Shown: one piece after another, positions 1 through 40,503 of the stretch | How positions within the stretch are numbered: the first letter of the stretch is position 1 | Layout of the letters: every line of letters begins with the position of its first letter | Assembly: GCA_026414955.1 (NCBI GenBank) | Contig: JAOAIA010000002.1 | Location: 1 to 40,503 of the forward strand | Direction: 5' to 3' | DNA: 40,503 nt | Source of the DNA: Candidatus Bipolaricaulota bacterium | Lineage (GTDB): Bacteria; Bipolaricaulota; Bipolaricaulia; RBG-16-55-9; DRXL01 | Notes under the pieces: generated by a model | What the model was told of the DNA's origin: nothing | Database searches by the model: none | The model's input: the letters and a program-made list of their open reading frames with translations, nothing else | Made by a program: the position numbers and the translations under genes

Positions 1-1335
1 GCTCTCGATGGCTACGACCGCGCCGCGATCTTCTCACGAGCTGCCGATCTCTTGGCCGGGCCACGACGGATTCAGAATATCGCTGCTATTATGATCAATC
101 AGTCCAAGACCCCCTTCGAAGCCGAAATAGATTTAGCAGAACTCGTAGACTTCTGGCGCTTCAATGCGTACTATATGCAGTTTCTCTACGAGCAGCAGCC
201 CGATCAGATCTACGGGGAGATCAATCGCTTTGACTGGCGGCCCTTGGAGGGCTTTGTGCTCGCTGTGCCGCCGTTTAACTTCTATTCTATTGGTGGCAAT
301 CTGCCCACAGCCCCGGCACTCGTGGGCAATGTCGCCCTGTGGAAGCCCGCGCGATCCGTGCTGCTCTCGAATTATCGCATCATGCAGATACTCCTAGAAG
401 CAGGACTGCCCAAGGGCGTGATTAACTTTGTGCCCTTCGCCAGCCAACACAGCGACGTCGTGCTCAAGCACCCGTACTTGGCGGGGCTGCACTTCACCGG
501 CAGCTACGAGACGCTCATCCAGCTCTGGAACGAGATCGGGAAGAACCTGCCCAACTATAAGAACTTCCCTAGGATCGTGGGCGAGACCGGCGGCAAAGAT
601 TTTATCTTCGTGCATCCGTCTGCTGATCTAGACGCAGTCACAGCGAACACGATCCGGGGCGCGTTCGAGTACCAAGGGCAGAAGTGCTCGGCTGCGTCGC
701 GCATGTATGTCCCGCAGAGTCTGTGGCCCGCGCTGCAACAGAGATTCTTGACGGAGCTGCCCAAGCTCAAGGTCGGCCCTACCGAAGATCTCTCGGTCTT
801 CATGGGCGCGATCATCACCCAAGATGCGTTTGACAAGATCGTCTTATATATTGAAGAAGCCAAGAAGAATCCCAAGTTTTCCGATATCGTCCTCGGCGGC
901 GAATATGACAGTTCCAATGGCTGGTTCGTGCAGCCCACCGTGATTCTCTCTCAAGACCCCACGAGCAAGCTCATGACCGAGGAGATCTTCGGGCCGGTGC
1001 TGACGGTCTATATCTACCCCGACAACGAGTACGAGAAGACGCTTAAGCTCTGCGACGAGTCTACGAACTTTGCGCTCACCGGCTCGATCTTCGCACGTGA
1101 TCGCTACGCGATTGTGCAAGCGGAGCAAGCCTTGCGCTACGCAGCGGGAAATTTCTACATCAACGACAAGCCCACCGGCGCGGTCGTCGGACGGCAACCC
1201 TTCGGTGGCGCGAGACATTCCGGGACGAACGACAAAGCCGGCTCGTGGGTCAATCTGATTCGCTGGCTCAGCCCGAGAACTATTAAAGAGACGCTCGTGC
1301 CGCCTAGAGATTGGCGCCGCCCGTATATGGGCTAA
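1..1335 (+). CDS. 1-pyrroline-5-carboxylate dehydrogenase / aldehyde dehydrogenase family, 5'-truncated by the window edge
   Basis: Frame 1 is open from nt 1, so the tracked TTG at 52 is internal. ALDH motifs FEYQGQKCSAASR (catalytic Cys) and EEIFGPV are present; the C-terminal NDKAGS is typical of P5CDH. Stop TAA at 1333-1335. Confidence 0.88.
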   Translation, partial: ALDGYDRAAIFSRAADLLAGPRRIQNIAAIMINQSKTPFEAEIDLAELVDFWRFNAYYMQFLYEQQPDQIYGEINRFDWRPLEGFVLAVPPFNFYSIGGNLPTAPALVGNVALWKPARSVLLSNYRIMQILLEAGLPKGVINFVPFASQHSDVVLKHPYLAGLHFTGSYETLIQLWNEIGKNLPNYKNFPRIVGETGGKDFIFVHPSADLDAVTANTIRGAFEYQGQKCSAASRMYVPQSLWPALQQRFLTELPKLKVGPTEDLSVFMGAIITQDAFDKIVLYIEEAKKNPKFSDIVLGGEYDSSNGWFVQPTVILSQDPTSKLMTEEIFGPVLTVYIYPDNEYEKTLKLCDESTNFALTGSIFARDRYAIVQAEQALRYAAGNFYINDKPTGAVVGRQPFGGARHSGTNDKAGSWVNLIRWLSPRTIKETLVPPRDWRRPYMG

Positions 1336-1362
1336 CTCGCCGAGCAGAGCAAGGGGGAGCGT

Positions 1363-1977
1363 ATGCGATCAATCTCTGTGATCTTCATGCTTGCCACTCT
1401 TCTGATAGGGGATGTAACTGCGTGGGCTGCGGGAGAGCGGGCGGCCGCGCCGCTGCGCGACGCCGAGGGCAGAGTAATGGGGATGGCGCTCTTCGTGCAA
1501 GAATCTCAAGGGGTTCGCATCTCCGTCACGGTGAAGGGCTTGGCGCCGGGTGAACACGGCATTCACATTCACGCGGTGGGCAAGTGCGAGCCTCCGGATT
1601 TTCTCTCGGCGGGGCCGCACTTCAATCCGACCACCAAGAAGCACGGCCTGAACAACCCTGAAGGCCCGCACGCCGGCGATCTCCCCAATCTCGTGGTGGG
1701 CGAAGACGGCTCGGCGGTCTATGAGCACGTGACGAATCTGGTGACGCTCACACCGGGGGAGCTCTCGCTCTTCGACGAAGACGGCAGCTCTCTCATCATT
1801 CACGCTGGGCCGGATGACCAAATCACGGACCCAGCGGGCAACAGCGGTGCGCGGGTGCTCTGCGGAGTCATTACCCCGATGAAGGGAGCTTCGCTCAGAA
1901 TTGGAGGCTTGCTTCCGACGCTGCTTCTTCTAGCTGCTGCAGCTCTTGTCATCTGGTTGCTATTTGGTAGACGATGA
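1363..1977 (+). CDS. sodC: Cu/Zn superoxide dismutase with signal peptide and a C-terminal hydrophobic anchor
   Basis: Motifs GEHGIHIHAVGKC, GPHFNP, HAGDLPNL and IIHAGPDD...GNSGARVLCGVI. N-terminal signal-like segment. SD GGGGGAG lies upstream of the ATG at 1363. Confidence 0.93.
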   Translation: MRSISVIFMLATLLIGDVTAWAAGERAAAPLRDAEGRVMGMALFVQESQGVRISVTVKGLAPGEHGIHIHAVGKCEPPDFLSAGPHFNPTTKKHGLNNPEGPHAGDLPNLVVGEDGSAVYEHVTNLVTLTPGELSLFDEDGSSLIIHAGPDDQITDPAGNSGARVLCGVITPMKGASLRIGGLLPTLLLLAAAALVIWLLFGRR

Positions 1978-2553
1978 GCAGTCTGCTTGGGTGAGGGCTT
2001 TGGCCTTCTTGTGTGTCCAGAGCTTCTGGAACTCTTGCTCGAAGGCGTGGGCGAGTTCCGGGCTTTGGATGACTAAGAGATTCTCTTCGTTGCGCGTCTG
2101 CGCTGAAGTTGTCCAGTTATATGACCCCGTGATGACGAGCGCGCTGTCAATGACAGCAAACTTATGGTGCATGATCCCGGAGTCAACGTACTGCTTAATG
2201 GGGATGCCGGAGCTCAGGAGCAAGCAGCCCTTGCTGCCCTGGCTCGGCTCGTCGTCTAGGAGAATTTTGAGCTCGAGGCCGCGTTTGGCGATCTCTGTTA
2301 GGGCTTGGGCGATCTCCGGGTCGGTGAGCTGGTAGAGCGCGGCGTGTACGGACTGCTGGGCACTTCGCAGCGTTTGAATGAGGGCTTTCTCCGGCTCTGG
2401 TGAGGGTGAGAAGTACGCCCTGAGGGGAGCGCTTGGAGCGCTGAAGCCCTGGGGTACGGACGGGCTTTCAAGGTTCGAGTATGAGCTAGCGAGCCAGCCG
2501 AGGACGAAGCCGAGGGCTATTCCTATGAACAAGACTTTCAAAGGCTTTTTCAT
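1960..2553 (-). CDS. Phospholipase D-like (single HKD, Nuc-type) nuclease/phosphodiesterase with N-terminal membrane/signal segment
   Basis: HKD motif HHKFAVIDSALVITGSYNWTTSAQTRNEENLLVI. Start trimmed to the ATG at 2553 (MKKPLKVLFIGIALGF...). Its 3' end overlaps sodC convergently by 18 nt. Confidence 0.8.
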   Translation of the reverse strand: MKKPLKVLFIGIALGFVLGWLASSYSNLESPSVPQGFSAPSAPLRAYFSPSPEPEKALIQTLRSAQQSVHAALYQLTDPEIAQALTEIAKRGLELKILLDDEPSQGSKGCLLLSSGIPIKQYVDSGIMHHKFAVIDSALVITGSYNWTTSAQTRNEENLLVIQSPELAHAFEQEFQKLWTHKKAKALTQADCSSSTK

Positions 2554-2633
2554 AATTTTATTGTAGCTCAAGATTCTATGGCGTGCTAGGGAGCGCGTTC
2601 TGTTAAGAACGGGACATGCGCACATGTTGCGTT

Positions 2634-2661
2634 TTGCAAACTGCACAGCTTGCGATATAAT
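2634..2661 (+). promoter_or_regulatory. Sigma70-type promoter TTGCAA-16-TATAAT reading through the REP hairpins into the RAYT gene
   Basis: TTGCAA at 2634-2639 and TATAAT at 2656-2661. Confidence 0.5.
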
Positions 2662-2684
2662 CAACCCAATGCGTCCCCCATAAC

Positions 2685-2718
2685 GTTGTAGGGGCGTGAT
2701 TCATCACGCCCCTACAAC
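2685..2718. repeat. REP-type hairpin GTTGTAGGGGCGTGA..TCACGCCCCTACAAC
   Basis: Near-perfect 34-nt palindrome. Read on the minus strand it is about 90% identical over ~45 nt to the internal RAYT segment at 3148-3192. Confidence 0.85.
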
Positions 2719-2740
2719 TACAACCATGATCAATCAAATG

Positions 2741-2814
2741 GATTCGGACGCGATGAATTCGGGGCGTAATGAATTCGGGCGCGATGGGTTCAGGGCGCAA
2801 TGAATTGCGCCCCT
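2741..2814. repeat. Array of four ~16-nt REP left-arm units; only the last closes into a hairpin (GGGCGCAAT ga ATTGCGCCC)
   Basis: Units GACGCGATGAATTC, GGGGCGTAATGAATTC, GGGCGCGATGGGTTC, AGGGCGCAATGAATTGCGCCCCTAC. Confidence 0.7.
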
Positions 2815-2847
2815 ACGGATTTAATGATGCAGAACGTCTTTTGAATT

Positions 2848-3408
2848 ATGCCATACAACCCGGACAAACATCACCGCCGCAGCATCCGGCTGAAGGGATA
2901 TGATTATGCGCAGGCAGGCGCGTATTTCGTTACGGTCTGTACGCGCGATCGGGTATACTGGTTCGGCGAAGTGATAGACAATCAGATGCACCTGAATCAA
3001 GCTGGGCAGATCGTCCTGACCATGTGGGAGGAGTTGCCAGAACGGTTTCCTGAGATCGCTATAGATGCCCATGTGATCATGCCCAACCATGTGCACGGCA
3101 TCGTGTGGATTAAACCGGTAGGGGCGCAATTCATTGCGCCCTATACCTATAGGGGCGCGATGAATCGCGCCCCTACGACGTTGGGGGAAATCGTTCGGGC
3201 ATTCAAGGCGGTGACAACGCGCATCATACGGCAGACGATCTTTCCAGAATTCGCGTGGCAACGCAACTATTACGAACACATCATCCGCAGCGAGGAATCG
3301 CTAAATCGGATTCGTCAGTACATCCTTGATAACCCACAGCGATGGGCTTACGATAGAGAGAACCCGGCGGCGACAGCGCCAGAACCGGAGAATGCATGGG
3401 CATCATGA
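2848..3408 (+). CDS. IS200-like / REP-associated tyrosine transposase (RAYT, COG1943-type)
   Basis: HUH motif MPNHVHGIVWI and Tyr motif WQRNYYEHIIR. REP hairpins lie directly upstream and inside the gene. Confidence 0.85.
   Translation: MPYNPDKHHRRSIRLKGYDYAQAGAYFVTVCTRDRVYWFGEVIDNQMHLNQAGQIVLTMWEELPERFPEIAIDAHVIMPNHVHGIVWIKPVGAQFIAPYTYRGAMNRAPTTLGEIVRAFKAVTTRIIRQTIFPEFAWQRNYYEHIIRSEESLNRIRQYILDNPQRWAYDRENPAATAPEPENAWAS
3118..3176. repeat. Two REP hairpins inside the RAYT coding sequence (encoding VGAQFIAP...GAMNRAPT)
   Basis: GGGCGCAAT tc ATTGCGCCC at 3122-3141 and TAGGGGCGCGAT ga ATCGCGCCCCTA at 3150-3175. Confidence 0.85.
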
Positions 3409-4337
3409 CCGAACCCATCGGTATGCTCTCTCTCTCAACGTTCTCGATAGTCGCGTTCGATAGTGAGCTTGGGGAATTGGGAATCGCCGTGCAGTCTCGG
3501 GCGTTCCGCGCCGGCGCAGTCGTGCCCCACGCCAAAGCCAACGTCGGCGCGATTGCCACCCAAGCGATGGCCAATCTTTCTTACGGCCCTACAGGCTTGG
3601 CATTGCTGGAGCAAGGGCTGAGTGCCCACGAAGTCTTAGAGAGACTTTTAACTGAGGACGAGCATCGTGAGCACCGCCAAGTCGCGATCCTAGACATCCA
3701 CGGGCGCATCGCCCAGCACACGGGCAGAGAGTGCTTAGAATGGGCGGGGCATAAGGCTGGGAAGAATTGGGCCGCTCAGGGGAATATCTTGGCAAACGCA
3801 GAAGTCCTAGACGCGATGGGGGAAGCGTTTGAGCAAGCTGAAGGGCTGCTCGCTGAAAGACTCATGGCGGCGCTCGAAGCCGGGCAACGTGCCGGAGGGG
3901 ATCGTCGTGGGCAACAAGCCGCGGGACTTCTGGTCGTGCGCCCCAATGCGTACTTCGACGGCCCGTTCGATAGACTCGTAGACATTCGCGTTGATGACCA
4001 TCCAGAGCCGATTCAAGAGCTCAAGAGACTTTTGGCGATGGCGTTGCCGTCGGTGCATCTCTCAAATACTCGGCTCTTTTTGGAGCGCGGCCAGCTGGGG
4101 CGAGCGAAAGAGTTATTAGATCGGGCGCTGGGGGAACAGCCGGAGCAGCCGATCTTAAAACTCGCGGTGATCGGGTACTACGCACACACAGGGCAGAAAG
4201 CGCAAGCGTTGAGCGAACTCGAAGAGCTGCTTTCGAGCGCGGGGAGCGAGCGGACAAGCTTCGTGCGCTACGTGAAGACGAACGCGCTCTTTCGCCCGTT
4301 GCAGAACGACGACGAATTTCAAAGATTAGCTGCTTGA
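3396..4337 (+). CDS. DUF1028 family (Ntn-hydrolase-like) protein with TPR-like C-terminal extension
   Basis: [23 protein letters not shown]...GAIATQA...YGP..GL, QGNILA and [16 protein letters not shown] match the DUF1028 pattern. An alternative ATG at 3405 forms an ATGA overlap with the RAYT stop. Confidence 0.8.
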
Positions 4338-5483
4338 GAGAGCGACGCGCTCCGCGATCTCAGTTACAGAATCTCCCCCATACTTCTCTAAGAACGCATC
4401 AGCGAGCACCAAAGCCAAGATCGCCTCGCTGATCACCGACGCGGCGGGCACAGCACACACATCCGAACGCTCCACATGCGCCTTCACGGGCTTCTTGCTC
4501 TTCATATCTACAGACTCAAGCGGGCGCAACAGCGTCGAGAGCGGCTTCATCGCTACGCGCACAATAAGTCTTTCCCCGTTGGTAACACCGCCCTCTAACC
4601 CCCCGGCACGGTTCGTCTTCCGATAGTATCCCGAACCCTCATCGTAATAAATTTCGTCGTGACACTCTGACCCCCAACGGCTCGCGCTCTCGACCCCAAG
4701 CCCGATCTCGACAGCCTTCATCGCCGGTAGCGACGCCATCGCTTGAGAGATACGCCCGTCAAGCTTCCTGTCCCAATGCACATAGCTGCCCAGCCCCACC
4801 GGGATATTGTCGGCTATCACTTCAAAGACCCCGCCCACAGTGTTGCCCTCAGCTTTCGCTTGATCAATCCGCGCGATCATCTCTCTTTCGGCTTGCGTGT
4901 CGAGACAGCGCACCGGCGAAGCATCGGCGCGAGTATTCAGCTCTGCTAGGTCAAGCTCCGTGACGTCAACGCTTGCTTTTACAGAGTGAATCTGCACGAC
5001 GTGACTGGCGATCTGAATCCCGAAATACTCTAAAAGCTGTCGCGCGAGGGAGCCGAGGGCGACGCGCATCGCCGTCTCGCGGGCGCTGGCACGCTCTAAC
5101 ACATTGCGAATATCAGCGTGCCGATATTTCAAAGCTCCCGCAAGATCAGCATGGCCGGGCCGGGGGACGGTCACGGGGGAATATCGCTCTGGGGGAGGAT
5201 TCCACGGGTCCATGTGCTTGCCCCAGTTCTCCCAATCACGGTTCCAAATCACTAAAGCGATGGGGCTGCCCAGCGTAACGCCCGCGCGAATCCCGGAGAG
5301 AACTTCAATCTGGTCGTGCTCGATCTTCATGCGCCCGCCACGCCCGTAGCCTCCCTGACGGCGCGTAAGCTGGGCGTCAATCTTCTCTTTGCTGATGGGA
5401 AGCCCCGCAGGCATCCCTTCTAAAATGCCGACGAGCGCCCGCCCGTGCGACTCCCCTGCCGTCAGATAGCGCAGATGGCTCAT
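4326..5483 (-). CDS. aroC: Chorismate synthase
   Basis: N-terminus [17 protein letters not shown]; [16 protein letters not shown] overlap with the aroE stop. Confidence 0.97.
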
Positions 5484-6307
5484 AGCTGCTCCTCCAGAAA
5501 GCGTCGCAGAGTATCATACCCAATCTGAGCATCCAAATCTGATCTGCTCAGCCAAATCTTGAGCGATTCTATCGCTTGGTAGATGAGCATATCCAGCCCA
5601 TCTATAATTTGAGCACCACGCCGTTCTGCTTCGAGTAAGAGTTTAGTCTTAAGGGGATTGTACACGAGATCGTAGACGAGTGCGTTTTTAGGGAGACGTG
5701 CTGGCAGCGGCACGGGCAGCGCGTCGTCTTTCATTCCTACAGGTGTGGCGTTCACTATAAGATCAACACAATCCCACGGGAGTGCAGCGGGATTATTTTC
5801 AGCAGAGATCGTCTTGCTTGGGTGATGCTGACGCAGCTCTTCGGCGAGCTTCAGGGCACGCTCAGGAGTGCGATTATAGATCGAGAGCGCCGTGACGGTA
5901 TATTGCAAGAGCGCATGGGCGACGGCGCGCGCCGCTCCACCCGCCCCGACGAGAATCGCTTGCCTTGGCGCAAAACTGCGCGCTTGTAATGAGCGCAGAA
6001 AGCCCACGCTATCTGTGTTGTAGCCCACAAGCGCGCCGTGCTCGTTCTTCACAGTATTGACCGCGCCGATGAGCCGCGCTTCGGGGGAGAGTCTATCGAG
6101 ATAGCACAGAATGCGCTCCTTGTGGGGAATCGTCACGTTGAACCCCGCCAGCTCTGAATGCGCTGAGAGAAAGTCTTTCAGTTCGCCCTCTCGAACGCGA
6201 TACGCCCGATACTCTGCAACAATACTCAAGTTGTTCAGCACAAAGCTGTGCAACGCCGGGGAGAGCGAGTGCGCGATGGGGTCACCGATAATGCCGAGTT
6301 TGATCAT
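5480..6307 (-). CDS. aroE: Shikimate 5-dehydrogenase
   Basis: [24 protein letters not shown] and [13 protein letters not shown] overlaps at both ends. Confidence 0.95.
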
Positions 6308-7662
6308 GAGCGCACAAGAGATTCCAAATCTTCAAAGAATTCTGGGTACGAGATCTCGACCCACTCGGCCCCTTCGATGATCGTCTCGCCCTGGGCGATC
6401 AGCCCAGCAATAGCAAACGCCATCGCGATCCGATGATCGCCGAAGCTGTCGAGCACCGCGCCGTGGAGCTTCTGCGGGCCGGCAATGACCCAGCCGTCGG
6501 CACGCTCTTCAAGCTGCGCGCCCATTCTTTTCAGATTCTCGGTGACGGCACGGATACGATCCGTCTCTTTCACGCGCAGCTCGTGAGCGTCTTGAATGAC
6601 GGTTGTGCCGTGGGCTTGTGTAGCGCAGATTGCTAAAACGGGTAGCTCGTCAATCATCCTGGGGATGAGCGCGCCCCCGACGCGCACTGCGCGCAGTTCT
6701 GAAGACTTTACAGTGAGATCGCCCCACGGCTCATGAGCGATCTCGCGCTCGTTTTCTATAGCAATCTGCGCGCCCATCGCGCGCAACACATCTAAGAGAC
6801 CGGTGCGCGTCGGATTGATCCCCACGTCGGTGATAGTAATCTGCGCATCAGGCACGAGCGCCCCGACGACGAGAAAGAACGCTGCCGACGAAAAATCCCC
6901 CGGCACCATAAGAGCCTTTGCTTTGGGTCTTGCTCCGCCCTGCACGCTCACGGCTCCGTTGGAAATCTCTAAAGAGATTCCCAGATAGCGCAGCATTCGC
7001 TCGGAGTGATCGCGCGTGGGGCTGGGTTCGCTCACGGTCGTGACCCCCTTGGCGTGCAAACCCGCGAGCAGCAGGGCTGACTTCACTTGCGAACTCGCGA
7101 TGGGAAGCTCGTAGCGAATCCCGCGCAGCTTCTGCCCGATAATCTTTAACGGCGCGTAGCCGTTATCGCTTTCGATCTTTGCGCCCATCTGGGTCAGGGG
7201 ATCAATGACGCGCTGCATTGGGCGCTTGCGCAAGCTCGCGTCGCCCGTGATAGTCGCTGCGAAATTCTGACCGGCCAAAAGCCCCGCAAGCAGTCTCATC
7301 GTCGTTCCGGAGTTGCCCGCGTCGAGCACGCGCGCGGGAGGAGAGAAGCCCTCGGCGTTGTGAACGAAGACCTCTCCCCTAGCCTCTCCTGACCTAACCC
7401 CCACTCCCTTTCCTAAGGGGTTAGGGGAGAGGGCAGGGAGCAGGAGGGTAGGCCTGATCACCACGCCGAGGGCTTGGAGGGAGAGGGCAGTATTCCGCAC
7501 ATCGTGCGCCGGCGAGAGATTCTCTATACGCACCGGGCCGTCGGCGAGCGACCCACACAGAAGCGCCCGATGCGAGATAGACTTATCCCCCGGCACGCGC
7601 AGCACGCCCTTCACGCTGCGCCCGGGCTTAATAACTCTGCGCATAGCTCTGTGTGCTCCCAT
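6304..7662 (-). CDS. aroA: 3-phosphoshikimate 1-carboxyvinyltransferase (EPSP synthase) carrying an in-frame repeat-derived insertion
   Basis: VPGDKSISHRALL and LDAGNSGTTMRLLAG. An alternative start ATG at 7644 (MRRVIKPG...) is equally plausible. Confidence 0.95.
   Translation of the reverse strand: MGAHRAMRRVIKPGRSVKGVLRVPGDKSISHRALLCGSLADGPVRIENLSPAHDVRNTALSLQALGVVIRPTLLLPALSPNPLGKGVGVRSGEARGEVFVHNAEGFSPPARVLDAGNSGTTMRLLAGLLAGQNFAATITGDASLRKRPMQRVIDPLTQMGAKIESDNGYAPLKIIGQKLRGIRYELPIASSQVKSALLLAGLHAKGVTTVSEPSPTRDHSERMLRYLGISLEISNGAVSVQGGARPKAKALMVPGDFSSAAFFLVVGALVPDAQITITDVGINPTRTGLLDVLRAMGAQIAIENEREIAHEPWGDLTVKSSELRAVRVGGALIPRMIDELPVLAICATQAHGTTVIQDAHELRVKETDRIRAVTENLKRMGAQLEERADGWVIAGPQKLHGAVLDSFGDHRIAMAFAIAGLIAQGETIIEGAEWVEISYPEFFEDLESLVRS
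7372..7446. repeat. GC-rich nested palindrome (CTCTCCTGACCTAACCCC...GGGGTTAGGGGAGAG) in frame within aroA
   Basis: Encodes LSPNPLGKGVGVRSGEARG between conserved AroA blocks. Same style as the repeats at 12031, 13125, 29410 and 30194. Confidence 0.8.
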
Positions 7663-8683
7663 AATGCCGCACGAGTCGTCGGCGTACCGCCTGGGCGACC
7701 AAGTCCAGCTCGCTCATCAAGAGCTGAAACTGCTCTGGGAGGAGCGCCTGCGGGCCGTCACAGAGGGCTGTATCAGGATCGTGATGGATTTCGACGATCA
7801 AGCCGTCGGCCCCGGCGGCGACCCCCGCCAACGCCAAGGGAATGACTTTGGTGCGCACGCCCGCGGCGTGACTGGGGTCTACGATCACGGGCAGATGCGA
7901 CAGCTCCTTCACAACCGAAACAGCCCCAACGTCGAGCGTGAACCGCAAGTGATCTGAAAACGTGCGAATCCCGCGCTCACAGAGAATGACGTTCTTGTTT
8001 CCCCCGTCCAGCACATACTCGGCAGCCATGAGCCACTCTTCGAGCGTCGCGGCGATGCCGCGCTTGAGCAGGACCGGCTTGTCACAGCGCCCCACTGCTT
8101 TCAACAGCGCGAAGTTCTGCATGTTCCGCGCCCCGATCTGTAAGACATCAGCGTACTGAGCGACAGTATCTACGTGCGTTGTATCTAAGACTTCGGTGAC
8201 GATATACAGCCCGTGCTGATCGGCAGCGGCGCGCAGCAATTTCAAGCCCGCTTCGCCCAGCCCTTGGAACGAGTACGGGCTGGTGCGGGGCTTGAACGCC
8301 CCACCGCGCATAAGACGAACCCCCTGCTGTGCCACAAGCCGCGCACACCGATAGATTTGTTCTTCACTCTCGACTGAGCACGGCCCAGCGATGATCGCCA
8401 ACTCTGGGCCTCCGATCTGCACGCCCCCCACAGACACAATCGTGCTGTCGGGGTTAAATTCTCGACTGGCTAATTTGTACGGCTTGGTGATCTCGACGAC
8501 CCGTTCGACGCCGTCGAGCACTGCTAGTCTTTGTGGATCAATGCCGCGCTTGTCCCCGATAGCCCCTAAGATAGTGCGCATGACCCCGTCTACGCGATGG
8601 ACCTTGAACCCCAAGCGTTCGAGTTCGTGGCTGGCTTGCTGGATCTGTCTTTCGCTGGCCCCAACTTTCATGATGACCACCAT
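7628..8683 (-). CDS. 3-deoxy-7-phosphoheptulonate (DAHP) synthase, type I-beta, with N-terminal ferredoxin/ACT-like regulatory domain
   Basis: Resembles Thermotoga-type DAHPS: PYKLASREF, IIAGPCSVES, GGAFKPRTSPYSFQGLG, KRG and ILCERGIRTF. Start trimmed to the ATG at 8683 (MVVIMKVG), preceded by GGAGG. The upstream part of the 576-aa tracked ORF overlaps uvrB and two promoters. Confidence 0.93.
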   Translation of the reverse strand: MVVIMKVGASERQIQQASHELERLGFKVHRVDGVMRTILGAIGDKRGIDPQRLAVLDGVERVVEITKPYKLASREFNPDSTIVSVGGVQIGGPELAIIAGPCSVESEEQIYRCARLVAQQGVRLMRGGAFKPRTSPYSFQGLGEAGLKLLRAAADQHGLYIVTEVLDTTHVDTVAQYADVLQIGARNMQNFALLKAVGRCDKPVLLKRGIAATLEEWLMAAEYVLDGGNKNVILCERGIRTFSDHLRFTLDVGAVSVVKELSHLPVIVDPSHAAGVRTKVIPLALAGVAAGADGLIVEIHHDPDTALCDGPQALLPEQFQLLMSELDLVAQAVRRRLVRHYGSTQSYAQSY

Positions 8684-8766
8684 AGCACACCTCCACAGCA
8701 CAAAGAGCGTGGTCTTTGCAGGATGAGCTGCGCCGGAACAGTCTGAGTTATGAAGGAGAGTAGTAT

Positions 8767-8850
8767 TTAGGGCCGGAAGGCCCCAAAGAAGAAGGAGGCG
8801 ACAAAGAACGAGAGCGAAGACCATTGTGCGGTGAAGCCTTTGTGCAACAT
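8767..8850 (-). CDS. Candidate leader peptide [27 protein letters not shown] (27 aa; 7 Phe, 1 Trp) in the aro operon leader
   Basis: AGGAGG (8859-8864) lies 8 nt upstream of the ATG at 8850. Stop TAA at 8767-8769. The uORF lies between the predicted promoter and the DAHPS start. Confidence 0.45.
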
Positions 8851-8881
8851 ACCTATCGCCTCCTGTTTGCGAAGTGGCTGT

Positions 8882-8910
8882 ATCATAGCACGATTTTTCT
8901 CGGTTGTCAA
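8882..8910 (-). promoter_or_regulatory. Sigma70-type promoter TTGACA-17-TATGAT for the aro operon
   Basis: On the plus strand, tgtcaa at 8905-8910 and atcata at 8882-8887. This predicts a leader of about 190 nt. Confidence 0.6.
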
Positions 8911-8933
8911 GGGAGGGGGGGTCTATCTTAGTT

Positions 8934-8961
8934 TTGTCTTTTGCCCGCACCTGAGTATAAT
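8934..8961 (+). promoter_or_regulatory. Promoter TTGTCT-16-TATAAT for uvrB; the -10 ends 10 nt before the ATG and there is no SD
   Basis: TTGTCT at 8934-8939, TATAAT at 8956-8961, ATG at 8972. Confidence 0.55.
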
Positions 8962-8971
8962 CACTACGACG

Positions 8972-10972
8972 ATGAGCACCCTGACCGATACGAGAGAATT
9001 CCAGCTTGTTTCGCCGTTTGCGCCGCGCGGCGACCAGCCGAAAGCCATCAAAGAACTGACGGAAGGACTGCGCGCCGGCTTGCAGCATCAGACACTGCTG
9101 GGCGTCACCGGCTCCGGCAAGACGTTCACTATTGCGCACGTCATCCAGAACGTTCAAAAACCGACTCTCGTCATCGCCCATAACAAGACGCTCGCGGCCC
9201 AGCTCTGCAACGAGTTTCGCGAATTTTTCCCGCACAACGCCGTACACTACTTCGTCAGTTATTATGACTACTATCAGCCCGAAGCGTATATCCCCCAGAC
9301 GGATACGTACATCGAGAAAGACGCTTCGATTAACGACGAAATAGACCGGCTGCGCCATGCAGCAACCAGCGCGCTCTTAGAACGCAGAGACGTGATCATC
9401 GTCGCGAGCGTCTCGTGCATCTATGGGCTGGGCACGCCCGGCGAGTACGCAGCTATGACCTTAGCGTTGCGCACGGGCGCGACCATCTCGCGCGACGAGA
9501 TCTTACACAAACTTGTCGAACTTCAGTACGAGCGCAACGAGATCGGCTTCGGTCGGGGGACTTTTCGCGCCAAGGGCGACACGATTGAAGTCATCCCGGC
9601 TTATAGCGAGAACGCCATCAGAATCGAACTCTTCGGCGACGAGATCGAGCGCATCTCCGAGCTGGACGCGCTCACGGGCAAGCGCCTGCGCGACTTAGAT
9701 TTCACGGTGGTCTACCCCGCAACGCACTGGGTCACCGGGAGAGAGAAGCTGGAGCGTGCCATTGAGTCTATTCGCGCCGAACTCGAAGAGCGCCTCACCG
9801 AGCTGCACCGTGCGGGGAAGCTCTTGGAAGCGCAGCGTCTGGAGCAACGCACCAAGTACGATCTAGAGATGCTGTGCGAGCTGGGCTACTGTTCTGGAAT
9901 CGAGAACTATTCGCGGCACTTGGACGGGCGCAGGCCCGGCGAGCCGCCCTGCACGCTGATAGACTACTTCCCCAAAGATTTCCTGATGGTCATTGACGAA
10001 TCTCACCAGACGATCCCCCAGATTCGCGGCATGTACAACGGGGATCGCTCGCGCAAGGAAGTCTTAATAGAATACGGCTTTCGGCTGCCGTCGGCGCTCG
10101 ACAACCGTCCGTTGAAGTTTGAGGAGTTCGAGCGCAAGATGAATCAAGTTATTTATGTCTCCGCGACGCCAGGGCCGTATGAGCGTGCCAAGAGCCAGAA
10201 GATCGTGGAGCAGATCATTCGGCCTACGGGTCTTGTTGACCCCGAAGTCGTCGTGCGCCCGGTGCAGGGACAGATTGACGATCTGATTGACGAGATCAGA
10301 GAAGTGACGAGCCGTAGTGAGCGCGTCTTGGTGACGACGCTGACCAAGAAGATGGCTGAAGACTTAACAGAATATCTGACAGAGCTTGGGATTAAGGCGC
10401 AGTACTTGCACTCCGAGATCGAAACACTCGATCGTGTGGATATTCTCTATGATCTGCGCGTGGGAGAATTTGACGTCTTGGTCGGGGTGAACTTGTTACG
10501 CGAGGGGCTTGATCTTCCAGAAGTCTCGCTCGTGGCGATCTTAGACGCCGACAAAGAAGGGTTCTTACGCTCGGAGACTTCGCTCATTCAGACGATTGGG
10601 CGAGCGGCGCGCAACGTGCGCGGCAGAGTCATTCTTTACGCAGACAACGTGACCGGCTCGATGAAGCGGGCAATCGCTGAGACGCAGCGTCGTAGAAAAC
10701 TTCAGCTTGAGTACAACGAGCGGCACGGGATCACGCCGGAGACGGTGAAGAAAGCGATCAGAGAGTTTATGCCGGAGCTTGCTCGCGAGAGCAAAGAGAA
10801 GAGAGCCAAGAAGAAGCTGACGGTGAAGACACCAGCGGAGTTAGCTGATCTCATCAAAGAGCTAGAGCAAGAGATGTACGCTGCTGCCAAGCGTCTCGAA
10901 TTCGAGAAGGCTGCGAAGCTGCGCGATGAGATCAAAGAGTTGAGACAAGAGCTGATTGGGGTTTCGAGCTGA
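8972..10972 (+). CDS. uvrB: Excinuclease ABC subunit B
   Basis: [19 protein letters not shown], the helicase motifs, and the C-terminal UVR domain ([16 protein letters not shown]). Start trimmed to the ATG at 8972 ([16 protein letters not shown]). Confidence 0.97.
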
Positions 10973-11048
10973 TCGCTTTGCACTTCCCGCTCGTGCTGTT
11001 TAAGATAACCCCATCCTGATGGAAATCAAAGAGTTGAGACAAGAGTAG
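10927..11048. repeat. Direct 21-nt repeat ATCAAAGAGTTGAGACAAGAG (10931-10951 and 11025-11045) duplicating the uvrB 3' end
   Basis: Exact 21-nt match, 94 nt apart. The second copy is followed directly by TAG. Confidence 0.85.
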
Positions 11049-11074
11049 TACGGGAGCACGCACAGCCCTCCTAC

Positions 11075-11704
11075 TCACGACTCCGGCGTGACGATATGAG
11101 GGGTAGCGATCAGCGAGGGGCTTTCTCTCAGCTCATCGGGGAGCTTGAAGAATCGCTCGACGTGCCCCAGCATCCCGTGAAGATACTTGCGCGGCTGCGC
11201 CGGATTGGCATACGCCCGAAAGATCTCCAGGCTCTTGGCCAGGGCTTCAGAGACTGCTTCAGATGGCAGCGGCTCCTTCTCCAGAAACTCTTGGAGCCCG
11301 TTCCACAGATGCGTAGCCAACGCTGTGCCCCCGGCTTCGACGACCATGACCGGGCCGAACCGACGCTGCAGAAACTCGAGGGCTTCTAAAACTTCGCTGT
11401 CTGTGCCCAGCGCCCGCTCACGATAGAACTGATAGATGAGCATCTCGACCATAGCGATCAAGTCTATCAATCGCTCTTTGCCGGCCTTATAGAGCGGCTC
11501 CGTCTTTGCCATCCAGAGGGCGTGAAATTCTTCCGCGAGCCGGACGCGCTGATAGCCCTCGTGCGCCTTGAAATACTTACAACTGATGGGACAGCTTATC
11601 TCAATGCCCCGGTGCTGCCCGCAACAACTTGGGCAGATCATGCCTCCCAGTGCCGGACACGAGCGCTTGCCCGTCCGCTTGCTACAGTAGACACAGAGAG
11701 ACAT
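11075..11704 (-). CDS. Uncharacterised protein with an N-terminal 8-Cys cluster; last gene of the Fe-S operon
   Basis: CVYCSKRTGKRSCPALGGMICPSCCGQHRGIEISCPISC. Its start codon directly abuts the DUF59 stop (TAAATG). No family recognised. Confidence 0.7.
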   Translation of the reverse strand: MSLCVYCSKRTGKRSCPALGGMICPSCCGQHRGIEISCPISCKYFKAHEGYQRVRLAEEFHALWMAKTEPLYKAGKERLIDLIAMVEMLIYQFYRERALGTDSEVLEALEFLQRRFGPVMVVEAGGTALATHLWNGLQEFLEKEPLPSEAVSEALAKSLEIFRAYANPAQPRKYLHGMLGHVERFFKLPDELRESPSLIATPHIVTPES

Positions 11705-12010
11705 TTAGATAAATCCCATCTCGGCGCGGATCTCGTCGGACATCATCTCGGGGTTCCACGGCGGGTCGAAGACGAACTCGACCTCGACGTTGACGTCCTC
11801 GCCGTAGTGCTCTTTAATCGCTCGTTCGCAATCGGCTTGGATCTGCTCGTAGAGCGGGCACCCGACGGTCGTCAGCGTCATCTCTAAGCGCACGTCTTTG
11901 TCGCCGCGAACCTCAACGTCGTAGAGTAGCCCTAGATCAACGACGTTGTACCCCAGCTCCGGGTCGAAGACGTTCTCGCGAATAATTTCGCGGATCTCGT
12001 CAGGGGTCAT
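11705..12010 (-). CDS. DUF59 / SufT-MIP18-like Fe-S assembly protein
   Basis: DPELGYNVVDLGLLYDV....TLTTVGCP is typical of DUF59. Confidence 0.85.
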   Translation of the reverse strand: MTPDEIREIIRENVFDPELGYNVVDLGLLYDVEVRGDKDVRLEMTLTTVGCPLYEQIQADCERAIKEHYGEDVNVEVEFVFDPPWNPEMMSDEIRAEMGFI

Positions 12011-12030
12011 GTGCGATCACCTCACTGTCC

Positions 12031-12084
12031 CTCTCACCTCTGCTCCCCTCTCCCTCGGAGGGGAGAGGGGCTGGAGGTGAGGGT
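12031..12084. repeat. GC-rich nested palindrome (CTCACCTC..CCCCTCTCC..GGAGAGGGG..GAGGTGAG) containing the mrp stop codon
   Basis: Inner stem 12045-12053 / 12062-12070; outer stem 12033-12040 / 12074-12081. Encodes the Mrp tail TLTSSPSPLRGRGEQR. Confidence 0.8.
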
Positions 12085-13107
12085 GAAATATTTGATAAGT
12101 TTATCGGCGATCTTGGTGAACTCTTGCGCCGCCGGTGACGACGGATCAGCTATCAGAATGGGCACACCGGCATCACCGCCCTCGCGCAGTTTCGGATCTA
12201 ATGGGATCTGCCCCAAGAATGGGATATTTTGTCGTTGGGCTTCGGCTGCGCCCCCGCCCTGCCCAAAGATATACTCTCTGTGTCCGCACTTGGGACAGAT
12301 ATAATACGCCATGTTCTCGATGATCCCAATAATGGGCACATCAAGCTTCTGGAACGCCCCGATGCCTCTTCGCACGTCGGAGAGCGCAACTTCCTGGGGG
12401 GTCGTCACGGCAATCGTCCCGGAGAGTGTCACGTCTTGAGCCAGGCCAAGGTGGGCGTCCCCAGTCCCGGGGGGCATGTCCATAATCAGATAATCTAACT
12501 CCGGCCACGCTGTGCTCTCTAATAACTCATTGATCGCTTTGGAGATCATCGGGCCGCGCCAGATGAGCGGGTCTCCTCCCCCGACTAATAAGCCGATAGA
12601 GATCGCGTGCACGCCGTACTTGAAGATCGGGACAAGCTTGCCGGCTGTGACCGTCGGCGGTTCCCTCAATCCCATAAGAGTGGGGATATTCGGCCCGTGT
12701 ACGTCAGCATCGAAAAGCCCGACGCGCGCCCCTTGCTGGGCTAACGCCACGGCGAGATTCACACTGACGGTGCTCTTGCCCACCCCGCCCTTGCCGCTGA
12801 AGATCGCAAGAATATGGGCGATCTGCGGGAAGTGCAGCTTCTGCATGGGACGAGGAGCTCTGGGCTGCGGGCGTGGGGTCTGGGCAAATTCGACATGGAC
12901 TGTCTCGATCTCCGGGATGGCTTTGAGGGCCTGCTCAGCCCACGACTTCAATTGGGATTTTGACGCATACGCCGGCAGAAACTTCAACCGCACTCGCACG
13001 GATCTTTCGTCAACCGCGAGGTCGTCGACGAGATCGCTCAGCGATCGGTGGGCGTGGGGAATCTCGATCTGGCGCAGGGCTTCGCGGACGCGCTCGCTCA
13101 GAGTCAT
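12034..13107 (-). CDS. mrp: Fe-S cluster carrier ATPase Mrp/ApbC/NBP35 family with N-terminal DUF59-like domain
   Basis: Walker A GKGGVGKST and the CPKCGH motif. Start trimmed to the ATG at 13107 (MTLSERVREAL), which overlaps the Rrf2 stop by 1 nt (TAATG). Confidence 0.92.
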   Translation of the reverse strand: MTLSERVREALRQIEIPHAHRSLSDLVDDLAVDERSVRVRLKFLPAYASKSQLKSWAEQALKAIPEIETVHVEFAQTPRPQPRAPRPMQKLHFPQIAHILAIFSGKGGVGKSTVSVNLAVALAQQGARVGLFDADVHGPNIPTLMGLREPPTVTAGKLVPIFKYGVHAISIGLLVGGGDPLIWRGPMISKAINELLESTAWPELDYLIMDMPPGTGDAHLGLAQDVTLSGTIAVTTPQEVALSDVRRGIGAFQKLDVPIIGIIENMAYYICPKCGHREYIFGQGGGAAEAQRQNIPFLGQIPLDPKLREGGDAGVPILIADPSSPAAQEFTKIADKLIKYFTLTSSPSPLRGRGEQR

Positions 13108-13565
13108 TATGAAACCTTCACTTTCCCACTCACCCTGTCTCCCTCTCCGGAGAGGGGCCGGTGGGTGAGGTCCATGACATCGCTCAAGGTGAGCGATCCC
13201 AGATATTCTTCGAGCTTTTGGTTCACGATCTCCCAGACAGGGCTGGTGGGACAGCCGTCCTCGATGGCACATTTCAAGCTGGGATCCAAGCACGTGACGA
13301 GCGCGATAGGGCCGTCGAGGGCGTGCACGATCTCGCGCAAGGAGATAGCAGACGGGCGCTTCTTCAGCAGATACCCGCCGCCGCGCCCGTGGGTCGCTTC
13401 GACTAAGCCGTGCTCCCGCAGCTCTTGCATGATCTTCTCCAAAAACGGTTCGGGGATCTTGTGCTCTGCGGAGAGCTGGCCAATAGAGACCGGCTCTTGA
13501 TTATAGCGCTGGGCGAGCGTGCAGAGCGCCCGCAGCCCGTAATCGCTCTTCCGTGTCACTTTCAT
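13107..13565 (-). CDS. Rrf2/IscR-like transcriptional regulator with three cluster-ligand cysteines
   Basis: MKVTRKSDYGLRAL, HTH region, C-x6-C-x5-C (VTCLDPSLKCAIEDGC). The C-terminal ~20 aa are encoded by a palindromic repeat. Confidence 0.88.
   Translation of the reverse strand: MKVTRKSDYGLRALCTLAQRYNQEPVSIGQLSAEHKIPEPFLEKIMQELREHGLVEATHGRGGGYLLKKRPSAISLREIVHALDGPIALVTCLDPSLKCAIEDGCPTSPVWEIVNQKLEEYLGSLTLSDVMDLTHRPLSGEGDRVSGKVKVS
13125..13170. repeat. GC-rich nested palindrome (CTCACCC..CCTCTCCGGAGAGG..GGGTGAG) forming the Rrf2 C-terminal tail
   Basis: Perfect inner palindrome at 13142-13155; outer arms at 13129-13135 / 13163-13169. Confidence 0.8.
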
Positions 13566-13578
13566 AGGAGACGCTCCA

Positions 13579-13603
13579 AAATCCGAGTGAAATACTCTGA
13601 TTT
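13579..13603. promoter_or_regulatory. 25-bp dyad AAATCCGAGTGAAATACTCTGATTT, candidate Rrf2/IscR operator
   Basis: 18 of 25 positions are self-complementary. It sits just downstream of the -10 box and spans the expected TSS. Confidence 0.4.
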
Positions 13604-13604
13604 C

Positions 13605-13633
13605 ATTGTAAAAAAGACCGGGACAAAAGTCAA
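13605..13633 (-). promoter_or_regulatory. Promoter TTGACT-17-TACAAT for the Rrf2-mrp-DUF59-Cys-rich operon
   Basis: On the plus strand, agtcaa at 13628-13633 and attgta at 13605-13610. Confidence 0.6.
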
Positions 13634-13699
13634 CCAGACTCCGTCTGGACTGTTCGCCCCTCCTCGCTGGCCAAGATGAAGGGCAAGCGAAGCGTGCGC
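13634..13699. repeat. Two-hairpin element family, copy C (hairpin 2 left arm degraded)
   Basis: CCAGACtccGTCTGGACTGTTC...CTGGCCAAGATGAAGGGCAAGCGAAGC aligns with the copies at 15626, 34191 and 35209 (reverse complement). Confidence 0.75.
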
Positions 13700-13705
13700 A
13701 GCGTG

Positions 13706-14893
13706 TTATTCCGTAGGCTGGTTCTGCCCCTTCGCCGCCAATGCTTTCTCGATCAAGCGTTCGAAGATTGCCCAGACGCGCGAATAGCCCGTGGCCGGGT
13801 CGTGCTCGCTGATATTCTGTCTGGCGTTGGCCCGCGCGATCTCTTTGGCCTTGCCGATGAGCGCCGCGGCTTCGACACTCTGGCCGGCAGCTTCCAACGC
13901 CATCCCCTTTTGCATGAGTTTTGTGTACTCGCTCCCTGGCCCATGACAGGCTTCACACGTTACGTCCATGGTCTTGAGGGTCTCTTCGTCTATGAACGGG
14001 TGATCCTTGAATTCTTCGATGTTCTTGCTCGTCATAAATTCCGGACGGAACCAGACCTCGACGTGACGCTTGCTCGATTCGGGAATATAGACATCACTGA
14101 TTTCGGGGTGGCCATGGCACGCTACGCACGCTGCCGAGCCGACAAACGGCAACGGCTCCCCGGAGATCGAGACGTCGGTGCGGGCTTCGATCACTTTGGC
14201 TTGAGGGTTTTCCGTGCGAAACGGCGAGGTGCGCTCCCCAAAGCCCTCGACTAAGAACGTATCTTTATGCAGTTGCCACCACGCGAGGATGCGCGCCATC
14301 GCTTCTTCGCGCTTCTCTTTTGGCGCGTTGAAGACGAACCCAAAATCGTTCGCGGTCATCCACCGAATGCGCTCGATGCCCCGCTGGCGCTCGGCCCACC
14401 GCTCCGAACGCAGTTTCTCAATAGACTCCTCAAAAATCTGAGCGAAGCGCGTGCGCATCTCATGGTGGGCGAGTTCGGACCTCAAAGCTAACGAGTTCCC
14501 CCCGTGACATGCCGTGCACCCGACCTGGTCGAAGGGGAGTTGTTCGATCACTTTGACATTCTTGTGTATCTCGAGCAAATCTCTCAGAGGCTCTTGAGCG
14601 AATCCCGGCACGCCGACGTTGACATGACAGGTCATGCACAGATCGGCGCTGCGGCCTACTTCTGTGACGATCTTCTTAATCTGGAGATTCGCCTCGGCGC
14701 TCACGGCAATCGCGATCTGGTCGAAGAGCGAGAGCGAACCCTTTTGGGCTTGGGCTTTGTCCGTGAGCACTTTTGTCAGATATGCTCGTTGGTACTTCTT
14801 CCATTCTTGGTTGTAGTTGGTGAAGACGACAGTAAAGACCAGAAGCAACACCAGGACGGCCGACACAGCGAACCATTTGCGCACGTTCTCCAT
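13706..14893 (-). CDS. Membrane-anchored tetraheme c-type cytochrome
   Basis: Four CxxCH motifs (CMTCH, CTACH, CVACH, CEACH). N-terminal TM helix after the trimmed start at 14893 (MENVRKWFAVSAVLVLLL). Confidence 0.85.
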   Translation of the reverse strand: MENVRKWFAVSAVLVLLLVFTVVFTNYNQEWKKYQRAYLTKVLTDKAQAQKGSLSLFDQIAIAVSAEANLQIKKIVTEVGRSADLCMTCHVNVGVPGFAQEPLRDLLEIHKNVKVIEQLPFDQVGCTACHGGNSLALRSELAHHEMRTRFAQIFEESIEKLRSERWAERQRGIERIRWMTANDFGFVFNAPKEKREEAMARILAWWQLHKDTFLVEGFGERTSPFRTENPQAKVIEARTDVSISGEPLPFVGSAACVACHGHPEISDVYIPESSKRHVEVWFRPEFMTSKNIEEFKDHPFIDEETLKTMDVTCEACHGPGSEYTKLMQKGMALEAAGQSVEAAALIGKAKEIARANARQNISEHDPATGYSRVWAIFERLIEKALAAKGQNQPTE

Positions 14894-14900
14894 AGTTCTA

Positions 14901-16124
14901 TTATGATAGCAAATTTGGGGTGAGTGCGCGAGCCCGTTGGCGCGCCCACCGATCCGCTTCGAGAATCTCTTCAAGAGTGGGATCGGGCACGCCCGTGTGC
15001 TCAGCGAGCACGCGCTCTAAGCCGCGCGCGATCCCTAGAAACGAGATCTCCCTGTTTAAGAATCTTTGCACCAAGACTTCATCGGCGGCGTTGGCTACCG
15101 CCGGAAAGGTCCCCCCACGACGCCCAGCTTCGCACACCAGCCAGAACGCAGGATACCGCTCCCGCCCCACCGGCGCAAACTCTAATCTCTGCTTCACCAG
15201 ATCCAATCGCTCGCCTGGAGATGGCACGCGCTCCGGATACGTCAGAGCATACTGAATGGGCCGCTTCATATCCGTCGTGCTCAGATGGGCCAAGATGCTT
15301 CCATCTCTCACTTCGACCAGCCCGTGCACGATGCTCTGCGGGTGAATGAGCACAGAGATCTTTTCATAGGGCAGCTCGAAGAGCCAATGGGCTTCAATGA
15401 CTTCAAACGCTTTGTTGACGAGCGTGGCTGAATCTATAGTAATGCGCTTGCCCATCTGCCAGGTGGGGTGCTGCAGGGCCTCTTCGACAGTGATCTGAGC
15501 AAACGAGTCGAGCGGGCGTGTCCGAAATGGCCCGCCAGAAGCCGTCACGATCACTCGCTCGATCTCATCCCGACGCAGAGAGTGCAGGAGCTGGAAGAGC
15601 GCGCTGTGCTCGCTGTCTATGGGGACCAGGCTTCGCCTGGACCGTACGCCTTGGCCAGCCTCCGACTGGCCAAGATGAACGTCAAGCGAAGCTTGTACCA
15701 AATGCCCCCCAATGACTAACGACTCCTTGTTCGCCAGCGCGACAGTTTTCTTGGCTTTAAGGGCTTCGAGCGTCGGGATCAAGCCCGCCGCACCGACGAG
15801 CGCGTTGACGACAAGATCGGCTTCAGGATAGGTCGCTACCGCTTGCAGGCCCTCACCCCCGACGACGATCTCCCCGGTCCAAAAAGTCTTGAGCAATTGT
15901 CTGAGCCGACTGAGGTCCTTGGCGCGCTCCAGAGCAAGAAGCTTGGGCTGGAAGCGCTGGGCTTGCGCTGCCAAGAGTTCCAAGTTCTTGCCCGCCGCTA
16001 GTGCTACGACCGAAAAAGTATGCCCGGCCCGATTGAGGACTTCGATGACCGCAAGCGTCTGCGACCCAATCGAGCCGGTCGATCCCAAGATCGCGATGCG
16101 CTTACTTATGACACTCGGTGGCAT
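14901..16124 (-). CDS. dxr: 1-deoxy-D-xylulose 5-phosphate reductoisomerase carrying an in-frame repeat copy
   Basis: ILGSTGSIGSQTL, LANKESLV and PIDSEHSA. Confidence 0.95.
   Translation of the reverse strand: MPPSVISKRIAILGSTGSIGSQTLAVIEVLNRAGHTFSVVALAAGKNLELLAAQAQRFQPKLLALERAKDLSRLRQLLKTFWTGEIVVGGEGLQAVATYPEADLVVNALVGAAGLIPTLEALKAKKTVALANKESLVIGGHLVQASLDVHLGQSEAGQGVRSRRSLVPIDSEHSALFQLLHSLRRDEIERVIVTASGGPFRTRPLDSFAQITVEEALQHPTWQMGKRITIDSATLVNKAFEVIEAHWLFELPYEKISVLIHPQSIVHGLVEVRDGSILAHLSTTDMKRPIQYALTYPERVPSPGERLDLVKQRLEFAPVGRERYPAFWLVCEAGRRGGTFPAVANAADEVLVQRFLNREISFLGIARGLERVLAEHTGVPDPTLEEILEADRWARQRARALTPNLLS
15626..15699. repeat. Two-hairpin element family, copy D, in frame inside dxr
   Basis: 57 of 74 positions are identical, ungapped, to copy A (34191-34264). 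Both stems are preserved by paired substitutions. Encodes QASLDVHLGQSEAGQGVRSRRSL. Confidence 0.8.
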
Positions 16125-17220
16125 CGAGCTCCGGTTTGGCTTGGTACGAACACGAGTCTATCCTCTCACCATAGGCGTCCTGGAGCCGTGCCAGATCGGC
16201 GCGGTCGTCCCAGACCTCCGCGCCCTCGGTCTCTAGACCGGCGTACCGATGATAGAGATCAATCTCAGCTTGTCCGCACGGGGTGCTCGTCTTGCCCACA
16301 GACGCGGGGCCGGAGTGCACACGCACTCTGCCGCCCGCGGGCACCACGCACCCTTGGGGGAAGACGAAGACTTGGGCGATCCGGTCGCGCTCGACGGTGC
16401 TGCTCAGGATCTGCCAGCCGGATACGTCAACTTCCCTACGTCCCTGGTTGACCAGGGTGACGACTTCATCGTTCCCGCGATAGCGGATCGAGTCGATCAC
16501 CACGCGCGGGGGCACGGAGATGTCGAAATGGAACGAGAGAGTGACCTCCGGGCCGCTGGGACGATCCAAGGGGCCGGGCCACTCACTCTCCTCTTCGTCC
16601 GTAATCCCCCAGCCGCCCCAGGGGAACGCGTAGACATACCCAGCGGTCAAGCTCAATTCAAGGTTGATCGGCCTGCCCCGCGCTCGTTCGCCAAGAGGGA
16701 TAAAGGCAGAGGCTCTAAGATAGGGCTGCGCCACCCAGTAGCCACGGGCGAACTCCCCTGACACTTCAAGGAGTTCGGTGAGGGCTTGATCAAATGTTGT
16801 GATGCCCCGGCGAGATCGCTCGAGATTGAGAAACGCTCCGCCGATCCCCGCGAGAGAGCCAACGGCGACCTGCCCCAGCGGTATGCTCTGCGAGAACTCC
16901 GCAACAAGACCCCCATAGAGAAACCCAAACACTGTCTCGGACTGCTCAGAATCCGACTCAGGAAGCGCGAATGCGAACTGCCCCCCAAACCCAAACCGCA
17001 GAGGGAAATCGGGCACTCCCAACAGGGTATGTATGCCAAACGAGAGAAAATGCTCGCTGACGCCGGGATAGTTATACGTGTGCAATAAAGAATTCAAGTC
17101 CGATAGAGGCAGAGAGAGCCAACCGACGGACACGCCGAACGTTCCGGTCGCTTGCGCATAGGCCCCATAGGGGAGGACAACGATAACCAAGAGAGTGAAG
17201 GCGATCCGAGAGGGCTTCAT
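16102..17220 (-). CDS. Secreted protein: N-terminal beta-rich (barrel-like) domain plus C-terminal lamin-tail-like (LTD) domain
   Basis: Signal peptide ...PYGAYAQA. The C-terminal segment VVIDSIRYRGNDEVVTLVNQGRREVDVSGWQI resembles LTD. It overlaps the dxr start by 23 nt. Confidence 0.65.
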   Translation of the reverse strand: MKPSRIAFTLLVIVVLPYGAYAQATGTFGVSVGWLSLPLSDLNSLLHTYNYPGVSEHFLSFGIHTLLGVPDFPLRFGFGGQFAFALPESDSEQSETVFGFLYGGLVAEFSQSIPLGQVAVGSLAGIGGAFLNLERSRRGITTFDQALTELLEVSGEFARGYWVAQPYLRASAFIPLGERARGRPINLELSLTAGYVYAFPWGGWGITDEEESEWPGPLDRPSGPEVTLSFHFDISVPPRVVIDSIRYRGNDEVVTLVNQGRREVDVSGWQILSSTVERDRIAQVFVFPQGCVVPAGGRVRVHSGPASVGKTSTPCGQAEIDLYHRYAGLETEGAEVWDDRADLARLQDAYGERIDSCSYQAKPELDATECHK

Positions 17221-17240
17221 AGAGAATCACCTCACCCTCA

Positions 17241-17270
17241 AGTATAGGCATGGGAAGGGGATGAAGTCAA
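17241..17270 (-). promoter_or_regulatory. Promoter TTGACT-18-TATACT upstream of the LTD-domain gene
   Basis: On the plus strand, agtcaa at 17265-17270 and agtata at 17241-17246. Confidence 0.45.
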
Positions 17271-17274
17271 GCGT

Positions 17275-19440
17275 TTAGGCTACCTGCGGCGTTGGGGAGG
17301 GAGGCACCAGCGAGTCTTTCAGCAGCGCGTCGAGCTGCTCGCCCTCCAGCACTTCGACTTCTAAGAGTCGCTTGGCGAGCTTGTGCAGGGCTTGGATGTT
17401 GCGCTGCAGCAGCTCCTTGGCGCGCTTGTAGCACGATTCAATGATATTCTTGATCTCTTCGTCCACGAGCGCCGACATCTTCTCGCTGTGCTCACGATTC
17501 AAGACCAAATCCACCCCTAAGAAGACGTTGCCGTTCTCCTGCCCCAAGTTAATGGGGCCGACGCGCTCGCTCATGCCGTAGCTGACTACCATACGCTTCG
17601 CGATCTCGGTCGTCTTCTTGAGGTCATCATACGCCCCGGTAGAAATCTCCCCGAAGATGATCTCTTCCGCCGCGCGGCCTCCTAAGATCCCCGTCATGCG
17701 ATCTAACAGCTCTTCTTTCGTGAAGAGATACTTATCGTTCAGTGGGAGCTGGAGCGTATACCCCAACGCTTCGCCACGCGGGACAATCGAAATCCTGTGC
17801 ACGGGATCGGCCTTGGGGAGAAGCTTGCCCAAGAGAGCGTGCCCCGCCTCGTGATAGGCAATTTTGACTTTCTCTTCTTCGCTGAGGAGTCTCCCCTTGC
17901 GCTCGATCCCCGCGATCACGCGATCTATCGCGTCCTCGAAGTCTTTCATATCTATAACTTCTTTGTTGCGTCTGGCAGCCAAGAGCGCCGCCTCGTTGCA
18001 GAGATTTTCTAAATCTGCTCCGACGAACCCCGGCGTGCGCCGCGCTAAGACCTTCAAGTCGACATCGGGGGCGAGCTTCTTGTTTTTGACGTGCACCTTG
18101 AGAATCGCTTCGCGGCCCTTGGAGTCCGGCGCGGGGACTGTAATCTTGCGATCAAATCGCCCTGGACGCAAGAGGGCCATATCTAAGATATCAGGGCGAT
18201 TCGTTGCCGCTAAGATAATCACGTGCTCGTTCTTGTCGAAGCCGTCCATCTCAGAGAGTAACTGATTCAGAGTTTGCTCGCGCTCGTCGTGGCCGCCGCC
18301 GATCCCCGCGCCGCGCTTGCGGCCGACCGCGTCTATCTCGTCAATGAAGATGATCACGCCGCGCTTGCCCTTGCCCTCCTCTTTAGCTCTTCTAAAGAGA
18401 TCGCGCACGCGGGCTGCGCCCACGCCCACGAACATCTCCACAAAGTCCGACCCCGAGATCGAGAAGAAGGGCACGTCGGCTTCACCGGCGATAGCGCGGG
18501 CTAAGAGCGTCTTGCCCGTCCCCGGCGGACCGACTAAGAGCACCCCCTTGGGGATCTGCGCGCCGATGCGCGTGAATTTTTGGGGGTCTTTCAGATAGTC
18601 TACGATCTCTTGGACTTCTTCTTTGACTTCGTCAATGCCCGCGACATCGTCGAACGTGACGCGCGAGTACTCTTTGGTGACTAACTTCGCTTGGCTGCGG
18701 CCAAAGTTTAGGGCGCTGCTGCCCTCCCCTTGCATCCGGCGCATCATCCCGTACCAGAGCAACAAGATAATGAAGAACGGCAGCAGCGAGATCAGGACCG
18801 AAAAGATCCATGATGAGTCGCTCGAACCCTCGAAGCTCACCATGACTTTGTTGTTCTGCAATGCTTCAAGAAGCGAATCGCTGATGACGACCTCGGTGCG
18901 GAAGCGTTCGGCTGTTCCTAAGACCCTCTGCATCAGGGCACTGATCTCGTCAGCTCTTTCTTTGCGAGCGCGCACGAGCGCATCCAGCGCACGCTCTATA
19001 CTATCGGCCCGCAGAGCCAAGCCAACCATCTGGCGTTGGAGGGCGTGTTCGGTCGCGGGCGCGGGAAACTCGTGGCGGAGCGCCTCCAGCCACGCGAGCC
19101 GGCGCCCCTGTAGCTCCAGGAGCTGGTGCACGCTGCTTCTGCGCTGTTGCTCGCGCTGGATCTGCGCATCGAGCGAGAGAAGCTGCTCGTTCTCGCTGAT
19201 GGGCCGCACCCGCCCTGTCGCCGTGGCTAATCCTGGCCCCTTGATCGTGACAGTTGTCACTTGGCCGGCTTCTACTAATGCGAGAAATTCGGTGTACCGA
19301 ATCTGCTTCTCTGCAGAATCGGAGGTTCCCAAGAACGATTGCAACAAAATCACAGAGAAGATCACCACAACGATCACCAACGCGATAGTGCGGAAATTGC
19401 GGCTTCGTCTCTGCTGCTCGTCATCATTGGGGAAGTTCAA
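17275..19440 (-). CDS. ftsH: ATP-dependent zinc metalloprotease FtsH with an expanded extracytoplasmic domain
   Basis: [13 protein letters not shown], the DEID Walker B motif and HEAGHAL. Proposed TTG start at 19440, 7 nt downstream of GAGGAGG. The tracked start at 19506 has no SD. Confidence 0.93.
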
Positions 19441-19477
19441 CCTACATCCTCCTCGTCGAAATACTCCTGCACACTTT

Positions 19478-19506
19478 ATTCTAGCACGTTGGGGGGGAAT
19501 ATTCAA
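19478..19506 (-). promoter_or_regulatory. Promoter TTGAAT-17-TAGAAT for ftsH
   Basis: On the plus strand, attcaa at 19501-19506 and attcta at 19478-19483. Confidence 0.5.
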
Positions 19507-19542
19507 CGGGGGGAGTCTGTGTATTCCGCGACTCCCGTGATT

Positions 19543-20442
19543 CTAATGCCCCATTGCCTGCCAGACCTTCTCGACGATCTCCAGCCCGGCGCGCCGTTGG
19601 GCTTCTTCAGTAGAAGCCCCAATATGTGGGGTGAGCACCACCCTGGGGTGCCCGAGGAGGGGCGAACGGCCGTTCGCCCCTACAAAATCAGCCGCATAGC
19701 CTCGCAGTCGTCCCGATTGCAGTGCGCTCAAGATGGCGCTCTCGTCCACGATCTCCGCACGGGCTGTGTTGATAAGAAAGCTTCCCGGCTTGAATTTTTC
19801 TAAAAGCTGTGCATTCACGAAGCCGCGCGTCTCTGGAGTGAGCGGGATGTGCAAGCTGACGAAGTCCGACTCCGATATGAGCGTCTCGAGGGGAACCAAG
19901 CGCACCCCCGGCTCGACGCGCTCCGGCGTGATAATATCATGCGCGAGCACCCTCATGCCGAACGCTACTGCCAAGTGCGCGACTACGCGTCCGATGCGCC
20001 CGTAGCCGATCAGCCCCAGGGTCTTGCCTGCCAGCTCCATGCCATACCTTTTGACTGTACCTCCCGACGCGGCCGCGCTCATTGCCCCCGGCAGATCACG
20101 GGCGAGCGCGAGCATCAGCCCGAGAGTCAGCTCAGCAACGGCGTTCGCATTGGCTCCGGGAGCGTTCAAAACGGTGATATTCGCCCTGTGGGCGGCTGCG
20201 ACGTCAATGTTATCTAAGCCCGTGCCGGCCCGGCCGATCACTCTGAGTCTTTTGGCTTGGGCGATGACTTCTTTGGTGACTTTGGTGCGGCTGCGCACGA
20301 TGAGCGCCTCGTAGTCCGAGATCGTTCTCAGCAATTGATCGGGAGTTATGTCGGGCTGGACGACGACCTGGGCGCCGGGCTGGTGCTGCAGCCAGGCAAT
20401 AGCTTCTGGATGGAGCGGATCGCTGATCAAGATCCTGGCCAT
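19543..20442 (-). CDS. D-isomer-specific 2-hydroxyacid dehydrogenase (short 3-phosphoglycerate dehydrogenase-like, no ACT domain)
   Basis: GLIGYGRIGRVVA (NAD fold), INTARAEIVD and TPHIGASTEEAQ. Confidence 0.88.
   Translation of the reverse strand: MARILISDPLHPEAIAWLQHQPGAQVVVQPDITPDQLLRTISDYEALIVRSRTKVTKEVIAQAKRLRVIGRAGTGLDNIDVAAAHRANITVLNAPGANANAVAELTLGLMLALARDLPGAMSAAASGGTVKRYGMELAGKTLGLIGYGRIGRVVAHLAVAFGMRVLAHDIITPERVEPGVRLVPLETLISESDFVSLHIPLTPETRGFVNAQLLEKFKPGSFLINTARAEIVDESAILSALQSGRLRGYAADFVGANGRSPLLGHPRVVLTPHIGASTEEAQRRAGLEIVEKVWQAMGH
19659..19680. repeat. Perfect 22-nt palindrome GGGGCGAACGGCCGTTCGCCCC with a REP-like CGCCCCTAC flank, inside the dehydrogenase CDS
   Basis: Read directly from the sequence. 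Encodes VGANGRSPL on the minus strand. Confidence 0.8.
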
Positions 20443-20461
20443 AGGGCAAGTCTACCACATC

Positions 20462-21196
20462 CTAGGGGGAGAGCACAACTGTCACGGAGAGTTCATCTTG
20501 CGCGGAAGGGGACGTCGCCTGCACTGTGAACTGCCCAGGCGCTAGCTCTGCCTTCGCTAAGGGTTTGACCATCAGCTCGACGACTTTGCTCTCGCCAGGC
20601 GCAAGCGTGAGAGCGCGTTCTCGGAGGCGAAACTGCCACTCCCGGGGCGCTGCCGTCACTGCTATGGAGACACGAACCGACACGTTCCCTCGATTGGCTA
20701 CGGTCAAGGGCACGATCTTCTCTGCGTTAGGATGGACGATGAGATCGGGGGAAGCAAGAGCGAGTCTGAGGCGCTCGCGAGCGCGTACCACGATCTCGCT
20801 CCGGCCTACGGCAAACAAGGAGCCGCTTTGGGCACGCACAGTGAGTGAATACCGTCCTGGCGGAGTTGCCGGCGGAATCTGCACCGTGACAAAGAACTCC
20901 TCCTGAGCGTGAGGACCGAGAGTGACGTTCTGGAGCGCGTCGAGCAGTTCCCAGCCGGTTGGGGCTTCAGCGTACAGCTCGTAAGAACGCTCTTGATCGC
21001 TGAGATTGTGCAACGTGAAGACGACCGTCACAAAATCATCGGGATCGCTCTCTAGGACCCTGTTGACAGGGGAGAGTCTGAGCGGGCCAGTGCTCTCCTC
21101 GTATTGAACTGAAGATCTCTTCCAAGCCCATAGAGCACCGGCTGCGATCAGTATTCCTATAAGAATAATCGCCCTAACGAGAAGGCGTTTGGTCAT
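20462..21196 (-). CDS. N-terminally membrane-anchored protein with two Ig-like (NEW3/CARDB-like) repeats; last gene of the surface operon
   Basis: TM helix AIILIGILIAAGALWAW. The repeat signature ...PGRYSLTVRAQS / ...PGQFTVQATS also occurs in the upstream 976-aa protein. ATGA overlap with that gene. Confidence 0.7.
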   Translation of the reverse strand: MTKRLLVRAIILIGILIAAGALWAWKRSSVQYEESTGPLRLSPVNRVLESDPDDFVTVVFTLHNLSDQERSYELYAEAPTGWELLDALQNVTLGPHAQEEFFVTVQIPPATPPGRYSLTVRAQSGSLFAVGRSEIVVRARERLRLALASPDLIVHPNAEKIVPLTVANRGNVSVRVSIAVTAAPREWQFRLRERALTLAPGESKVVELMVKPLAKAELAPGQFTVQATSPSAQDELSVTVVLSP

Positions 21197-24123
21197 GGTC
21201 GCACGGGAACTATCTTCGTGATAGAATTCTGCAGATCGTCGTTATCGGTGACAGTGAGCTTGACGAGGAAGTCCCCAGCGCGCGTGAAGATATACTCGAC
21301 GATCTTGCCCACAGCATCGGCTGTGCCGTCACCAGTGAAGTCCCACTCGTACTTCACGATCTGTCCATCGCTATCCGTGGACGCTGAAGCGTCAAAGACG
21401 ACGCGCTCGCCGACTCTGGGCTGAGCCGGGGTGAACGTAAAATCAGCTATCGGCGCGAAGAGCACGGGGCGGGGGACTTCGTAAGCACCGAAATCTATAG
21501 TGATGGTCTGCCCCATCTGTACCGAGATGGTGACGCTGAGCGGCGTCGTCGGCTCGTAGCGCTTGGGCAGCGTCGTACGATCTACTGTTACGGTGTAGCT
21601 TCCTGGTGGTACTTGCAGCACGTACTGCCCATCGGCGCCGGAGCGTGTTTCAATGCTTGTCATGCCGACGGCAAAGACCCGCACGTTCGCTAAGCCGAGT
21701 TCGTCGGGATCAGCTTGGCCATTGCGGTTCTTGTCGTCGAAGACCCGCCCGCGAATGATAGCTACAGAGCGCATGGGGATCTCAAGAGTAACGATCTGCC
21801 CGATAGCCACGGTCACAGGGATCGGGGTGGGGACAGTAGCTACCAATCCCAGCGGCGCCCGCGCGATCTCGACCCTGTAGACGCCGGGATCAACTGGCGG
21901 GAACCGGAAGTATCCTTGAGCGTCGGTGCGTGCCAACTGATTATCTAGGCGCAAGAGGGCATCTTTGACGCCGGGCTCGCCTAGGTCGCGTTGGCCGTTA
22001 TTATTGGTGTCTATATAGAGATAGCCCTCGACGCGCCCTTTGATAATCACGGACTCGAAGGGCATAGCAAACTTCGTGCGTATCTCAATATTGAAGTTCA
22101 GCGATGACGGCTCGGTGAACGCAAACCCAAACGAGGCGCTCACCGGCCCAAAGAGCGTTGCGCTGAACGACCCAAAGTAGCTCGAAAAGAACGGGTAGAG
22201 CAGATTGCTATTGATTCCTAGCAACAAGAACACAGAGATGCGCGCGGTCGTGAACGCTATCCGTCCGATAAACGTCACCTGGTGATCGAGCGTCGTATTG
22301 GTATTGGGGTCGACTTGAAAAGTGCTCTTCGCGCTTAAGTTGAGTGACAGTCCTTCAATGCCCAACAAGGGACGGGTGATGAGCACGCTGATGAGCTCAA
22401 ACGTATCGGTGTTATTCGCGGGATTGAGATTATCCCGGAAGAGATTGCTTTGGAACGTCAGAATATAGCTAATGGGGCTGGCGATATCGGCAATCGTCAG
22501 GGATTTGATATCTTCGTCGGTGCTGAGAGGAGGGAACGGCGGATCGTTGCTGCGCCGCGAGATGAATTTGATATCGAAGAAAATACTGGGCCATCCCGCC
22601 AAGAAGCTGCGTATAGTCAAGCGCCCCTGCGACGTGATCGAGGTAACTTCTTGGACAGTGGGATCGCCGAAAAGATCGGTCCTCTTTCCGGAGACGAGCG
22701 CGTTAAACCCCAGGGCTCCCACGGAGCTGTTTCCAAAGAGCGACCAGATCCGGGTATCGGCTATAACCGCGGGCACGCCGATCAAGCTTGGGAAATCCGG
22801 CTCAACGCGCAAATATTCTCCACCAAGCGTTACCCCAAAGAACGAGGGTGCCGCGCGCAGGAAGACCATTCGCCGTAAGCCCGCGCTTACTTCAGCGACC
22901 GCTCCTTCGACGGAGAGCACACCGCTGCGGAAGTTGGCCGCTGTAAGTATGTATGGAGTAGTACTGGAGACGCTCAGCCGCGCCAGCGATGCGCGTATGC
23001 TTGGCCCATGGAAGTTCAGGACCATCGCGCGCTGTTCTTGGATGAAGTCTCCATCTTGATCTTCAAACGTCGCCATGAGCGAGAAGAGATCTGTAAACCC
23101 CACCTCGACGCCGCGGCGCGGCAGCAGATTGTAGACCAAGGGCGATTGCGGGAGATCGCCCAGCTGGGTAAAGAACGTCTCGCGTTGGGATGTGAAGAGA
23201 AACTCCTTTACGCTGATAGGCAGCCCTGAGGGGATCTGGGAGCGCACAATGTCCGAGACGGTGATCTTTAAGCTGAAGCGTTGCTCTTCTGGCAGCGTCG
23301 CATAGGTGAGAAACGAGATGAGCGGCGTCAGGGCACTGCCACTCAAAGCGACGTTGGCTCCTACAGAGAGCTCTGCTGGGGCTTGCAGGTGGAGCGCCGT
23401 AGGGACTTTTGCAGCTTCTGGCGGGAGAACGATGAGCGTTGTGGCCCCGTTGGCTTGCACCCCTTCATGGCGCAGCGAGATCGCTGTCAGCGTGACTGGC
23501 TCAAAGCCTGATGGGGCATCTCCAGGGATCTGGACGGTGACGAGGACCGAGCGCGTCTCGCCAGGGAGCAGCTCGACGAGCCCAGGCTCGACTCTTGTCG
23601 AAAATCCTCGTGGCGTGAACGCGTCAAGCCGAAAGGCGTCTATGACGTTGCCCCGATTGGTCACGCTGAACGTCAGAATGATTTCGGTGCCAGGATCGAC
23701 TTCTTGAGGATCTGGGGCACGCACGATGACCCCAGCGGTCTTCTCGACAGTGATCGTCGTCTGGGCTTTGGTCCTGAGTGATGGATCAGATTGGGAGACG
23801 GCTTCGAGCGCGACGGTGTACCTTCCTGCGGGCGTCTCTTGCACGATAAGCAGCGTGACGAAGACCGGCTCTTGGGCACCGGGGGCGATCGTGAGGGGTG
23901 GCAGAGCGCCAAGGATCTGAAAACCTCGCGGAGCCTCGACCGAGAAGAGATACGTATCTGAAGCCGTCCCACGATTGATCGCCATGAACGTTAGAGTAAC
24001 GATATCGCCGGGCAGGGCTGAGCGTGGCGGCGGCGCGATCAGCTCGATGGGCTGCCCTTGACCAAGAACTGTGAGAGCCCCTAAGAGCACAAGCGCGATC
24101 CCCGCACACGCCCGCTTCAGCAT
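21193..24123 (-). CDS. 976-aa secreted multidomain protein: 2 NEW3/CARDB-like repeats, a ~450-aa beta-rich central region, 2 SdrD-B/CarboxypepD_reg-like repeats, and a PKD domain
   Basis: Signal peptide. Repeats with PAGRYTVALEAVS. GYLYIDTNNNGQRDLGEPGV and GRVFDDKNRNGQADPDELGL. The PKD-like segment is FTFTPAQPRVGERVVFDASASTDSDGQIVKYEWDFGDG-type. SD GGAGG lies upstream. Confidence 0.75.
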   Translation of the reverse strand: MLKRACAGIALVLLGALTVLGQGQPIELIAPPPRSALPGDIVTLTFMAINRGTASDTYLFSVEAPRGFQILGALPPLTIAPGAQEPVFVTLLIVQETPAGRYTVALEAVSQSDPSLRTKAQTTITVEKTAGVIVRAPDPQEVDPGTEIILTFSVTNRGNVIDAFRLDAFTPRGFSTRVEPGLVELLPGETRSVLVTVQIPGDAPSGFEPVTLTAISLRHEGVQANGATTLIVLPPEAAKVPTALHLQAPAELSVGANVALSGSALTPLISFLTYATLPEEQRFSLKITVSDIVRSQIPSGLPISVKEFLFTSQRETFFTQLGDLPQSPLVYNLLPRRGVEVGFTDLFSLMATFEDQDGDFIQEQRAMVLNFHGPSIRASLARLSVSSTTPYILTAANFRSGVLSVEGAVAEVSAGLRRMVFLRAAPSFFGVTLGGEYLRVEPDFPSLIGVPAVIADTRIWSLFGNSSVGALGFNALVSGKRTDLFGDPTVQEVTSITSQGRLTIRSFLAGWPSIFFDIKFISRRSNDPPFPPLSTDEDIKSLTIADIASPISYILTFQSNLFRDNLNPANNTDTFELISVLITRPLLGIEGLSLNLSAKSTFQVDPNTNTTLDHQVTFIGRIAFTTARISVFLLLGINSNLLYPFFSSYFGSFSATLFGPVSASFGFAFTEPSSLNFNIEIRTKFAMPFESVIIKGRVEGYLYIDTNNNGQRDLGEPGVKDALLRLDNQLARTDAQGYFRFPPVDPGVYRVEIARAPLGLVATVPTPIPVTVAIGQIVTLEIPMRSVAIIRGRVFDDKNRNGQADPDELGLANVRVFAVGMTSIETRSGADGQYVLQVPPGSYTVTVDRTTLPKRYEPTTPLSVTISVQMGQTITIDFGAYEVPRPVLFAPIADFTFTPAQPRVGERVVFDASASTDSDGQIVKYEWDFTGDGTADAVGKIVEYIFTRAGDFLVKLTVTDNDDLQNSITKIVPVRP

Positions 24124-24143
24124 AGTGCCTCCTTGCTTTTTTT

Positions 24144-24962
24144 TTATTTAAGCTGAAATCGCACCTGCCCAGCAACTAAGACGTCGCCACCAAAATCAAT
24201 GATTACAAGAGCTAAGTACGTCCCCGGCGTCAGCTTCTCTGTGACCGGGATCTCCAAGCGCTGCTTGCCGCCAGGGAGCACGGCCATATCTTCACCCTTC
24301 TTCTGGACGACGATCTCGCCCTTGGTGTTGACGATGCGTAGCTGTGTCTTTGCGGTCTGGAATGTCGTCCCAGTGTTCTCGTACTCGACGACGATGCGCA
24401 AGGGCTTGTCGCGCTCCGGCAGAAGCGCTTGGACGCTGAGAATCCGCCCGCGATTGACAGCGTTCGTCGGGTCGGTGTGCCGAATCTTGACGATAAACTG
24501 CTCAGCCGTCCCAATGGTGACTGGGATGGACGGCTGCTGCCCCGATGGGGGCGGCGGTTGAGCGCCTGACGACGGTGCTGGGCTTGTTATAGCCAGAGCT
24601 GCCCAGTGTGGCCCACGCTCCGTCGCGGGAATCTCGACCTTGAACGTGATGACTTGCTTCTGCTTGGGTGCAAGCGTAAACTGCGCTAGCGTAAACGATA
24701 AGAACTTGGCGAGCGAGCGCGGATGCGTCCCAGGGTTCAGCAAAACCAAGCCACCCTCGATATTTCTATCATAGTCTTTGAGTTCGACGGTAAACTCGCG
24801 TGGCTGATTGCTGTTGTTGATGACTTCAAACCCGCCGGTGAAGCTCCCGCCAGGGGGCAGATTTATATCTATACTGAGCGTAGAGATCCCGATCTGGCCT
24901 TGCGCCAGCAGCCCGCTTGCTAATATGAGCACGAAACTCAAGAGAATCTTTCGCATGAACAC
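24144..24962 (-). CDS. Secreted two-Ig-domain protein, chaperone-like or DUF916/DUF3324-like
   Basis: Signal peptide MRKILLSFVLILASGLLAQG. Two beta-sandwich-like halves joined by a Pro/Gly linker. Tracked GTG start at 24962, alternative ATG at 24956. Confidence 0.7.
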   Translation of the reverse strand: MFMRKILLSFVLILASGLLAQGQIGISTLSIDINLPPGGSFTGGFEVINNSNQPREFTVELKDYDRNIEGGLVLLNPGTHPRSLAKFLSFTLAQFTLAPKQKQVITFKVEIPATERGPHWAALAITSPAPSSGAQPPPPSGQQPSIPVTIGTAEQFIVKIRHTDPTNAVNRGRILSVQALLPERDKPLRIVVEYENTGTTFQTAKTQLRIVNTKGEIVVQKKGEDMAVLPGGKQRLEIPVTEKLTPGTYLALVIIDFGGDVLVAGQVRFQLK

Positions 24963-24972
24963 TCACGCTCCT

Positions 24973-25905
24973 TTACGGACAGGGCACGCCTTGGTCGTCG
25001 ATCGAGTAATCAAGATTAAACTGATATGGACCGATCTTGCCGTCGCCAAAGCTTGCTAAGAGTACACGTTGATCAACAGTCACGGTGATGCCTCCGGCGG
25101 GCGTAGGAGCCCCCTGGCCGACTACGACGCTTGAGCCGCCAGGTTGCCAATTGCCTAGATAATCTCTGATCTGCAGAGCATTAGCAGTGGGATCATCGGC
25201 GCCAGGGGGATAGCTATAAGCATTGACCTTGGCGCAGACGCGCCAGTTGCGCGTCGCGACGACTTGGAGCGTTGTCTGGCCGATGAACGGCACGATGCCG
25301 TTCTCAACTTGGGAAGCGCTCGTGACGTTGGCCGAGAGCGCTGTACCAGAGATCACCGAGACAGTCATCACGTCTTGGTATTCGATGGTGATGCGCACGG
25401 CGTCAACATACGCAGTGTTTGTAGAGCCGAGCTTGGACAAGCGCACCCCGAAGTTCGCACTATTGATATCAGCAGCAGTCCATGAAGTCCCCCACAGATC
25501 TGTAGGGCCGCCTACAGTACGGAAAGCGCTTGTGCTGCAGCCGGTCTGCCCCGCGATGCCGTAGATATCTTGAGTATTGCCCACGGGAGACCCGCCCTTG
25601 AGCAAGCGCACGCGGACCCCTTCATTTGACGTGGTCGCGGCCATGTCGACTTCCACCGTGATGCCCTGGATGACGGCTGCATCGGGGATGGTGAAACCAA
25701 AGCCTGTCAGATCGAGAGAGCCGCCGCCAGCTCCAGTGCGTTCGGCACATGTGTTGTCTGGAGTTCCTATAGCAGCGCTGGCGTTAGACCACCCTGTGGC
25801 TGCATACGTGCTAGCATAGTTTGGCCCTTGGGAGACGGCTTGCACTAATAGACTCCCGAGTGTGACAGCTAGGACAAGAGTCCCTATAGCTCGGAAGAGG
25901 TTCAT
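24973..25905 (-). CDS. 310-aa secreted protein; its C-terminal half is distantly related to the three small paralogs (candidate tip/adaptor subunit)
   Basis: Signal peptide. NWRVCAKVN compares with TWGCNVDS in the paralogs. The C-terminal GPYQFNLDYSIDD compares with GVINYSVTDSTP. Confidence 0.7.
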   Translation of the reverse strand: MNLFRAIGTLVLAVTLGSLLVQAVSQGPNYASTYAATGWSNASAAIGTPDNTCAERTGAGGGSLDLTGFGFTIPDAAVIQGITVEVDMAATTSNEGVRVRLLKGGSPVGNTQDIYGIAGQTGCSTSAFRTVGGPTDLWGTSWTAADINSANFGVRLSKLGSTNTAYVDAVRITIEYQDVMTVSVISGTALSANVTSASQVENGIVPFIGQTTLQVVATRNWRVCAKVNAYSYPPGADDPTANALQIRDYLGNWQPGGSSVVVGQGAPTPAGGITVTVDQRVLLASFGDGKIGPYQFNLDYSIDDQGVPCP

Positions 25906-25914
25906 CGTTGTCTC

Positions 25915-26442
25915 CTACGGGGTTATGTCCGTCGTCGTGAAGAGAATGACGCCGATATAAAATCCTGGCAGTTTGCTGACATCCCAGGATCGAATATCTA
26001 AGAAGATCTCGCCCATAAAGTCTGCGCCATCTAAGCCTGCGGTGTTCTGTCCGGAGCCGCGACGATTCTGGGGATCGGGCTCCGACAGCGAAGTCCTATC
26101 GGTACACTCGCCGAAGTCATCGGCAAAATCACAGTCGGTGAGAAAGTCCTCTGGGCCAGCGTCGAAGATATTCGTATCTATAGTCACGATCGACGAATTG
26201 AGTCTATACGGCGTGAGCGCGTCGATATTGACGTGCCAGTCGCCGATCTTGAACGGCTGTGGCCCTTCGACCTCTTGCAAGGTGATCTCTGCCGTGATAG
26301 AAGGGATCACGGCGGCAATAAAGAGCGGCTGAGGGATGACGAGCGTCACGCGCACGTTCTGGCTCGTCTGGGCTAGGCTCCCCCAGCCGAGCAAGGCTAT
26401 CACTAGCGCCATAGCTCCAGCGGCCTTCGCCCTTTTCTTCAT
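25915..26442 (-). CDS. Small secreted protein, paralog 3 of 3 (2 Cys)
   Basis: Aligns along its length with the 26482 and 27072 products: QPFKIGDWHVNIDALT, DFLTDC...GEC, NTAGLDGADF and the C-terminal GVILFTTTDITP. Confidence 0.8.
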   Translation of the reverse strand: MKKRAKAAGAMALVIALLGWGSLAQTSQNVRVTLVIPQPLFIAAVIPSITAEITLQEVEGPQPFKIGDWHVNIDALTPYRLNSSIVTIDTNIFDAGPEDFLTDCDFADDFGECTDRTSLSEPDPQNRRGSGQNTAGLDGADFMGEIFLDIRSWDVSKLPGFYIGVILFTTTDITP

Positions 26443-26481
26443 AGAGCTCTCCCATCCCCAAATATAGCGAAAGGCCGCGAG

Positions 26482-27036
26482 CTAGGGAGTAGTATCCGTC
26501 ACTGTGTAGGTAATGATTCCGGTCACGTAGACCGGGAGCTGCGAAGACATGACGTCCCAGCCCCCAGGGCCAACCCCCATGTTCACGAAGACGTCCCCAG
26601 CAAAGTCTGCCCCGTTTGTCCCAGCGGTGTTGTAGCCTATGCCGCGCCGGGTGTTGGGGTCGACGTCCCCAAGGGTCAGAGACGAGTTGGGCGCGCACGC
26701 CCCATAGTCGTCAGCTGTATCGCAATCAGCGGTGAAGTCTGAGGTATCAGCGTTGACGACAAAGGGCGCAGAGAACGACGTGAACTGAGAGTTAAGTCTA
26801 TACTGCGTTACGGCATCGACATTACAGCCCCAGTCGCCGATATCAATGGGCTGTGGCGCTTCAATATCGCTCTGTAAGACGACGTAATAAATATCTCCAG
26901 GCTGATCCGGCGGCACACAGTCCAAGTAGAGCGACTGTCCAATCTCGATTGTGACGTTTTGTTGAGCGACAAGCCCCGCTGAGAGGGAGAGCCCCAATAC
27001 TCCACCAAGCACCGCGACGAGCAGCTTTCTGATCAT
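26482..27036 (-). CDS. Small secreted protein, paralog 2 of 3 (4 Cys)
   Basis: QSLYLDC, IGDWGCNVDAVT, FTADC..GAC, NTAGTNGADF and the C-terminal GIITYTVTDTTP. SD GGAGG lies upstream. Confidence 0.8.
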   Translation of the reverse strand: MIRKLLVAVLGGVLGLSLSAGLVAQQNVTIEIGQSLYLDCVPPDQPGDIYYVVLQSDIEAPQPIDIGDWGCNVDAVTQYRLNSQFTSFSAPFVVNADTSDFTADCDTADDYGACAPNSSLTLGDVDPNTRRGIGYNTAGTNGADFAGDVFVNMGVGPGGWDVMSSQLPVYVTGIITYTVTDTTP

Positions 27037-27071
27037 GATGCAGGCCTCCTTTGCAAAATTTTTGTCGTCTG

Positions 27072-27596
27072 CTATGGCGTTGAGTCCGTGACTGAGTAGT
27101 TAATCACTCCGCTGACGCTGCGGCTGGGCGGGATAGCTCGGACATCCCAGTCGCTTACGTTGAGTCGGACGTTTCCACTGAAGTCAGCGCCTGGGGTTCC
27201 GGCGGTGTTGCCACCGCTACCTAGGGTGATCGGCCCGAACGTACCCCCTGGGCCGCAGCTAGGGCTGCCACCACCGCTTGCTGACGTGCATGTTTCGGAG
27301 AAGTCGTCCGCGCTCGCGTTGACAATGTCAGCTGTAGATGTCATGGTCATATTCGCGCTGAGCTCAAAGTTCGTCAATGAATCGACGTTGCAGCCCCATG
27401 TCCCAATAGTGAACGGTTGAGTCCCTTCGATGTCAGCCTGGGTAACGGTGTAATTGATCGGTAGGGAAGCAGAGCAGTCCAGATAGAGGGACTGATTGAC
27501 GTTGATTGTGACGGTCTGCGATGTCTGGGAGAGACCTCCAACCCAACCTAGCGACAGGGCGAGCAAGAAGACTGTGACAGGCTTGATATAGCGCAT
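27072..27596 (-). CDS. Small secreted protein, paralog 1 of 3 (4 Cys); first gene after the consensus promoter
   Basis: QSLYLDC, IGTWGCNVDSLT, FSETC..PSC, NTAGTPGADF and the C-terminal GVINYSVTDSTP. SD AGGAGG lies 6 nt upstream of the ATG. Confidence 0.8.
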   Translation of the reverse strand: MRYIKPVTVFLLALSLGWVGGLSQTSQTVTINVNQSLYLDCSASLPINYTVTQADIEGTQPFTIGTWGCNVDSLTNFELSANMTMTSTADIVNASADDFSETCTSASGGGSPSCGPGGTFGPITLGSGGNTAGTPGADFSGNVRLNVSDWDVRAIPPSRSVSGVINYSVTDSTP

Positions 27597-27639
27597 GAGC
27601 TACCTCCTTCGGCCAATGTTTTTGTTGTTTCAGGTTAGG

Positions 27640-27668
27640 ATTATAACATAAAAGAGGGGGATTGTCAA
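27640..27668 (-). promoter_or_regulatory. Perfect consensus sigma70 promoter TTGACA-17-TATAAT for the surface operon
   Basis: On the plus strand, tgtcaa at 27663-27668 and attata at 27640-27645. It is followed by an A/C-rich ~37-nt leader and AGGAGG. Confidence 0.75.
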
Positions 27669-27755
27669 GGAGGGATAGCAGGGGGACATACAATGTAATG
27701 TATATCACTTATAGTTCTTATATTTTAGTCTAATGACACTCAATTCTGGGATCTT

Positions 27756-28178
27756 CTACCGGTACTCGATCTTGAAGTCCTCCCAGAAGTTCAGGGTATA
27801 GATTGGATTTCCAGAGCGCGGGTCGGTGCCGGTTCGGATGAGCTTCCCCTCAAAGACGAGATTGCGCCGAGCCAGGAAGCACTCGGGGCTCCCCCCTTGC
27901 TTGAGCGCCACGATCAATCGTACTGGCCTGGAGAAGTCTATACGCTGAGCCACCCCTTGGGGAATGACGAACTCCGCACGATCGCTGGACTCCACTATGG
28001 CATCGAAGTTCCCGATCGCCTCGTTCCCCTGGAAGGCCACGATGATCAACGTAGCCCTGCGACAGAGCATATCAATCTCTTCGATGCGAATCGTATGCCC
28101 GGGGATGACCTTGGGGCAACCCGTTAGGATCACGGCCAGGATCGGAATCAAAAACAAAACATAGCGTTTTGCACCCAT
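27756..28178 (-). CDS. Small lipoprotein of unknown function
   Basis: Lipobox LTGC after a hydrophobic signal (MGAKRYVLFLIPILAVILTGC). SD GGAGGAGG lies upstream. Confidence 0.7.
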   Translation of the reverse strand: MGAKRYVLFLIPILAVILTGCPKVIPGHTIRIEEIDMLCRRATLIIVAFQGNEAIGNFDAIVESSDRAEFVIPQGVAQRIDFSRPVRLIVALKQGGSPECFLARRNLVFEGKLIRTGTDPRSGNPIYTLNFWEDFKIEYR

Positions 28179-28213
28179 CGAACCTCCTCCTATGGCTTAT
28201 GGTACATTCACTG

Positions 28214-28242
28214 ATTATACTTATGCAGGCTAATCTTTTCAA
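28214..28242 (-). promoter_or_regulatory. Promoter TTGAAA-17-TATAAT for the lipoprotein gene
   Basis: On the plus strand, tttcaa at 28237-28242 and attata at 28214-28219. Confidence 0.6.
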
Positions 28243-28250
28243 ACAAGCAC

Positions 28251-30170
28251 CTATCTCGCCCGCGCGATCTCTTCGAGCGCCTGAGGGTTCTCTAAGTTCG
28301 ACAGATCCCCCGGCTCCTGCCCCAGCGCCACCGCGCGAATCGCTCGTCGGAGAATCTTCGCATTGCGCGTCTTGGGCAGCTCCCGCACAAATTTAATCTG
28401 CTCCGGCACAAACGACTTCCCCAGAGCTTCGATCACCCGCTCGCGTAGCTCCCTGCGCAAAGCGTCACTGGGTTCATAGCCGGGCTTCACAACAACGTAG
28501 CACCAAATCGCCTCACCCTTCAGCTCATGAGGCACCCCAATCGCCGCCGACTCCGCCACCGCCGGATGGCCCACTAAGAGAGACTCGATCTCCGCTGGCC
28601 CCAAGCGCTTCCCCGCGATCTTAATCGTATCGTCACTGCGCCCGTGCAAGTACCAAAGACCGTCTTCGACTTTAGACGCCCAGTCCCCATGCACCCAGAC
28701 GTTGGGCCAGCGCGCCCAGTAGGTCTGAAGGTATCTGTCGGGGTCTCTCCAGATGCCGCGCGTCATCCCCGGCCAAGGCTTCTTGCAAACTAACTCCCCC
28801 ACGCCCCCGCGCAACGGCTTGCCCTCGGCGTCGAAGACGTCTACGGCCATCCCCAACGCCGGCCCAACGAGCGCACAAGGCTTCAACGGCGTGATGGGCA
28901 AGGGCGACAAGAAACACGCCCCGACTTCTGTGCCCCCAGAGAGATTAATAATCGGACAGCGTTTGTCTCCGACATGCTCAAACAGCCACCACCACGGCGC
29001 GGGGTTCCACGGCTCCCCCGTCGAAGCCAAGATCCTCAAGCTGCTCAGATCGTGTCTTCTGACCGGGTCCTCTCCGAACTTCATCAAGGCGCGAATCAGC
29101 GTGGGCGAGACCCCTAAAATAGAGATTCTATGGCGCTCGACCATCGCCCAGAGCCGATCAGCGCTTGGGTAATCCGGCGCGCCCTCGTAGAGAAAGACCG
29201 TGCCCCCAAGAGCCAGCCCGCCCACGACCTCCCACGGCCCCATGATCCACCCCATATCGGTCACCCAGTAGAGGACATCTCGATCTTGCAGGTCTACTTG
29301 GTGGGCCACTTCTTGGGCGATCTTCACTAAAAATCCCCCGTGGACGTGCACCGCGCCCTTGGGGCGGCCCGTCGTCCCAGACGTATAGATAATCATGAAC
29401 GGGTCTTCGGAATCTAACCTCTCCCCCAGCCCCTCCCCGACTGGTAGGGGCAGGGGAACCCTGTCCCTACTTCCCCTTAGGAAAGGGGATCGAGGGGATA
29501 GGTCCATCACTTCTTTAACCGTGGGGCAGAGCTTGGCGGCTTCGCGAGCGATCTGTCCCATCTCGATGCGAGTGCCCTTGCGCGAGAAGCTCTCGGCAGT
29601 CAGCAAGAGCTTCGCTTCGCAATCGTTGAGCCGGGCAGCCACGGCCTGAGCGCCGAAGCCCGAAAAGATCGGGGTAAAGATCGCGCCAAGCTTGGCGCAG
29701 GCCATCATCGCGATCACCGTCTCGGGGGCCATCGGCATAAAGATTCCCACGCGGTCGCCCTTGGCGATGCCCAACTCTTTGAGAGTATGCGCCAAGCCAT
29801 TGGTCTGCTCATAGAGTTCTCGGTAGGTGACCCGACGGACGGAGCCGTCTTCCCCCTCCCAGATGAGCGCGAGCTTCTCCGGGCGGGTGTGAGCGTGCTT
29901 ATCTACGCAGTTATGCGCGATATTGATCTTGCCCCCAACGAACCACTTGGCCCACGCGATCCCCTCAGAGACGTCCAAGACTCGCTTATACGGCTCAAAG
30001 AACTCGATCTCTAAATCTTTGACGACGGCGTCCCAGAACCATTCGATCTCTTCTGTGGAGCGCCGCACCAGCTCTGTATAGTCTCTGATCTGGTGCTTCT
30101 GCATGAAGCGCCAGATGTTGCTGCGCTCAATATATTCTTTCGTTGGGGTCCAGGCGAATTTGTGCGTCAT
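28251..30170 (-). CDS. acs: AMP-forming acetyl/acyl-CoA synthetase carrying an in-frame composite repeat insertion
   Basis: IIYTSGTTGRPKG, the adenylation motifs, and the C-terminal LPKTRNAKILRR. Confidence 0.9.
   Translation of the reverse strand: MTHKFAWTPTKEYIERSNIWRFMQKHQIRDYTELVRRSTEEIEWFWDAVVKDLEIEFFEPYKRVLDVSEGIAWAKWFVGGKINIAHNCVDKHAHTRPEKLALIWEGEDGSVRRVTYRELYEQTNGLAHTLKELGIAKGDRVGIFMPMAPETVIAMMACAKLGAIFTPIFSGFGAQAVAARLNDCEAKLLLTAESFSRKGTRIEMGQIAREAAKLCPTVKEVMDLSPRSPFLRGSRDRVPLPLPVGEGLGERLDSEDPFMIIYTSGTTGRPKGAVHVHGGFLVKIAQEVAHQVDLQDRDVLYWVTDMGWIMGPWEVVGGLALGGTVFLYEGAPDYPSADRLWAMVERHRISILGVSPTLIRALMKFGEDPVRRHDLSSLRILASTGEPWNPAPWWWLFEHVGDKRCPIINLSGGTEVGACFLSPLPITPLKPCALVGPALGMAVDVFDAEGKPLRGGVGELVCKKPWPGMTRGIWRDPDRYLQTYWARWPNVWVHGDWASKVEDGLWYLHGRSDDTIKIAGKRLGPAEIESLLVGHPAVAESAAIGVPHELKGEAIWCYVVVKPGYEPSDALRRELRERVIEALGKSFVPEQIKFVRELPKTRNAKILRRAIRAVALGQEPGDLSNLENPQALEEIARAR
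29410..29500. repeat. Composite palindromic repeat (three hairpin modules, including GTAGGGGCAGGGGAACCCTGTCCCTAC) in frame within acs
   Basis: Encodes DLSPRSPFLRGSRDRVPLPLPVGEGLGERL just upstream of the AMP-binding motif. The central hairpin resembles the one at 30224-30251. Confidence 0.8.
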
Positions 30171-30193
30171 ACAGCTTACCTCCTTCTGATGAG

Positions 30194-30272
30194 GCCCTCA
30201 CCCGCCCTGGGGGCACCCCTCTCGTAGGGCAGGGTCCGAACCTGCCCCTACACGAGGGCCGGGGGTGAGGGC
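30194..30272. repeat. Nested palindrome (GCCCTCACCC...GTAGGGCAGG..CCTGCCCCTAC...GGGTGAGGGC) between glmS and acs; possible terminator or insulator
   Basis: The outer 10-bp arms (30194-30203 / 30263-30272) are perfect; the inner REP-like hairpin is imperfect. It starts 3 nt after the glmS stop. No U-tract follows. Confidence 0.75.
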
Positions 30273-30274
30273 GT

Positions 30275-32101
30275 TCACTCCACTGTCACGCTTTTCGCTA
30301 GATTTCTCGGCTGATCTATGTCGGTGCCGCGCAAGTCTGCTATGTGATAGGCAAAGAGCTGCAACGGCACGACGAACAATAACGGCGCCAGCCAGCGCGA
30401 GCTTGGGGGAATCTCTATAATAAAGTCCGAGACGCGCTCGATCTCTTTATTGATCTGATCCGTGACGGTGATGACGATGCCCCGGCGGGCTTTGACTTCC
30501 TCGATATTGGAAAAGACTTTCTCGTAGACGCTCTCTTTCGTCACGAGCACGACCGTGGGCATCTCGGCATCAATGAGCGCGATCGGGCCGTGCTTGAGTT
30601 CTCCCGCAGCGTAGCCCTCAGCATGAATATACGAGATCTCTTTGAGCTTGAGCGCCCCTTCGAGCGCGATGGGATAGAGCAAATCTCTGCCCAGAAAGAG
30701 AAAGTGCTCTTTCTCATAAAAAACCTGGGCGAGCCGCACGATCTCGCGCTCTTGTTGTAAGAGCTTCTCGATGAGCGCCGGCCCGCGCACTAAGCTCTCC
30801 AATGCTGGGCGGGTCTGCTCTGGGGCGAGCCAGCCCCGAGATTGGGCGATAAAGAATCCCAACAGATCGAGTGCGGCCAACTGCGCGAGCAACGCTTTTG
30901 TCGAAGCGACCCCAATCTCCGGGCCGGCATGGGTGTAGAGGGTCGCATCGGACTCGCGCGTCAGCGTCGCCCCGACCACGTTGACTATCGAGATGACGGA
31001 AGCCCCCCGTGCGCGCGCCTCCCGCACCGCTCCGAGAGTGTCTGCGGTCTCCCCAGACTGCGAGATCGCGATGACTAAAGTATTTTCGTCCAGGTAGGGC
31101 TTGCTGTAGCGAAACTCACTCGCCAGCTCGACGGCAAGGGGGACTCTAAAGAACTCGCGCCATAAGTACTTCGCTGTCAATGCGGCGTAGTACGCCGTCC
31201 CCATAGCTACGCAGTAGACCATCTGGGCTTTGTGAATCTTCTCAGTAAGTTTTTGAAGCTCAGGGAGCACGATCTTCCCCGTAGCGAGTTCGTAGCGATT
31301 CTGCAGGGTGTTGGCGAGGGCGTGGGGCTGCTCATGGATCTCCTTGAGCATGAAATGCTTATAGCCCTGCTTCTGCGCGGTGACCACGTCCCATTCGATT
31401 CGCTGGGGTGCTCGAGTGATACGCCGCCCCTCAAAGTCACAAAGCTCAACCCCGTCTCGGCGCAGAACTCCCAGCTCGCCGTCGTTGAGGAAAACCATCG
31501 TTTTGGTGAAGGCGAGCAGCGCCGGGATATCAGAGGCCGCGAAGGTTTCGTGCTCTCCCAACCCTAAGACGAGCGGGCTGCCCTGACGCGCGACTATCAC
31601 TTCGTCGGGCGAATCTGTCGCGACAACAGCGAGCGCGTAGGCGCCGCGCAGCGGGCGGAGCGCCTCCCGCACCGCCTCCAGAAGATTTGTGCCGTCATAA
31701 CGCTCTTCGATGAGATGGGCGATCACTTCCGAGTCGGTCTGCGACAGGAAGATATGCCCACGCGCTTGCAGTTCTTCTTTGAAGGGCAGATAGTTCTCGA
31801 TAATCCCGTTATGGATGACCGCGATCTTCTTCTGGCAATCGCAATGGGGGTGGGCGTTCTGATCTGTCGGAGGGCCGTGGGTAGCCCAGCGCGTATGCCC
31901 TAAGCCCACGGTGGCGCGTGAGGCTTTCAGAACCCGCATGAGATCGCTGACCTTACCAGCACGCTTCTCCAGATAGAGACTCTTGTTCTCGACGAGGGCG
32001 ATGCCAGCGGAATCGTATCCTCGATACTCTAATTTCTGTAACGCCGCAAGCAGCAGATCTTGGGCGGGGCGCTGCCCCACGTAGCCCACGATCCCACACA
32101 T
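30275..32101 (-). CDS. glmS: Glutamine--fructose-6-phosphate aminotransferase
   Basis: MCGIVGYVG N-terminus, SIS domains, and C-terminal ...AKSVTVE. SD AAGGAGG lies 7 nt upstream. Confidence 0.97.
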   Translation of the reverse strand: MCGIVGYVGQRPAQDLLLAALQKLEYRGYDSAGIALVENKSLYLEKRAGKVSDLMRVLKASRATVGLGHTRWATHGPPTDQNAHPHCDCQKKIAVIHNGIIENYLPFKEELQARGHIFLSQTDSEVIAHLIEERYDGTNLLEAVREALRPLRGAYALAVVATDSPDEVIVARQGSPLVLGLGEHETFAASDIPALLAFTKTMVFLNDGELGVLRRDGVELCDFEGRRITRAPQRIEWDVVTAQKQGYKHFMLKEIHEQPHALANTLQNRYELATGKIVLPELQKLTEKIHKAQMVYCVAMGTAYYAALTAKYLWREFFRVPLAVELASEFRYSKPYLDENTLVIAISQSGETADTLGAVREARARGASVISIVNVVGATLTRESDATLYTHAGPEIGVASTKALLAQLAALDLLGFFIAQSRGWLAPEQTRPALESLVRGPALIEKLLQQEREIVRLAQVFYEKEHFLFLGRDLLYPIALEGALKLKEISYIHAEGYAAGELKHGPIALIDAEMPTVVLVTKESVYEKVFSNIEEVKARRGIVITVTDQINKEIERVSDFIIEIPPSSRWLAPLLFVVPLQLFAYHIADLRGTDIDQPRNLAKSVTVE

Positions 32102-32120
32102 AAGCGCGCCTCCTTGATCC

Positions 32121-32190
32121 GGTGACTGAAGTCACCCTGAGCGCAGCGCAGGGTCTGATTCTTCGCTACGTTCAGATAGCTCAGGGTGAC
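32121..32190. repeat. Long hairpin GTCACCCTGAGC...GCTCAGGGTGAC plus an overlapping small hairpin GGTGAC tgaa GTCACC in the glmS 5' region
   Basis: 12-bp arms at 32131-32142 / 32179-32190. The small hairpin at 32121-32136 shares GTCACC (32131-32136). Confidence 0.75.
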
Positions 32191-32285
32191 CACCCGATGC
32201 CGCAGCAGCCGGTCAGTAGTATAATAATTTGGTGAGATCTTGACAAGCCCCAGGGGGCTTGCCCGTGAGTGTAATCTGTGCTATT

Positions 32286-32314
32286 TTGTCAGGTATGGGT
32301 GAGTCTGCTATAAT
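32286..32314 (+). promoter_or_regulatory. Promoter TTGTCA-17-TATAAT for the DUF151 nuclease-pgk pair
   Basis: TTGTCA at 32286-32291 and TATAAT at 32309-32314. Confidence 0.65.
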
Positions 32315-32350
32315 CAGCGTGTCGGAGAACTTTTGAGAGGAGGTTGTGCG

Positions 32351-32860
32351 ATGCGCGAAGTCGAAGTCAGAGCGCTGGTGATGGACCCCACGCAGAATAC
32401 GCCGGTGCTGTTGCTGCGCGATCCCCAGTCGAAGAAGGTCGTGCCAGTCTGGATCGGACAACCTGAGGCGACCTCTATCGCTATGGTCATGCAGCAGCGC
32501 GAGTTTCCTCGTCCCCTCGCCCACGATCTGGTCAAAGCCATTCTCAAAGCTTTTGGTGGCGATCTCGATATGATCGTCATTGACAGCATCCAAGATTCGA
32601 CATATTTTGCGACGCTCTACGTGCGCGACCATACGGGAAAGACGCACGAGATCGATGCGCGGCCCTCCGATTCGATAGCGATCGCGCTGCGCCTGGGCAG
32701 CCCCATCTACGTCTCCGAAGAGGTCTTTCAAGTGGCTGCCGTGGAGATGCCCGCCCCCGAAGACGAGGGCATGACCAAAGAAAACGAGGATCGCTTCAAG
32801 ACCTTTGTGGAGAGCGAGATGAAGCTCGCCGATTTTAAGCGATTCGTCTCGGATTTCTAG
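32351..32860 (+). CDS. Bifunctional nuclease family (DUF151/BFN) protein
   Basis: PVLLLRD....VPVWIGQPEATSIA and DARPSDSIAIALR. Start trimmed to the ATG at 32351, 7 nt after GGAGG. Confidence 0.85.
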   Translation: MREVEVRALVMDPTQNTPVLLLRDPQSKKVVPVWIGQPEATSIAMVMQQREFPRPLAHDLVKAILKAFGGDLDMIVIDSIQDSTYFATLYVRDHTGKTHEIDARPSDSIAIALRLGSPIYVSEEVFQVAAVEMPAPEDEGMTKENEDRFKTFVESEMKLADFKRFVSDF

Positions 32861-32882
32861 CACCACAGGGAGCTGGGTGGGA

Positions 32883-34064
32883 ATGCTCCGCAGCCTGCGC
32901 GAGCTTGAGGTCACCAAGAGACGGGTCTTAGTTCGAGTTGACTATAACGTCCCGCTGCAGAACGGACAGGTCACTGACGACACGCGCCTTCGTGAAAGCC
33001 TCCCCACACTAGAATATCTGCTCCAACACCGCGCCAAGATTATCTTGATCTCGCACTTGGGCCGCCCCAACGGAAAAGTTGTCCCTGAACTTCGTCTCGA
33101 CCCCGTAGCCCAGCAGTTGGAGAACCTACTCCGGCGCCCGGTCACCAAGCTCGATAGCTGTATTGGGCCGGAAGTCTCTCGCGCCATCTCCCAGATGAAA
33201 CCGGGAGAGATAGTCTTATTAGAGAACGTGCGCTTCTATCCCCAAGAAGAAGCTAACGACGAAAACTTTGCGCGAGAGCTCGCTCAGCTCGCCGATTGCT
33301 ACGTGAACGACGCGTTCGGCACCGCGCATCGTGCCCATGCGAGCACCTATGGGGTCGCGAGATTCTTGCCGTCAGCAGCGGGATTGCTCTTAGAGAGAGA
33401 AGTCACCATGCTCAGCAAAGCCACGAAAGACCCCAAACGCCCGTTTCTGACGATCGTCGGTGGGGCCAAGCTGAAAGACAAGATTGGGGTGCTCACAGAC
33501 TTGATCGGGAAGGTGGACGCATTTCTCATCGGCGGGGGCGTCGCGTTTACGCTCCTCAAAGCCCAGGGGGCGCGCGTGGGAAGCTCCCTCGTAGACGAAA
33601 AGATGCTCGACGAAGCCCGACAGTGTCTGGAGAAAGCTCGCGAACACAAGACGGAAATAATCCTGCCACACGACGTGCACGCCGTGCGAGAATCAACAGC
33701 AGGGGGAGAGCAAGCTGTCGTCCCTGCTGCTGCAATTCCCGACGGATGGCAGGGATGGGACATCGGCCCCAAGACTATACAGATCTTCCAAGAGAGGGTC
33801 GAACGGGCGGAGACAATTGTCTGGGCTGGCCCATTGGGGAAATTTGAACAGCCGCCGTTTGACACGGGGACACGAGAGGTCGCCCAAGCGATTGCGCGAT
33901 CTGGGGCGTTCGCTATCATCGGTGGGGGGGACACGGCTGCCGCCTTACACCAGAGTGATCTCAGCCGAGCAAAAAACATTCACTTTTCGACCGGAGGAGG
34001 AGCGACGTTAGAGTTTTTAGGGGGGCGCAAGCTCCTCCCCATCGAAATATTGCGTGCAGATTGA
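32883..34064 (+). CDS. pgk: Phosphoglycerate kinase
   Basis: KRVLVRVDYNVPL, SHLGRP and GGGDTAAA. Alternative GTG start at 32877. Confidence 0.97.
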   Translation: MLRSLRELEVTKRRVLVRVDYNVPLQNGQVTDDTRLRESLPTLEYLLQHRAKIILISHLGRPNGKVVPELRLDPVAQQLENLLRRPVTKLDSCIGPEVSRAISQMKPGEIVLLENVRFYPQEEANDENFARELAQLADCYVNDAFGTAHRAHASTYGVARFLPSAAGLLLEREVTMLSKATKDPKRPFLTIVGGAKLKDKIGVLTDLIGKVDAFLIGGGVAFTLLKAQGARVGSSLVDEKMLDEARQCLEKAREHKTEIILPHDVHAVRESTAGGEQAVVPAAAIPDGWQGWDIGPKTIQIFQERVERAETIVWAGPLGKFEQPPFDTGTREVAQAIARSGAFAIIGGGDTAAALHQSDLSRAKNIHFSTGGGATLEFLGGRKLLPIEILRAD

Positions 34065-34077
34065 GATTTTTATGGTC

Positions 34078-34106
34078 TTGTCACGGGAGAGAGAACGTGC
34101 TATAAT
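34078..34106 (+). promoter_or_regulatory. Promoter TTGTCA-17-TATAAT for tRNA-Gly
   Basis: TTGTCA at 34078-34083 and TATAAT at 34101-34106. The tRNA starts at 34116. Confidence 0.7.
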
Positions 34107-34115
34107 ACACTCCGT

Positions 34116-34190
34116 GCGGGCGTAGCTCAGTGGTAGAGTACTGGCTTCCCAAGCCAGGTGTCGCGGGTTCGAATCCCGTCGCCCGCTCCA
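34116..34190 (+). tRNA. tRNA-Gly (anticodon CCC), CCA encoded
   Basis: Cloverleaf folded by hand: acceptor GCGGGCG/CGCCCGC, anticodon stem CTGGC/GCCAG with loop TTCCCAA, and T-loop TTCGAAT. Confidence 0.95.
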
Positions 34191-34264
34191 CCAGACTTCG
34201 TCTGGACTGTTCACCTTTGCCAGCCGGAGGCTGGCAAAGATAGACGTCAAGTGAAGCTTGCAGG
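34191..34264. repeat. Two-hairpin element family, copy A, directly abutting the tRNA-Gly CCA end
   Basis: CCAGAC ttc GTCTGG, then ACTGTTCACC, then TTTGCCAGCC gga GGCTGGCAAA, then a tail that contains the lipid kinase stop codon. Confidence 0.8.
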
Positions 34265-35152
34265 CGAAGCCTGGATCACTTCTAATGCCTTTGGCAGCAG
34301 CTCGACCCGCAGTCTCCCGGGGGGAAATTCTATAGGTTCCCCATCGAGATGGCCCAACAGCGGCCTCTCTGAGGCGATCTCGACCCACGGCGTGTGCCGG
34401 AGCTGTACCTCCGGCAACTCTAGATGCCTCCCCTTGCGCGCCTTGGGGATCTGCAAGATCCTTCTTAACGGCGGCATGTCCGAGATCAGATAGACATCAA
34501 AAAGCCCATCGTCGATCTCGGCGTGTGGGGCGAGCTGAAAATCACCGGCAAGGTAACGCCCGTTACATACGCCCAGCATCATCAGCGTGCCGGAGTGCTC
34601 CCACTCCGGGGCGCATACAGAGAGCGCATCGCTCTGGAAGAAGAGGGCTTCGCGCACGACAGCATAGAGATAGATCCAGTGGGCAAGCCACGGCCAGCGC
34701 CAACTGCGAAAGACCCGCCAGGCAACTGCTCCATCCAGCCCCACTCCCAACCCATTGACGAAGTAGTGTTCGCCGATGCGCCCGACGTCCACGCGCTTCG
34801 TGCGTCCCGCTTCGAGAATGGGGATGGCTGGTAAGGGGTCTTTAGGGGGGATGCCGAGCATCTTGACGAAGTCGTTGCCCGTCCCCGCAGGGATGATCCC
34901 CAGCTTCGCCTCCGTGCCCATGAGTCCGGTGGCCACTTCGTGAATCGTGCCGTCGCCGCCCACGGCCACCACGACAGAAAAATCTTCGGCAGCGCGGCGG
35001 GCGACCTCAATAGCTGCTCCAGGGGCTTCAGTGAAGACATGACGAAATGGGAGTCGCGAGCTTTTGAGAGCGCGCTCGATGCTTGGCCACAGACGACGGC
35101 ACCGCCCACGGCCCGCCAAGAGATTCACGATGACGAAGCATTCGTCGGTCAT
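34247..35152 (-). CDS. Diacylglycerol/lipid kinase family protein (YegS/BmrU-like)
   Basis: VVAVGGDGTIHEV and IIPAGTGNDF. Start trimmed to the ATG at 35152 (MTDECFVIVN). Confidence 0.85.
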   Translation of the reverse strand: MTDECFVIVNLLAGRGRCRRLWPSIERALKSSRLPFRHVFTEAPGAAIEVARRAAEDFSVVVAVGGDGTIHEVATGLMGTEAKLGIIPAGTGNDFVKMLGIPPKDPLPAIPILEAGRTKRVDVGRIGEHYFVNGLGVGLDGAVAWRVFRSWRWPWLAHWIYLYAVVREALFFQSDALSVCAPEWEHSGTLMMLGVCNGRYLAGDFQLAPHAEIDDGLFDVYLISDMPPLRRILQIPKARKGRHLELPEVQLRHTPWVEIASERPLLGHLDGEPIEFPPGRLRVELLPKALEVIQASPASFT

Positions 35153-35176
35153 AAAGATAGTATAGCCTGAAATCGG

Positions 35177-35205
35177 TTGACAAGCCAAGTCCGTCGTGTT
35201 AAAAT
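35177..35205 (+). promoter_or_regulatory. Promoter TTGACA-17-TAAAAT for tRNA-Leu, with an ~88-nt structured leader
   Basis: TTGACA at 35177-35182 and TAAAAT at 35200-35205. Confidence 0.6.
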
Positions 35206-35208
35206 CTC

Positions 35209-35300
35209 TTTGCCAGCCAATGGCTGGCAAAGGCGCAGCCCACGCGCAGTGTGTTCGTGCCGCCGCGGGCGGCACGGTGAACAGTCCAGACGAAGTCTGG
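35209..35300. repeat. Two-hairpin element family, copy B (inverted relative to copy A, with a 43-nt insert carrying a third hairpin), abutting tRNA-Leu +1
   Basis: The reverse complement matches copy A in the first 25 nt exactly and in the next 25 nt except for the loop. The insert hairpin is GTGCCGCC gcg GGCGGCAC at 35257-35275. Confidence 0.8.
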
Positions 35301-35384
35301 CCGAGGTGGCGGAACGGCAGACGCGCTAGCTTCAGGAGCTAGTGGGTATTAACACCCGTGAGGGTTCAAATCCCTCCCTCGGCA
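35300..35384 (+). tRNA. tRNA-Leu (anticodon CAG), long variable arm, CCA not encoded
   Basis: Acceptor GCCGAGG/CCTCGGC, anticodon stem CTAGC/GCTAG with loop TTCAGGA, T-loop TTCAAAT. It closely resembles the E. coli tRNA-Leu(CAG) layout. Confidence 0.93.
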
Positions 35385-35400
35385 CACAAGACAGTTGCAA

Positions 35401-35450
35401 GTTAAAAGTTCCAAGTTCTAAACTTTTAACGGCGAACTTGGGGCTTTTTT
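35401..35450 (+). terminator. Alternative hairpins; the second (CCAAGTTC...GAACTTGG) is followed by T6, as in an intrinsic terminator
   Basis: GTTAAAAGTT/AACTTTTAAC at 35401-35410 / 35421-35430. CCAAGTTC/GAACTTGG at 35411-35418 / 35434-35441. T-run at 35445-35450. Confidence 0.55.
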
Positions 35451-35453
35451 CGT

Positions 35454-36869
35454 ATGAACCTGAACACAAGACCTTGGCACGAACTGCTCACTCTTATCGA
35501 GCAGGGCGAGATCCATCCCCGCGAGGTCATCGCTGATCTCTATCGCGCTATCGCCGAGAGAGAAGACCAAATTCGCGCGTATATCTCGCTCGCCCCGCAA
35601 GAGAAGCTGCTCCAAGAGTGCGAACGCCTTCGTGAAAAACCCCTGCGAGGGCTGCCCATCGCCGTCAAAGATAACATCTCAACAAGAGATTTGAAGACGA
35701 CCTGCGCGTCGCGTTTTTTAGAGAATTTCCAGCCGATCTTCGACGCGACAGTCATCCAAAGACTCAAAGACGCGGGCGCGCAAATCTTGGGGAAGACGAA
35801 CTTAGATGAGTTCGCCATGGGGTCTTCTACCGAGAACAGCGCGTTCTATCCCACGCGCAACCCCCATGATGTAGAGCGCGTCCCCGGCGGATCTTCTGGA
35901 GGATCAGCAGCGGCCGTTGCCGCGCATGAAGCGAGCTGCGCGTTAGGCTCCGACACCGGCGGCTCGATCCGCCAGCCTGCCGCGTTCTGCGGGATCGTGG
36001 GACTCAAGCCCACCTATGGACTGGTCTCACGCTATGGGTTAGTCGCGTTCGCCAGCTCACTAGACCAGATCGGCCCGATGACCAAGGACGTGCGCGACTG
36101 CGCTCTCCTCTTGAATTATATCGCTGGGCACGATCCCAACGACTCGACAAGCATTGGGCGCTCCTGCGCCGACTACACCCAAGAGCTGGGACGAGAGATC
36201 CAAGGCTTTCGCGTAGGGGTGCCGAAAGAGTATATTGCTGGTCTTTCAGGGCAAGCCAAGGCGTGCGTGGACTCTTGGCTGAAGACTTTTGAGGAGCTAG
36301 GTGCACAGGTCATCGAGCTGTCGTTGCCCCACACCGAGTATGCGATCCCGACATATTATTTGATCTCGTCGTCGGAGGCGAGCGCGAATCTCGCACGTTT
36401 CGACGGCGTGCGGTACACGAAGCGAGCGAGCGCCGCTTCGGTCGAAGCGATGTTCGCCGAGAGCCGTGACAAGGGCTTCGGCCCCGAAGTCAAGCGCAGG
36501 ATTATGATCGGGACGTATGCGCTGAGCGCGGGGTACTACGAAGCGTGGTACGGCAAGGCCCAGAGGGTTCGGGCGCTCATCCGCCAGGACTTCGCGAACG
36601 CTTTTCAGGCTGTAGATATTCTGATCTCGCCAACGTCGCCGACGCCGGCGTTCAAGGTGGGCGAAAGAGTGAGCGATCCCTTGGCGATGTATCTCTCTGA
36701 TATCTTCACGGTGCCGGCGAGCTTGGCGGGCCTTCCGGCGATCTCGCTCCCCGGCGGCCAAGTAGAGGGCTTGCCCTTTGGGATGCAGCTCATCGCTGAT
36801 AAGTTCCAAGAAGCCAAGCTCTTGCGCGCGGCGTATGCCTTCGAGCAAGCGACACAAAGCTCATTCTAA
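35454..36869 (+). CDS. gatA: Glutamyl-tRNA(Gln)/aspartyl-tRNA(Asn) amidotransferase subunit A
   Basis: Amidase signature [12 protein letters not shown] and KDNI. Confidence 0.95.
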
Positions 36870-37075
36870 GAGATGGCTAATGCCTGGCGCAGTCGGGCTT
36901 GTATCTCTTGCCAATCGCGCGTCGAGAGGCGACCGATAACGCGGACGCTCGCTTGAGGCAGCGTCACTAGAGTAGAGACGACCACAGCCGGGCGGTGCTT
37001 ATAGCCGGTGACACCAGGGAAGTCCACGGTCACCACCGCGCTGGGGATAAGTTTAGGTCTTGGTTTGCGCGGCAT
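36866..37075 (-). pseudogene. PemK/MazF-like toxin remnant lacking the central part of the fold
   Basis: VVTVDFPGVTGYKHRPAVVVS resembles the MazF N-terminal motif and ..IGRLSTRDWQEIQARL the C-terminal helix. It is only ~69 aa from the ATG at 37075, against my recollection of roughly 110 aa for a typical family member. Confidence 0.4.
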
Positions 37076-37256
37076 ATTGTAAAGAAGCGCGGACGAGGTC
37101 TTGTAGATCTTCCTCGCCCCACACGTCGCTCTCTTCCACACATGGAGCAGTCACAATCTCGTGGAGGATTAAAGCAGCCAACCGCAGACGCTCCTTGGGA
37201 GGGAGCTGGCGTACTATATTATTATTATAGAGTGCATCAACGGTATGAACTCTCAT
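37053..37256 (-). CDS. Small antitoxin-like protein (addiction-module component-like LPPKERLRLAALIL motif)
   Basis: 67 aa from the ATG at 37256. It overlaps the toxin-like ORF by 23 nt, with the antitoxin upstream of the toxin. Confidence 0.4.
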   Translation of the reverse strand: MRVHTVDALYNNNIVRQLPPKERLRLAALILHEIVTAPCVEESDVWGEEDLQDLVRASLQYAAQTKT

Positions 37257-37344
37257 AGCAGCTCTATTGTAATGAAAAAGACAATGGGGCACAAGCCCCA
37301 GCTCCTTGCACAAGTCCATCCCCCCGTGATATGCTTGAGTTGCT

Positions 37345-37785
37345 ATGGACTTGCTCATCAGGCTCAAACGCGAGATCGCTGGATTGGACTTCTCACAGAC
37401 TGTGCAGAAGACCGTCTCGTTCTTGCGCAAGAACATCGCGCACTATAACTGGGTCGGCGTCTACATGCTCGAAGGCAACGAGTTGGTCTTAACAGCCTGG
37501 GACGGTCCCGAAGCGACCCAACACACAAGAATCCCCATTGGCACAGGCATCTGCGGGCTGGCCGCACGAGAGAAACGAACTGTTATCGTCGGCGACGTCA
37601 ATGCCGACTCCAGATACCTGGCGTGCTTCCCTTACACGAAATCCGAGATCGTCGTGCCCATCTTCAAAGATTCAAAAGTGCTCGGCGAGATTGACATTGA
37701 CAGCAACACGCTGAACGCGTTCACAGAGAGAGATAGGGAATTCTTAGAAAGCGTCGCTGCGCTGCTAGGAGAGAGATATGTCTGA
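37345..37785 (+). CDS. GAF domain protein (free methionine-R-sulfoxide reductase-like)
   Basis: WVGVYML, GICGLAAREKRTVIVGDVNADSRYLAC and SEIVVPI...GEIDIDS. Confidence 0.85.
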   Translation: MDLLIRLKREIAGLDFSQTVQKTVSFLRKNIAHYNWVGVYMLEGNELVLTAWDGPEATQHTRIPIGTGICGLAAREKRTVIVGDVNADSRYLACFPYTKSEIVVPIFKDSKVLGEIDIDSNTLNAFTERDREFLESVAALLGERYV

Positions 37786-39616
37786 GACAAATAAGGCCGA
37801 ACGCTACGTGCTCGACACGAGCGTCATCGTGGACGGGCGCATCACCGAGGGGATTCGTCAGAACAGATTCCCCAACGCCGTGTTCATCGTGCCCAACGCC
37901 GTGCTGGCGCTCCTGGAAGCCCGAGCCGTCCGTGGCCAGGAGACGGGCTACGCTGGGCTTAGCGAACTGAAGCGATTGCAGCAACTCGCGTGGGAGGGGC
38001 AGATCGAGCTGGTCTTCAAGGGGGACCGGCCACGGTTCGATCCGTTGCGCTTGGAGGAGACTGGCGAACTCCATGCGATGGTCCGCGCCGTCGCTGAAGA
38101 AGAGAACGCTGTGCTCTTGACGAGCAGCCGCAGCCAAGCGCTCGTCAGCGAAGCCCAGGGGCTTCCCATGCAGTTTTTGGGAGCTACAACTGATAGCCGC
38201 GGGCTGGAACAACTCTCGATCATGCAGTTCTTCGATGACCAGACGATGTCAGTGCACCTACGAGCCAAGACGCGTCCCAGGGCCAAGCGCGGCGCTCCCG
38301 GTCGGATGAAGGTCATCGCCCTCCGAGATGAGCCGATGACCGAAAAAGAATTAGAACGAATCGCCCGCGAGATCGTAGAAGTTGCTAAGGGCCATCCCGA
38401 GGGGTTCATCGAGATGGATGCAGGGGGCAGCACGGTCGTCCAGCTCAAGAACTTGCGCATCGCGATTGCGCGTCCGCCCTTCAGCGACGCGCTCGAAATT
38501 ACCGTGGTGCGCCCCGTGGTGCACAAGAAGCTCGACGAGTATCGCTATGCAGATTTGCTGAAGGAGCGGCTGCGCGAGCGCTCGCGCGGTGTGCTCGTCT
38601 CCGGGGCGCCGGGGGCGGGCAAGTCGACGTTCGTGCAGGGGATCGCCGAGTATCTGCAAGAATCGGGCTGGATTCTCAAGACGATGGAGAAGCCCAGGGA
38701 CTTGGAGCTTTCCGAGGATATTACTCAGTATACGGCCCTCAACGGCGAGATGAAGAAGACCGCCGATGTCTTGCTCTTGGTGCGCCCCGACTACACGATC
38801 TTCGACGAGATGCGCGTGGATGAAGACTTCGAGGTCTTCGCCGACATGCGTCTGGCGGGCGTGGGGATGATCGGCGTGGTGCACGCCACGCGGGGCATTG
38901 ATGCCGTGCAGAGACTGATCGGCCGTGTTGATTTGGGGATGATCCCCCAAGTTGTAGACACGGTTGTCTTCATCGAAGATGGCGATGTGAAAGAGATCTA
39001 CGAGGTCGAGTTCACCGTCAAAGTCCCTAGCGGGATGGGCGACACAGACCTAGCTCGCCCGGTCATCGAGATTCGCGAGTTTGAGTCCAAAGCGTTGGTC
39101 TATGAGATTTATAGCTTTGGTGAGCAAGTCGTGGTGATGCCGGTCAAAGAAGTCGTGAGCGAGAAGCCCGTCTGGAGGTTGGCAACTCAAGCATTGGAGT
39201 ATGAGCTACGGCGCGTGATCCGTGGGCCGTTTACGGTCGAGATTCGCTCGGACAATCAAGCGACGCTCTACGTTGACGAAGAGCAAATCCCGATGATCTT
39301 GGGGCGCGGGGGCAGTCGCATCCGAGAGCTCGAAGCTGAGCTAGGGATCGGGCTGGACGTGCGCTCGTATGATGAGATGGAGATGACGCTCCACCAAGAC
39401 ATAGATATCGAAGTGAGTGACCGGCACGTGATTTTAGACTTAGACCCGTCCCTGCGCGGGCGAAATATCGAGATTTTAGTAGACGGGGAACCGGTCTTCA
39501 TCGGGTCGGTCTCGCGCACGGGGAGCATCAAATTAGTACGAGGGAGCGAGCCAGCAGAGAGAATTTATGAAGCGCACAAATCGGGCGGGATGATCCGCGT
39601 GCGGCGGGCGGGCTAA
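37778..39616 (+). CDS. PIN domain / PilT-family ATPase / C-terminal KH domain protein (COG1855-like)
   Basis: N-terminal PIN (YVLDTSVIVDGRI), Walker A GAPGAGKST, and a KH-like segment ILGRGGSRIRELE. It overlaps the GAF gene by 8 nt. Confidence 0.8.
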   Translation: MSETNKAERYVLDTSVIVDGRITEGIRQNRFPNAVFIVPNAVLALLEARAVRGQETGYAGLSELKRLQQLAWEGQIELVFKGDRPRFDPLRLEETGELHAMVRAVAEEENAVLLTSSRSQALVSEAQGLPMQFLGATTDSRGLEQLSIMQFFDDQTMSVHLRAKTRPRAKRGAPGRMKVIALRDEPMTEKELERIAREIVEVAKGHPEGFIEMDAGGSTVVQLKNLRIAIARPPFSDALEITVVRPVVHKKLDEYRYADLLKERLRERSRGVLVSGAPGAGKSTFVQGIAEYLQESGWILKTMEKPRDLELSEDITQYTALNGEMKKTADVLLLVRPDYTIFDEMRVDEDFEVFADMRLAGVGMIGVVHATRGIDAVQRLIGRVDLGMIPQVVDTVVFIEDGDVKEIYEVEFTVKVPSGMGDTDLARPVIEIREFESKALVYEIYSFGEQVVVMPVKEVVSEKPVWRLATQALEYELRRVIRGPFTVEIRSDNQATLYVDEEQIPMILGRGGSRIRELEAELGIGLDVRSYDEMEMTLHQDIDIEVSDRHVILDLDPSLRGRNIEILVDGEPVFIGSVSRTGSIKLVRGSEPAERIYEAHKSGGMIRVRRAG

Positions 39617-40134
39617 AACCGCCACAAGACCCCAGAGCGATAGCTCCAGACCCACGGCGGATTCTGCTGGCTGAAGTCGAGCAACACCAAGGGCACAACA
39701 TCAAAGAAAACAGATACTCTGGGGAAGAGCGAGAATCTCCCCCCAGCCCCGATCCAGCCCGTCAGCCGCCACGCCTCCTCAGCGCCCTGTGTCAGATGGA
39801 GAATTCCAGAGCCAAGCTCGACCGAAGCGATAACTCGACCGAAAGGGAAATTGAACGCCAGAGCAGTCTCGTAGAGGGCTATGCCCAACGCACTGCCCTC
39901 AAAGGCCAAGCCCCAGCCTCCCGCCAAACGCAACGCCAGCCCAAACTCGATCTGCGTCTCCCCGCGCACGGAAAAGAGCAGGACTTTCTGAGAGAGCGTG
40001 AACGCGGGCAGCGCCGGCTGAAAATTATCAAGCTCCATCCAGCTCGTGGCGATGCCCAAGCTCGGCGCGCGCTCCTGCGCTATGGCTCCCACACTCAGCA
40101 CGAGTATTCCCACAATCCAAAGATATCTCTTCAC
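39613..40134 (-). CDS. Small outer-membrane beta-barrel-like protein
   Basis: Signal peptide, alternating hydrophobic beta-strand pattern, C-terminal ...VLWRF. GTG start. Confidence 0.6.
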   Translation of the reverse strand: MKRYLWIVGILVLSVGAIAQERAPSLGIATSWMELDNFQPALPAFTLSQKVLLFSVRGETQIEFGLALRLAGGWGLAFEGSALGIALYETALAFNFPFGRVIASVELGSGILHLTQGAEEAWRLTGWIGAGGRFSLFPRVSVFFDVVPLVLLDFSQQNPPWVWSYRSGVLWRF

Positions 40135-40182
40135 GCGATTTGTCAGCCTCCTAGACTTTTGCTATTGTGACAGAGAGCGCCT

Positions 40183-40503
40183 ATGAAAGTCAAGGTCCTC
40201 GATGCCCATCTTGTGAACAAAATTGCTGCCGGGGAAGTGATCGAGCGCCCAGCGTCGGTCGCTAAAGAACTGATCGAAAACGCCCTCGACGCCGGAGCGA
40301 CCAAGATCGAACTCTGTGTCGAAGGCGGGGGCGAGCGCCGACTCTGCGTCGCCGACGACGGCGAGGGCATGACCCAAGAAGATCTGCTCTTAGCTATCCA
40401 GCGCCATACGACGAGCAAAATCTCTTCCGAAGACGATCTCTTCAATATCCGCACGCTCGGCTTTCGCGGCGAAGCGTTAGCCAGCATTGTTGAGGTCTCC
40501 AAG
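40183..40503 (+). CDS. mutL: DNA mismatch repair protein MutL, N-terminal fragment running off the window
   Basis: Translation from the ATG at 40183: [39 protein letters not shown]...[11 protein letters not shown]. It is absent from the ORF track because there is no stop. The tracked antisense ORF 40143-40502 is a shadow. Confidence 0.93.

Follow-up and report, generated by a model that had tools for sequence, protein, structure and literature searches.

Organization of the locus

The window, by which we mean the whole stretch of DNA that was analysed, comprises 40,503 nucleotides from Candidatus Bipolaricaulota, and the leader, its upstream open reading frame (uORF) and the operon that follows all lie on the minus strand. 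The operon holds four genes in an order, DAHPS-aroA-aroE-aroC, that is also seen in relatives. Pfam assigns to the DAHPS a ferredoxin-like N-domain and DAHP_synth_1, to the genes downstream EPSP synthase, shikimate dehydrogenase and chorismate synthase, and to the divergent neighbour upstream uvrB. Other amino acid operons with which the leader could be compared were not found within the window.

4326-8683, minus strand: putatively regulated operon, with DAHPS 8683-7628, aroA 7662-6304, aroE 6307-5480 and aroC 5483-4326
8681-8694, minus strand: DAHPS Shine-Dalgarno sequence (SD) GGAGG (8694-8690) and ATG (8683-8681); AGGAGGU and ATGGT are kept in all leaders
8882-8910, minus strand: Sigma-70-type promoter, with −35 TTGACA (8910-8905) and −10 TATGAT (8887-8882)

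Twelve further distinct Bipolaricaulota leaders keep the combination of promoter, SD and uORF, which with the leader of the window makes 13, and the DAHPS proteins of this set are 69-92% identical to that of the window. The TTGACA-17-TATGAT promoter noted in a first-pass annotation is near-consensus (11 of 12 positions, a 17-nt spacer and an extended TG at 8890-8889) and is retained in all 13 leaders; two promoter-like sites occur in 8400-9200, against 0.3 expected. From its position the transcription start is predicted at about 8875. The genes upstream vary (uvrB, prephenate dehydratase, or others), and TTGACA together with TGCTATGAT or CATTATAAT is kept in all relatives whichever of them is present, so that every leader has its own promoter.

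A probable phenylalanine-rich leader peptide

8855-8864, minus strand: uORF SD AGGAGG plus CGAU, forming helix P1 on its 5′ side; GGAGGCGA does not vary among 11 close leaders
8767-8850, minus strand: leader-peptide uORF, 27 codons plus TAA (8769-8767); the Phe frame is kept in 13 leaders

The phenylalanine-rich uORF ahead of the aro operon is real and is kept in relatives. Its AGGAGG (8864-8859) stands 8 nt from an ATG at 8850, and the peptide contains seven Phe and one Trp among 27 residues, the Phe codons lying at 8835-8833, 8808-8803, 8793-8785 (the FFF run) and 8778-8776. The stop codon is separated from the DAHPS ATG at 8683 by 83 nt. This bears out the earlier description of a 27-codon Phe-rich uORF with AGGAGG about 80 nt from DAHPS, and the Phe density is above chance: at least seven Phe in 27 random codons has a probability of about 2e-6, and none of the 1502 open segments that the window has in its six frames holds a denser Phe cluster than this one, with five in 10 residues.

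Among the leaders the uORF takes lengths of 25, 26, 27, 29, 31 and 33 codons, all in the Phe frame despite the indels, and the SD-proximal AUG is always in that frame; one leader (L181) carries two separate in-frame 3-nt insertions, +ATC and +TTT. In the distant leaders L175 and L176 the nucleotides have diverged and the periodic Phe codons remain, giving SFAFSFFSYFW and PFLAFFFPIFW. The element is single-copy and always directly precedes DAHPS. Independently, gene callers have annotated the uORF as a hypothetical protein in nine protein clusters; these were found by alignment of an artificially extended ORF, the leader peptide being too short for direct search. Across the 13 leaders and the nine clusters each peptide has 4-7 Phe. 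The Phe run is constant, whereas the N-terminal half is variable. The 5′ leader of this biosynthetic operon thus contains, behind a ribosome-binding site of its own, a short ORF in which codons for an end product are enriched and kept while the remainder of the peptide drifts, and the aromatic-rich uORF that the first-pass annotation had suggested seeking in orthologous leaders is found there. Much of the nucleotide identity may nevertheless be explained by shared ancestry, since relatedness among the close leaders is high.

Two helices flank the Phe codons

8793-8802, minus strand: anti-SD tract GUCGCCUCCU, the 3′ arm of P1, covering codons V-A-S and the first base of FFF
8766-8787, minus strand: hairpin P2, UUUGGGGCC-UUCC-GGCCCUAAA, with core GGGCC-UUCC-GGCCC at 8783-8770

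Helix P1 is formed by the SD of the uORF and the CCUCC tract just 5′ of its FFF codons, AGGAGGCGAU (8864-8855) being complementary to GUCGCCUCCU (8802-8793) with a duplex energy of −21.2 kcal/mol in the window. P2 starts inside the final codon of FFF and takes the TAA stop into its extended 3′ arm, and the FFF codons occupy the 8-nt linker between the two helices. Both had been noticed in the first reading, as an SD/anti-SD complementarity and as a hairpin at the uORF stop, and both are recovered when relatives are folded together: each appears in the RNAalifold consensus of the leaders, and 89.8% of P1/P2 cells are paired, against 41-62% in slid controls. Three pairs of P2 show compensatory changes (C-G to U-A in L166, G-C to C-G in L175 and L176, and G.U to U-A in L175). 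In the 12-sequence alignment P1 has no compensatory pair, just G-C to G-U changes; in L176 a variant uORF SD (GGAAGC) faces a variant tract (GCUUUCUU), and this covariation favours P1 as the selected helix. It is predicted that a ribosome stalled on the Phe codons, placed as they are between P1 and P2, would open both.

Other pairings fared less well. The helix between GCACAAAG and CUUUGUGC, also put forward earlier, was discarded: both sequences are present, but the pairing is missing from the minimum free energy structure and is not conserved in relatives, and by our own estimate about 0.3 8-mer matches are expected by chance within some 200 nt. In a search for a “region 3” partner of the P2 3′ arm, the best candidate was DAHPS codons 6-9 (GUUGGGGCC), in 7 of 13 leaders, and was rejected because it follows synonymous drift and has the wrong regulatory sign; no alternative partner for this arm is conserved across the leaders. 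RNAalifold also proposed that the 5′ CAYCUC motif pairs over a long range with the DAHPS SD; this occurs only in the single-sequence ensembles of L165 and, weakly, L170, and was rejected as a general feature.

The bases of the P2 loop vary freely, and the residues that they encode, 25 and 26, therefore vary as well (F/S/P and R/G/Q, respectively). Together with the free N-terminal half, this is characteristic of leader peptides rather than of proteins with a function. The opposite view, that there is no translational sensor and that the locus is a protein- or ligand-bound RNA element with an incidental ORF, or encodes a small hydrophobic protein, could draw on the strong nucleotide conservation of the P1 3′ arm, linker and P2, on the hydrophobicity of the peptide and on its annotation as a hypothetical protein. 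It is nonetheless very unlikely, as the Phe frame survives at least five length classes and the two in-frame insertions, distant leaders retain Phe codons and not nucleotide sequence, the N-terminal half and loop-encoded residues are unconstrained, the single-copy element is always tied to DAHPS, and no Rfam family matches.

The constancy of the C-terminal half raises another possibility, that of a TnaC-like nascent-peptide arrest in which IASFFFGAxRP-stop stalls with free phenylalanine in the exit tunnel. Among close leaders this half hardly changes, and like TnaC it finishes with Arg-Pro-stop; Pro-stop is a poor context for termination (PMC3082878). We consider this the least probable of the readings discussed here. 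Residues 25 and 26 track the P2 loop, the C-termini of L175 and L176 are PPRANTSL and PPRGA, and P1 and P2 account for the nucleotide identity, synonymous positions included; moreover, one would expect a stall at high Phe to induce, not repress, a biosynthetic operon.

A G-less spacer and the lack of a terminator

8744-8772, minus strand: G-less C/U/A tract of 29 nt that starts in the P2 3′ arm; a G-less run is present in all 13 leaders
8735-8747, minus strand: conserved box CUCAGACUGUUCC (consensus YCAGWCUGYUCC), kept in 11 close leaders

An intrinsic terminator consisting of a hairpin and a U tract was sought in 8400-9200 and none was found, as the first-pass annotation had already held, nor is any structure or hairpin conserved among the leaders in the spacer between uORF and DAHPS; a classical terminator reading was rejected on these grounds. 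The leader shows no alternation between terminator and antiterminator. Over the whole window 26 hairpin plus U-tract terminators were found where about 32 are expected, and the gene-end hairpins of the window mostly have no 3′ U tract (for example, that at 34230-34205). Since U-tract terminators are not enriched and gene-end hairpins mostly do without U tracts, the lineage may use other modes of termination. An Rfam scan of 8300-9300 with E up to 10 gave no relevant match, Phe_leader included, and at the gathering score only tRNAs were matched in the whole window and 20 related loci. A T-box reading was rejected, as there is neither an Rfam match nor a UGGN bulge.

It could be argued that P1 or P2 itself acts as an unconventional intrinsic terminator or pause, which a ribosome in the uORF prevents. 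P1, with 10-13 GC-rich bp, is directly followed by UCUUCUUU, with 6 U in 8 bases, and P2 by the A/U-rich octamer UAAAUACU; behind P2, UAA(A/U)CAC hardly varies, not even in L175 and L176, whose stop codons lie at another place, and the U-less gene-end hairpins elsewhere in the window would fit such a signal. However, the P1 loop of 55-70 nt is far above that of known terminator hairpins, and the U-rich tract is transcribed before any ribosome can have read the Phe codons and so can have no Phe specificity. As for P2, it is melted by fast and stalled ribosomes alike, which gives the wrong logic or none. Such a signal is therefore improbable.

What does characterize the spacer is its composition. 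In each of the 13 leaders P2 is followed by a G-less run of 23-35 nt whose sequence drifts; stretches of 24 nt or more without G occur only five times in the two strands of the window. As far as the DAHPS SD the spacer has a C content of 0.35 and a G content of 0.16, the latter in the lowest 1% of the 70-nt windows of the sequence, and its C/G ratio among the leaders is 1.5-3.4. The box CUCAGACUGUUCC has no conserved pairing partner. A C-rich, G-poor, unstructured tract adjoining the leader ORF is the mark of the Rho-dependent class of leaders, of which tnaC, mgtL and speFL are precedents. This brings in a rival for the output, in which the same uORF senses Phe and the primary response is that a factor of the Rho type ends transcription prematurely, either ahead of the DAHPS gene or soon after its start. 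The Phe pyrimidine tract and the G-less tract, flanking P2, would make up a bipartite loading site with the arrangement of rutA-boxB-rutB in lambda tR1. Its 5′ half would be occluded by a ribosome stalling at the Phe codons, and run-off would leave the site naked. That U-tract terminators are not enriched suits this reading, and Rho has also been proposed for terminator-less actinobacterial Cys leaders (PMC1262725).

Several points weigh against it. With a ribosome on FFF, some 80 nt of C-rich spacer stay naked, so that occlusion of the Rho site is at best partial, and folding of the stalled state gives no consistent sequestration of the spacer (changes in the unpaired fraction are 0.00-0.12). 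That a 5′ segment freed on stalling sequesters the rut-like spacer was rejected, as the window alone shows it. When the leader is vacant, the proposed 5′ half is itself partly buried in P1, and no rho gene lies within the window. We place Rho-type termination as primary output next after the translational output set out below, and regard it as doubtful.

Does the CCUCC tract mask the DAHPS SD?

The first-pass annotation saw that the CCUCC tract could also pair with the SD of DAHPS, and favoured sequestration of that SD as the output. The pairing capacity is there: tract and DAHPS SD form a duplex of 7-8 bp with −12.7 to −13.5 kcal/mol (−13.5 in the window), which in 9 of 13 leaders is equalled by only 0-6% of shuffled SD regions. 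The codon tract that a stalled ribosome would cover is thus complementary to the SD of the gene to be regulated, as the mycobacterial precedent discussed below would have it; the erm and cat leaders belong to the same class of translational attenuators.

Folding did not bear sequestration out. At equilibrium P1 prevails over the pairing of the tract with the DAHPS SD, being stronger by about 8 kcal/mol, so that the vacant leader forms P1, and the inhibitory duplex is not its stable structure. Nor does stalling open the SD in the four modelled ribosome-mask states, where the unpaired probability of the DAHPS SD is 0.29 (vacant), 0.31 (stalled), 0.30 (fully ribosome-covered) and 0.27 (5′-masked); accessibility being unchanged, this modelling was set aside as support for masking. 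If the uORF SD is held occupied, 7 of 13 leaders, that of the window not among them, have the tract as the main partner of their DAHPS SD, and stalling then lifts DAHPS SD accessibility from 0.14 to 0.27 on average. In the folds of the window itself, the tract is never predicted as the partner of the DAHPS SD. What stands of the original proposal is hence a conserved Phe-rich leader peptide with no classical terminator; its sequestration step finds no support in the folding, and its GCACAAAG/CUUUGUGC helix has fallen away.

A proposed mechanism

We put at roughly 0.75 the probability that the element is a ribosome-mediated leader-peptide attenuator, reporting the supply of charged tRNA-Phe to the operon of the common aromatic pathway, a reading that rests on comparison of sequences. 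When Phe-tRNA is scarce, the ribosome would park on FFF, where it covers the CCUCC tract along with the 5′ arm of P2 and so stops both helices from closing. When Phe-tRNA is plentiful, it would run off at UAA, freeing the tract and P2, after which P1 would turn the uORF off.

That the output is translational is what we think likeliest among the alternatives, at less than even odds. During translation of the uORF its SD would be occupied by ribosomes, and the vacated CCUCC tract would be left to mask the DAHPS SD through the 7-8 bp duplex, as in mycobacterial poly-Cys leaders, unless a ribosome stalled on the tract prevents it. The OFF state may be strengthened further by factor-dependent polarity acting on the G-less spacer while it is naked.

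More tentatively, one pyrimidine tract common to two SDs may give a terminator-less Phe attenuator three states. On the leader's own SD, as P1, the tract would switch the sensor off after fast ribosome passage; on the DAHPS SD, or exposed as half of a Rho loading site, it would leave the operon silent; and covered by a stalled ribosome, it would leave the operon on. This three-state view is possible, although we would not rank it as probable. If true, it would be a design principle for leader peptides in deep-branching, terminator-poor bacteria that is unlike the trp/phe paradigm.

Bipolaricaulota is a deep-branching and almost uncultured phylum. Leader-peptide attenuation is textbook knowledge for Proteobacteria and is documented in Actinobacteria and Firmicutes; a search of the literature for it in Bipolaricaulota (Acetothermia, OP1) found none. 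The phylum now gains a concrete, conserved candidate for a regulatory RNA. With its own-SD pairing, its G-less tract and no terminator, the leader offers a compact test case for how stalling is read out in terminator-poor lineages. The family of 27-33-residue “hypothetical proteins” can be flagged as a regulatory ORF, and the locus is a caution against annotating DAHPS with a false N-terminal extension.

Comparison with known systems

A leader-peptide attenuator that senses Phe-tRNA is of a known kind, of which pheL and the Corynebacterium aroR-aroF are examples; it is the architecture that is unusual here. E. coli pheL-pheA and pheM-pheST work through alternative 1:2, 2:3 and 3:4 hairpins and an intrinsic terminator (PMC3082878). 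The leader described here resembles them as a short ORF with internal runs of Phe codons linked to Phe-related biosynthesis, and also in the Pro codon that adjoins the stop, whose Cs lie within a GC hairpin. It differs from them in preceding a common shikimate operon, not pheA or pheST, in having no terminator, and in a tract that pairs with the leader's own SD. The likeness to pheL drawn in the first-pass annotation holds for the Phe runs in a short ORF, and not for a terminator or an Rfam Phe_leader match.

In its position, directly upstream of a DAHP synthase operon, the Phe-codon leader peptide resembles aroR-aroF of C. glutamicum, where a Phe-Tyr-Phe leader is described and Phe limitation induces (Neshat et al. 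2014 via PMC11802643; first noted in PMC4046766). In that account aroR is a transcription attenuator in which ribosome stalling raises expression (PMC11802643). As far as this description allows them to be likened, the present system, from another phylum, departs from the Phe-Tyr-Phe leader in its longer peptide with 4-7 Phe and in having no terminator.

For the proposed output, the mycobacterial polycysteine sORFs (Ms5788A) are a close parallel, as there the codon tract masks a downstream SD and a stalled ribosome blocks the duplex (bioRxiv 10.1101/834739). Both occur in lineages poor in intrinsic terminators, and both have near the 3′ end of the sORF a tract complementary to the downstream SD. 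The mycobacterial sORF, however, has no competing SD because it is leaderless, and the inhibitory duplex dominates its fold, whereas in the window the tract prefers the SD of the uORF by about 8 kcal/mol and the DAHPS SD is not stably masked in predicted folds. In the actinobacterial LEU element it is the SD of leuA, the structural gene, that a codon run pairs with (PMC1262725). That element and the terminator-less Cys leaders likewise have a conserved leader peptide and no terminator, and the LEU element also shares the stem of regulatory codons and SD; here, unlike in LEU, the strongest pairing is with the SD of the leader peptide itself.

The leaders of tnaC-tnaAB, mgtL-mgtA and speFL-speF are Rho-dependent attenuators with a C-rich, G-poor, unstructured tract after the uORF, and tnaC and speFL sense free ligand through the nascent chain, stalling at or near the stop. 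The leader described here shares with them a uORF followed by such a tract, no terminator, and a transcript whose fate may be decided by ribosome position. In contrast to tnaC and speFL, the signal should here be hungry Phe codons some 20 nt upstream of the tract.

Finally, in other phyla this type of DAHPS is preceded by a classical F/Y/W leader that does have terminators, at loci whose DAHPS are 50-61% identical to that of the window. Taken with the element of the window, this indicates that aromatic leader peptides are widely used to control the entry enzyme of the shikimate pathway.

The leader and its operon

The DAHP synthase (DAHPS) gene is preceded on the minus strand by a promoter, a Shine-Dalgarno (SD) sequence and a Phe-rich upstream open reading frame (uORF), all of which were confirmed as the first-pass annotation had described them.

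8910-8905, minus strand: -35 box, TTGACA
between -35 and -10, minus strand: 17-nt promoter spacer with extended TG
8887-8882, minus strand: -10 box, TATGAT
8864-8859, minus strand: uORF SD, AGGAGG, 8 nt from the ATG at 8850
8850-8767, minus strand: uORF of 27 codons, with its TAA stop at 8769-8767
8694-8690, minus strand: DAHPS SD, GGAGG
8683, minus strand: DAHPS ATG, 83 nt past the uORF, opening a 351-residue protein

Pfam assigns the 351-residue protein as a DAHP synthase with an N-terminal ferredoxin-like domain, followed downstream by EPSP synthase, shikimate dehydrogenase and chorismate synthase, in that order, while uvrB is divergent and starts at 8972. The leader promoter scores 11/12 in a promoter scan of an 800-nt region, where 2 sites were returned (0.3 expected); a search for hairpin plus U-tract terminators in the same region found none. 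The Phe cluster of the uORF (5 in 10 residues) is the densest among the 1502 open segments in the six frames of the window, and the probability that 27 random codons include 7 or more Phe is ~2e-6. The window contains one copy of the leader motif, which otherwise occurs only at these DAHPS loci.

The DAHPS frame is open for 225 codons 5′ of the true start, through the leader and into the uvrB antisense (7628-9358, minus strand); the ORF read mechanically is 576 aa long, and a gene caller could assign DAHPS a false N-terminal extension that engulfs the leader. On the plus strand, uvrB has its own promoter-like site (TTGTCT-16-TATAAT, 8934-8961, in the region 8934-8974), which faces away from the aro promoter, 23 bp separating the two -35 boxes, a layout repeated in two related loci (L161, L162). 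Only 10 nt separate the end of the uvrB -10 from the ATG at 8972, so the uvrB transcript may have little or no leader. An ORF at 2848-3408 (plus strand), roughly 900 nt away from where the aro operon ends, weakly matches an IS200-like Y1 transposase, with a whole-protein score above the Pfam cut-off and no individual domain stretch that passes; it may be what is left of a mobile-element gene.

Conservation of the leader peptide

A UniRef entry from Candidatus Bipolaricaulota shares 92% identity with the window DAHPS, and other relatives form a graded series from 64 to 89% identity; in scans of genome and metagenome collections every gene returned belonged to another phylum, at 50-61% identity. 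Leaders were gathered from contigs encoding close DAHPS proteins and later from contigs encoding the leader peptides themselves, and the question raised in the first-pass annotation, whether orthologous leaders keep a Phe/Tyr/Trp-rich uORF, is answered by 12 further distinct leaders. All keep the promoter (TTGACA with TGCTATGAT or TATAAT), the SD and the Phe-frame ORF. Example peptides comprise two of 27 residues, one of 25, MLQTGLAIKAKWSSLSFSIAFFFFGASQP, MLQMGLDSHKEKLYRAVPFSIASFFFGAPRP and MRHISLLRKLSHTNTNIFIASFFFWAFRP, with MAKTKLVEQLNHSFAFSFFSYFWPPRANTSL and MTLKQLYAKNPFLAFFFPIFWPPRGA from the distant leaders, whose DAHPS is 69-72% identical.

Upstream of the leader lies divergent uvrB in L161 and L162, unrelated genes in L163, and a co-directional pair of chorismate mutase and prephenate dehydratase in L165, L168, L169-174 and L177-181; the L166 contig ends upstream of the leader, with no neighbour gene readable. 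The uORF occurs in length classes of 25, 26, 27, 29, 31 and 33 codons, and L181 departs from L168 through the insertion of ATC and of TTT at separate places in the conserved core, both in frame. A profile search built on artificially extended ORFs found the uORF as a called gene in nine protein clusters, contributing five more peptide variants. The N-terminal half of the uORF is variable, as are the hairpin-loop residues (F/S/P, R/G/Q), while the Phe codons are constant. Such free drift around constant Phe codons is a leader-peptide signature and marks neither a functional small protein nor an incidental ORF, so the comparative evidence supports the leader-peptide reading.

Some contigs carry further peculiarities. 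The same start sequence, CCCTGGTAACGATCTCTTGGCGC, opens contigs from two different sequencing runs (position 1 of L164 and L167), and is also found at ~2737 in L163 and ~97 in L166, ~40 nt upstream of the leader -35 box; promoter, leader and operon seem mobile as one unit, possibly near a repeat boundary. The downstream aroA is split into two calls or starts late in L166 (1475-1738), L169 and L172 (2525-3786), and L170 and L171 (2541-2795), which suggests that these metagenome contigs carry frameshifts or assembly errors.

RNA structure and the sensor half of the proposed mechanism

Two helices dominate the predicted fold of the window leader and recur in the RNAalifold consensus of eight leaders. 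In P1, the uORF SD region AGGAGGCGAU (8864-8855) pairs with GUCGCCUCCU (8802-8793), the CCUCC tract that spans codons V-A-S and the first base of the three-Phe codon run (FFF), through 10 core pairs extendable to 13. P2, UUUGGGGCC-UUCC-GGCCCUAAA (8787-8766), is a GC hairpin that starts in the third FFF codon and extends into the stop codon, and the 8-nt linker between the helices holds the FFF codons. Both the SD complementarity and the hairpin at the stop had been noticed at first pass, and both are conserved. In a 12-sequence alignment, 89.8% of cells are paired, against 41-62% with slid partners; compensatory changes occur at three pairs, all in P2, and P1 varies only from G-C to G-U. The distant leader L176 sets a variant uORF SD (AAGGAAGC) opposite a variant tract (GCUUUCUU). 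A further helix suggested at that stage, GCACAAAG:CUUUGUGC, is present at chance level, but it lies outside the predicted fold, is absent in relatives and was rejected.

It is this anatomy that argues for the sensor half of the mechanism. A ribosome whose A or P site is occupied by FFF while it awaits Phe-tRNA would sit over both the CCUCC tract and P2's 5′ arm, keeping P1 and P2 open, whereas one reaching the UAA would free both to fold. Closure of P1 would halt further uORF translation, and pairing of the tract with the leader's own SD may limit the leader to a single translation round.

The output half of the proposed mechanism

The expectation that no classical terminator is involved was borne out by the terminator scan, which found no U-tract hairpin between the uORF and DAHPS. 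Hairpin plus U-tract terminators are not enriched in the window (26 vs ~32 expected from shuffles), sigma-70-like promoters are (29 vs ~14 expected), and gene-end hairpins mostly lack U tracts, which suggests that the lineage uses a non-canonical termination style. We give unconventional hairpin termination in this leader little weight.

Output options were tested by folding with ribosome masks. The predicted unpaired probability of the DAHPS SD was 0.29 in the vacant leader, 0.31 with one stalled ribosome, 0.30 with the uORF wholly covered and 0.27 with the entire 5′ part masked, so that accessibility did not change among the four states. Sequestration of this SD by CCUCC, as proposed at first pass, is plausible in that the duplex can form, but equilibrium folding does not support it. 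The duplex has 7-8 bp (-12.7 to -13.5 kcal/mol) and beats 94-100% of shuffled SD regions in 9/13 leaders; the helix of the tract with the uORF SD reaches -21 to -24 kcal/mol. With an initiating ribosome on the uORF SD, the DAHPS SD is predicted to pair chiefly with the tract in 7/13 leaders, and stalling then lifts modelled accessibility from 0.14 to 0.27 on average; the window itself showed no such masking in the model even with the uORF SD held. No conserved alternative partner was found for the 3′ arm of P2, nor any consistent sequestration of the spacer by the freed 5′ segment.

The spacer up to the DAHPS SD bears on Rho-type termination. A G-less run of 23-35 nt lies 3′ of P2 in every leader (29 nt in the window, 8772-8744, where the two strands together have only five such runs of at least 24 nt); the spacer has a C/G of 1.5-3.4, with G content in the lowest 1% of the window's 70-nt windows. 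No conserved structure was found in it, and a box common to 11 close leaders, CUCAGACUGUUCC (8747-8735), has no conserved pairing partner. Putative Rho-type termination, ranked second, would rest on conservation of the G-less tract; we discount it to a fairly low probability, since the stalled state leaves most of the spacer naked. A TnaC-like arrest peptide and readings in which the leader is not a sensor appear more improbable still. Translational masking of the DAHPS SD by the tract is ranked first, at a probability of roughly 0.35, because of the mycobacterial poly-Cys precedent; polarity in the naked spacer may reinforce it.

Other features of the window

Six co-directional ORFs of 140-310 aa (24144-28178, minus strand) have no Pfam match; promoters of this region lie at 27668-27640 and 28242-28214, among them a perfect 12/12 promoter upstream of the 27072-27596 ORF, whose 5′ 70 nt are very G-poor (G 0.09). 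Near-consensus promoter-like sites precede tRNA-Gly(CCC) (34116-34190, plus strand; site at 34078-34106, just upstream) and tRNA-Leu(CAG) (35300-35385, plus strand; site at 35177-35205, ~95 nt upstream). Strong GC hairpins with no 3′ U tract stand at several gene ends (examples in 34205-34230, 30170-30275 and 32101-32213), one of them being CUUUGCCAGCC-UCC-GGCUGGCAAAG between tRNA-Gly and a diacylglycerol-kinase-like gene.

Comparison with known systems

A scan of 160 loci from other phyla found a second, unrelated leader family upstream of the same ferredoxin-like-domain DAHPS, ~110-150 nt from its start, in loci labelled Syntrophaceae, Smithella or Syntrophobacterales and in unlabelled metagenome contigs (L043, L059, L065, L076, L084, L098, L108, L133, L140, L150). 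Its peptides mix F/Y/W and end in a conserved VCPSLRR tail (e.g., MDRAMNVKVNFNGYWFYTYFTSVCLSLRRTH), followed by a textbook antiterminator/terminator layout of U-tract GC hairpins, one or two per leader and often a tandem pair; the family has no Rfam match. Aromatic leader peptides upstream of DAHPS are accordingly widespread, with the terminator-less Bipolaricaulota leader the exception among them.

Phe leader peptides are known from pheL and pheM (PMC3082878), and in Corynebacterium glutamicum a Phe/Tyr leader peptide precedes a DAHP synthase induced by Phe limitation (PMC11802643; PMC4046766). Rfam scans of the leader region, of the whole window and of the related loci gave no relevant match, and in the literature searched nothing was found on a leader peptide in Acetothermia, the three papers there that mention Bipolaricaulota with shikimate not concerning such an element by title or abstract. 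The leader is outside every curated family, by sequence or structure. While a terminator is the defining feature of classical attenuators, the Bipolaricaulota leader has none, and other parallels are the terminator-less leader peptides of Actinobacteria and a stem between codon run and SD described there (PMC1262725), and the experimentally verified mycobacterial poly-Cys sORFs, in which the codon tract masks a downstream SD unless a stalled ribosome prevents it, in another lineage poor in intrinsic terminators (bioRxiv 10.1101/834739). The general kind, an amino-acid leader peptide, is thus familiar; the mechanistic twist, a testable one, belongs to a well-conserved regulatory element of a barely studied phylum.

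Follow-up and report, generated by a model that had tools for sequence, protein, structure and literature searches.

A palindromic repeat lying in frame in the dxr gene of a Bipolaricaulota bacterium belongs to a dispersed, mosaic repeat family

The best-known in-frame palindromic insertions are those of Rickettsia and of scattered REPs. The RPEs of Rickettsia (Ogata et al. 2000, as recounted in PMC10969869 and PMC3733652) are dispersed palindromic repeats of approximately 100-150 bp in an AT-rich, obligate intracellular alphaproteobacterium. Within the REP/BIME/REPIN group, some REPs are located inside genes, where they supply stop codons (PMC3337134, PMC3733652), and bacterial MITEs such as Correia/NEMIS, ERIC, RUP, Nezha and Chunjie form occasional in-frame fusions with host genes (PMC10969869). 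A search of the literature on Acetothermia/Bipolaricaulota found no relevant report of such repeats.

The DNA analysed here (the window) is a 40,503-nt stretch of a Candidatus Bipolaricaulota contig. It carries a dxr gene in which a repeat unit, copy D, lies antisense and in frame.

14901-16124, minus strand: dxr, 1-deoxy-D-xylulose-5-phosphate reductoisomerase, 407 aa, intact (PF02670, PF08436, PF13288)
15626-15695, plus strand: copy D, a complete 70-nt unit with a type-2 end (covariance model 92.1 bits, E 4e-20)
15626-15640: H1 of copy D
15641-15649: linker of copy D
15650-15674: H2 of copy D
15683-15695: H3 of copy D

The three hairpins of copy D are H1 (CCAGRC-TTC-GYCTGG), H2 (about 11 bp) and H3 (CAAGC-GAA-GCTTG), and together the unit codes for Dxr residues Q144-L166 (codons 144-166) and reaches one base into codon 167. 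The original prediction had placed an element-encoded peptide just before the PIDSEH motif; this peptide is QASLDVHLGQSEAGQGVRSRRSL (residues 144-166), directly ahead of VPIDSEH. The window Dxr is 52-87% identical to its relatives and matches Dxr in the PDB with an E-value of 3e-96. The 70 nt of the unit stand in place of 34 nt of ancestral loop, which lengthens dxr by 36 nt or 12 residues, and the extra residues, originally put at roughly a dozen, are exactly 12, both against relatives with the ancestral loop and against the solved Dxr 6mh4. In the protein, the unit takes the place of the last part of helix 133-150 and of the turn ahead of the strand bearing D170, S171, E172 and H173. An AF2 model (mean pLDDT 93.2) contains a sole weak block, residues 151-160 (pLDDT 54), which are those encoded by H2; in the model Q144-H150 prolongs helix 133-150, and residues 161-165 form a short helix.

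All four copies that had been named from the window, A to D, are present where they were placed. Copies A and B are in contact with tRNA genes.

13634-13696, plus strand: copy C, a unit without the 5' arm of H2 (48.4 bits), between cytochrome-c-like and Rrf2 genes
34116-34190, plus strand: tRNA-Gly(CCC), with copy A starting at the next base after its 3' CCA
34191-34274, plus strand: copy A, a 70-nt unit with a type-1 end (34191-34260) plus an inverted H1 (34261-34274); 92.2 bits
35208-35300, minus strand: copy B, composite, abutting the 5' end of tRNA-Leu
35300-35385, plus strand: tRNA-Leu(CAG), the first base of which is the last base of copy B

On its minus strand, copy A gives a YegS/DAGK-like gene its last 8 codons (QASPASFT) and its stop codon. 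Copy B, also read on the minus strand, comprises an H1-H2b-H3b unit at 35241-35300 (H1, linker, a GTGCCGCC..GGCGGCAC hairpin and a CACACTGCGCGTG module) followed at 35208-35232 by a second (H2a) hairpin, CTTTGCCAGCCAATGGCTGGCAAAG; from a predicted promoter-like site at 35177-35205, it would be transcribed as the leader of tRNA-Leu. Copy C is 90% identical to copy D over 30 nt. Its surviving H2 arm, CTGGCCAAG, matches the rare GG..CC variant of H2 (arms TTGGCC/GGCCAA) that among classified H2 hairpins is found only in copy D, 2 kb off. A filter-free covariance model scan of the window found nothing beyond copies A-D. At Rfam 15 gathering thresholds the two tRNAs were the only matches, and a relaxed search (E <= 1) of 13500-15800 gave none. 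No terminator-like site is predicted in 34000-35500, and the units are without a T run.

The ungapped identity of copies A and D is, as first counted, 57 of 74 positions. Dinucleotide shuffles reach a mean of 19.1 (sd 3.8, maximum 33; z about 10), and no unrelated 74-mer of the window agrees with copy D at more than 36 of 74 positions. Both double changes that had been described between A and D are seen (CCAGAC/GTCTGG versus CCAGGC/GCCTGG, and TTTGCCAG/CTGGCAAA versus TTGGCCAG/CTGGCCAA). The compensatory reading of the H1 change needs a qualification. Across the family the H1 stem has two allelic forms, with A-T in 98 copies and G-C in 55 (3 copies are mismatched), and these are linked to a third site immediately outside the stem. 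The switch thus looks like a subfamily or conversion difference, and not like a pair of mutations that arose independently within dxr.

Copy D belongs to a palindromic repeat family of Bipolaricaulota (Acetothermia) that is dispersed, mosaic and REP/BIME-like in character. A covariance model was built from 27 copies, and the wider scan that had been suggested as a check found further copies, with the family present at at least 112 loci; among the matches listed, nearly all are from Bipolaricaulota/Acetothermia genome bins, and a single Arthrobacter match is probably due to chance. The model gives 251 matches in 606 kb, both strands counted, and 143 end modules were catalogued with their flanks. 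Units are G+C-rich and 66-86 nt in size. The end module (CCAGRCTTCGYCTGG) occurs as the alleles CCAGAC-TTC-GTCTGG+ACTGTWC and CCAGGC-TTC-GCCTGG+ACCGTWC. In the centre, the hairpin can be swapped between TTCGCCRGCC..GGCYGGCGAA, GTGCCGCC..GGCGGCAC and TTGCCGCC..GGCGGCAA, and on the right-hand side stands CAAGCGAAGCTTG, CACGCGCAGCGTG or an inverted end module. Across the family these modules are exchanged in mosaic fashion, and doublets of H1 and inverted H1, 68-69 nt long, bear unlike end alleles.

This architecture resembles that of REPs, BIMEs and REPINs in several respects: the units are short, G+C-rich imperfect palindromes in mosaic clusters without target-site duplication, and the two end alleles are inverted around a spacer like Y and Z REPs in BIMEs or REPIN doublets (PMC3337134, PMC3733652). 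Imperfect palindromes of 20-40 nt arranged as inverted doublets or mosaics, a feature by which REP/REPIN membership is judged, are found in the family. Unlike REP/RAYT systems, it has no conserved GTAG, its CGTC is present without being invariant, and in the examined loci no RAYT gene is flanked by hairpins of the dxr-unit type.

Pairing is maintained throughout the family. Cells in stem columns are paired in 95% of cases versus 92% in shuffles, and 23 cells are changed on both sides versus 6.1 in shuffles, none of 500 of which reached as high; double changes are numerous in H2. When the partner column is slid, pairing is only 19-38%. The Watson-Crick share of stem pairs is 97% (110 independent copies), and the mismatches G-T (21) and A-C (23) are equally frequent, so there is no sign of selection on RNA from one particular strand. 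Canonical units have 4.1 of 6 frames open versus 2.8 in shuffles, a difference that is not significant as stop-codon avoidance (P of at least 4 open frames, 0.27), and the translatability of the unit thus mostly reflects G+C content.

Since the sampled loci were picked for carrying the element, the in-gene and tRNA-adjacent fractions given here are biased estimates: real genes contain in frame at least roughly one fifth of the copies sampled, a share much higher than is usual for REPs, and of the 89 tRNAs in these loci 49 touch a unit exactly. Stop-free frames running at least 60 codons to either side contain 30 of 97 composite blocks, and Pfam confirmed that the insert sits within a real gene for 10 of 10 ORFs of a first batch and 5 of 8 of a second. 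Besides Dxr, at least 15 protein-coding genes are confirmed to contain a unit in frame. In BacA, aconitase, TpiA (TIM), LipB (LplA-B_cat), HypF (Sua5), a PBP (transpeptidase) and a metallophosphoesterase (Metallophos) one Pfam match spans the insert, while in the other confirmed hosts (PurL, MutL, AsnB, an ABC permease, a subtilase, a GltB-like protein, an HdrA-like protein and a TPP enzyme) domains flank it. Peptides encoded by the element recur in unrelated enzymes. At the tRNA genes, the spacer between tRNA-Asp and tRNA-Phe holds different unit types in different genomes.

The habit of the family resembles that of RPEs, which likewise are often in frame in unrelated housekeeping genes, encoding a short peptide at tolerant surface sites in genes that stay intact, according to the accounts in PMC10969869 and PMC3733652. 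Unlike RPEs, the units are only 66-86 nt long, rich in G+C and carried by free-living Bipolaricaulota, have exchangeable hairpin modules and fill tRNA spacers exactly. The two are likened by habit, not by sequence, and homology is not expected. We would place the family with RPE-like in-frame palindromic repeats as a functional class; membership of Rickettsia RPE-1 to RPE-10 is not claimed.

Within Bipolaricaulota the dxr loop is a hotspot. The empty site (locus L113) reads GATC, 34 nt, TCCCCATAGAC, and the window has the 70-nt unit instead of the 34 nt. The right junction, GTCTGG followed by TCCCC, is shared by the window and six other loci, with three more showing a single-base change. The left side varies: L074 has an 86-nt form, L107 an extra H3b module, L121 a deleted H2 tip, L071 H1 and a short H2, L114 H1 only, and L070, L115 and L116 nested sense-oriented units. 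In relatives the site is occupied by units that are longer, trimmed, nested or inverted, or by repeats of other families, and some lineages keep it empty; unrelated inserts are found in the same Dxr loop in other lineages and in PDB entry 8s65. The loop peptides of close relatives (QASLDVHL..., QTSSGLFAFAS..., or VQSKRSL only) vary in length, sequence and reading strand. At three linked sites the window copy has the type-2 end, and L074, L107 and L121 have type 1. This contrast counts as a sign of conversion, together with the H2 variant shared with copy C and the differing unit types of the tRNA-Asp/tRNA-Phe spacer. These results support the original view that the element is structured, mobile or under selection, and tolerant of being translated, given a dispersed family, double changes, more than a dozen other host genes and a variable dxr site.

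In a rough, poorly resolved NJ tree of Dxr (loop masked), carriers fall into at least two groups interleaved with empty-site lineages, and a single ancestral insertion is thus not established. When the window is compared with its relatives, 35-46% divergence is found at third codon positions of dxr, whereas the dxr copies differ among themselves by 9-19% when nested sense-oriented units are included and by 10-13% for the three in the same orientation; against the family consensus the difference is 4.5-15%. This lower divergence points to turnover or gene conversion rather than to a proven RNA function. Slow divergence of the dxr copies could equally mean purifying selection on nucleotide sequence or structure.

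Evidence for a mobilising enzyme was sought in the flanks. Among 82 units, 69 have no target-site duplication, 9 have one of 2 nt and 4 one of 3 nt (shuffled-flank control: 72, 7.5 and 1.6), and no conserved flank motif was found around the units. All-against-all BLAST of 1127 flank ORFs (approximately 720 kb) gave clusters of orthologous housekeeping genes only and no recurrent transposase-like ORF, and no parent insertion sequence with the same ends was found in these flanks. Viral contigs gave no match to the family. GTAG is absent from either end of the unit. CGTC precedes H3 in most canonical copies, with position 55 being G in several of the 27, and is absent from H1 of the type-2 allele; it is thus not a fixed tag.

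The window does contain one RAYT-like gene.

2848-3408: RAYT-like gene (Y1_Tnp), flanked and interrupted by GTAGGGGCG...CGCCCCTAC hairpins

Its GTAG-tagged hairpins form a family of their own, different from that of the dxr unit, and it was rejected as the partner of the latter. By phmmer, no RAYT homologue was found in the other fetched loci.

Our overall reading, which we consider likely, is that a palindromic unit of the family replaced the dxr loop in frame, was tolerated, and was later rewritten by conversion or re-insertion. Family membership, the in-frame exchange in dxr, the same habit in several other genes, turnover at the site and the lack of target-site duplications are directly shown. 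In an ancestor of the clade to which the window belongs, a unit would have inserted antisense into the loop that connects the final helix of the NADPH-binding domain with the catalytic DSEH strand. The exchange of 34 nt for 70 nt, a net addition of 36 nt, preserved the reading frame. As the unit brings no stop codon in that frame and the loop forms a surface turn where two domains meet, Dxr tolerates the 23 element-encoded residues; the peptide is probably a passenger, not a functional addition. Subsequently the site has been rewritten repeatedly by trimming, extension, overwriting by nested or inverted units, and switches of module alleles, most likely through recombination or gene conversion with other copies or through repeated insertion beside a retained H1. 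Such rewriting might keep the dxr copy near the family consensus and its hairpins intact. Spread of the family is presumably REP/BIME-like, acting at the DNA level on the hairpins. The dxr event is not a clean transposition footprint, and as 70 is not a multiple of three it needs a simultaneous 34-nt deletion.

A different reading, which we regard as unlikely, is that the family is a host-maintained, phylum-wide structured module with its primary role at tRNA genes. Units would there supply the exact 3' trailer of pre-tRNAs (sometimes CCA itself) and the 5' leader, the consensus would be held by nucleotide-level selection or a dedicated recombination system, and in-gene copies would be by-products or secondary pause or processing sites. 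It is also rather improbable that selection on mRNA structure keeps the hairpins in dxr, as a translational pause where the NADPH-binding domain meets the catalytic one, or as an element for RNase action or stability. The dxr-sense strand does fold strongly (-45.1 kcal/mol, z -6.5; plus strand z -6.1), third codon positions of dxr change about 2-4 times faster than the dxr copies, H2 arms vary between orthologues with complementarity kept, and in MutL, PurL, AsnB and the TPP enzyme the copies are at domain boundaries too. However, G-U is not in excess over A-C in the stems, in-gene copies score no higher in the model than intergenic ones, the dxr site accepts units in either orientation, H1 alone or unrelated repeats, and close relatives thrive without any insert there.

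An adaptive role of the peptide, as a Dxr surface loop for interaction or regulation to which the likeness of the DNA repeat is secondary, is very unlikely. The insert is kept in many species of the clade, and parts of it are modelled as helical (the continuation of helix 133-150 and the short helix), but confidence in the model is low for the middle of the insert, unrelated enzymes contain the same peptides, and close relatives differ in its length, sequence and reading strand. Very unlikely too is a classical MITE, derived by deletion from an insertion sequence and mobilised by a DDE transposase with specificity for terminal inverted repeats. H1 with H3 (or inverted H1) could serve as such repeats, and the unit size and high copy number would fit; the family shares with MITEs a small size, a non-coding nature, multiple copies, inverted ends and a hairpin predicted to be stable (PMC10969869). 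Unlike them, it lacks target-site duplications (2-3 nt in 13 of 82 units versus approximately 10 expected), a preference for AT-rich targets and a related insertion sequence in its flanks, and it swaps internal hairpins modularly. Chance, convergence or an assembly artefact can be given almost no credence: repeats often break metagenome assemblies, and several copies are at contig ends, yet the model E-value and the excess of identity over shuffles speak against it, and the same dxr insert is found in independent NCBI, JGI, ENA and Logan assemblies.

The present case shows in-frame palindromic insertion to be pervasive in a phylum that is deep-branching, free-living, rich in G+C and known mostly through metagenomes. 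In the annotation of Bipolaricaulota bins, the units give rise to variable protein loops and odd C-terminal tails, and they break contigs. The Dxr loop constitutes a natural experiment, in which one tolerant site of an essential enzyme has undergone many rewrites by several repeat families, and the exact contact between units and tRNAs offers a concrete lead on the mechanism of insertion or on a role in pre-tRNA processing.

The window's dxr product carries all three Pfam domains of Dxr, and solved Dxr structures match it at E 3e-96. One of four copies of a palindromic repeat family lies inside this gene. All four copies named in the original prediction were recovered by sequence reading, repeat finding and the scores of R1, a covariance model of the repeat unit that rests on 27 canonical copies taken from the window and from other genomes, and a filter-free R1 scan of the whole window revealed no fifth copy.

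14901-16124, minus strand: dxr, ORF of 407 aa
15626-15695, antisense to dxr: copy D, 92.1 bits (R1)
34191-34260, extra inverted H1 hairpin to 34274: copy A, 92.2 bits (R1)
13634-13696: copy C, 48.4 bits (R1)
35241-35300, minus strand: copy B, 39.5 bits (R1), a composite whose modules would make up two units

The predicted ungapped identity of copies A and D, 57/74, is exact, and well above both the best unrelated 74-mer of the window compared with copy D (36/74) and shuffled controls (mean 19.1, sd 3.8).

The canonical unit is 70 nt long and consists of the following parts, in order.

H1 (hairpin): CCAGRC-TTC-GYCTGG
Linker between H1 and H2: ACYGTWCRCC
H2 (central hairpin): TTCGCCRGCC-NNN-GGCYGGCGAA
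Spacer between H2 and H3: GATGAACGT
H3 (last hairpin): CAAGC-GAA-GCTTG

H3 approximates the reverse complement of H1. The unit ends are thus inverted repeats, so that R1 scores both strands (92 versus 52 bits). The family is a mosaic of modules: H2 can be replaced by GTGCCGCC..GGCGGCAC or TTGCCGCC..GGCGGCAA, and H3 by CACGCGCAGCGTG or an inverted end module, the second of which gives doublets of 68-69 nt. A form of 84-86 nt, to which copy A belongs, carries an extra inverted H1 after H3.

Across the 27 canonical copies 95% of stem cells are paired, two-sided changes occur at six pairs (23 cells, against 6.1 in shuffles, 0/500 of which reach 23), and sliding the partner column lowers pairing to 19-38%. 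In a set of 110 independent copies, Watson-Crick pairs make up 97% of the stem pairs. The palindrome is clearly maintained. G-T mismatches are not commoner than A-C mismatches in the 110 copies (21 and 23), a count that gives no sign of a selected RNA of one particular strand. The compensatory changes originally proposed hold in that hairpins are kept through two-sided changes; the H1 change, by contrast, is a dimorphism of the whole family, with two end alleles (A-T in 98 copies, G-C in 55, mismatched in 3). It is linked to position 18, outside the hairpin, which is T with A-T in 97 copies and C with G-C in 45 (14 discordant). The two alleles, usually combined within one doublet, resemble the Y and Z REPs of BIMEs. 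Few of the classified H2 hairpins have the variant of copy D, TTGGCC/GGCCAA, which matches the H2 arm that survives in copy C at a distance of 2 kb.

When 185,579 species-representative genomes were scanned with CCAGRCTYCGYCTGGACYGTWC, at least 112 loci matched. Among the matches listed, nearly all are in Bipolaricaulota/Acetothermia bins and a few in bins labelled Fraserbacteria or ‘Thermotogae’; the lone Arthrobacter match among them is probably due to chance. The covariance-model scan suggested with the original prediction showed the family to be multi-copy in other genomes, R1 having 251 matches, both strands counted, in the 606 kb of loci listed. Viral contigs contained no match to the family. 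A Dxr search puts the window beside Ca. Acetithermum autotrophicum and bacterium HR07.

In dxr the copy D unit forms codons 144-166, QASLDVHLGQSEAGQGVRSRRSL, directly upstream of VPIDSEH, where it had been placed. Compared with PDB 6mh4 and with relatives that keep the ancestral loop, it adds 12 residues to the loop, in line with the predicted dozen or so. The structural model is confident (mean pLDDT 93.2, pTM 0.91), and the loop centre encoded by the element (residues 151-160, pLDDT 54) is its sole low-confidence part. In PDB 8s65, a solved 472-residue Dxr, ~50 residues are inserted at the position matching residues 148-165 of the window's Dxr; hence the loop tolerates large inserts outside Bipolaricaulota too. 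In relatives with a fetched ftsH-dxr junction dxr directly follows ftsH; in the window a gene with a Lamin Tail Domain (16102-17220) lies between them.

The loop DNA was compared in 15 genomes. The orthologue comparison called for by the original prediction yielded an empty site, L113 (Dxr 81% identical), which reads GGACACTTGATC-AAAAAACTCTTAGCGAACGGATCAGGCCGGGTGA-TCCCCATAGAC and encodes KKLLANGSGRV, a loop similar to that in distant outgroups. The window has 70 nt in place of the middle 34 nt of this site. The right junction, GTCTGG|TCCCC, is common to L070, L071, L107, L115 and L118, and has one base changed in L074, L116 and L121; the left side varies between genomes.

L074: full 86-nt form
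L107: H3b module added
L121: H2 tip deleted
L071: H1 and short H2
L114: degenerate H1 alone, loop shorter than ancestral
L118: H1 and hairpins of other families
L070, L115, L116: full units in sense orientation, nested next to or within what remains of the old antisense unit, hence ‘other-strand’ peptides (QTSSGLFAFAS...)

Four further lineages (L117, L119, L120, L122) have unrelated palindromic families in the loop, of types GGCCCTCACCCC..GGGGTGAGGGCC and CCCCTCTCCC..GGGAGAGGGG. A rough NJ tree of Dxr with the loop masked splits the carriers into two or more groups, among which empty-site lineages are interspersed; its resolution is too low to choose between one origin, allele exchange and recurrence at dxr.

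At third codon positions, the window's dxr differs by 35-46% from that of these relatives. The three same-orientation dxr units are 10-13% apart (9-19% with the nested sense-oriented units included) and 4.5-15% away from the family consensus. Constraint on the protein is an unlikely cause of this slow divergence, since the loop centre is of low confidence in the model. Either other copies renew those in dxr, by conversion or by replacement, or the constraint is on the nucleotide sequence itself. Renewal is favoured, because the window copy shows a three-site allele switch, its rare H2 variant matches the surviving arm of neighbouring copy C, unit types change at fixed tRNA spacers, and nested and inverted units occur.

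In the loci listed, 49 of 89 tRNAs lie within 3 nt of a module (30 at the 3' end, 19 at the 5' end). By a stricter count 28 tRNAs have a unit at the 3' end: in 12 it begins right after the encoded CCA, in 14 the CCA of the unit is that of the tRNA, and in 2 the offset is -1. Entire tRNA-tRNA spacers are exactly one unit, and unit types in the orthologous tRNA-Asp/tRNA-Phe spacer differ among genomes. Strong sigma-70-like promoter sites (11/12 positions, extended TG) are predicted just upstream of tRNA-Gly (34078-34106) and of copy B with tRNA-Leu (35177-35205). Copy A would thus be a pre-tRNA-Gly trailer, and copy B would be transcribed as a ~90-nt leader on pre-tRNA-Leu. No terminator was predicted at copies A and B or these tRNAs.

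Insertion into genes is not confined to dxr: of 97 composite blocks, 30 fall in a frame that stays free of stops for at least 60 codons either side. In a first Pfam batch 10/10 ORFs were real genes (BacA/UppP, PurL, MutL, aconitase, TpiA, LipB, AsnB, HypF, PBP transpeptidase, metallophosphoesterase); a single domain match spans the insert in seven, and domains flank it in PurL, MutL and AsnB. A second batch gave 5/8 (ABC permease, subtilase, GltB-like, HdrA-like, TPP enzyme). The peptides PDFVWTV..., QTSSGL..., QASLDVHL... and KLRLTFIF... recur. Four of six frames per unit are open against 2.8 in shuffles. This difference lacks significance, and the units are translatable largely because of their G+C content. 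The MutL inter-domain linker (L025, L023, L066) is another hotspot that varies as the dxr loop does, its unit combinations differing among the three genomes; one PurL gene (L024) holds two separate units. Gene ends are affected as well: the last 8 codons (QASPASFT) and TGA stop of a YegS/DAGK-like gene (34247-35152, minus strand) are copy A sequence (34247-34274). Elsewhere in the window, a nested palindrome at 12034-12100 (CCCTCTCACCTC...CCCCTCTCCCTCGGAGGGGAGAGGGG...GGAGGTGAGGG), of the same repeat kind as the Dxr-loop filler in L117 and L119, encodes the C-terminal tail TLTSSPSPLRGRGEQR and stop codon of a Mrp/ParA-like gene.

The family shares its mosaic architecture with REP/BIME elements and its in-frame insertion habit with Rickettsia RPEs (PMC3733652 and PMC10969869 review RPEs and REPs within genes). 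It lacks the defining marks of a classical MITE and of a RAYT-linked GTAG REP: no target-site duplications above a shuffled-flank control surround the units, the family has no AT-rich targets, about 720 kb of flanks hold no recurrent transposase, and no RAYT homologue lies near the copies. The RAYT-like gene of the window (2848-3408, PF01797) is flanked and interrupted by GTAG-tagged hairpins of its own; these form a further repeat family with no relation to the dxr element. In the region 2677-3408, which takes in this Y1 transposase gene, two such hairpins in frame at 3111-3176 encode VGAQFIAPYTYRGAMNRAP, which immediately follows the HUH motif HVHGIV, and 2685-2718 and 2761-2825 hold further copies upstream.

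The finding holds up, and its original reading as a mobile or selected structured element that tolerates translation is essentially right. Searches of open-access papers turned up no account of such repeats in Acetothermia or Bipolaricaulota; the repeat family is new, the kind of system already known. Its chief interest lies in the base-exact contact with tRNA ends, the machinery that would spread or homogenise the units, and the way in which a single loop of an essential enzyme has been rewritten time and again.

Follow-up and report, generated by a model that had tools for sequence, protein, structure and literature searches.

The seven co-directional genes that run from 27596 to 20462 on the minus strand of a 40.5-kb window (the whole stretch of DNA that was analysed, 40,503 nucleotides) from an uncultivated, hot-spring Bipolaricaulota (Acetothermia) bacterium raise the question of whether they encode a surface fibre and by which route it would be assembled. 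A sequence-only reading had proposed an undescribed fibre-assembly operon with chaperone-usher-like logic. The logic is supported by the subunit folds, by matches to the TLP-1 fibrils, by the model of a large beta-barrel and by WxLIP homology, and we regard it as probable, though far from settled, that the operon encodes a pilus of the donor-strand-exchange type together with the divergent, chaperone-usher-like pathway that assembles it. All of this evidence is in silico; gene structure, homologies, predicted folds and gene-order conservation are its direct results.

All eight open reading frames that had been claimed (seven operon genes and a lipoprotein gene) were recovered, position for position, on the minus strand, where all features described here lie. 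Successive operon genes are separated by 35, 39, 9, 10, 20 and -4 nt, and 7/7 products carry an N-terminal signal sequence. The extended sigma-70 promoter ahead of them (27640-27668; TTGACA-17-TATAAT with a TG extension) is a perfect consensus as described, being the sole 12/12 match across the window, in which six sigma-70 sites with one mismatch or none were observed against 0.06 expected. It lies about 44 nt upstream of the first subunit gene, the ATG of which has a strong GGAGG ribosome-binding site ahead of it. The description of the host as a diderm agrees with the outer membrane present in its phylum, and in the first Bipolaricaulota isolate pili were observed, together with a toga that bears a hexagonal S-layer. 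No LPXTG or prepilin motif was found in the operon products, as expected from the claimed absence of a sortase motif and a type IV prepilin signal. Conservation of gene order had been proposed as a check, and the cluster is kept as a unit in many genomes and is therefore far beyond chance. In Bipolaricaulota and Fraserbacteria-labelled MAGs the subunit genes are followed, in recurrent order, by those for the two-domain subunit, the two-Ig protein, the barrel protein and the anchored Ig protein; a two-Ig gene paired with a barrel gene was seen as well in MAGs labelled Deltaproteobacteria, Bacillota and Cloacimonadota.

The first three genes encode secreted proteins of 174 aa (subunit 1, 27072-27596), 184 aa (subunit 2, 26482-27036) and 175 aa (subunit 3, 25915-26442), the claimed paralogy of which was evident by phmmer (E 1e-27 to 1e-37). 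They have in common the motifs W-x-C-N-V-D and Y-x-V-T-D-x-T-P, an invariant Gln where the mature protein is predicted to begin and, when aligned, four conserved cysteines, of which subunit 3 lacks the first pair; the mature proteins are about 150 aa long with two probable disulfides. Subunit 1, with its Sec signal peptide, four Cys and C-terminal YSVTDSTP, has no Pfam or NCBIfam match, and none of the subunits matches Peptidase_M73/TasA in Pfam. For the best-conserved paralogue, subunit 2, an AF2 model was obtained (mean pLDDT 87), the top Foldseek matches of which were the TasA fibre in first place, CS20 and FimA pilins, TLP-1a/b, CanA, the Sulfolobus thread and AbpA bundling pili; TasA and the archaeal TasA-like fibres are represented by 8aur (E 1.6e-3), 7pnb, 7ueg and 9h8b. 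The nearest solved folds are almost all donor-strand-exchange fibre subunits, and the highest TM-scores among these top matches belong to TLP-1b (0.45) and TLP-1a (0.43).

The 310-aa protein (24973-25905) joins a C-terminal domain of subunit type (24976-25410) to an N-terminal domain of unknown kind (about 25411-25827) and has no Pfam match. Its C-terminal half had been taken for a divergent subunit; direct comparison with the three paralogues gave no match, and it was the broader family profile that established the relationship (hhalign Prob 97.1%, E 7.5e-11, 144 columns). By phmmer this domain is also homologous (E 1e-8 to 1e-24) to small subunits that stand alone in distant loci. Judged from such comparisons, the three paralogues form one unannotated subunit superfamily with the C-terminal half of the 310-aa protein, and the 310-aa protein is a candidate tip adhesin.

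When searched against 177,635 PDB sequences, the profile of this superfamily matched only TLP-1 and TLP-2 (E 1.1e-3 and 2.8e-3), and the alignment with TLP-1 begins at the TLP-1 donor strand. TLP-1a/b are pond-water fibrils solved by CryoSeek cryo-EM (PDB 9IKJ/9IKK) and constitute an experimentally solved donor-strand-exchange pilus, of which the gene context, host and assembly machinery were all unknown to the authors (PMC11494351). By hhalign the link to TLP-1 is weak for the three paralogues themselves (35%) and reaches 72% for the broader family, and it covers the N-terminal region only. TLP-1 protomers and the window subunits are both secreted and have a W-containing strand in common; in TLP-1 an N-terminal strand directly follows the signal peptide (EQNVTV...), comparable with QQNVTI... 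of the window subunits. The family profile sets the first strand of the subunits on the experimentally defined TLP-1 donor strand EQNVTVTMDLQ, the likeness of QQNVTIEI in subunit 2 to that strand being judged by eye. In subunit 2 the segment QQNVTIEIGQS (residues 25-35, 26932-26964) forms the mature N-terminus, is highly conserved with Q25 and Q26 invariant, and is left unpaired in the AF2 monomer; that it serves as the donor strand is an inference.

Gene context extends this relationship. On long metagenome contigs a TLP-1-like gene is followed by a paralogue and then by a protein of ~1180 aa with the domain architecture of the 976-aa protein described below (hhalign 97.9% for the C-terminal regions), and on 4/6 contigs with enough upstream sequence a gene homologous to that for the 272-aa protein of the operon (hhalign 99.5%, E 3e-22) lies ahead of the TLP-1-like genes. 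In both these features, the 272-aa homologue and the large 976-aa-like protein, TLP-1 loci resemble this operon. They differ in that their contigs are Bacteroidota-like whereas this host belongs to Bipolaricaulota, in protomer length (about 240 aa, with long additional loops, against the shorter window subunits), and in lacking genes of the 310-aa and 244-aa types while adding a ~530-aa protein and a ~370-aa lipoprotein. It seems that operons of this type supply the assembly genes that had been missing for TLP-1 fibrils. The word undescribed holds for the operon, which is unannotated, but not wholly for the fibre type, to which TLP-1a/b are related (PMC11494351).

The secreted two-Ig-domain protein of 272 aa (24144-24962) had been noted as DUF916/DUF3324-like, and hhalign against six true WxLIPs agrees across both domains (Prob 97%, E 1.2e-10, 217 columns); its best solved-structure match is EfmWxLIP1 (9i25_C, E 2e-4). 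By these profile alignments it is a true remote homologue of the Gram-positive WxLIP, although the C-terminal transmembrane helix that anchors WxLIP in the membrane is absent. For WxLIP itself, it has been predicted that a strand it donates completes the WxL sandwich (PMC10599100). Against PapD-like chaperones the 272-aa protein scores weakly (Prob 60%, and 18% once signal peptides were trimmed), yet the score exceeds all 30 shuffles, and hallmark motifs are paired (IIDFGGD with INDYG, IPxxExGPHW with LPqDRESLFW). We consider it a candidate periplasmic chaperone.

The WxLIP homology is genuine, and it could also mean that the operon is a non-polymerising counterpart, in a two-membrane cell, of the WxL/WxLIP (Csc) systems of Lactobacillales and Bacillales, with the small proteins and the 272-aa scaffold as a stable platform bound to peptidoglycan or envelope and the 976-aa protein as an outer-membrane-anchored adhesin or tether displaying SdrD_B and PKD domains. 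The clusters are alike in composition, the operon mirroring the set of small WxL, large WxL and WxLIP proteins (PMC10599100), and the subunit C-terminal YxVTDxTP resembles the distal WxL motif TWxLxDxP. Assignment of the subunits as WxL-domain proteins was rejected, as Pfam and profile-profile tests show no detectable similarity and no sequence test supports it; the WxL resemblance of the operon is confined to the partner protein and a motif-level analogy. The operon also lacks the WxLIP transmembrane helix and an LPXTG protein, host peptidoglycan is located inside the periplasm, and a large outer-membrane barrel protein such as that of the operon is missing from WxL clusters. Given further that the subunits have proven polymers, TLP-1, as relatives and fibre subunits as nearest folds, we find a WxL-type platform improbable.

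The 976-aa protein (21193-24123) has the layout that had been outlined, i.e., two N-terminal Ig-like domains of NPCBM_assoc/FixG_C type (residues ~25-216, 23476-24051), a ~450-aa core (residues ~245-690, 22054-23391) and three C-terminal beta-sandwich domains (together 21208-22038), two of SdrD_B/CarboxypepD_reg type (21469-22038) and one PKD (21208-21456). DSSP assignment of the AF2 model, which is of moderate confidence only (mean pLDDT 68, pTM 0.35), gives a barrel core of about 25 long antiparallel strands with short turns. The strands alternate in hydrophobicity, the last one, SLNFNIEIRTKF, has a terminal Phe, and a conserved (R/K)F-x-(L/M)P-x-P motif lies just after the barrel in distant homologues. 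A Foldseek search, also suggested beforehand, returned ushers as the best full-length matches, namely FimD (3rfz_B, E 1.7e-12, 926 columns), 9fw9_D and PapC (7lhh_C/7lhg_C), followed by LptD, BtuB and porins; about 20/50 top matches are outer-membrane barrels. In the model the protein is a large outer-membrane beta-barrel with Ig-like domains flanking it; by predicted fold it would be the usher-like component of the operon, a candidate assembly pore. The earlier statement that no usher is recognisable is correct by sequence, since neither Pfam nor PDB sequences gave a match to the barrel core, which has no sequence-level link to ushers or any solved protein, but not by predicted fold. Because the PapC barrel alone scores no better in Foldseek than BtuB or porins, the usher match rests on the overall barrel-plus-sandwich architecture, and no plug domain can be resolved because residues 263-335 have pLDDT below 50.

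The missing sequence link to ushers, and the position of TasA, AbpA bundling pili, Sulfolobus threads and CanA cannulae as best or near-best subunit fold matches, several of them chaperone-free archaeal fibres, leave room for a self-assembling matrix fibre that would exit by another route, with the 272-aa protein acting like TapA, as nucleator or as a check on premature assembly, and the 976-aa protein as an unrelated porin or adhesin, merely co-transcribed. TasA-like fibres consist of beta-sandwich subunits polymerised via an N-terminal donor strand, and they and the archaeal fibres of this fold class need no chaperone or usher for assembly. Unlike such systems, the operon has a two-Ig protein and a candidate outer-membrane pore, the genes of which adjoin subunit genes across phyla, TLP-1 loci included, and this adjacency argues for a functional unit. 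A two-membrane cell, moreover, needs an outer-membrane conduit for folded subunits, for which the operon supplies a large barrel, and no SipW-like peptidase, TapA-like gene or other secretion gene was found in it with Pfam and NCBIfam. Unassisted assembly is thus, in our view, an unlikely explanation.

The preferred chaperone-usher-like reading draws on an operon logic that matches the classical Fim/Pap and the archaic Csu/CupE systems. Several subunits are paralogous, a further subunit has two domains and is tip-like, the two-Ig protein is secreted, and beta-sandwich domains flank the predicted outer-membrane barrel; pilins are among the top fold matches of the subunit model. The differences are that no operon product reaches Pfam thresholds for the Usher, PapD_N/C, Fimbrial or SCPU families (the WxL, SCPU and usher HMM searches recommended earlier likewise gave no Pfam match above threshold), that profile-profile tests against usher and pilin alignments were negative, that NPCBM_assoc, SdrD_B and PKD domains flank the barrel in place of PapC_N/PapC_C, and that a membrane-anchored Ig protein is added. 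The route would be an analogue, and possibly a distant homologue, of the chaperone-usher pathway.

Where the proteins reside, whether strands are exchanged, whether a polymer forms and what each protein does are inferences only. All operon products would be exported by Sec, and in the periplasm the 272-aa protein may bind an unassembled subunit and donate a beta-strand to its incomplete sandwich, as is established for PapD-like chaperones. The 976-aa protein, as a putative outer-membrane barrel of roughly 24 strands, would recruit chaperone-subunit complexes through its flanking Ig-like domains; at the pore the N-terminal strand of the next subunit (QQNVTIEI...) would displace the chaperone strand, and the growing fibre would be threaded outwards. 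The three paralogues would be shaft or adaptor segments, and the 310-aa protein, in which a subunit domain is preceded by a further domain, would probably act as tip adhesin or initiator.

That the small proteins are S-layer or toga sheath components with the barrel protein as their outer-membrane anchor is very doubtful: the very strong promoter and the hexagonal S-layer of the isolate would fit, as would the weak NCBIfam matches to 'putative S-layer protein' and choice-of-anchor models obtained for the 976-aa and 244-aa proteins, but neither Pfam nor NCBIfam detects an SLH domain or any other known S-layer domain, helical fibres are indicated by the subunit fold class and the TLP-1 relationship, and several heterologous subunits with a tip-like two-domain protein are typical of pili.

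The last gene encodes a 244-aa protein (20462-21196) with the N-terminal hydrophobic membrane anchor (residues 5-25) and two Ig domains that had been attributed to it; these domains are paralogous to residues 38-198 of the 976-aa protein (32% identity). The claimed ATGA overlap of the two genes was read directly from the sequence and suggests translational coupling, and a gene of this type is kept after the barrel gene in loci L001, L004, L008-L016, L020, L023 and L026. The protein would be an accessory, anchored copy of the N-terminal Ig pair of the pore, and may have a capture or tethering role at the inner membrane. The neighbouring gene for a 140-aa lipoprotein (27756-28178, lipobox LTGC) is separately promoted, as had been claimed, by its own 11/12 promoter (28214-28242). 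Only some of the loci keep this gene next to the cluster (L001-L003, L008-L012 and L014, but not L004, L005, L015 or L016), and the lipoprotein may be an accessory.

The operon comprises seven minus-strand ORFs, running from 27596 to 20462 and encoding proteins of 174, 184, 175, 310, 272, 976 and 244 aa, with spacings of 35, 39, 9, 10, 20 and -4 nt, the final junction being an ATGA overlap. A TTGACA-17-TATAAT promoter with a TG extension lies 44 nt upstream of the first start codon and is the only perfect consensus promoter in the 40.5-kb window, in which six sites with at most one mismatch were found against 0.06 expected. Directly upstream of the operon, a gene encoding a 140-aa lipoprotein (27756-28178; lipobox LTGC) has its own 11/12 promoter. 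The descriptive statements of the sequence-only reading on this locus (ORFs, spacing, ATGA overlap, promoter and upstream lipoprotein gene) were all verified. Besides the perfect site, 11/12 sigma-70 promoters with 17-nt spacers are located at 8882-8910, 28214-28242 (that of the lipoprotein gene), 32286-32314, 34078-34106 and 35177-35205, and given these five extra near-perfect sites, the organism evidently uses textbook consensus promoters. A motif check yielded neither type IV prepilin nor LPXTG/sortase motifs, and no notable RNA structures were seen in the intergenic regions checked. The neighbours of the operon are housekeeping genes (shikimate pathway, UvrB, DXR, FtsH, GlmS and acetyl-CoA synthetase) and base composition at the locus is unremarkable; a mobile-element origin was ruled out on the grounds of this ordinary composition and of the same housekeeping neighbours in relatives.

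The first three genes encode paralogues (subunits 1-3) with 43-45% pairwise identity. All three begin with a Sec signal peptide, show an invariant Gln where the mature protein is predicted to start, and have a conserved N-terminal strand (QQNVTIEI...). Their common motifs are W-x-C-N-V-D, G-x-G-x-NTAG and, at the C-terminus, Y-x-V-T-D-x-T-P, and four Cys are conserved. The three proteins match nothing in Pfam or NCBIfam, and their joint profile finds nothing among PDB sequences. When 1.84 billion representative proteins were searched exhaustively with this profile (HMMER), only 18 matched. The strong matches (E <= 1e-10) are members of this family, and the remainder consists of short fragments plus a few weak, partial matches to longer proteins that are unrelated; none of the 18 carries a WxL, pilin or TasA family assignment. 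Compared directly with the 310-aa protein by hhalign, the three-paralogue profile likewise gave no match. The C-terminal ~150 residues of that protein are nevertheless homologous to stand-alone small secreted proteins at subunit positions in distant loci, as seen in a phmmer network and alignment, and the profile of this broader family matches that of the three paralogues (hhalign Prob 97.1%, E 7.5e-11, 144 columns), so that subunits 1-3 and the 310-aa protein form one subunit superfamily. The earlier proposal that the C-terminal half of the 310-aa protein is a divergent subunit is therefore upheld, the family-level match superseding the negative direct one. The 310-aa protein is a two-domain member of the superfamily, like a tip adhesin, its role at a tip being inferred. 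None of the 31 subunit-like superfamily members matched any Pfam family, and the subunit profiles gave no hhalign match to a nine-pilin alignment, so that sequence membership in the Fimbrial/SCPU subunits of chaperone-usher systems is not met.

An AF2 model of subunit 2 (pLDDT 87) was compared with the PDB by Foldseek. All matches are weak, with a best E of 1.6e-3, and the top ones comprise the TasA fibre, CS20 pilin, FimA, TLP-1a, the PapG pilin domain, CanA cannulae, TLP-1b, FimI/FimA, the Sulfolobus thread and AbpA. Pilins are thus among them, weakly, and nearly all are fibre subunits built by donor-strand exchange. The highest TM-scores were those of TLP-1b and TLP-1a (0.45 and 0.43, respectively; Foldseek probability 0.99). 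TLP-1a/b are 8-nm tubular fibrils solved by cryo-EM from pond water; on polymerisation, protomer n takes up the N-terminal strand of protomer n+4. Their species and assembly route were unknown to the authors (PMC11494351); the gene cluster is likewise not given in a 2025 follow-up. When the superfamily profile was searched against 177,635 PDB sequences, the only significant matches were TLP-1 (9ikj_A, E 1.1e-3) and TLP-2 (9ikk_A, E 2.8e-3), with the alignment to TLP-1 starting at its N-terminal strand, and TLP-1-like ORFs are in turn matched by the G-family HMM (E 1e-6 to 9e-10). By eye, TLP-1 'EQNVTVTMDLQPVLQLGM...VDWCLYAAA' and subunit 2 'QQNVTIEIGQSLYLDC...DWGCNVDAV' line up. The N-terminal segment of subunit 2 is unpaired in the AF2 monomer, and the TLP-1 authors described the same unpaired segment for their protomer (PMC11494351). 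TLP-1 and the operon thus have a protomer related in sequence and fold, the tie to the three paralogues being indirect, via the 310-aa C-terminal family. An N-terminal strand after the signal peptide is also present and aligned to the TLP-1 donor strand, its insertion between protomers being inferred.

Against Pfam, the 272-aa protein gave only sub-threshold matches (WxLIP_PGBD, A2M_BRD and fn3_5), and WxLIP_PGBD was matched, below threshold, by 11 of the 24 family members (best E 2.6e-4). Searched against the PDB, the profile of the 24 homologues had EfmWxLIP1 as its best match (9i25_C, 9i1y_A; E 2e-4). A reference set of six annotated WxLIP and seven WxL proteins was drawn from Enterococcus, Listeria, Lactococcus and Lactiplantibacillus plasmids. 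The six WxLIPs align with the 272-aa family over 217 columns that cover both DUF916 and DUF3324 (hhalign Prob 97%, E 1.2e-10; 96.8% after signal-peptide trimming), which bears out the earlier description of the 272-aa protein as DUF916/DUF3324-like. As judged from these comparisons of sequence, its homology to WxLIP is solid. The relationship to PapD-like chaperones, at the same level, is only suggestive. Six of these were aligned in register over both domains (hhalign Prob 59.6%, E 9e-5, 202 columns); after signal-peptide trimming, the probability was 18% with a score of 30.1, against a maximum of 20.7 in 30 column shuffles, and WxLIP itself scored at background against the PapD-like alignment. 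Pfam PapD_N was matched by two of the 24 family members, at E 0.035 or weaker. Counterparts of PapD-like hallmarks can be recognised in the 272-aa protein (LPqDRESLFW vs IPxxExGPHW; INDYG vs IIDFGGD).

No paper describing the EfmWxLIP1 structures 9i25 and 9i1y (Enterococcus faecium) was found in the literature searched, and a WxL profile recognised no partner chain in either. A two-Ig variant with a C-terminal dockerin/EF-hand-like repeat (FDxDNDGxVD...) was encountered on five homologue-bearing contigs (L024:9932-11020, L025:9983-11044, L031:2406-3764, L032:91-2391 and L033:9872-10954). It adjoins a small subunit-like gene in L025 and L033 and the gene of a ~810-aa membrane protein in L031-L033, with no barrel gene directly after it, and may represent a different assembly or anchoring mode.

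Pfam assigns to the 976-aa protein two N-terminal NPCBM_assoc/FixG_C-type Ig domains, two SdrD_B/CarboxypepD_reg domains and one PKD domain, with no match for residues ~225 to 695, and an exact-sequence lookup found no record of the protein. AF2 with a 16-sequence alignment (mean pLDDT 68) models the core as about 25 long antiparallel strands with short turns (residues ~250 to 685), flanked by two N-terminal and three C-terminal beta-sandwich domains. Many core strands alternate hydrophobic and polar residues, and the last one, SLNFNIEIRTKF, ends in Phe and is beta-signal-like; distant homologues have (R/K)F-x-(L/M)P-x-P at the barrel end and barrel sequences rich in Tyr, Trp and Gly. The best full-length Foldseek matches are FimD and PapC (E 1.7e-12 to 6e-9), with FimD (3rfz_B, E 1.7e-12, 926 columns), the FimD pilus complexes (9fw9_D, 9fxs_D) and PapC (7lhh_C, 7lhg_C) all in the top nine, followed by LptD, BtuB, MOMP, OccK, Omp32 and SlpA. 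A barrel-only PapC entry scores no better than BtuB, so the usher-like part is the whole architecture of a large barrel with flanking sandwich domains. Ushers have a barrel of about 24 strands, beta-sandwich domains at both ends and a plug; no plug is resolved here and model confidence is moderate. The sequence-only reading had seen no recognisable usher. By sequence this stands: neither the 976-aa family nor its core gave an hhalign match to FimD or to an alignment of four ushers (Prob < 5%), the core profile found nothing among PDB sequences, and none of 13 diverse homologues matched Usher or any outer-membrane-protein Pfam family, leaving no sign of membership in Usher/PapC_N/PapC_C. By predicted fold, the 976-aa protein is the candidate for the usher-like component. 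The N-terminal Ig pair of the 976-aa protein has a membrane-anchored paralogue in the 244-aa protein (32% identity, E 2e-18).

The TLP-1a sequence recovered from the PDB alignment was used to scan JGI metagenomes, which yielded 30 loci with 38-58% identity. The gene neighbourhood was followed on five long contigs (L046, L056, L059, L064 and L068) and two shorter ones (L060 and L073), on which a paralogue (hhalign 98.2%) comes after the TLP-1-like gene and before the gene of a ~1180-aa protein with the architecture of the 976-aa protein, namely an N-terminal FixG_C/NPCBM_assoc Ig, a long unannotated core, SdrD_B and CarboxypepD_reg. The two large proteins are related by hhalign (97.9%), limited to the barrel end through the C-terminal domains. 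TonB, Plug and Usher domains were not found in the ~1180-aa proteins, and a SusC/TonB-type identity of these Bacteroidota proteins was excluded in the absence of Plug or TonB_dep_Rec. Of the six contigs with enough upstream sequence, four have a homologue of the 272-aa gene before the TLP-1-like gene; the encoded protein is matched by HMM (E 1e-27 to 1e-29) and by hhalign (99.5%, E 3.3e-22, 245 columns), and scores 94.9% against WxLIP. A gene neighbourhood common to the operon and the TLP-1 type, a criterion defined here and not in the literature, is thus met. T9SS-type C-terminal tails on proteins of genes neighbouring the TLP-1-like loci, together with the best predicted-structure match of the TLP-1 authors, a Flavobacteriales bacterium (PMC11494351), point to Bacteroidota as the source of these contigs. 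Taken with the TLP-1 link, the cluster indicates that a superfamily member encoded in such a cluster has been seen experimentally as an extracellular donor-strand-exchange pilus.

Two more conserved genes are found near the large barrel-type gene in the Bacteroidota-type loci L046, L056, L059, L064 and L068 (e.g., L064:14326-15918 and L064:15932-17041), one encoding a ~530-aa protein ending ...NLIFDIEF... and the other a ~370-aa lipoprotein whose lipobox-like motif is LTSC or FSC. They lie directly after the barrel-type gene in L056, L064 and L068, and in L046 the ~530-aa gene is upstream on the other strand. No counterpart of either was detected in the window, where a small lipoprotein does adjoin the operon.

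MAGs of Candidatus Bipolaricaulota/Acetothermia, Acetithermum autotrophicum among them, supplied both near-identical and more distant homologues. The order of one to six small subunits, a ~310-aa two-domain subunit, two-Ig protein, barrel and anchored Ig protein is kept, in full, in Bipolaricaulota and in MAGs labelled Fraserbacteria (L004, L005, L008-L016, L023 and L026), so that the cluster is conserved as a unit there, a point that the sequence-only reading had left to be checked. A two-Ig gene followed by a barrel gene is found as well in MAGs that carry the labels Deltaproteobacteria (L021), Bacillota (L028), Cloacimonadota (L029) and others, these labels being those of the submitters. 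In the lineage of L001-L003 (L001:5916-12415), only one subunit is left, the 310-aa protein is represented by a 163-aa form without the N-terminal domain, and the subunit and two-Ig segment is inverted relative to the barrel and 244-aa genes; the 140-aa lipoprotein gene is still adjacent. In distant relatives, ~410-aa secreted beta-rich proteins ending in Phe (...LTINF, ...LTVSF, ...RVRVSF) adjoin the cluster (L018:4257-5492 and 6898-8118; L006:5199-6443) and look like separate outer-membrane porin-type barrels.

The observed homologies, predicted folds and conservation best support a chaperone-usher-like pathway, in which localisation, strand exchange and the roles of the components are inferred. 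The subunits would be exported by Sec and stabilised in the periplasm through strand donation by the WxLIP-like two-Ig protein; donor-strand exchange would then polymerise them, with secretion through the 976-aa barrel. The 310-aa protein would be the tip or the initiator, and the 244-aa protein an accessory at the inner membrane. Judged by their defining sequence features, none of the chaperone-usher, WxL and TasA families includes this system; it would work like the first, has one component in common with the second and is of the same fold class as the third. Three other explanations remain possible, although each agrees less well with the link to TLP-1 and with the conserved adjacency of the barrel gene.

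The gene products may form a WxL-like complex that does not polymerise. The WxL/WxLIP (Csc) feature of a WxLIP protein with DUF916 (PGBD) and DUF3324 (HBD) is met by the 272-aa protein, whereas the C-terminal transmembrane helix of WxLIP is absent, as the protein ends 12 residues past IIDFGGD with neither a hydrophobic helix nor a basic tail. Such systems also include two or more WxL-domain proteins with dual Trp-x-Leu motifs, of which the sequences here give no sign: neither subunit profile matched the seven annotated WxL proteins (hhalign Prob < 8%, signal peptide only) and Pfam found no WxL domain in the subunits. The WxL profile matched no WxL chain among PDB sequences, which made a fold comparison by Foldseek impossible. 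The resemblance to WxL loci noted in the sequence-only reading therefore lies only in the partner protein, the logic of the cluster and a motif-level analogy. WxL systems, moreover, belong to single-membrane Bacillota with a peptidoglycan-bound surface, whereas the host phylum, Bipolaricaulota, has an outer membrane, which resembles the Thermotogae toga, and has Omp-alpha/Omp-beta tethers (bioRxiv 10.1101/2021.05.31.446380).

The subunits could also self-assemble into a TasA-like matrix, the barrel being co-transcribed and unrelated. Operons of that kind have TapA and the dedicated signal peptidase SipW beside the TasA (Peptidase_M73) subunit. Only the fold similarity of subunit 2 to TasA (8aur, E 1.6e-3) speaks for a relation to TasA/TapA/SipW, with no Peptidase_M73 match in Pfam and no peptidase gene in the operon. 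As a third explanation, they may contribute to an S-layer, which was seen by cryo-EM in the first Bipolaricaulota isolate together with an outer membrane and a few pili (bioRxiv 10.1101/2025.11.21.689855). Cyanobacterial CT pili (PMC12397347) were rejected as a relative, as both pilin fold and cluster differ.

The TLP-1 fibre type has been seen structurally before, and its gene cluster and machinery are not described in the literature searched. There is a credible chance that the chaperone-usher-like system proposed here links PapD-like chaperones, WxLIP and TLP-1 pili. A more far-reaching reading is offered tentatively, and we consider it rather doubtful: that this cluster type is the unknown biogenesis machinery of TLP-1 pili and a third ancient, widespread chaperone-usher-like branch in two-membrane bacteria, from Bipolaricaulota to Bacteroidota; that its chaperone is a direct WxLIP homologue; that the WxL/WxLIP systems of Bacillota are the remnant of a pilus after outer-membrane loss; and that PapD-like chaperones, WxLIP and the 272-aa family have one origin. 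TLP-1 pili, so far without known genes, host or assembly route, gain a candidate gene cluster and a testable pathway. Fibre assembly by a chaperone and an outer-membrane pore would reach deep-branching, toga-bearing bacteria, for which an earlier genome study recognised no genes for pili, fimbriae or adhesins (PMC6092417). The operon also ties a Gram-positive single-membrane system (WxLIP) to one with an outer-membrane pore, which bears on the surface machineries at outer-membrane loss, and its unannotated subunits, two-Ig protein and barrel core could be described as three new families.

Some other features of the window deserve mention. Judged by synteny with L001 and L002, the genes at 37345-39616 (plus strand) encode a GAF-domain protein and a 612-aa T2SSE/PilB-type ATPase, the former gene running into the start of the latter, and the window therefore also has part of a second, type IV pilus/type II secretion-like appendage system. 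In the FtsH homologue (17275-19506, minus strand; 743 aa when read from TTG), the extracytoplasmic region contains an insertion of unusual length, rich in Gln/Arg/Glu/Leu and coiled-coil-looking, after the first membrane segment and before the AAA domain. The longest ORFs for DAHP synthase (7628-9358, minus strand) and UvrB (8831-10972, plus strand) overlap head to head by ~530 nt, and their Pfam matches start at about residues 226 and 64, respectively, so that the true starts probably lie well downstream of the first in-frame start codons. The near-consensus promoter at 8882-8910, on the minus strand, falls within this overlap.
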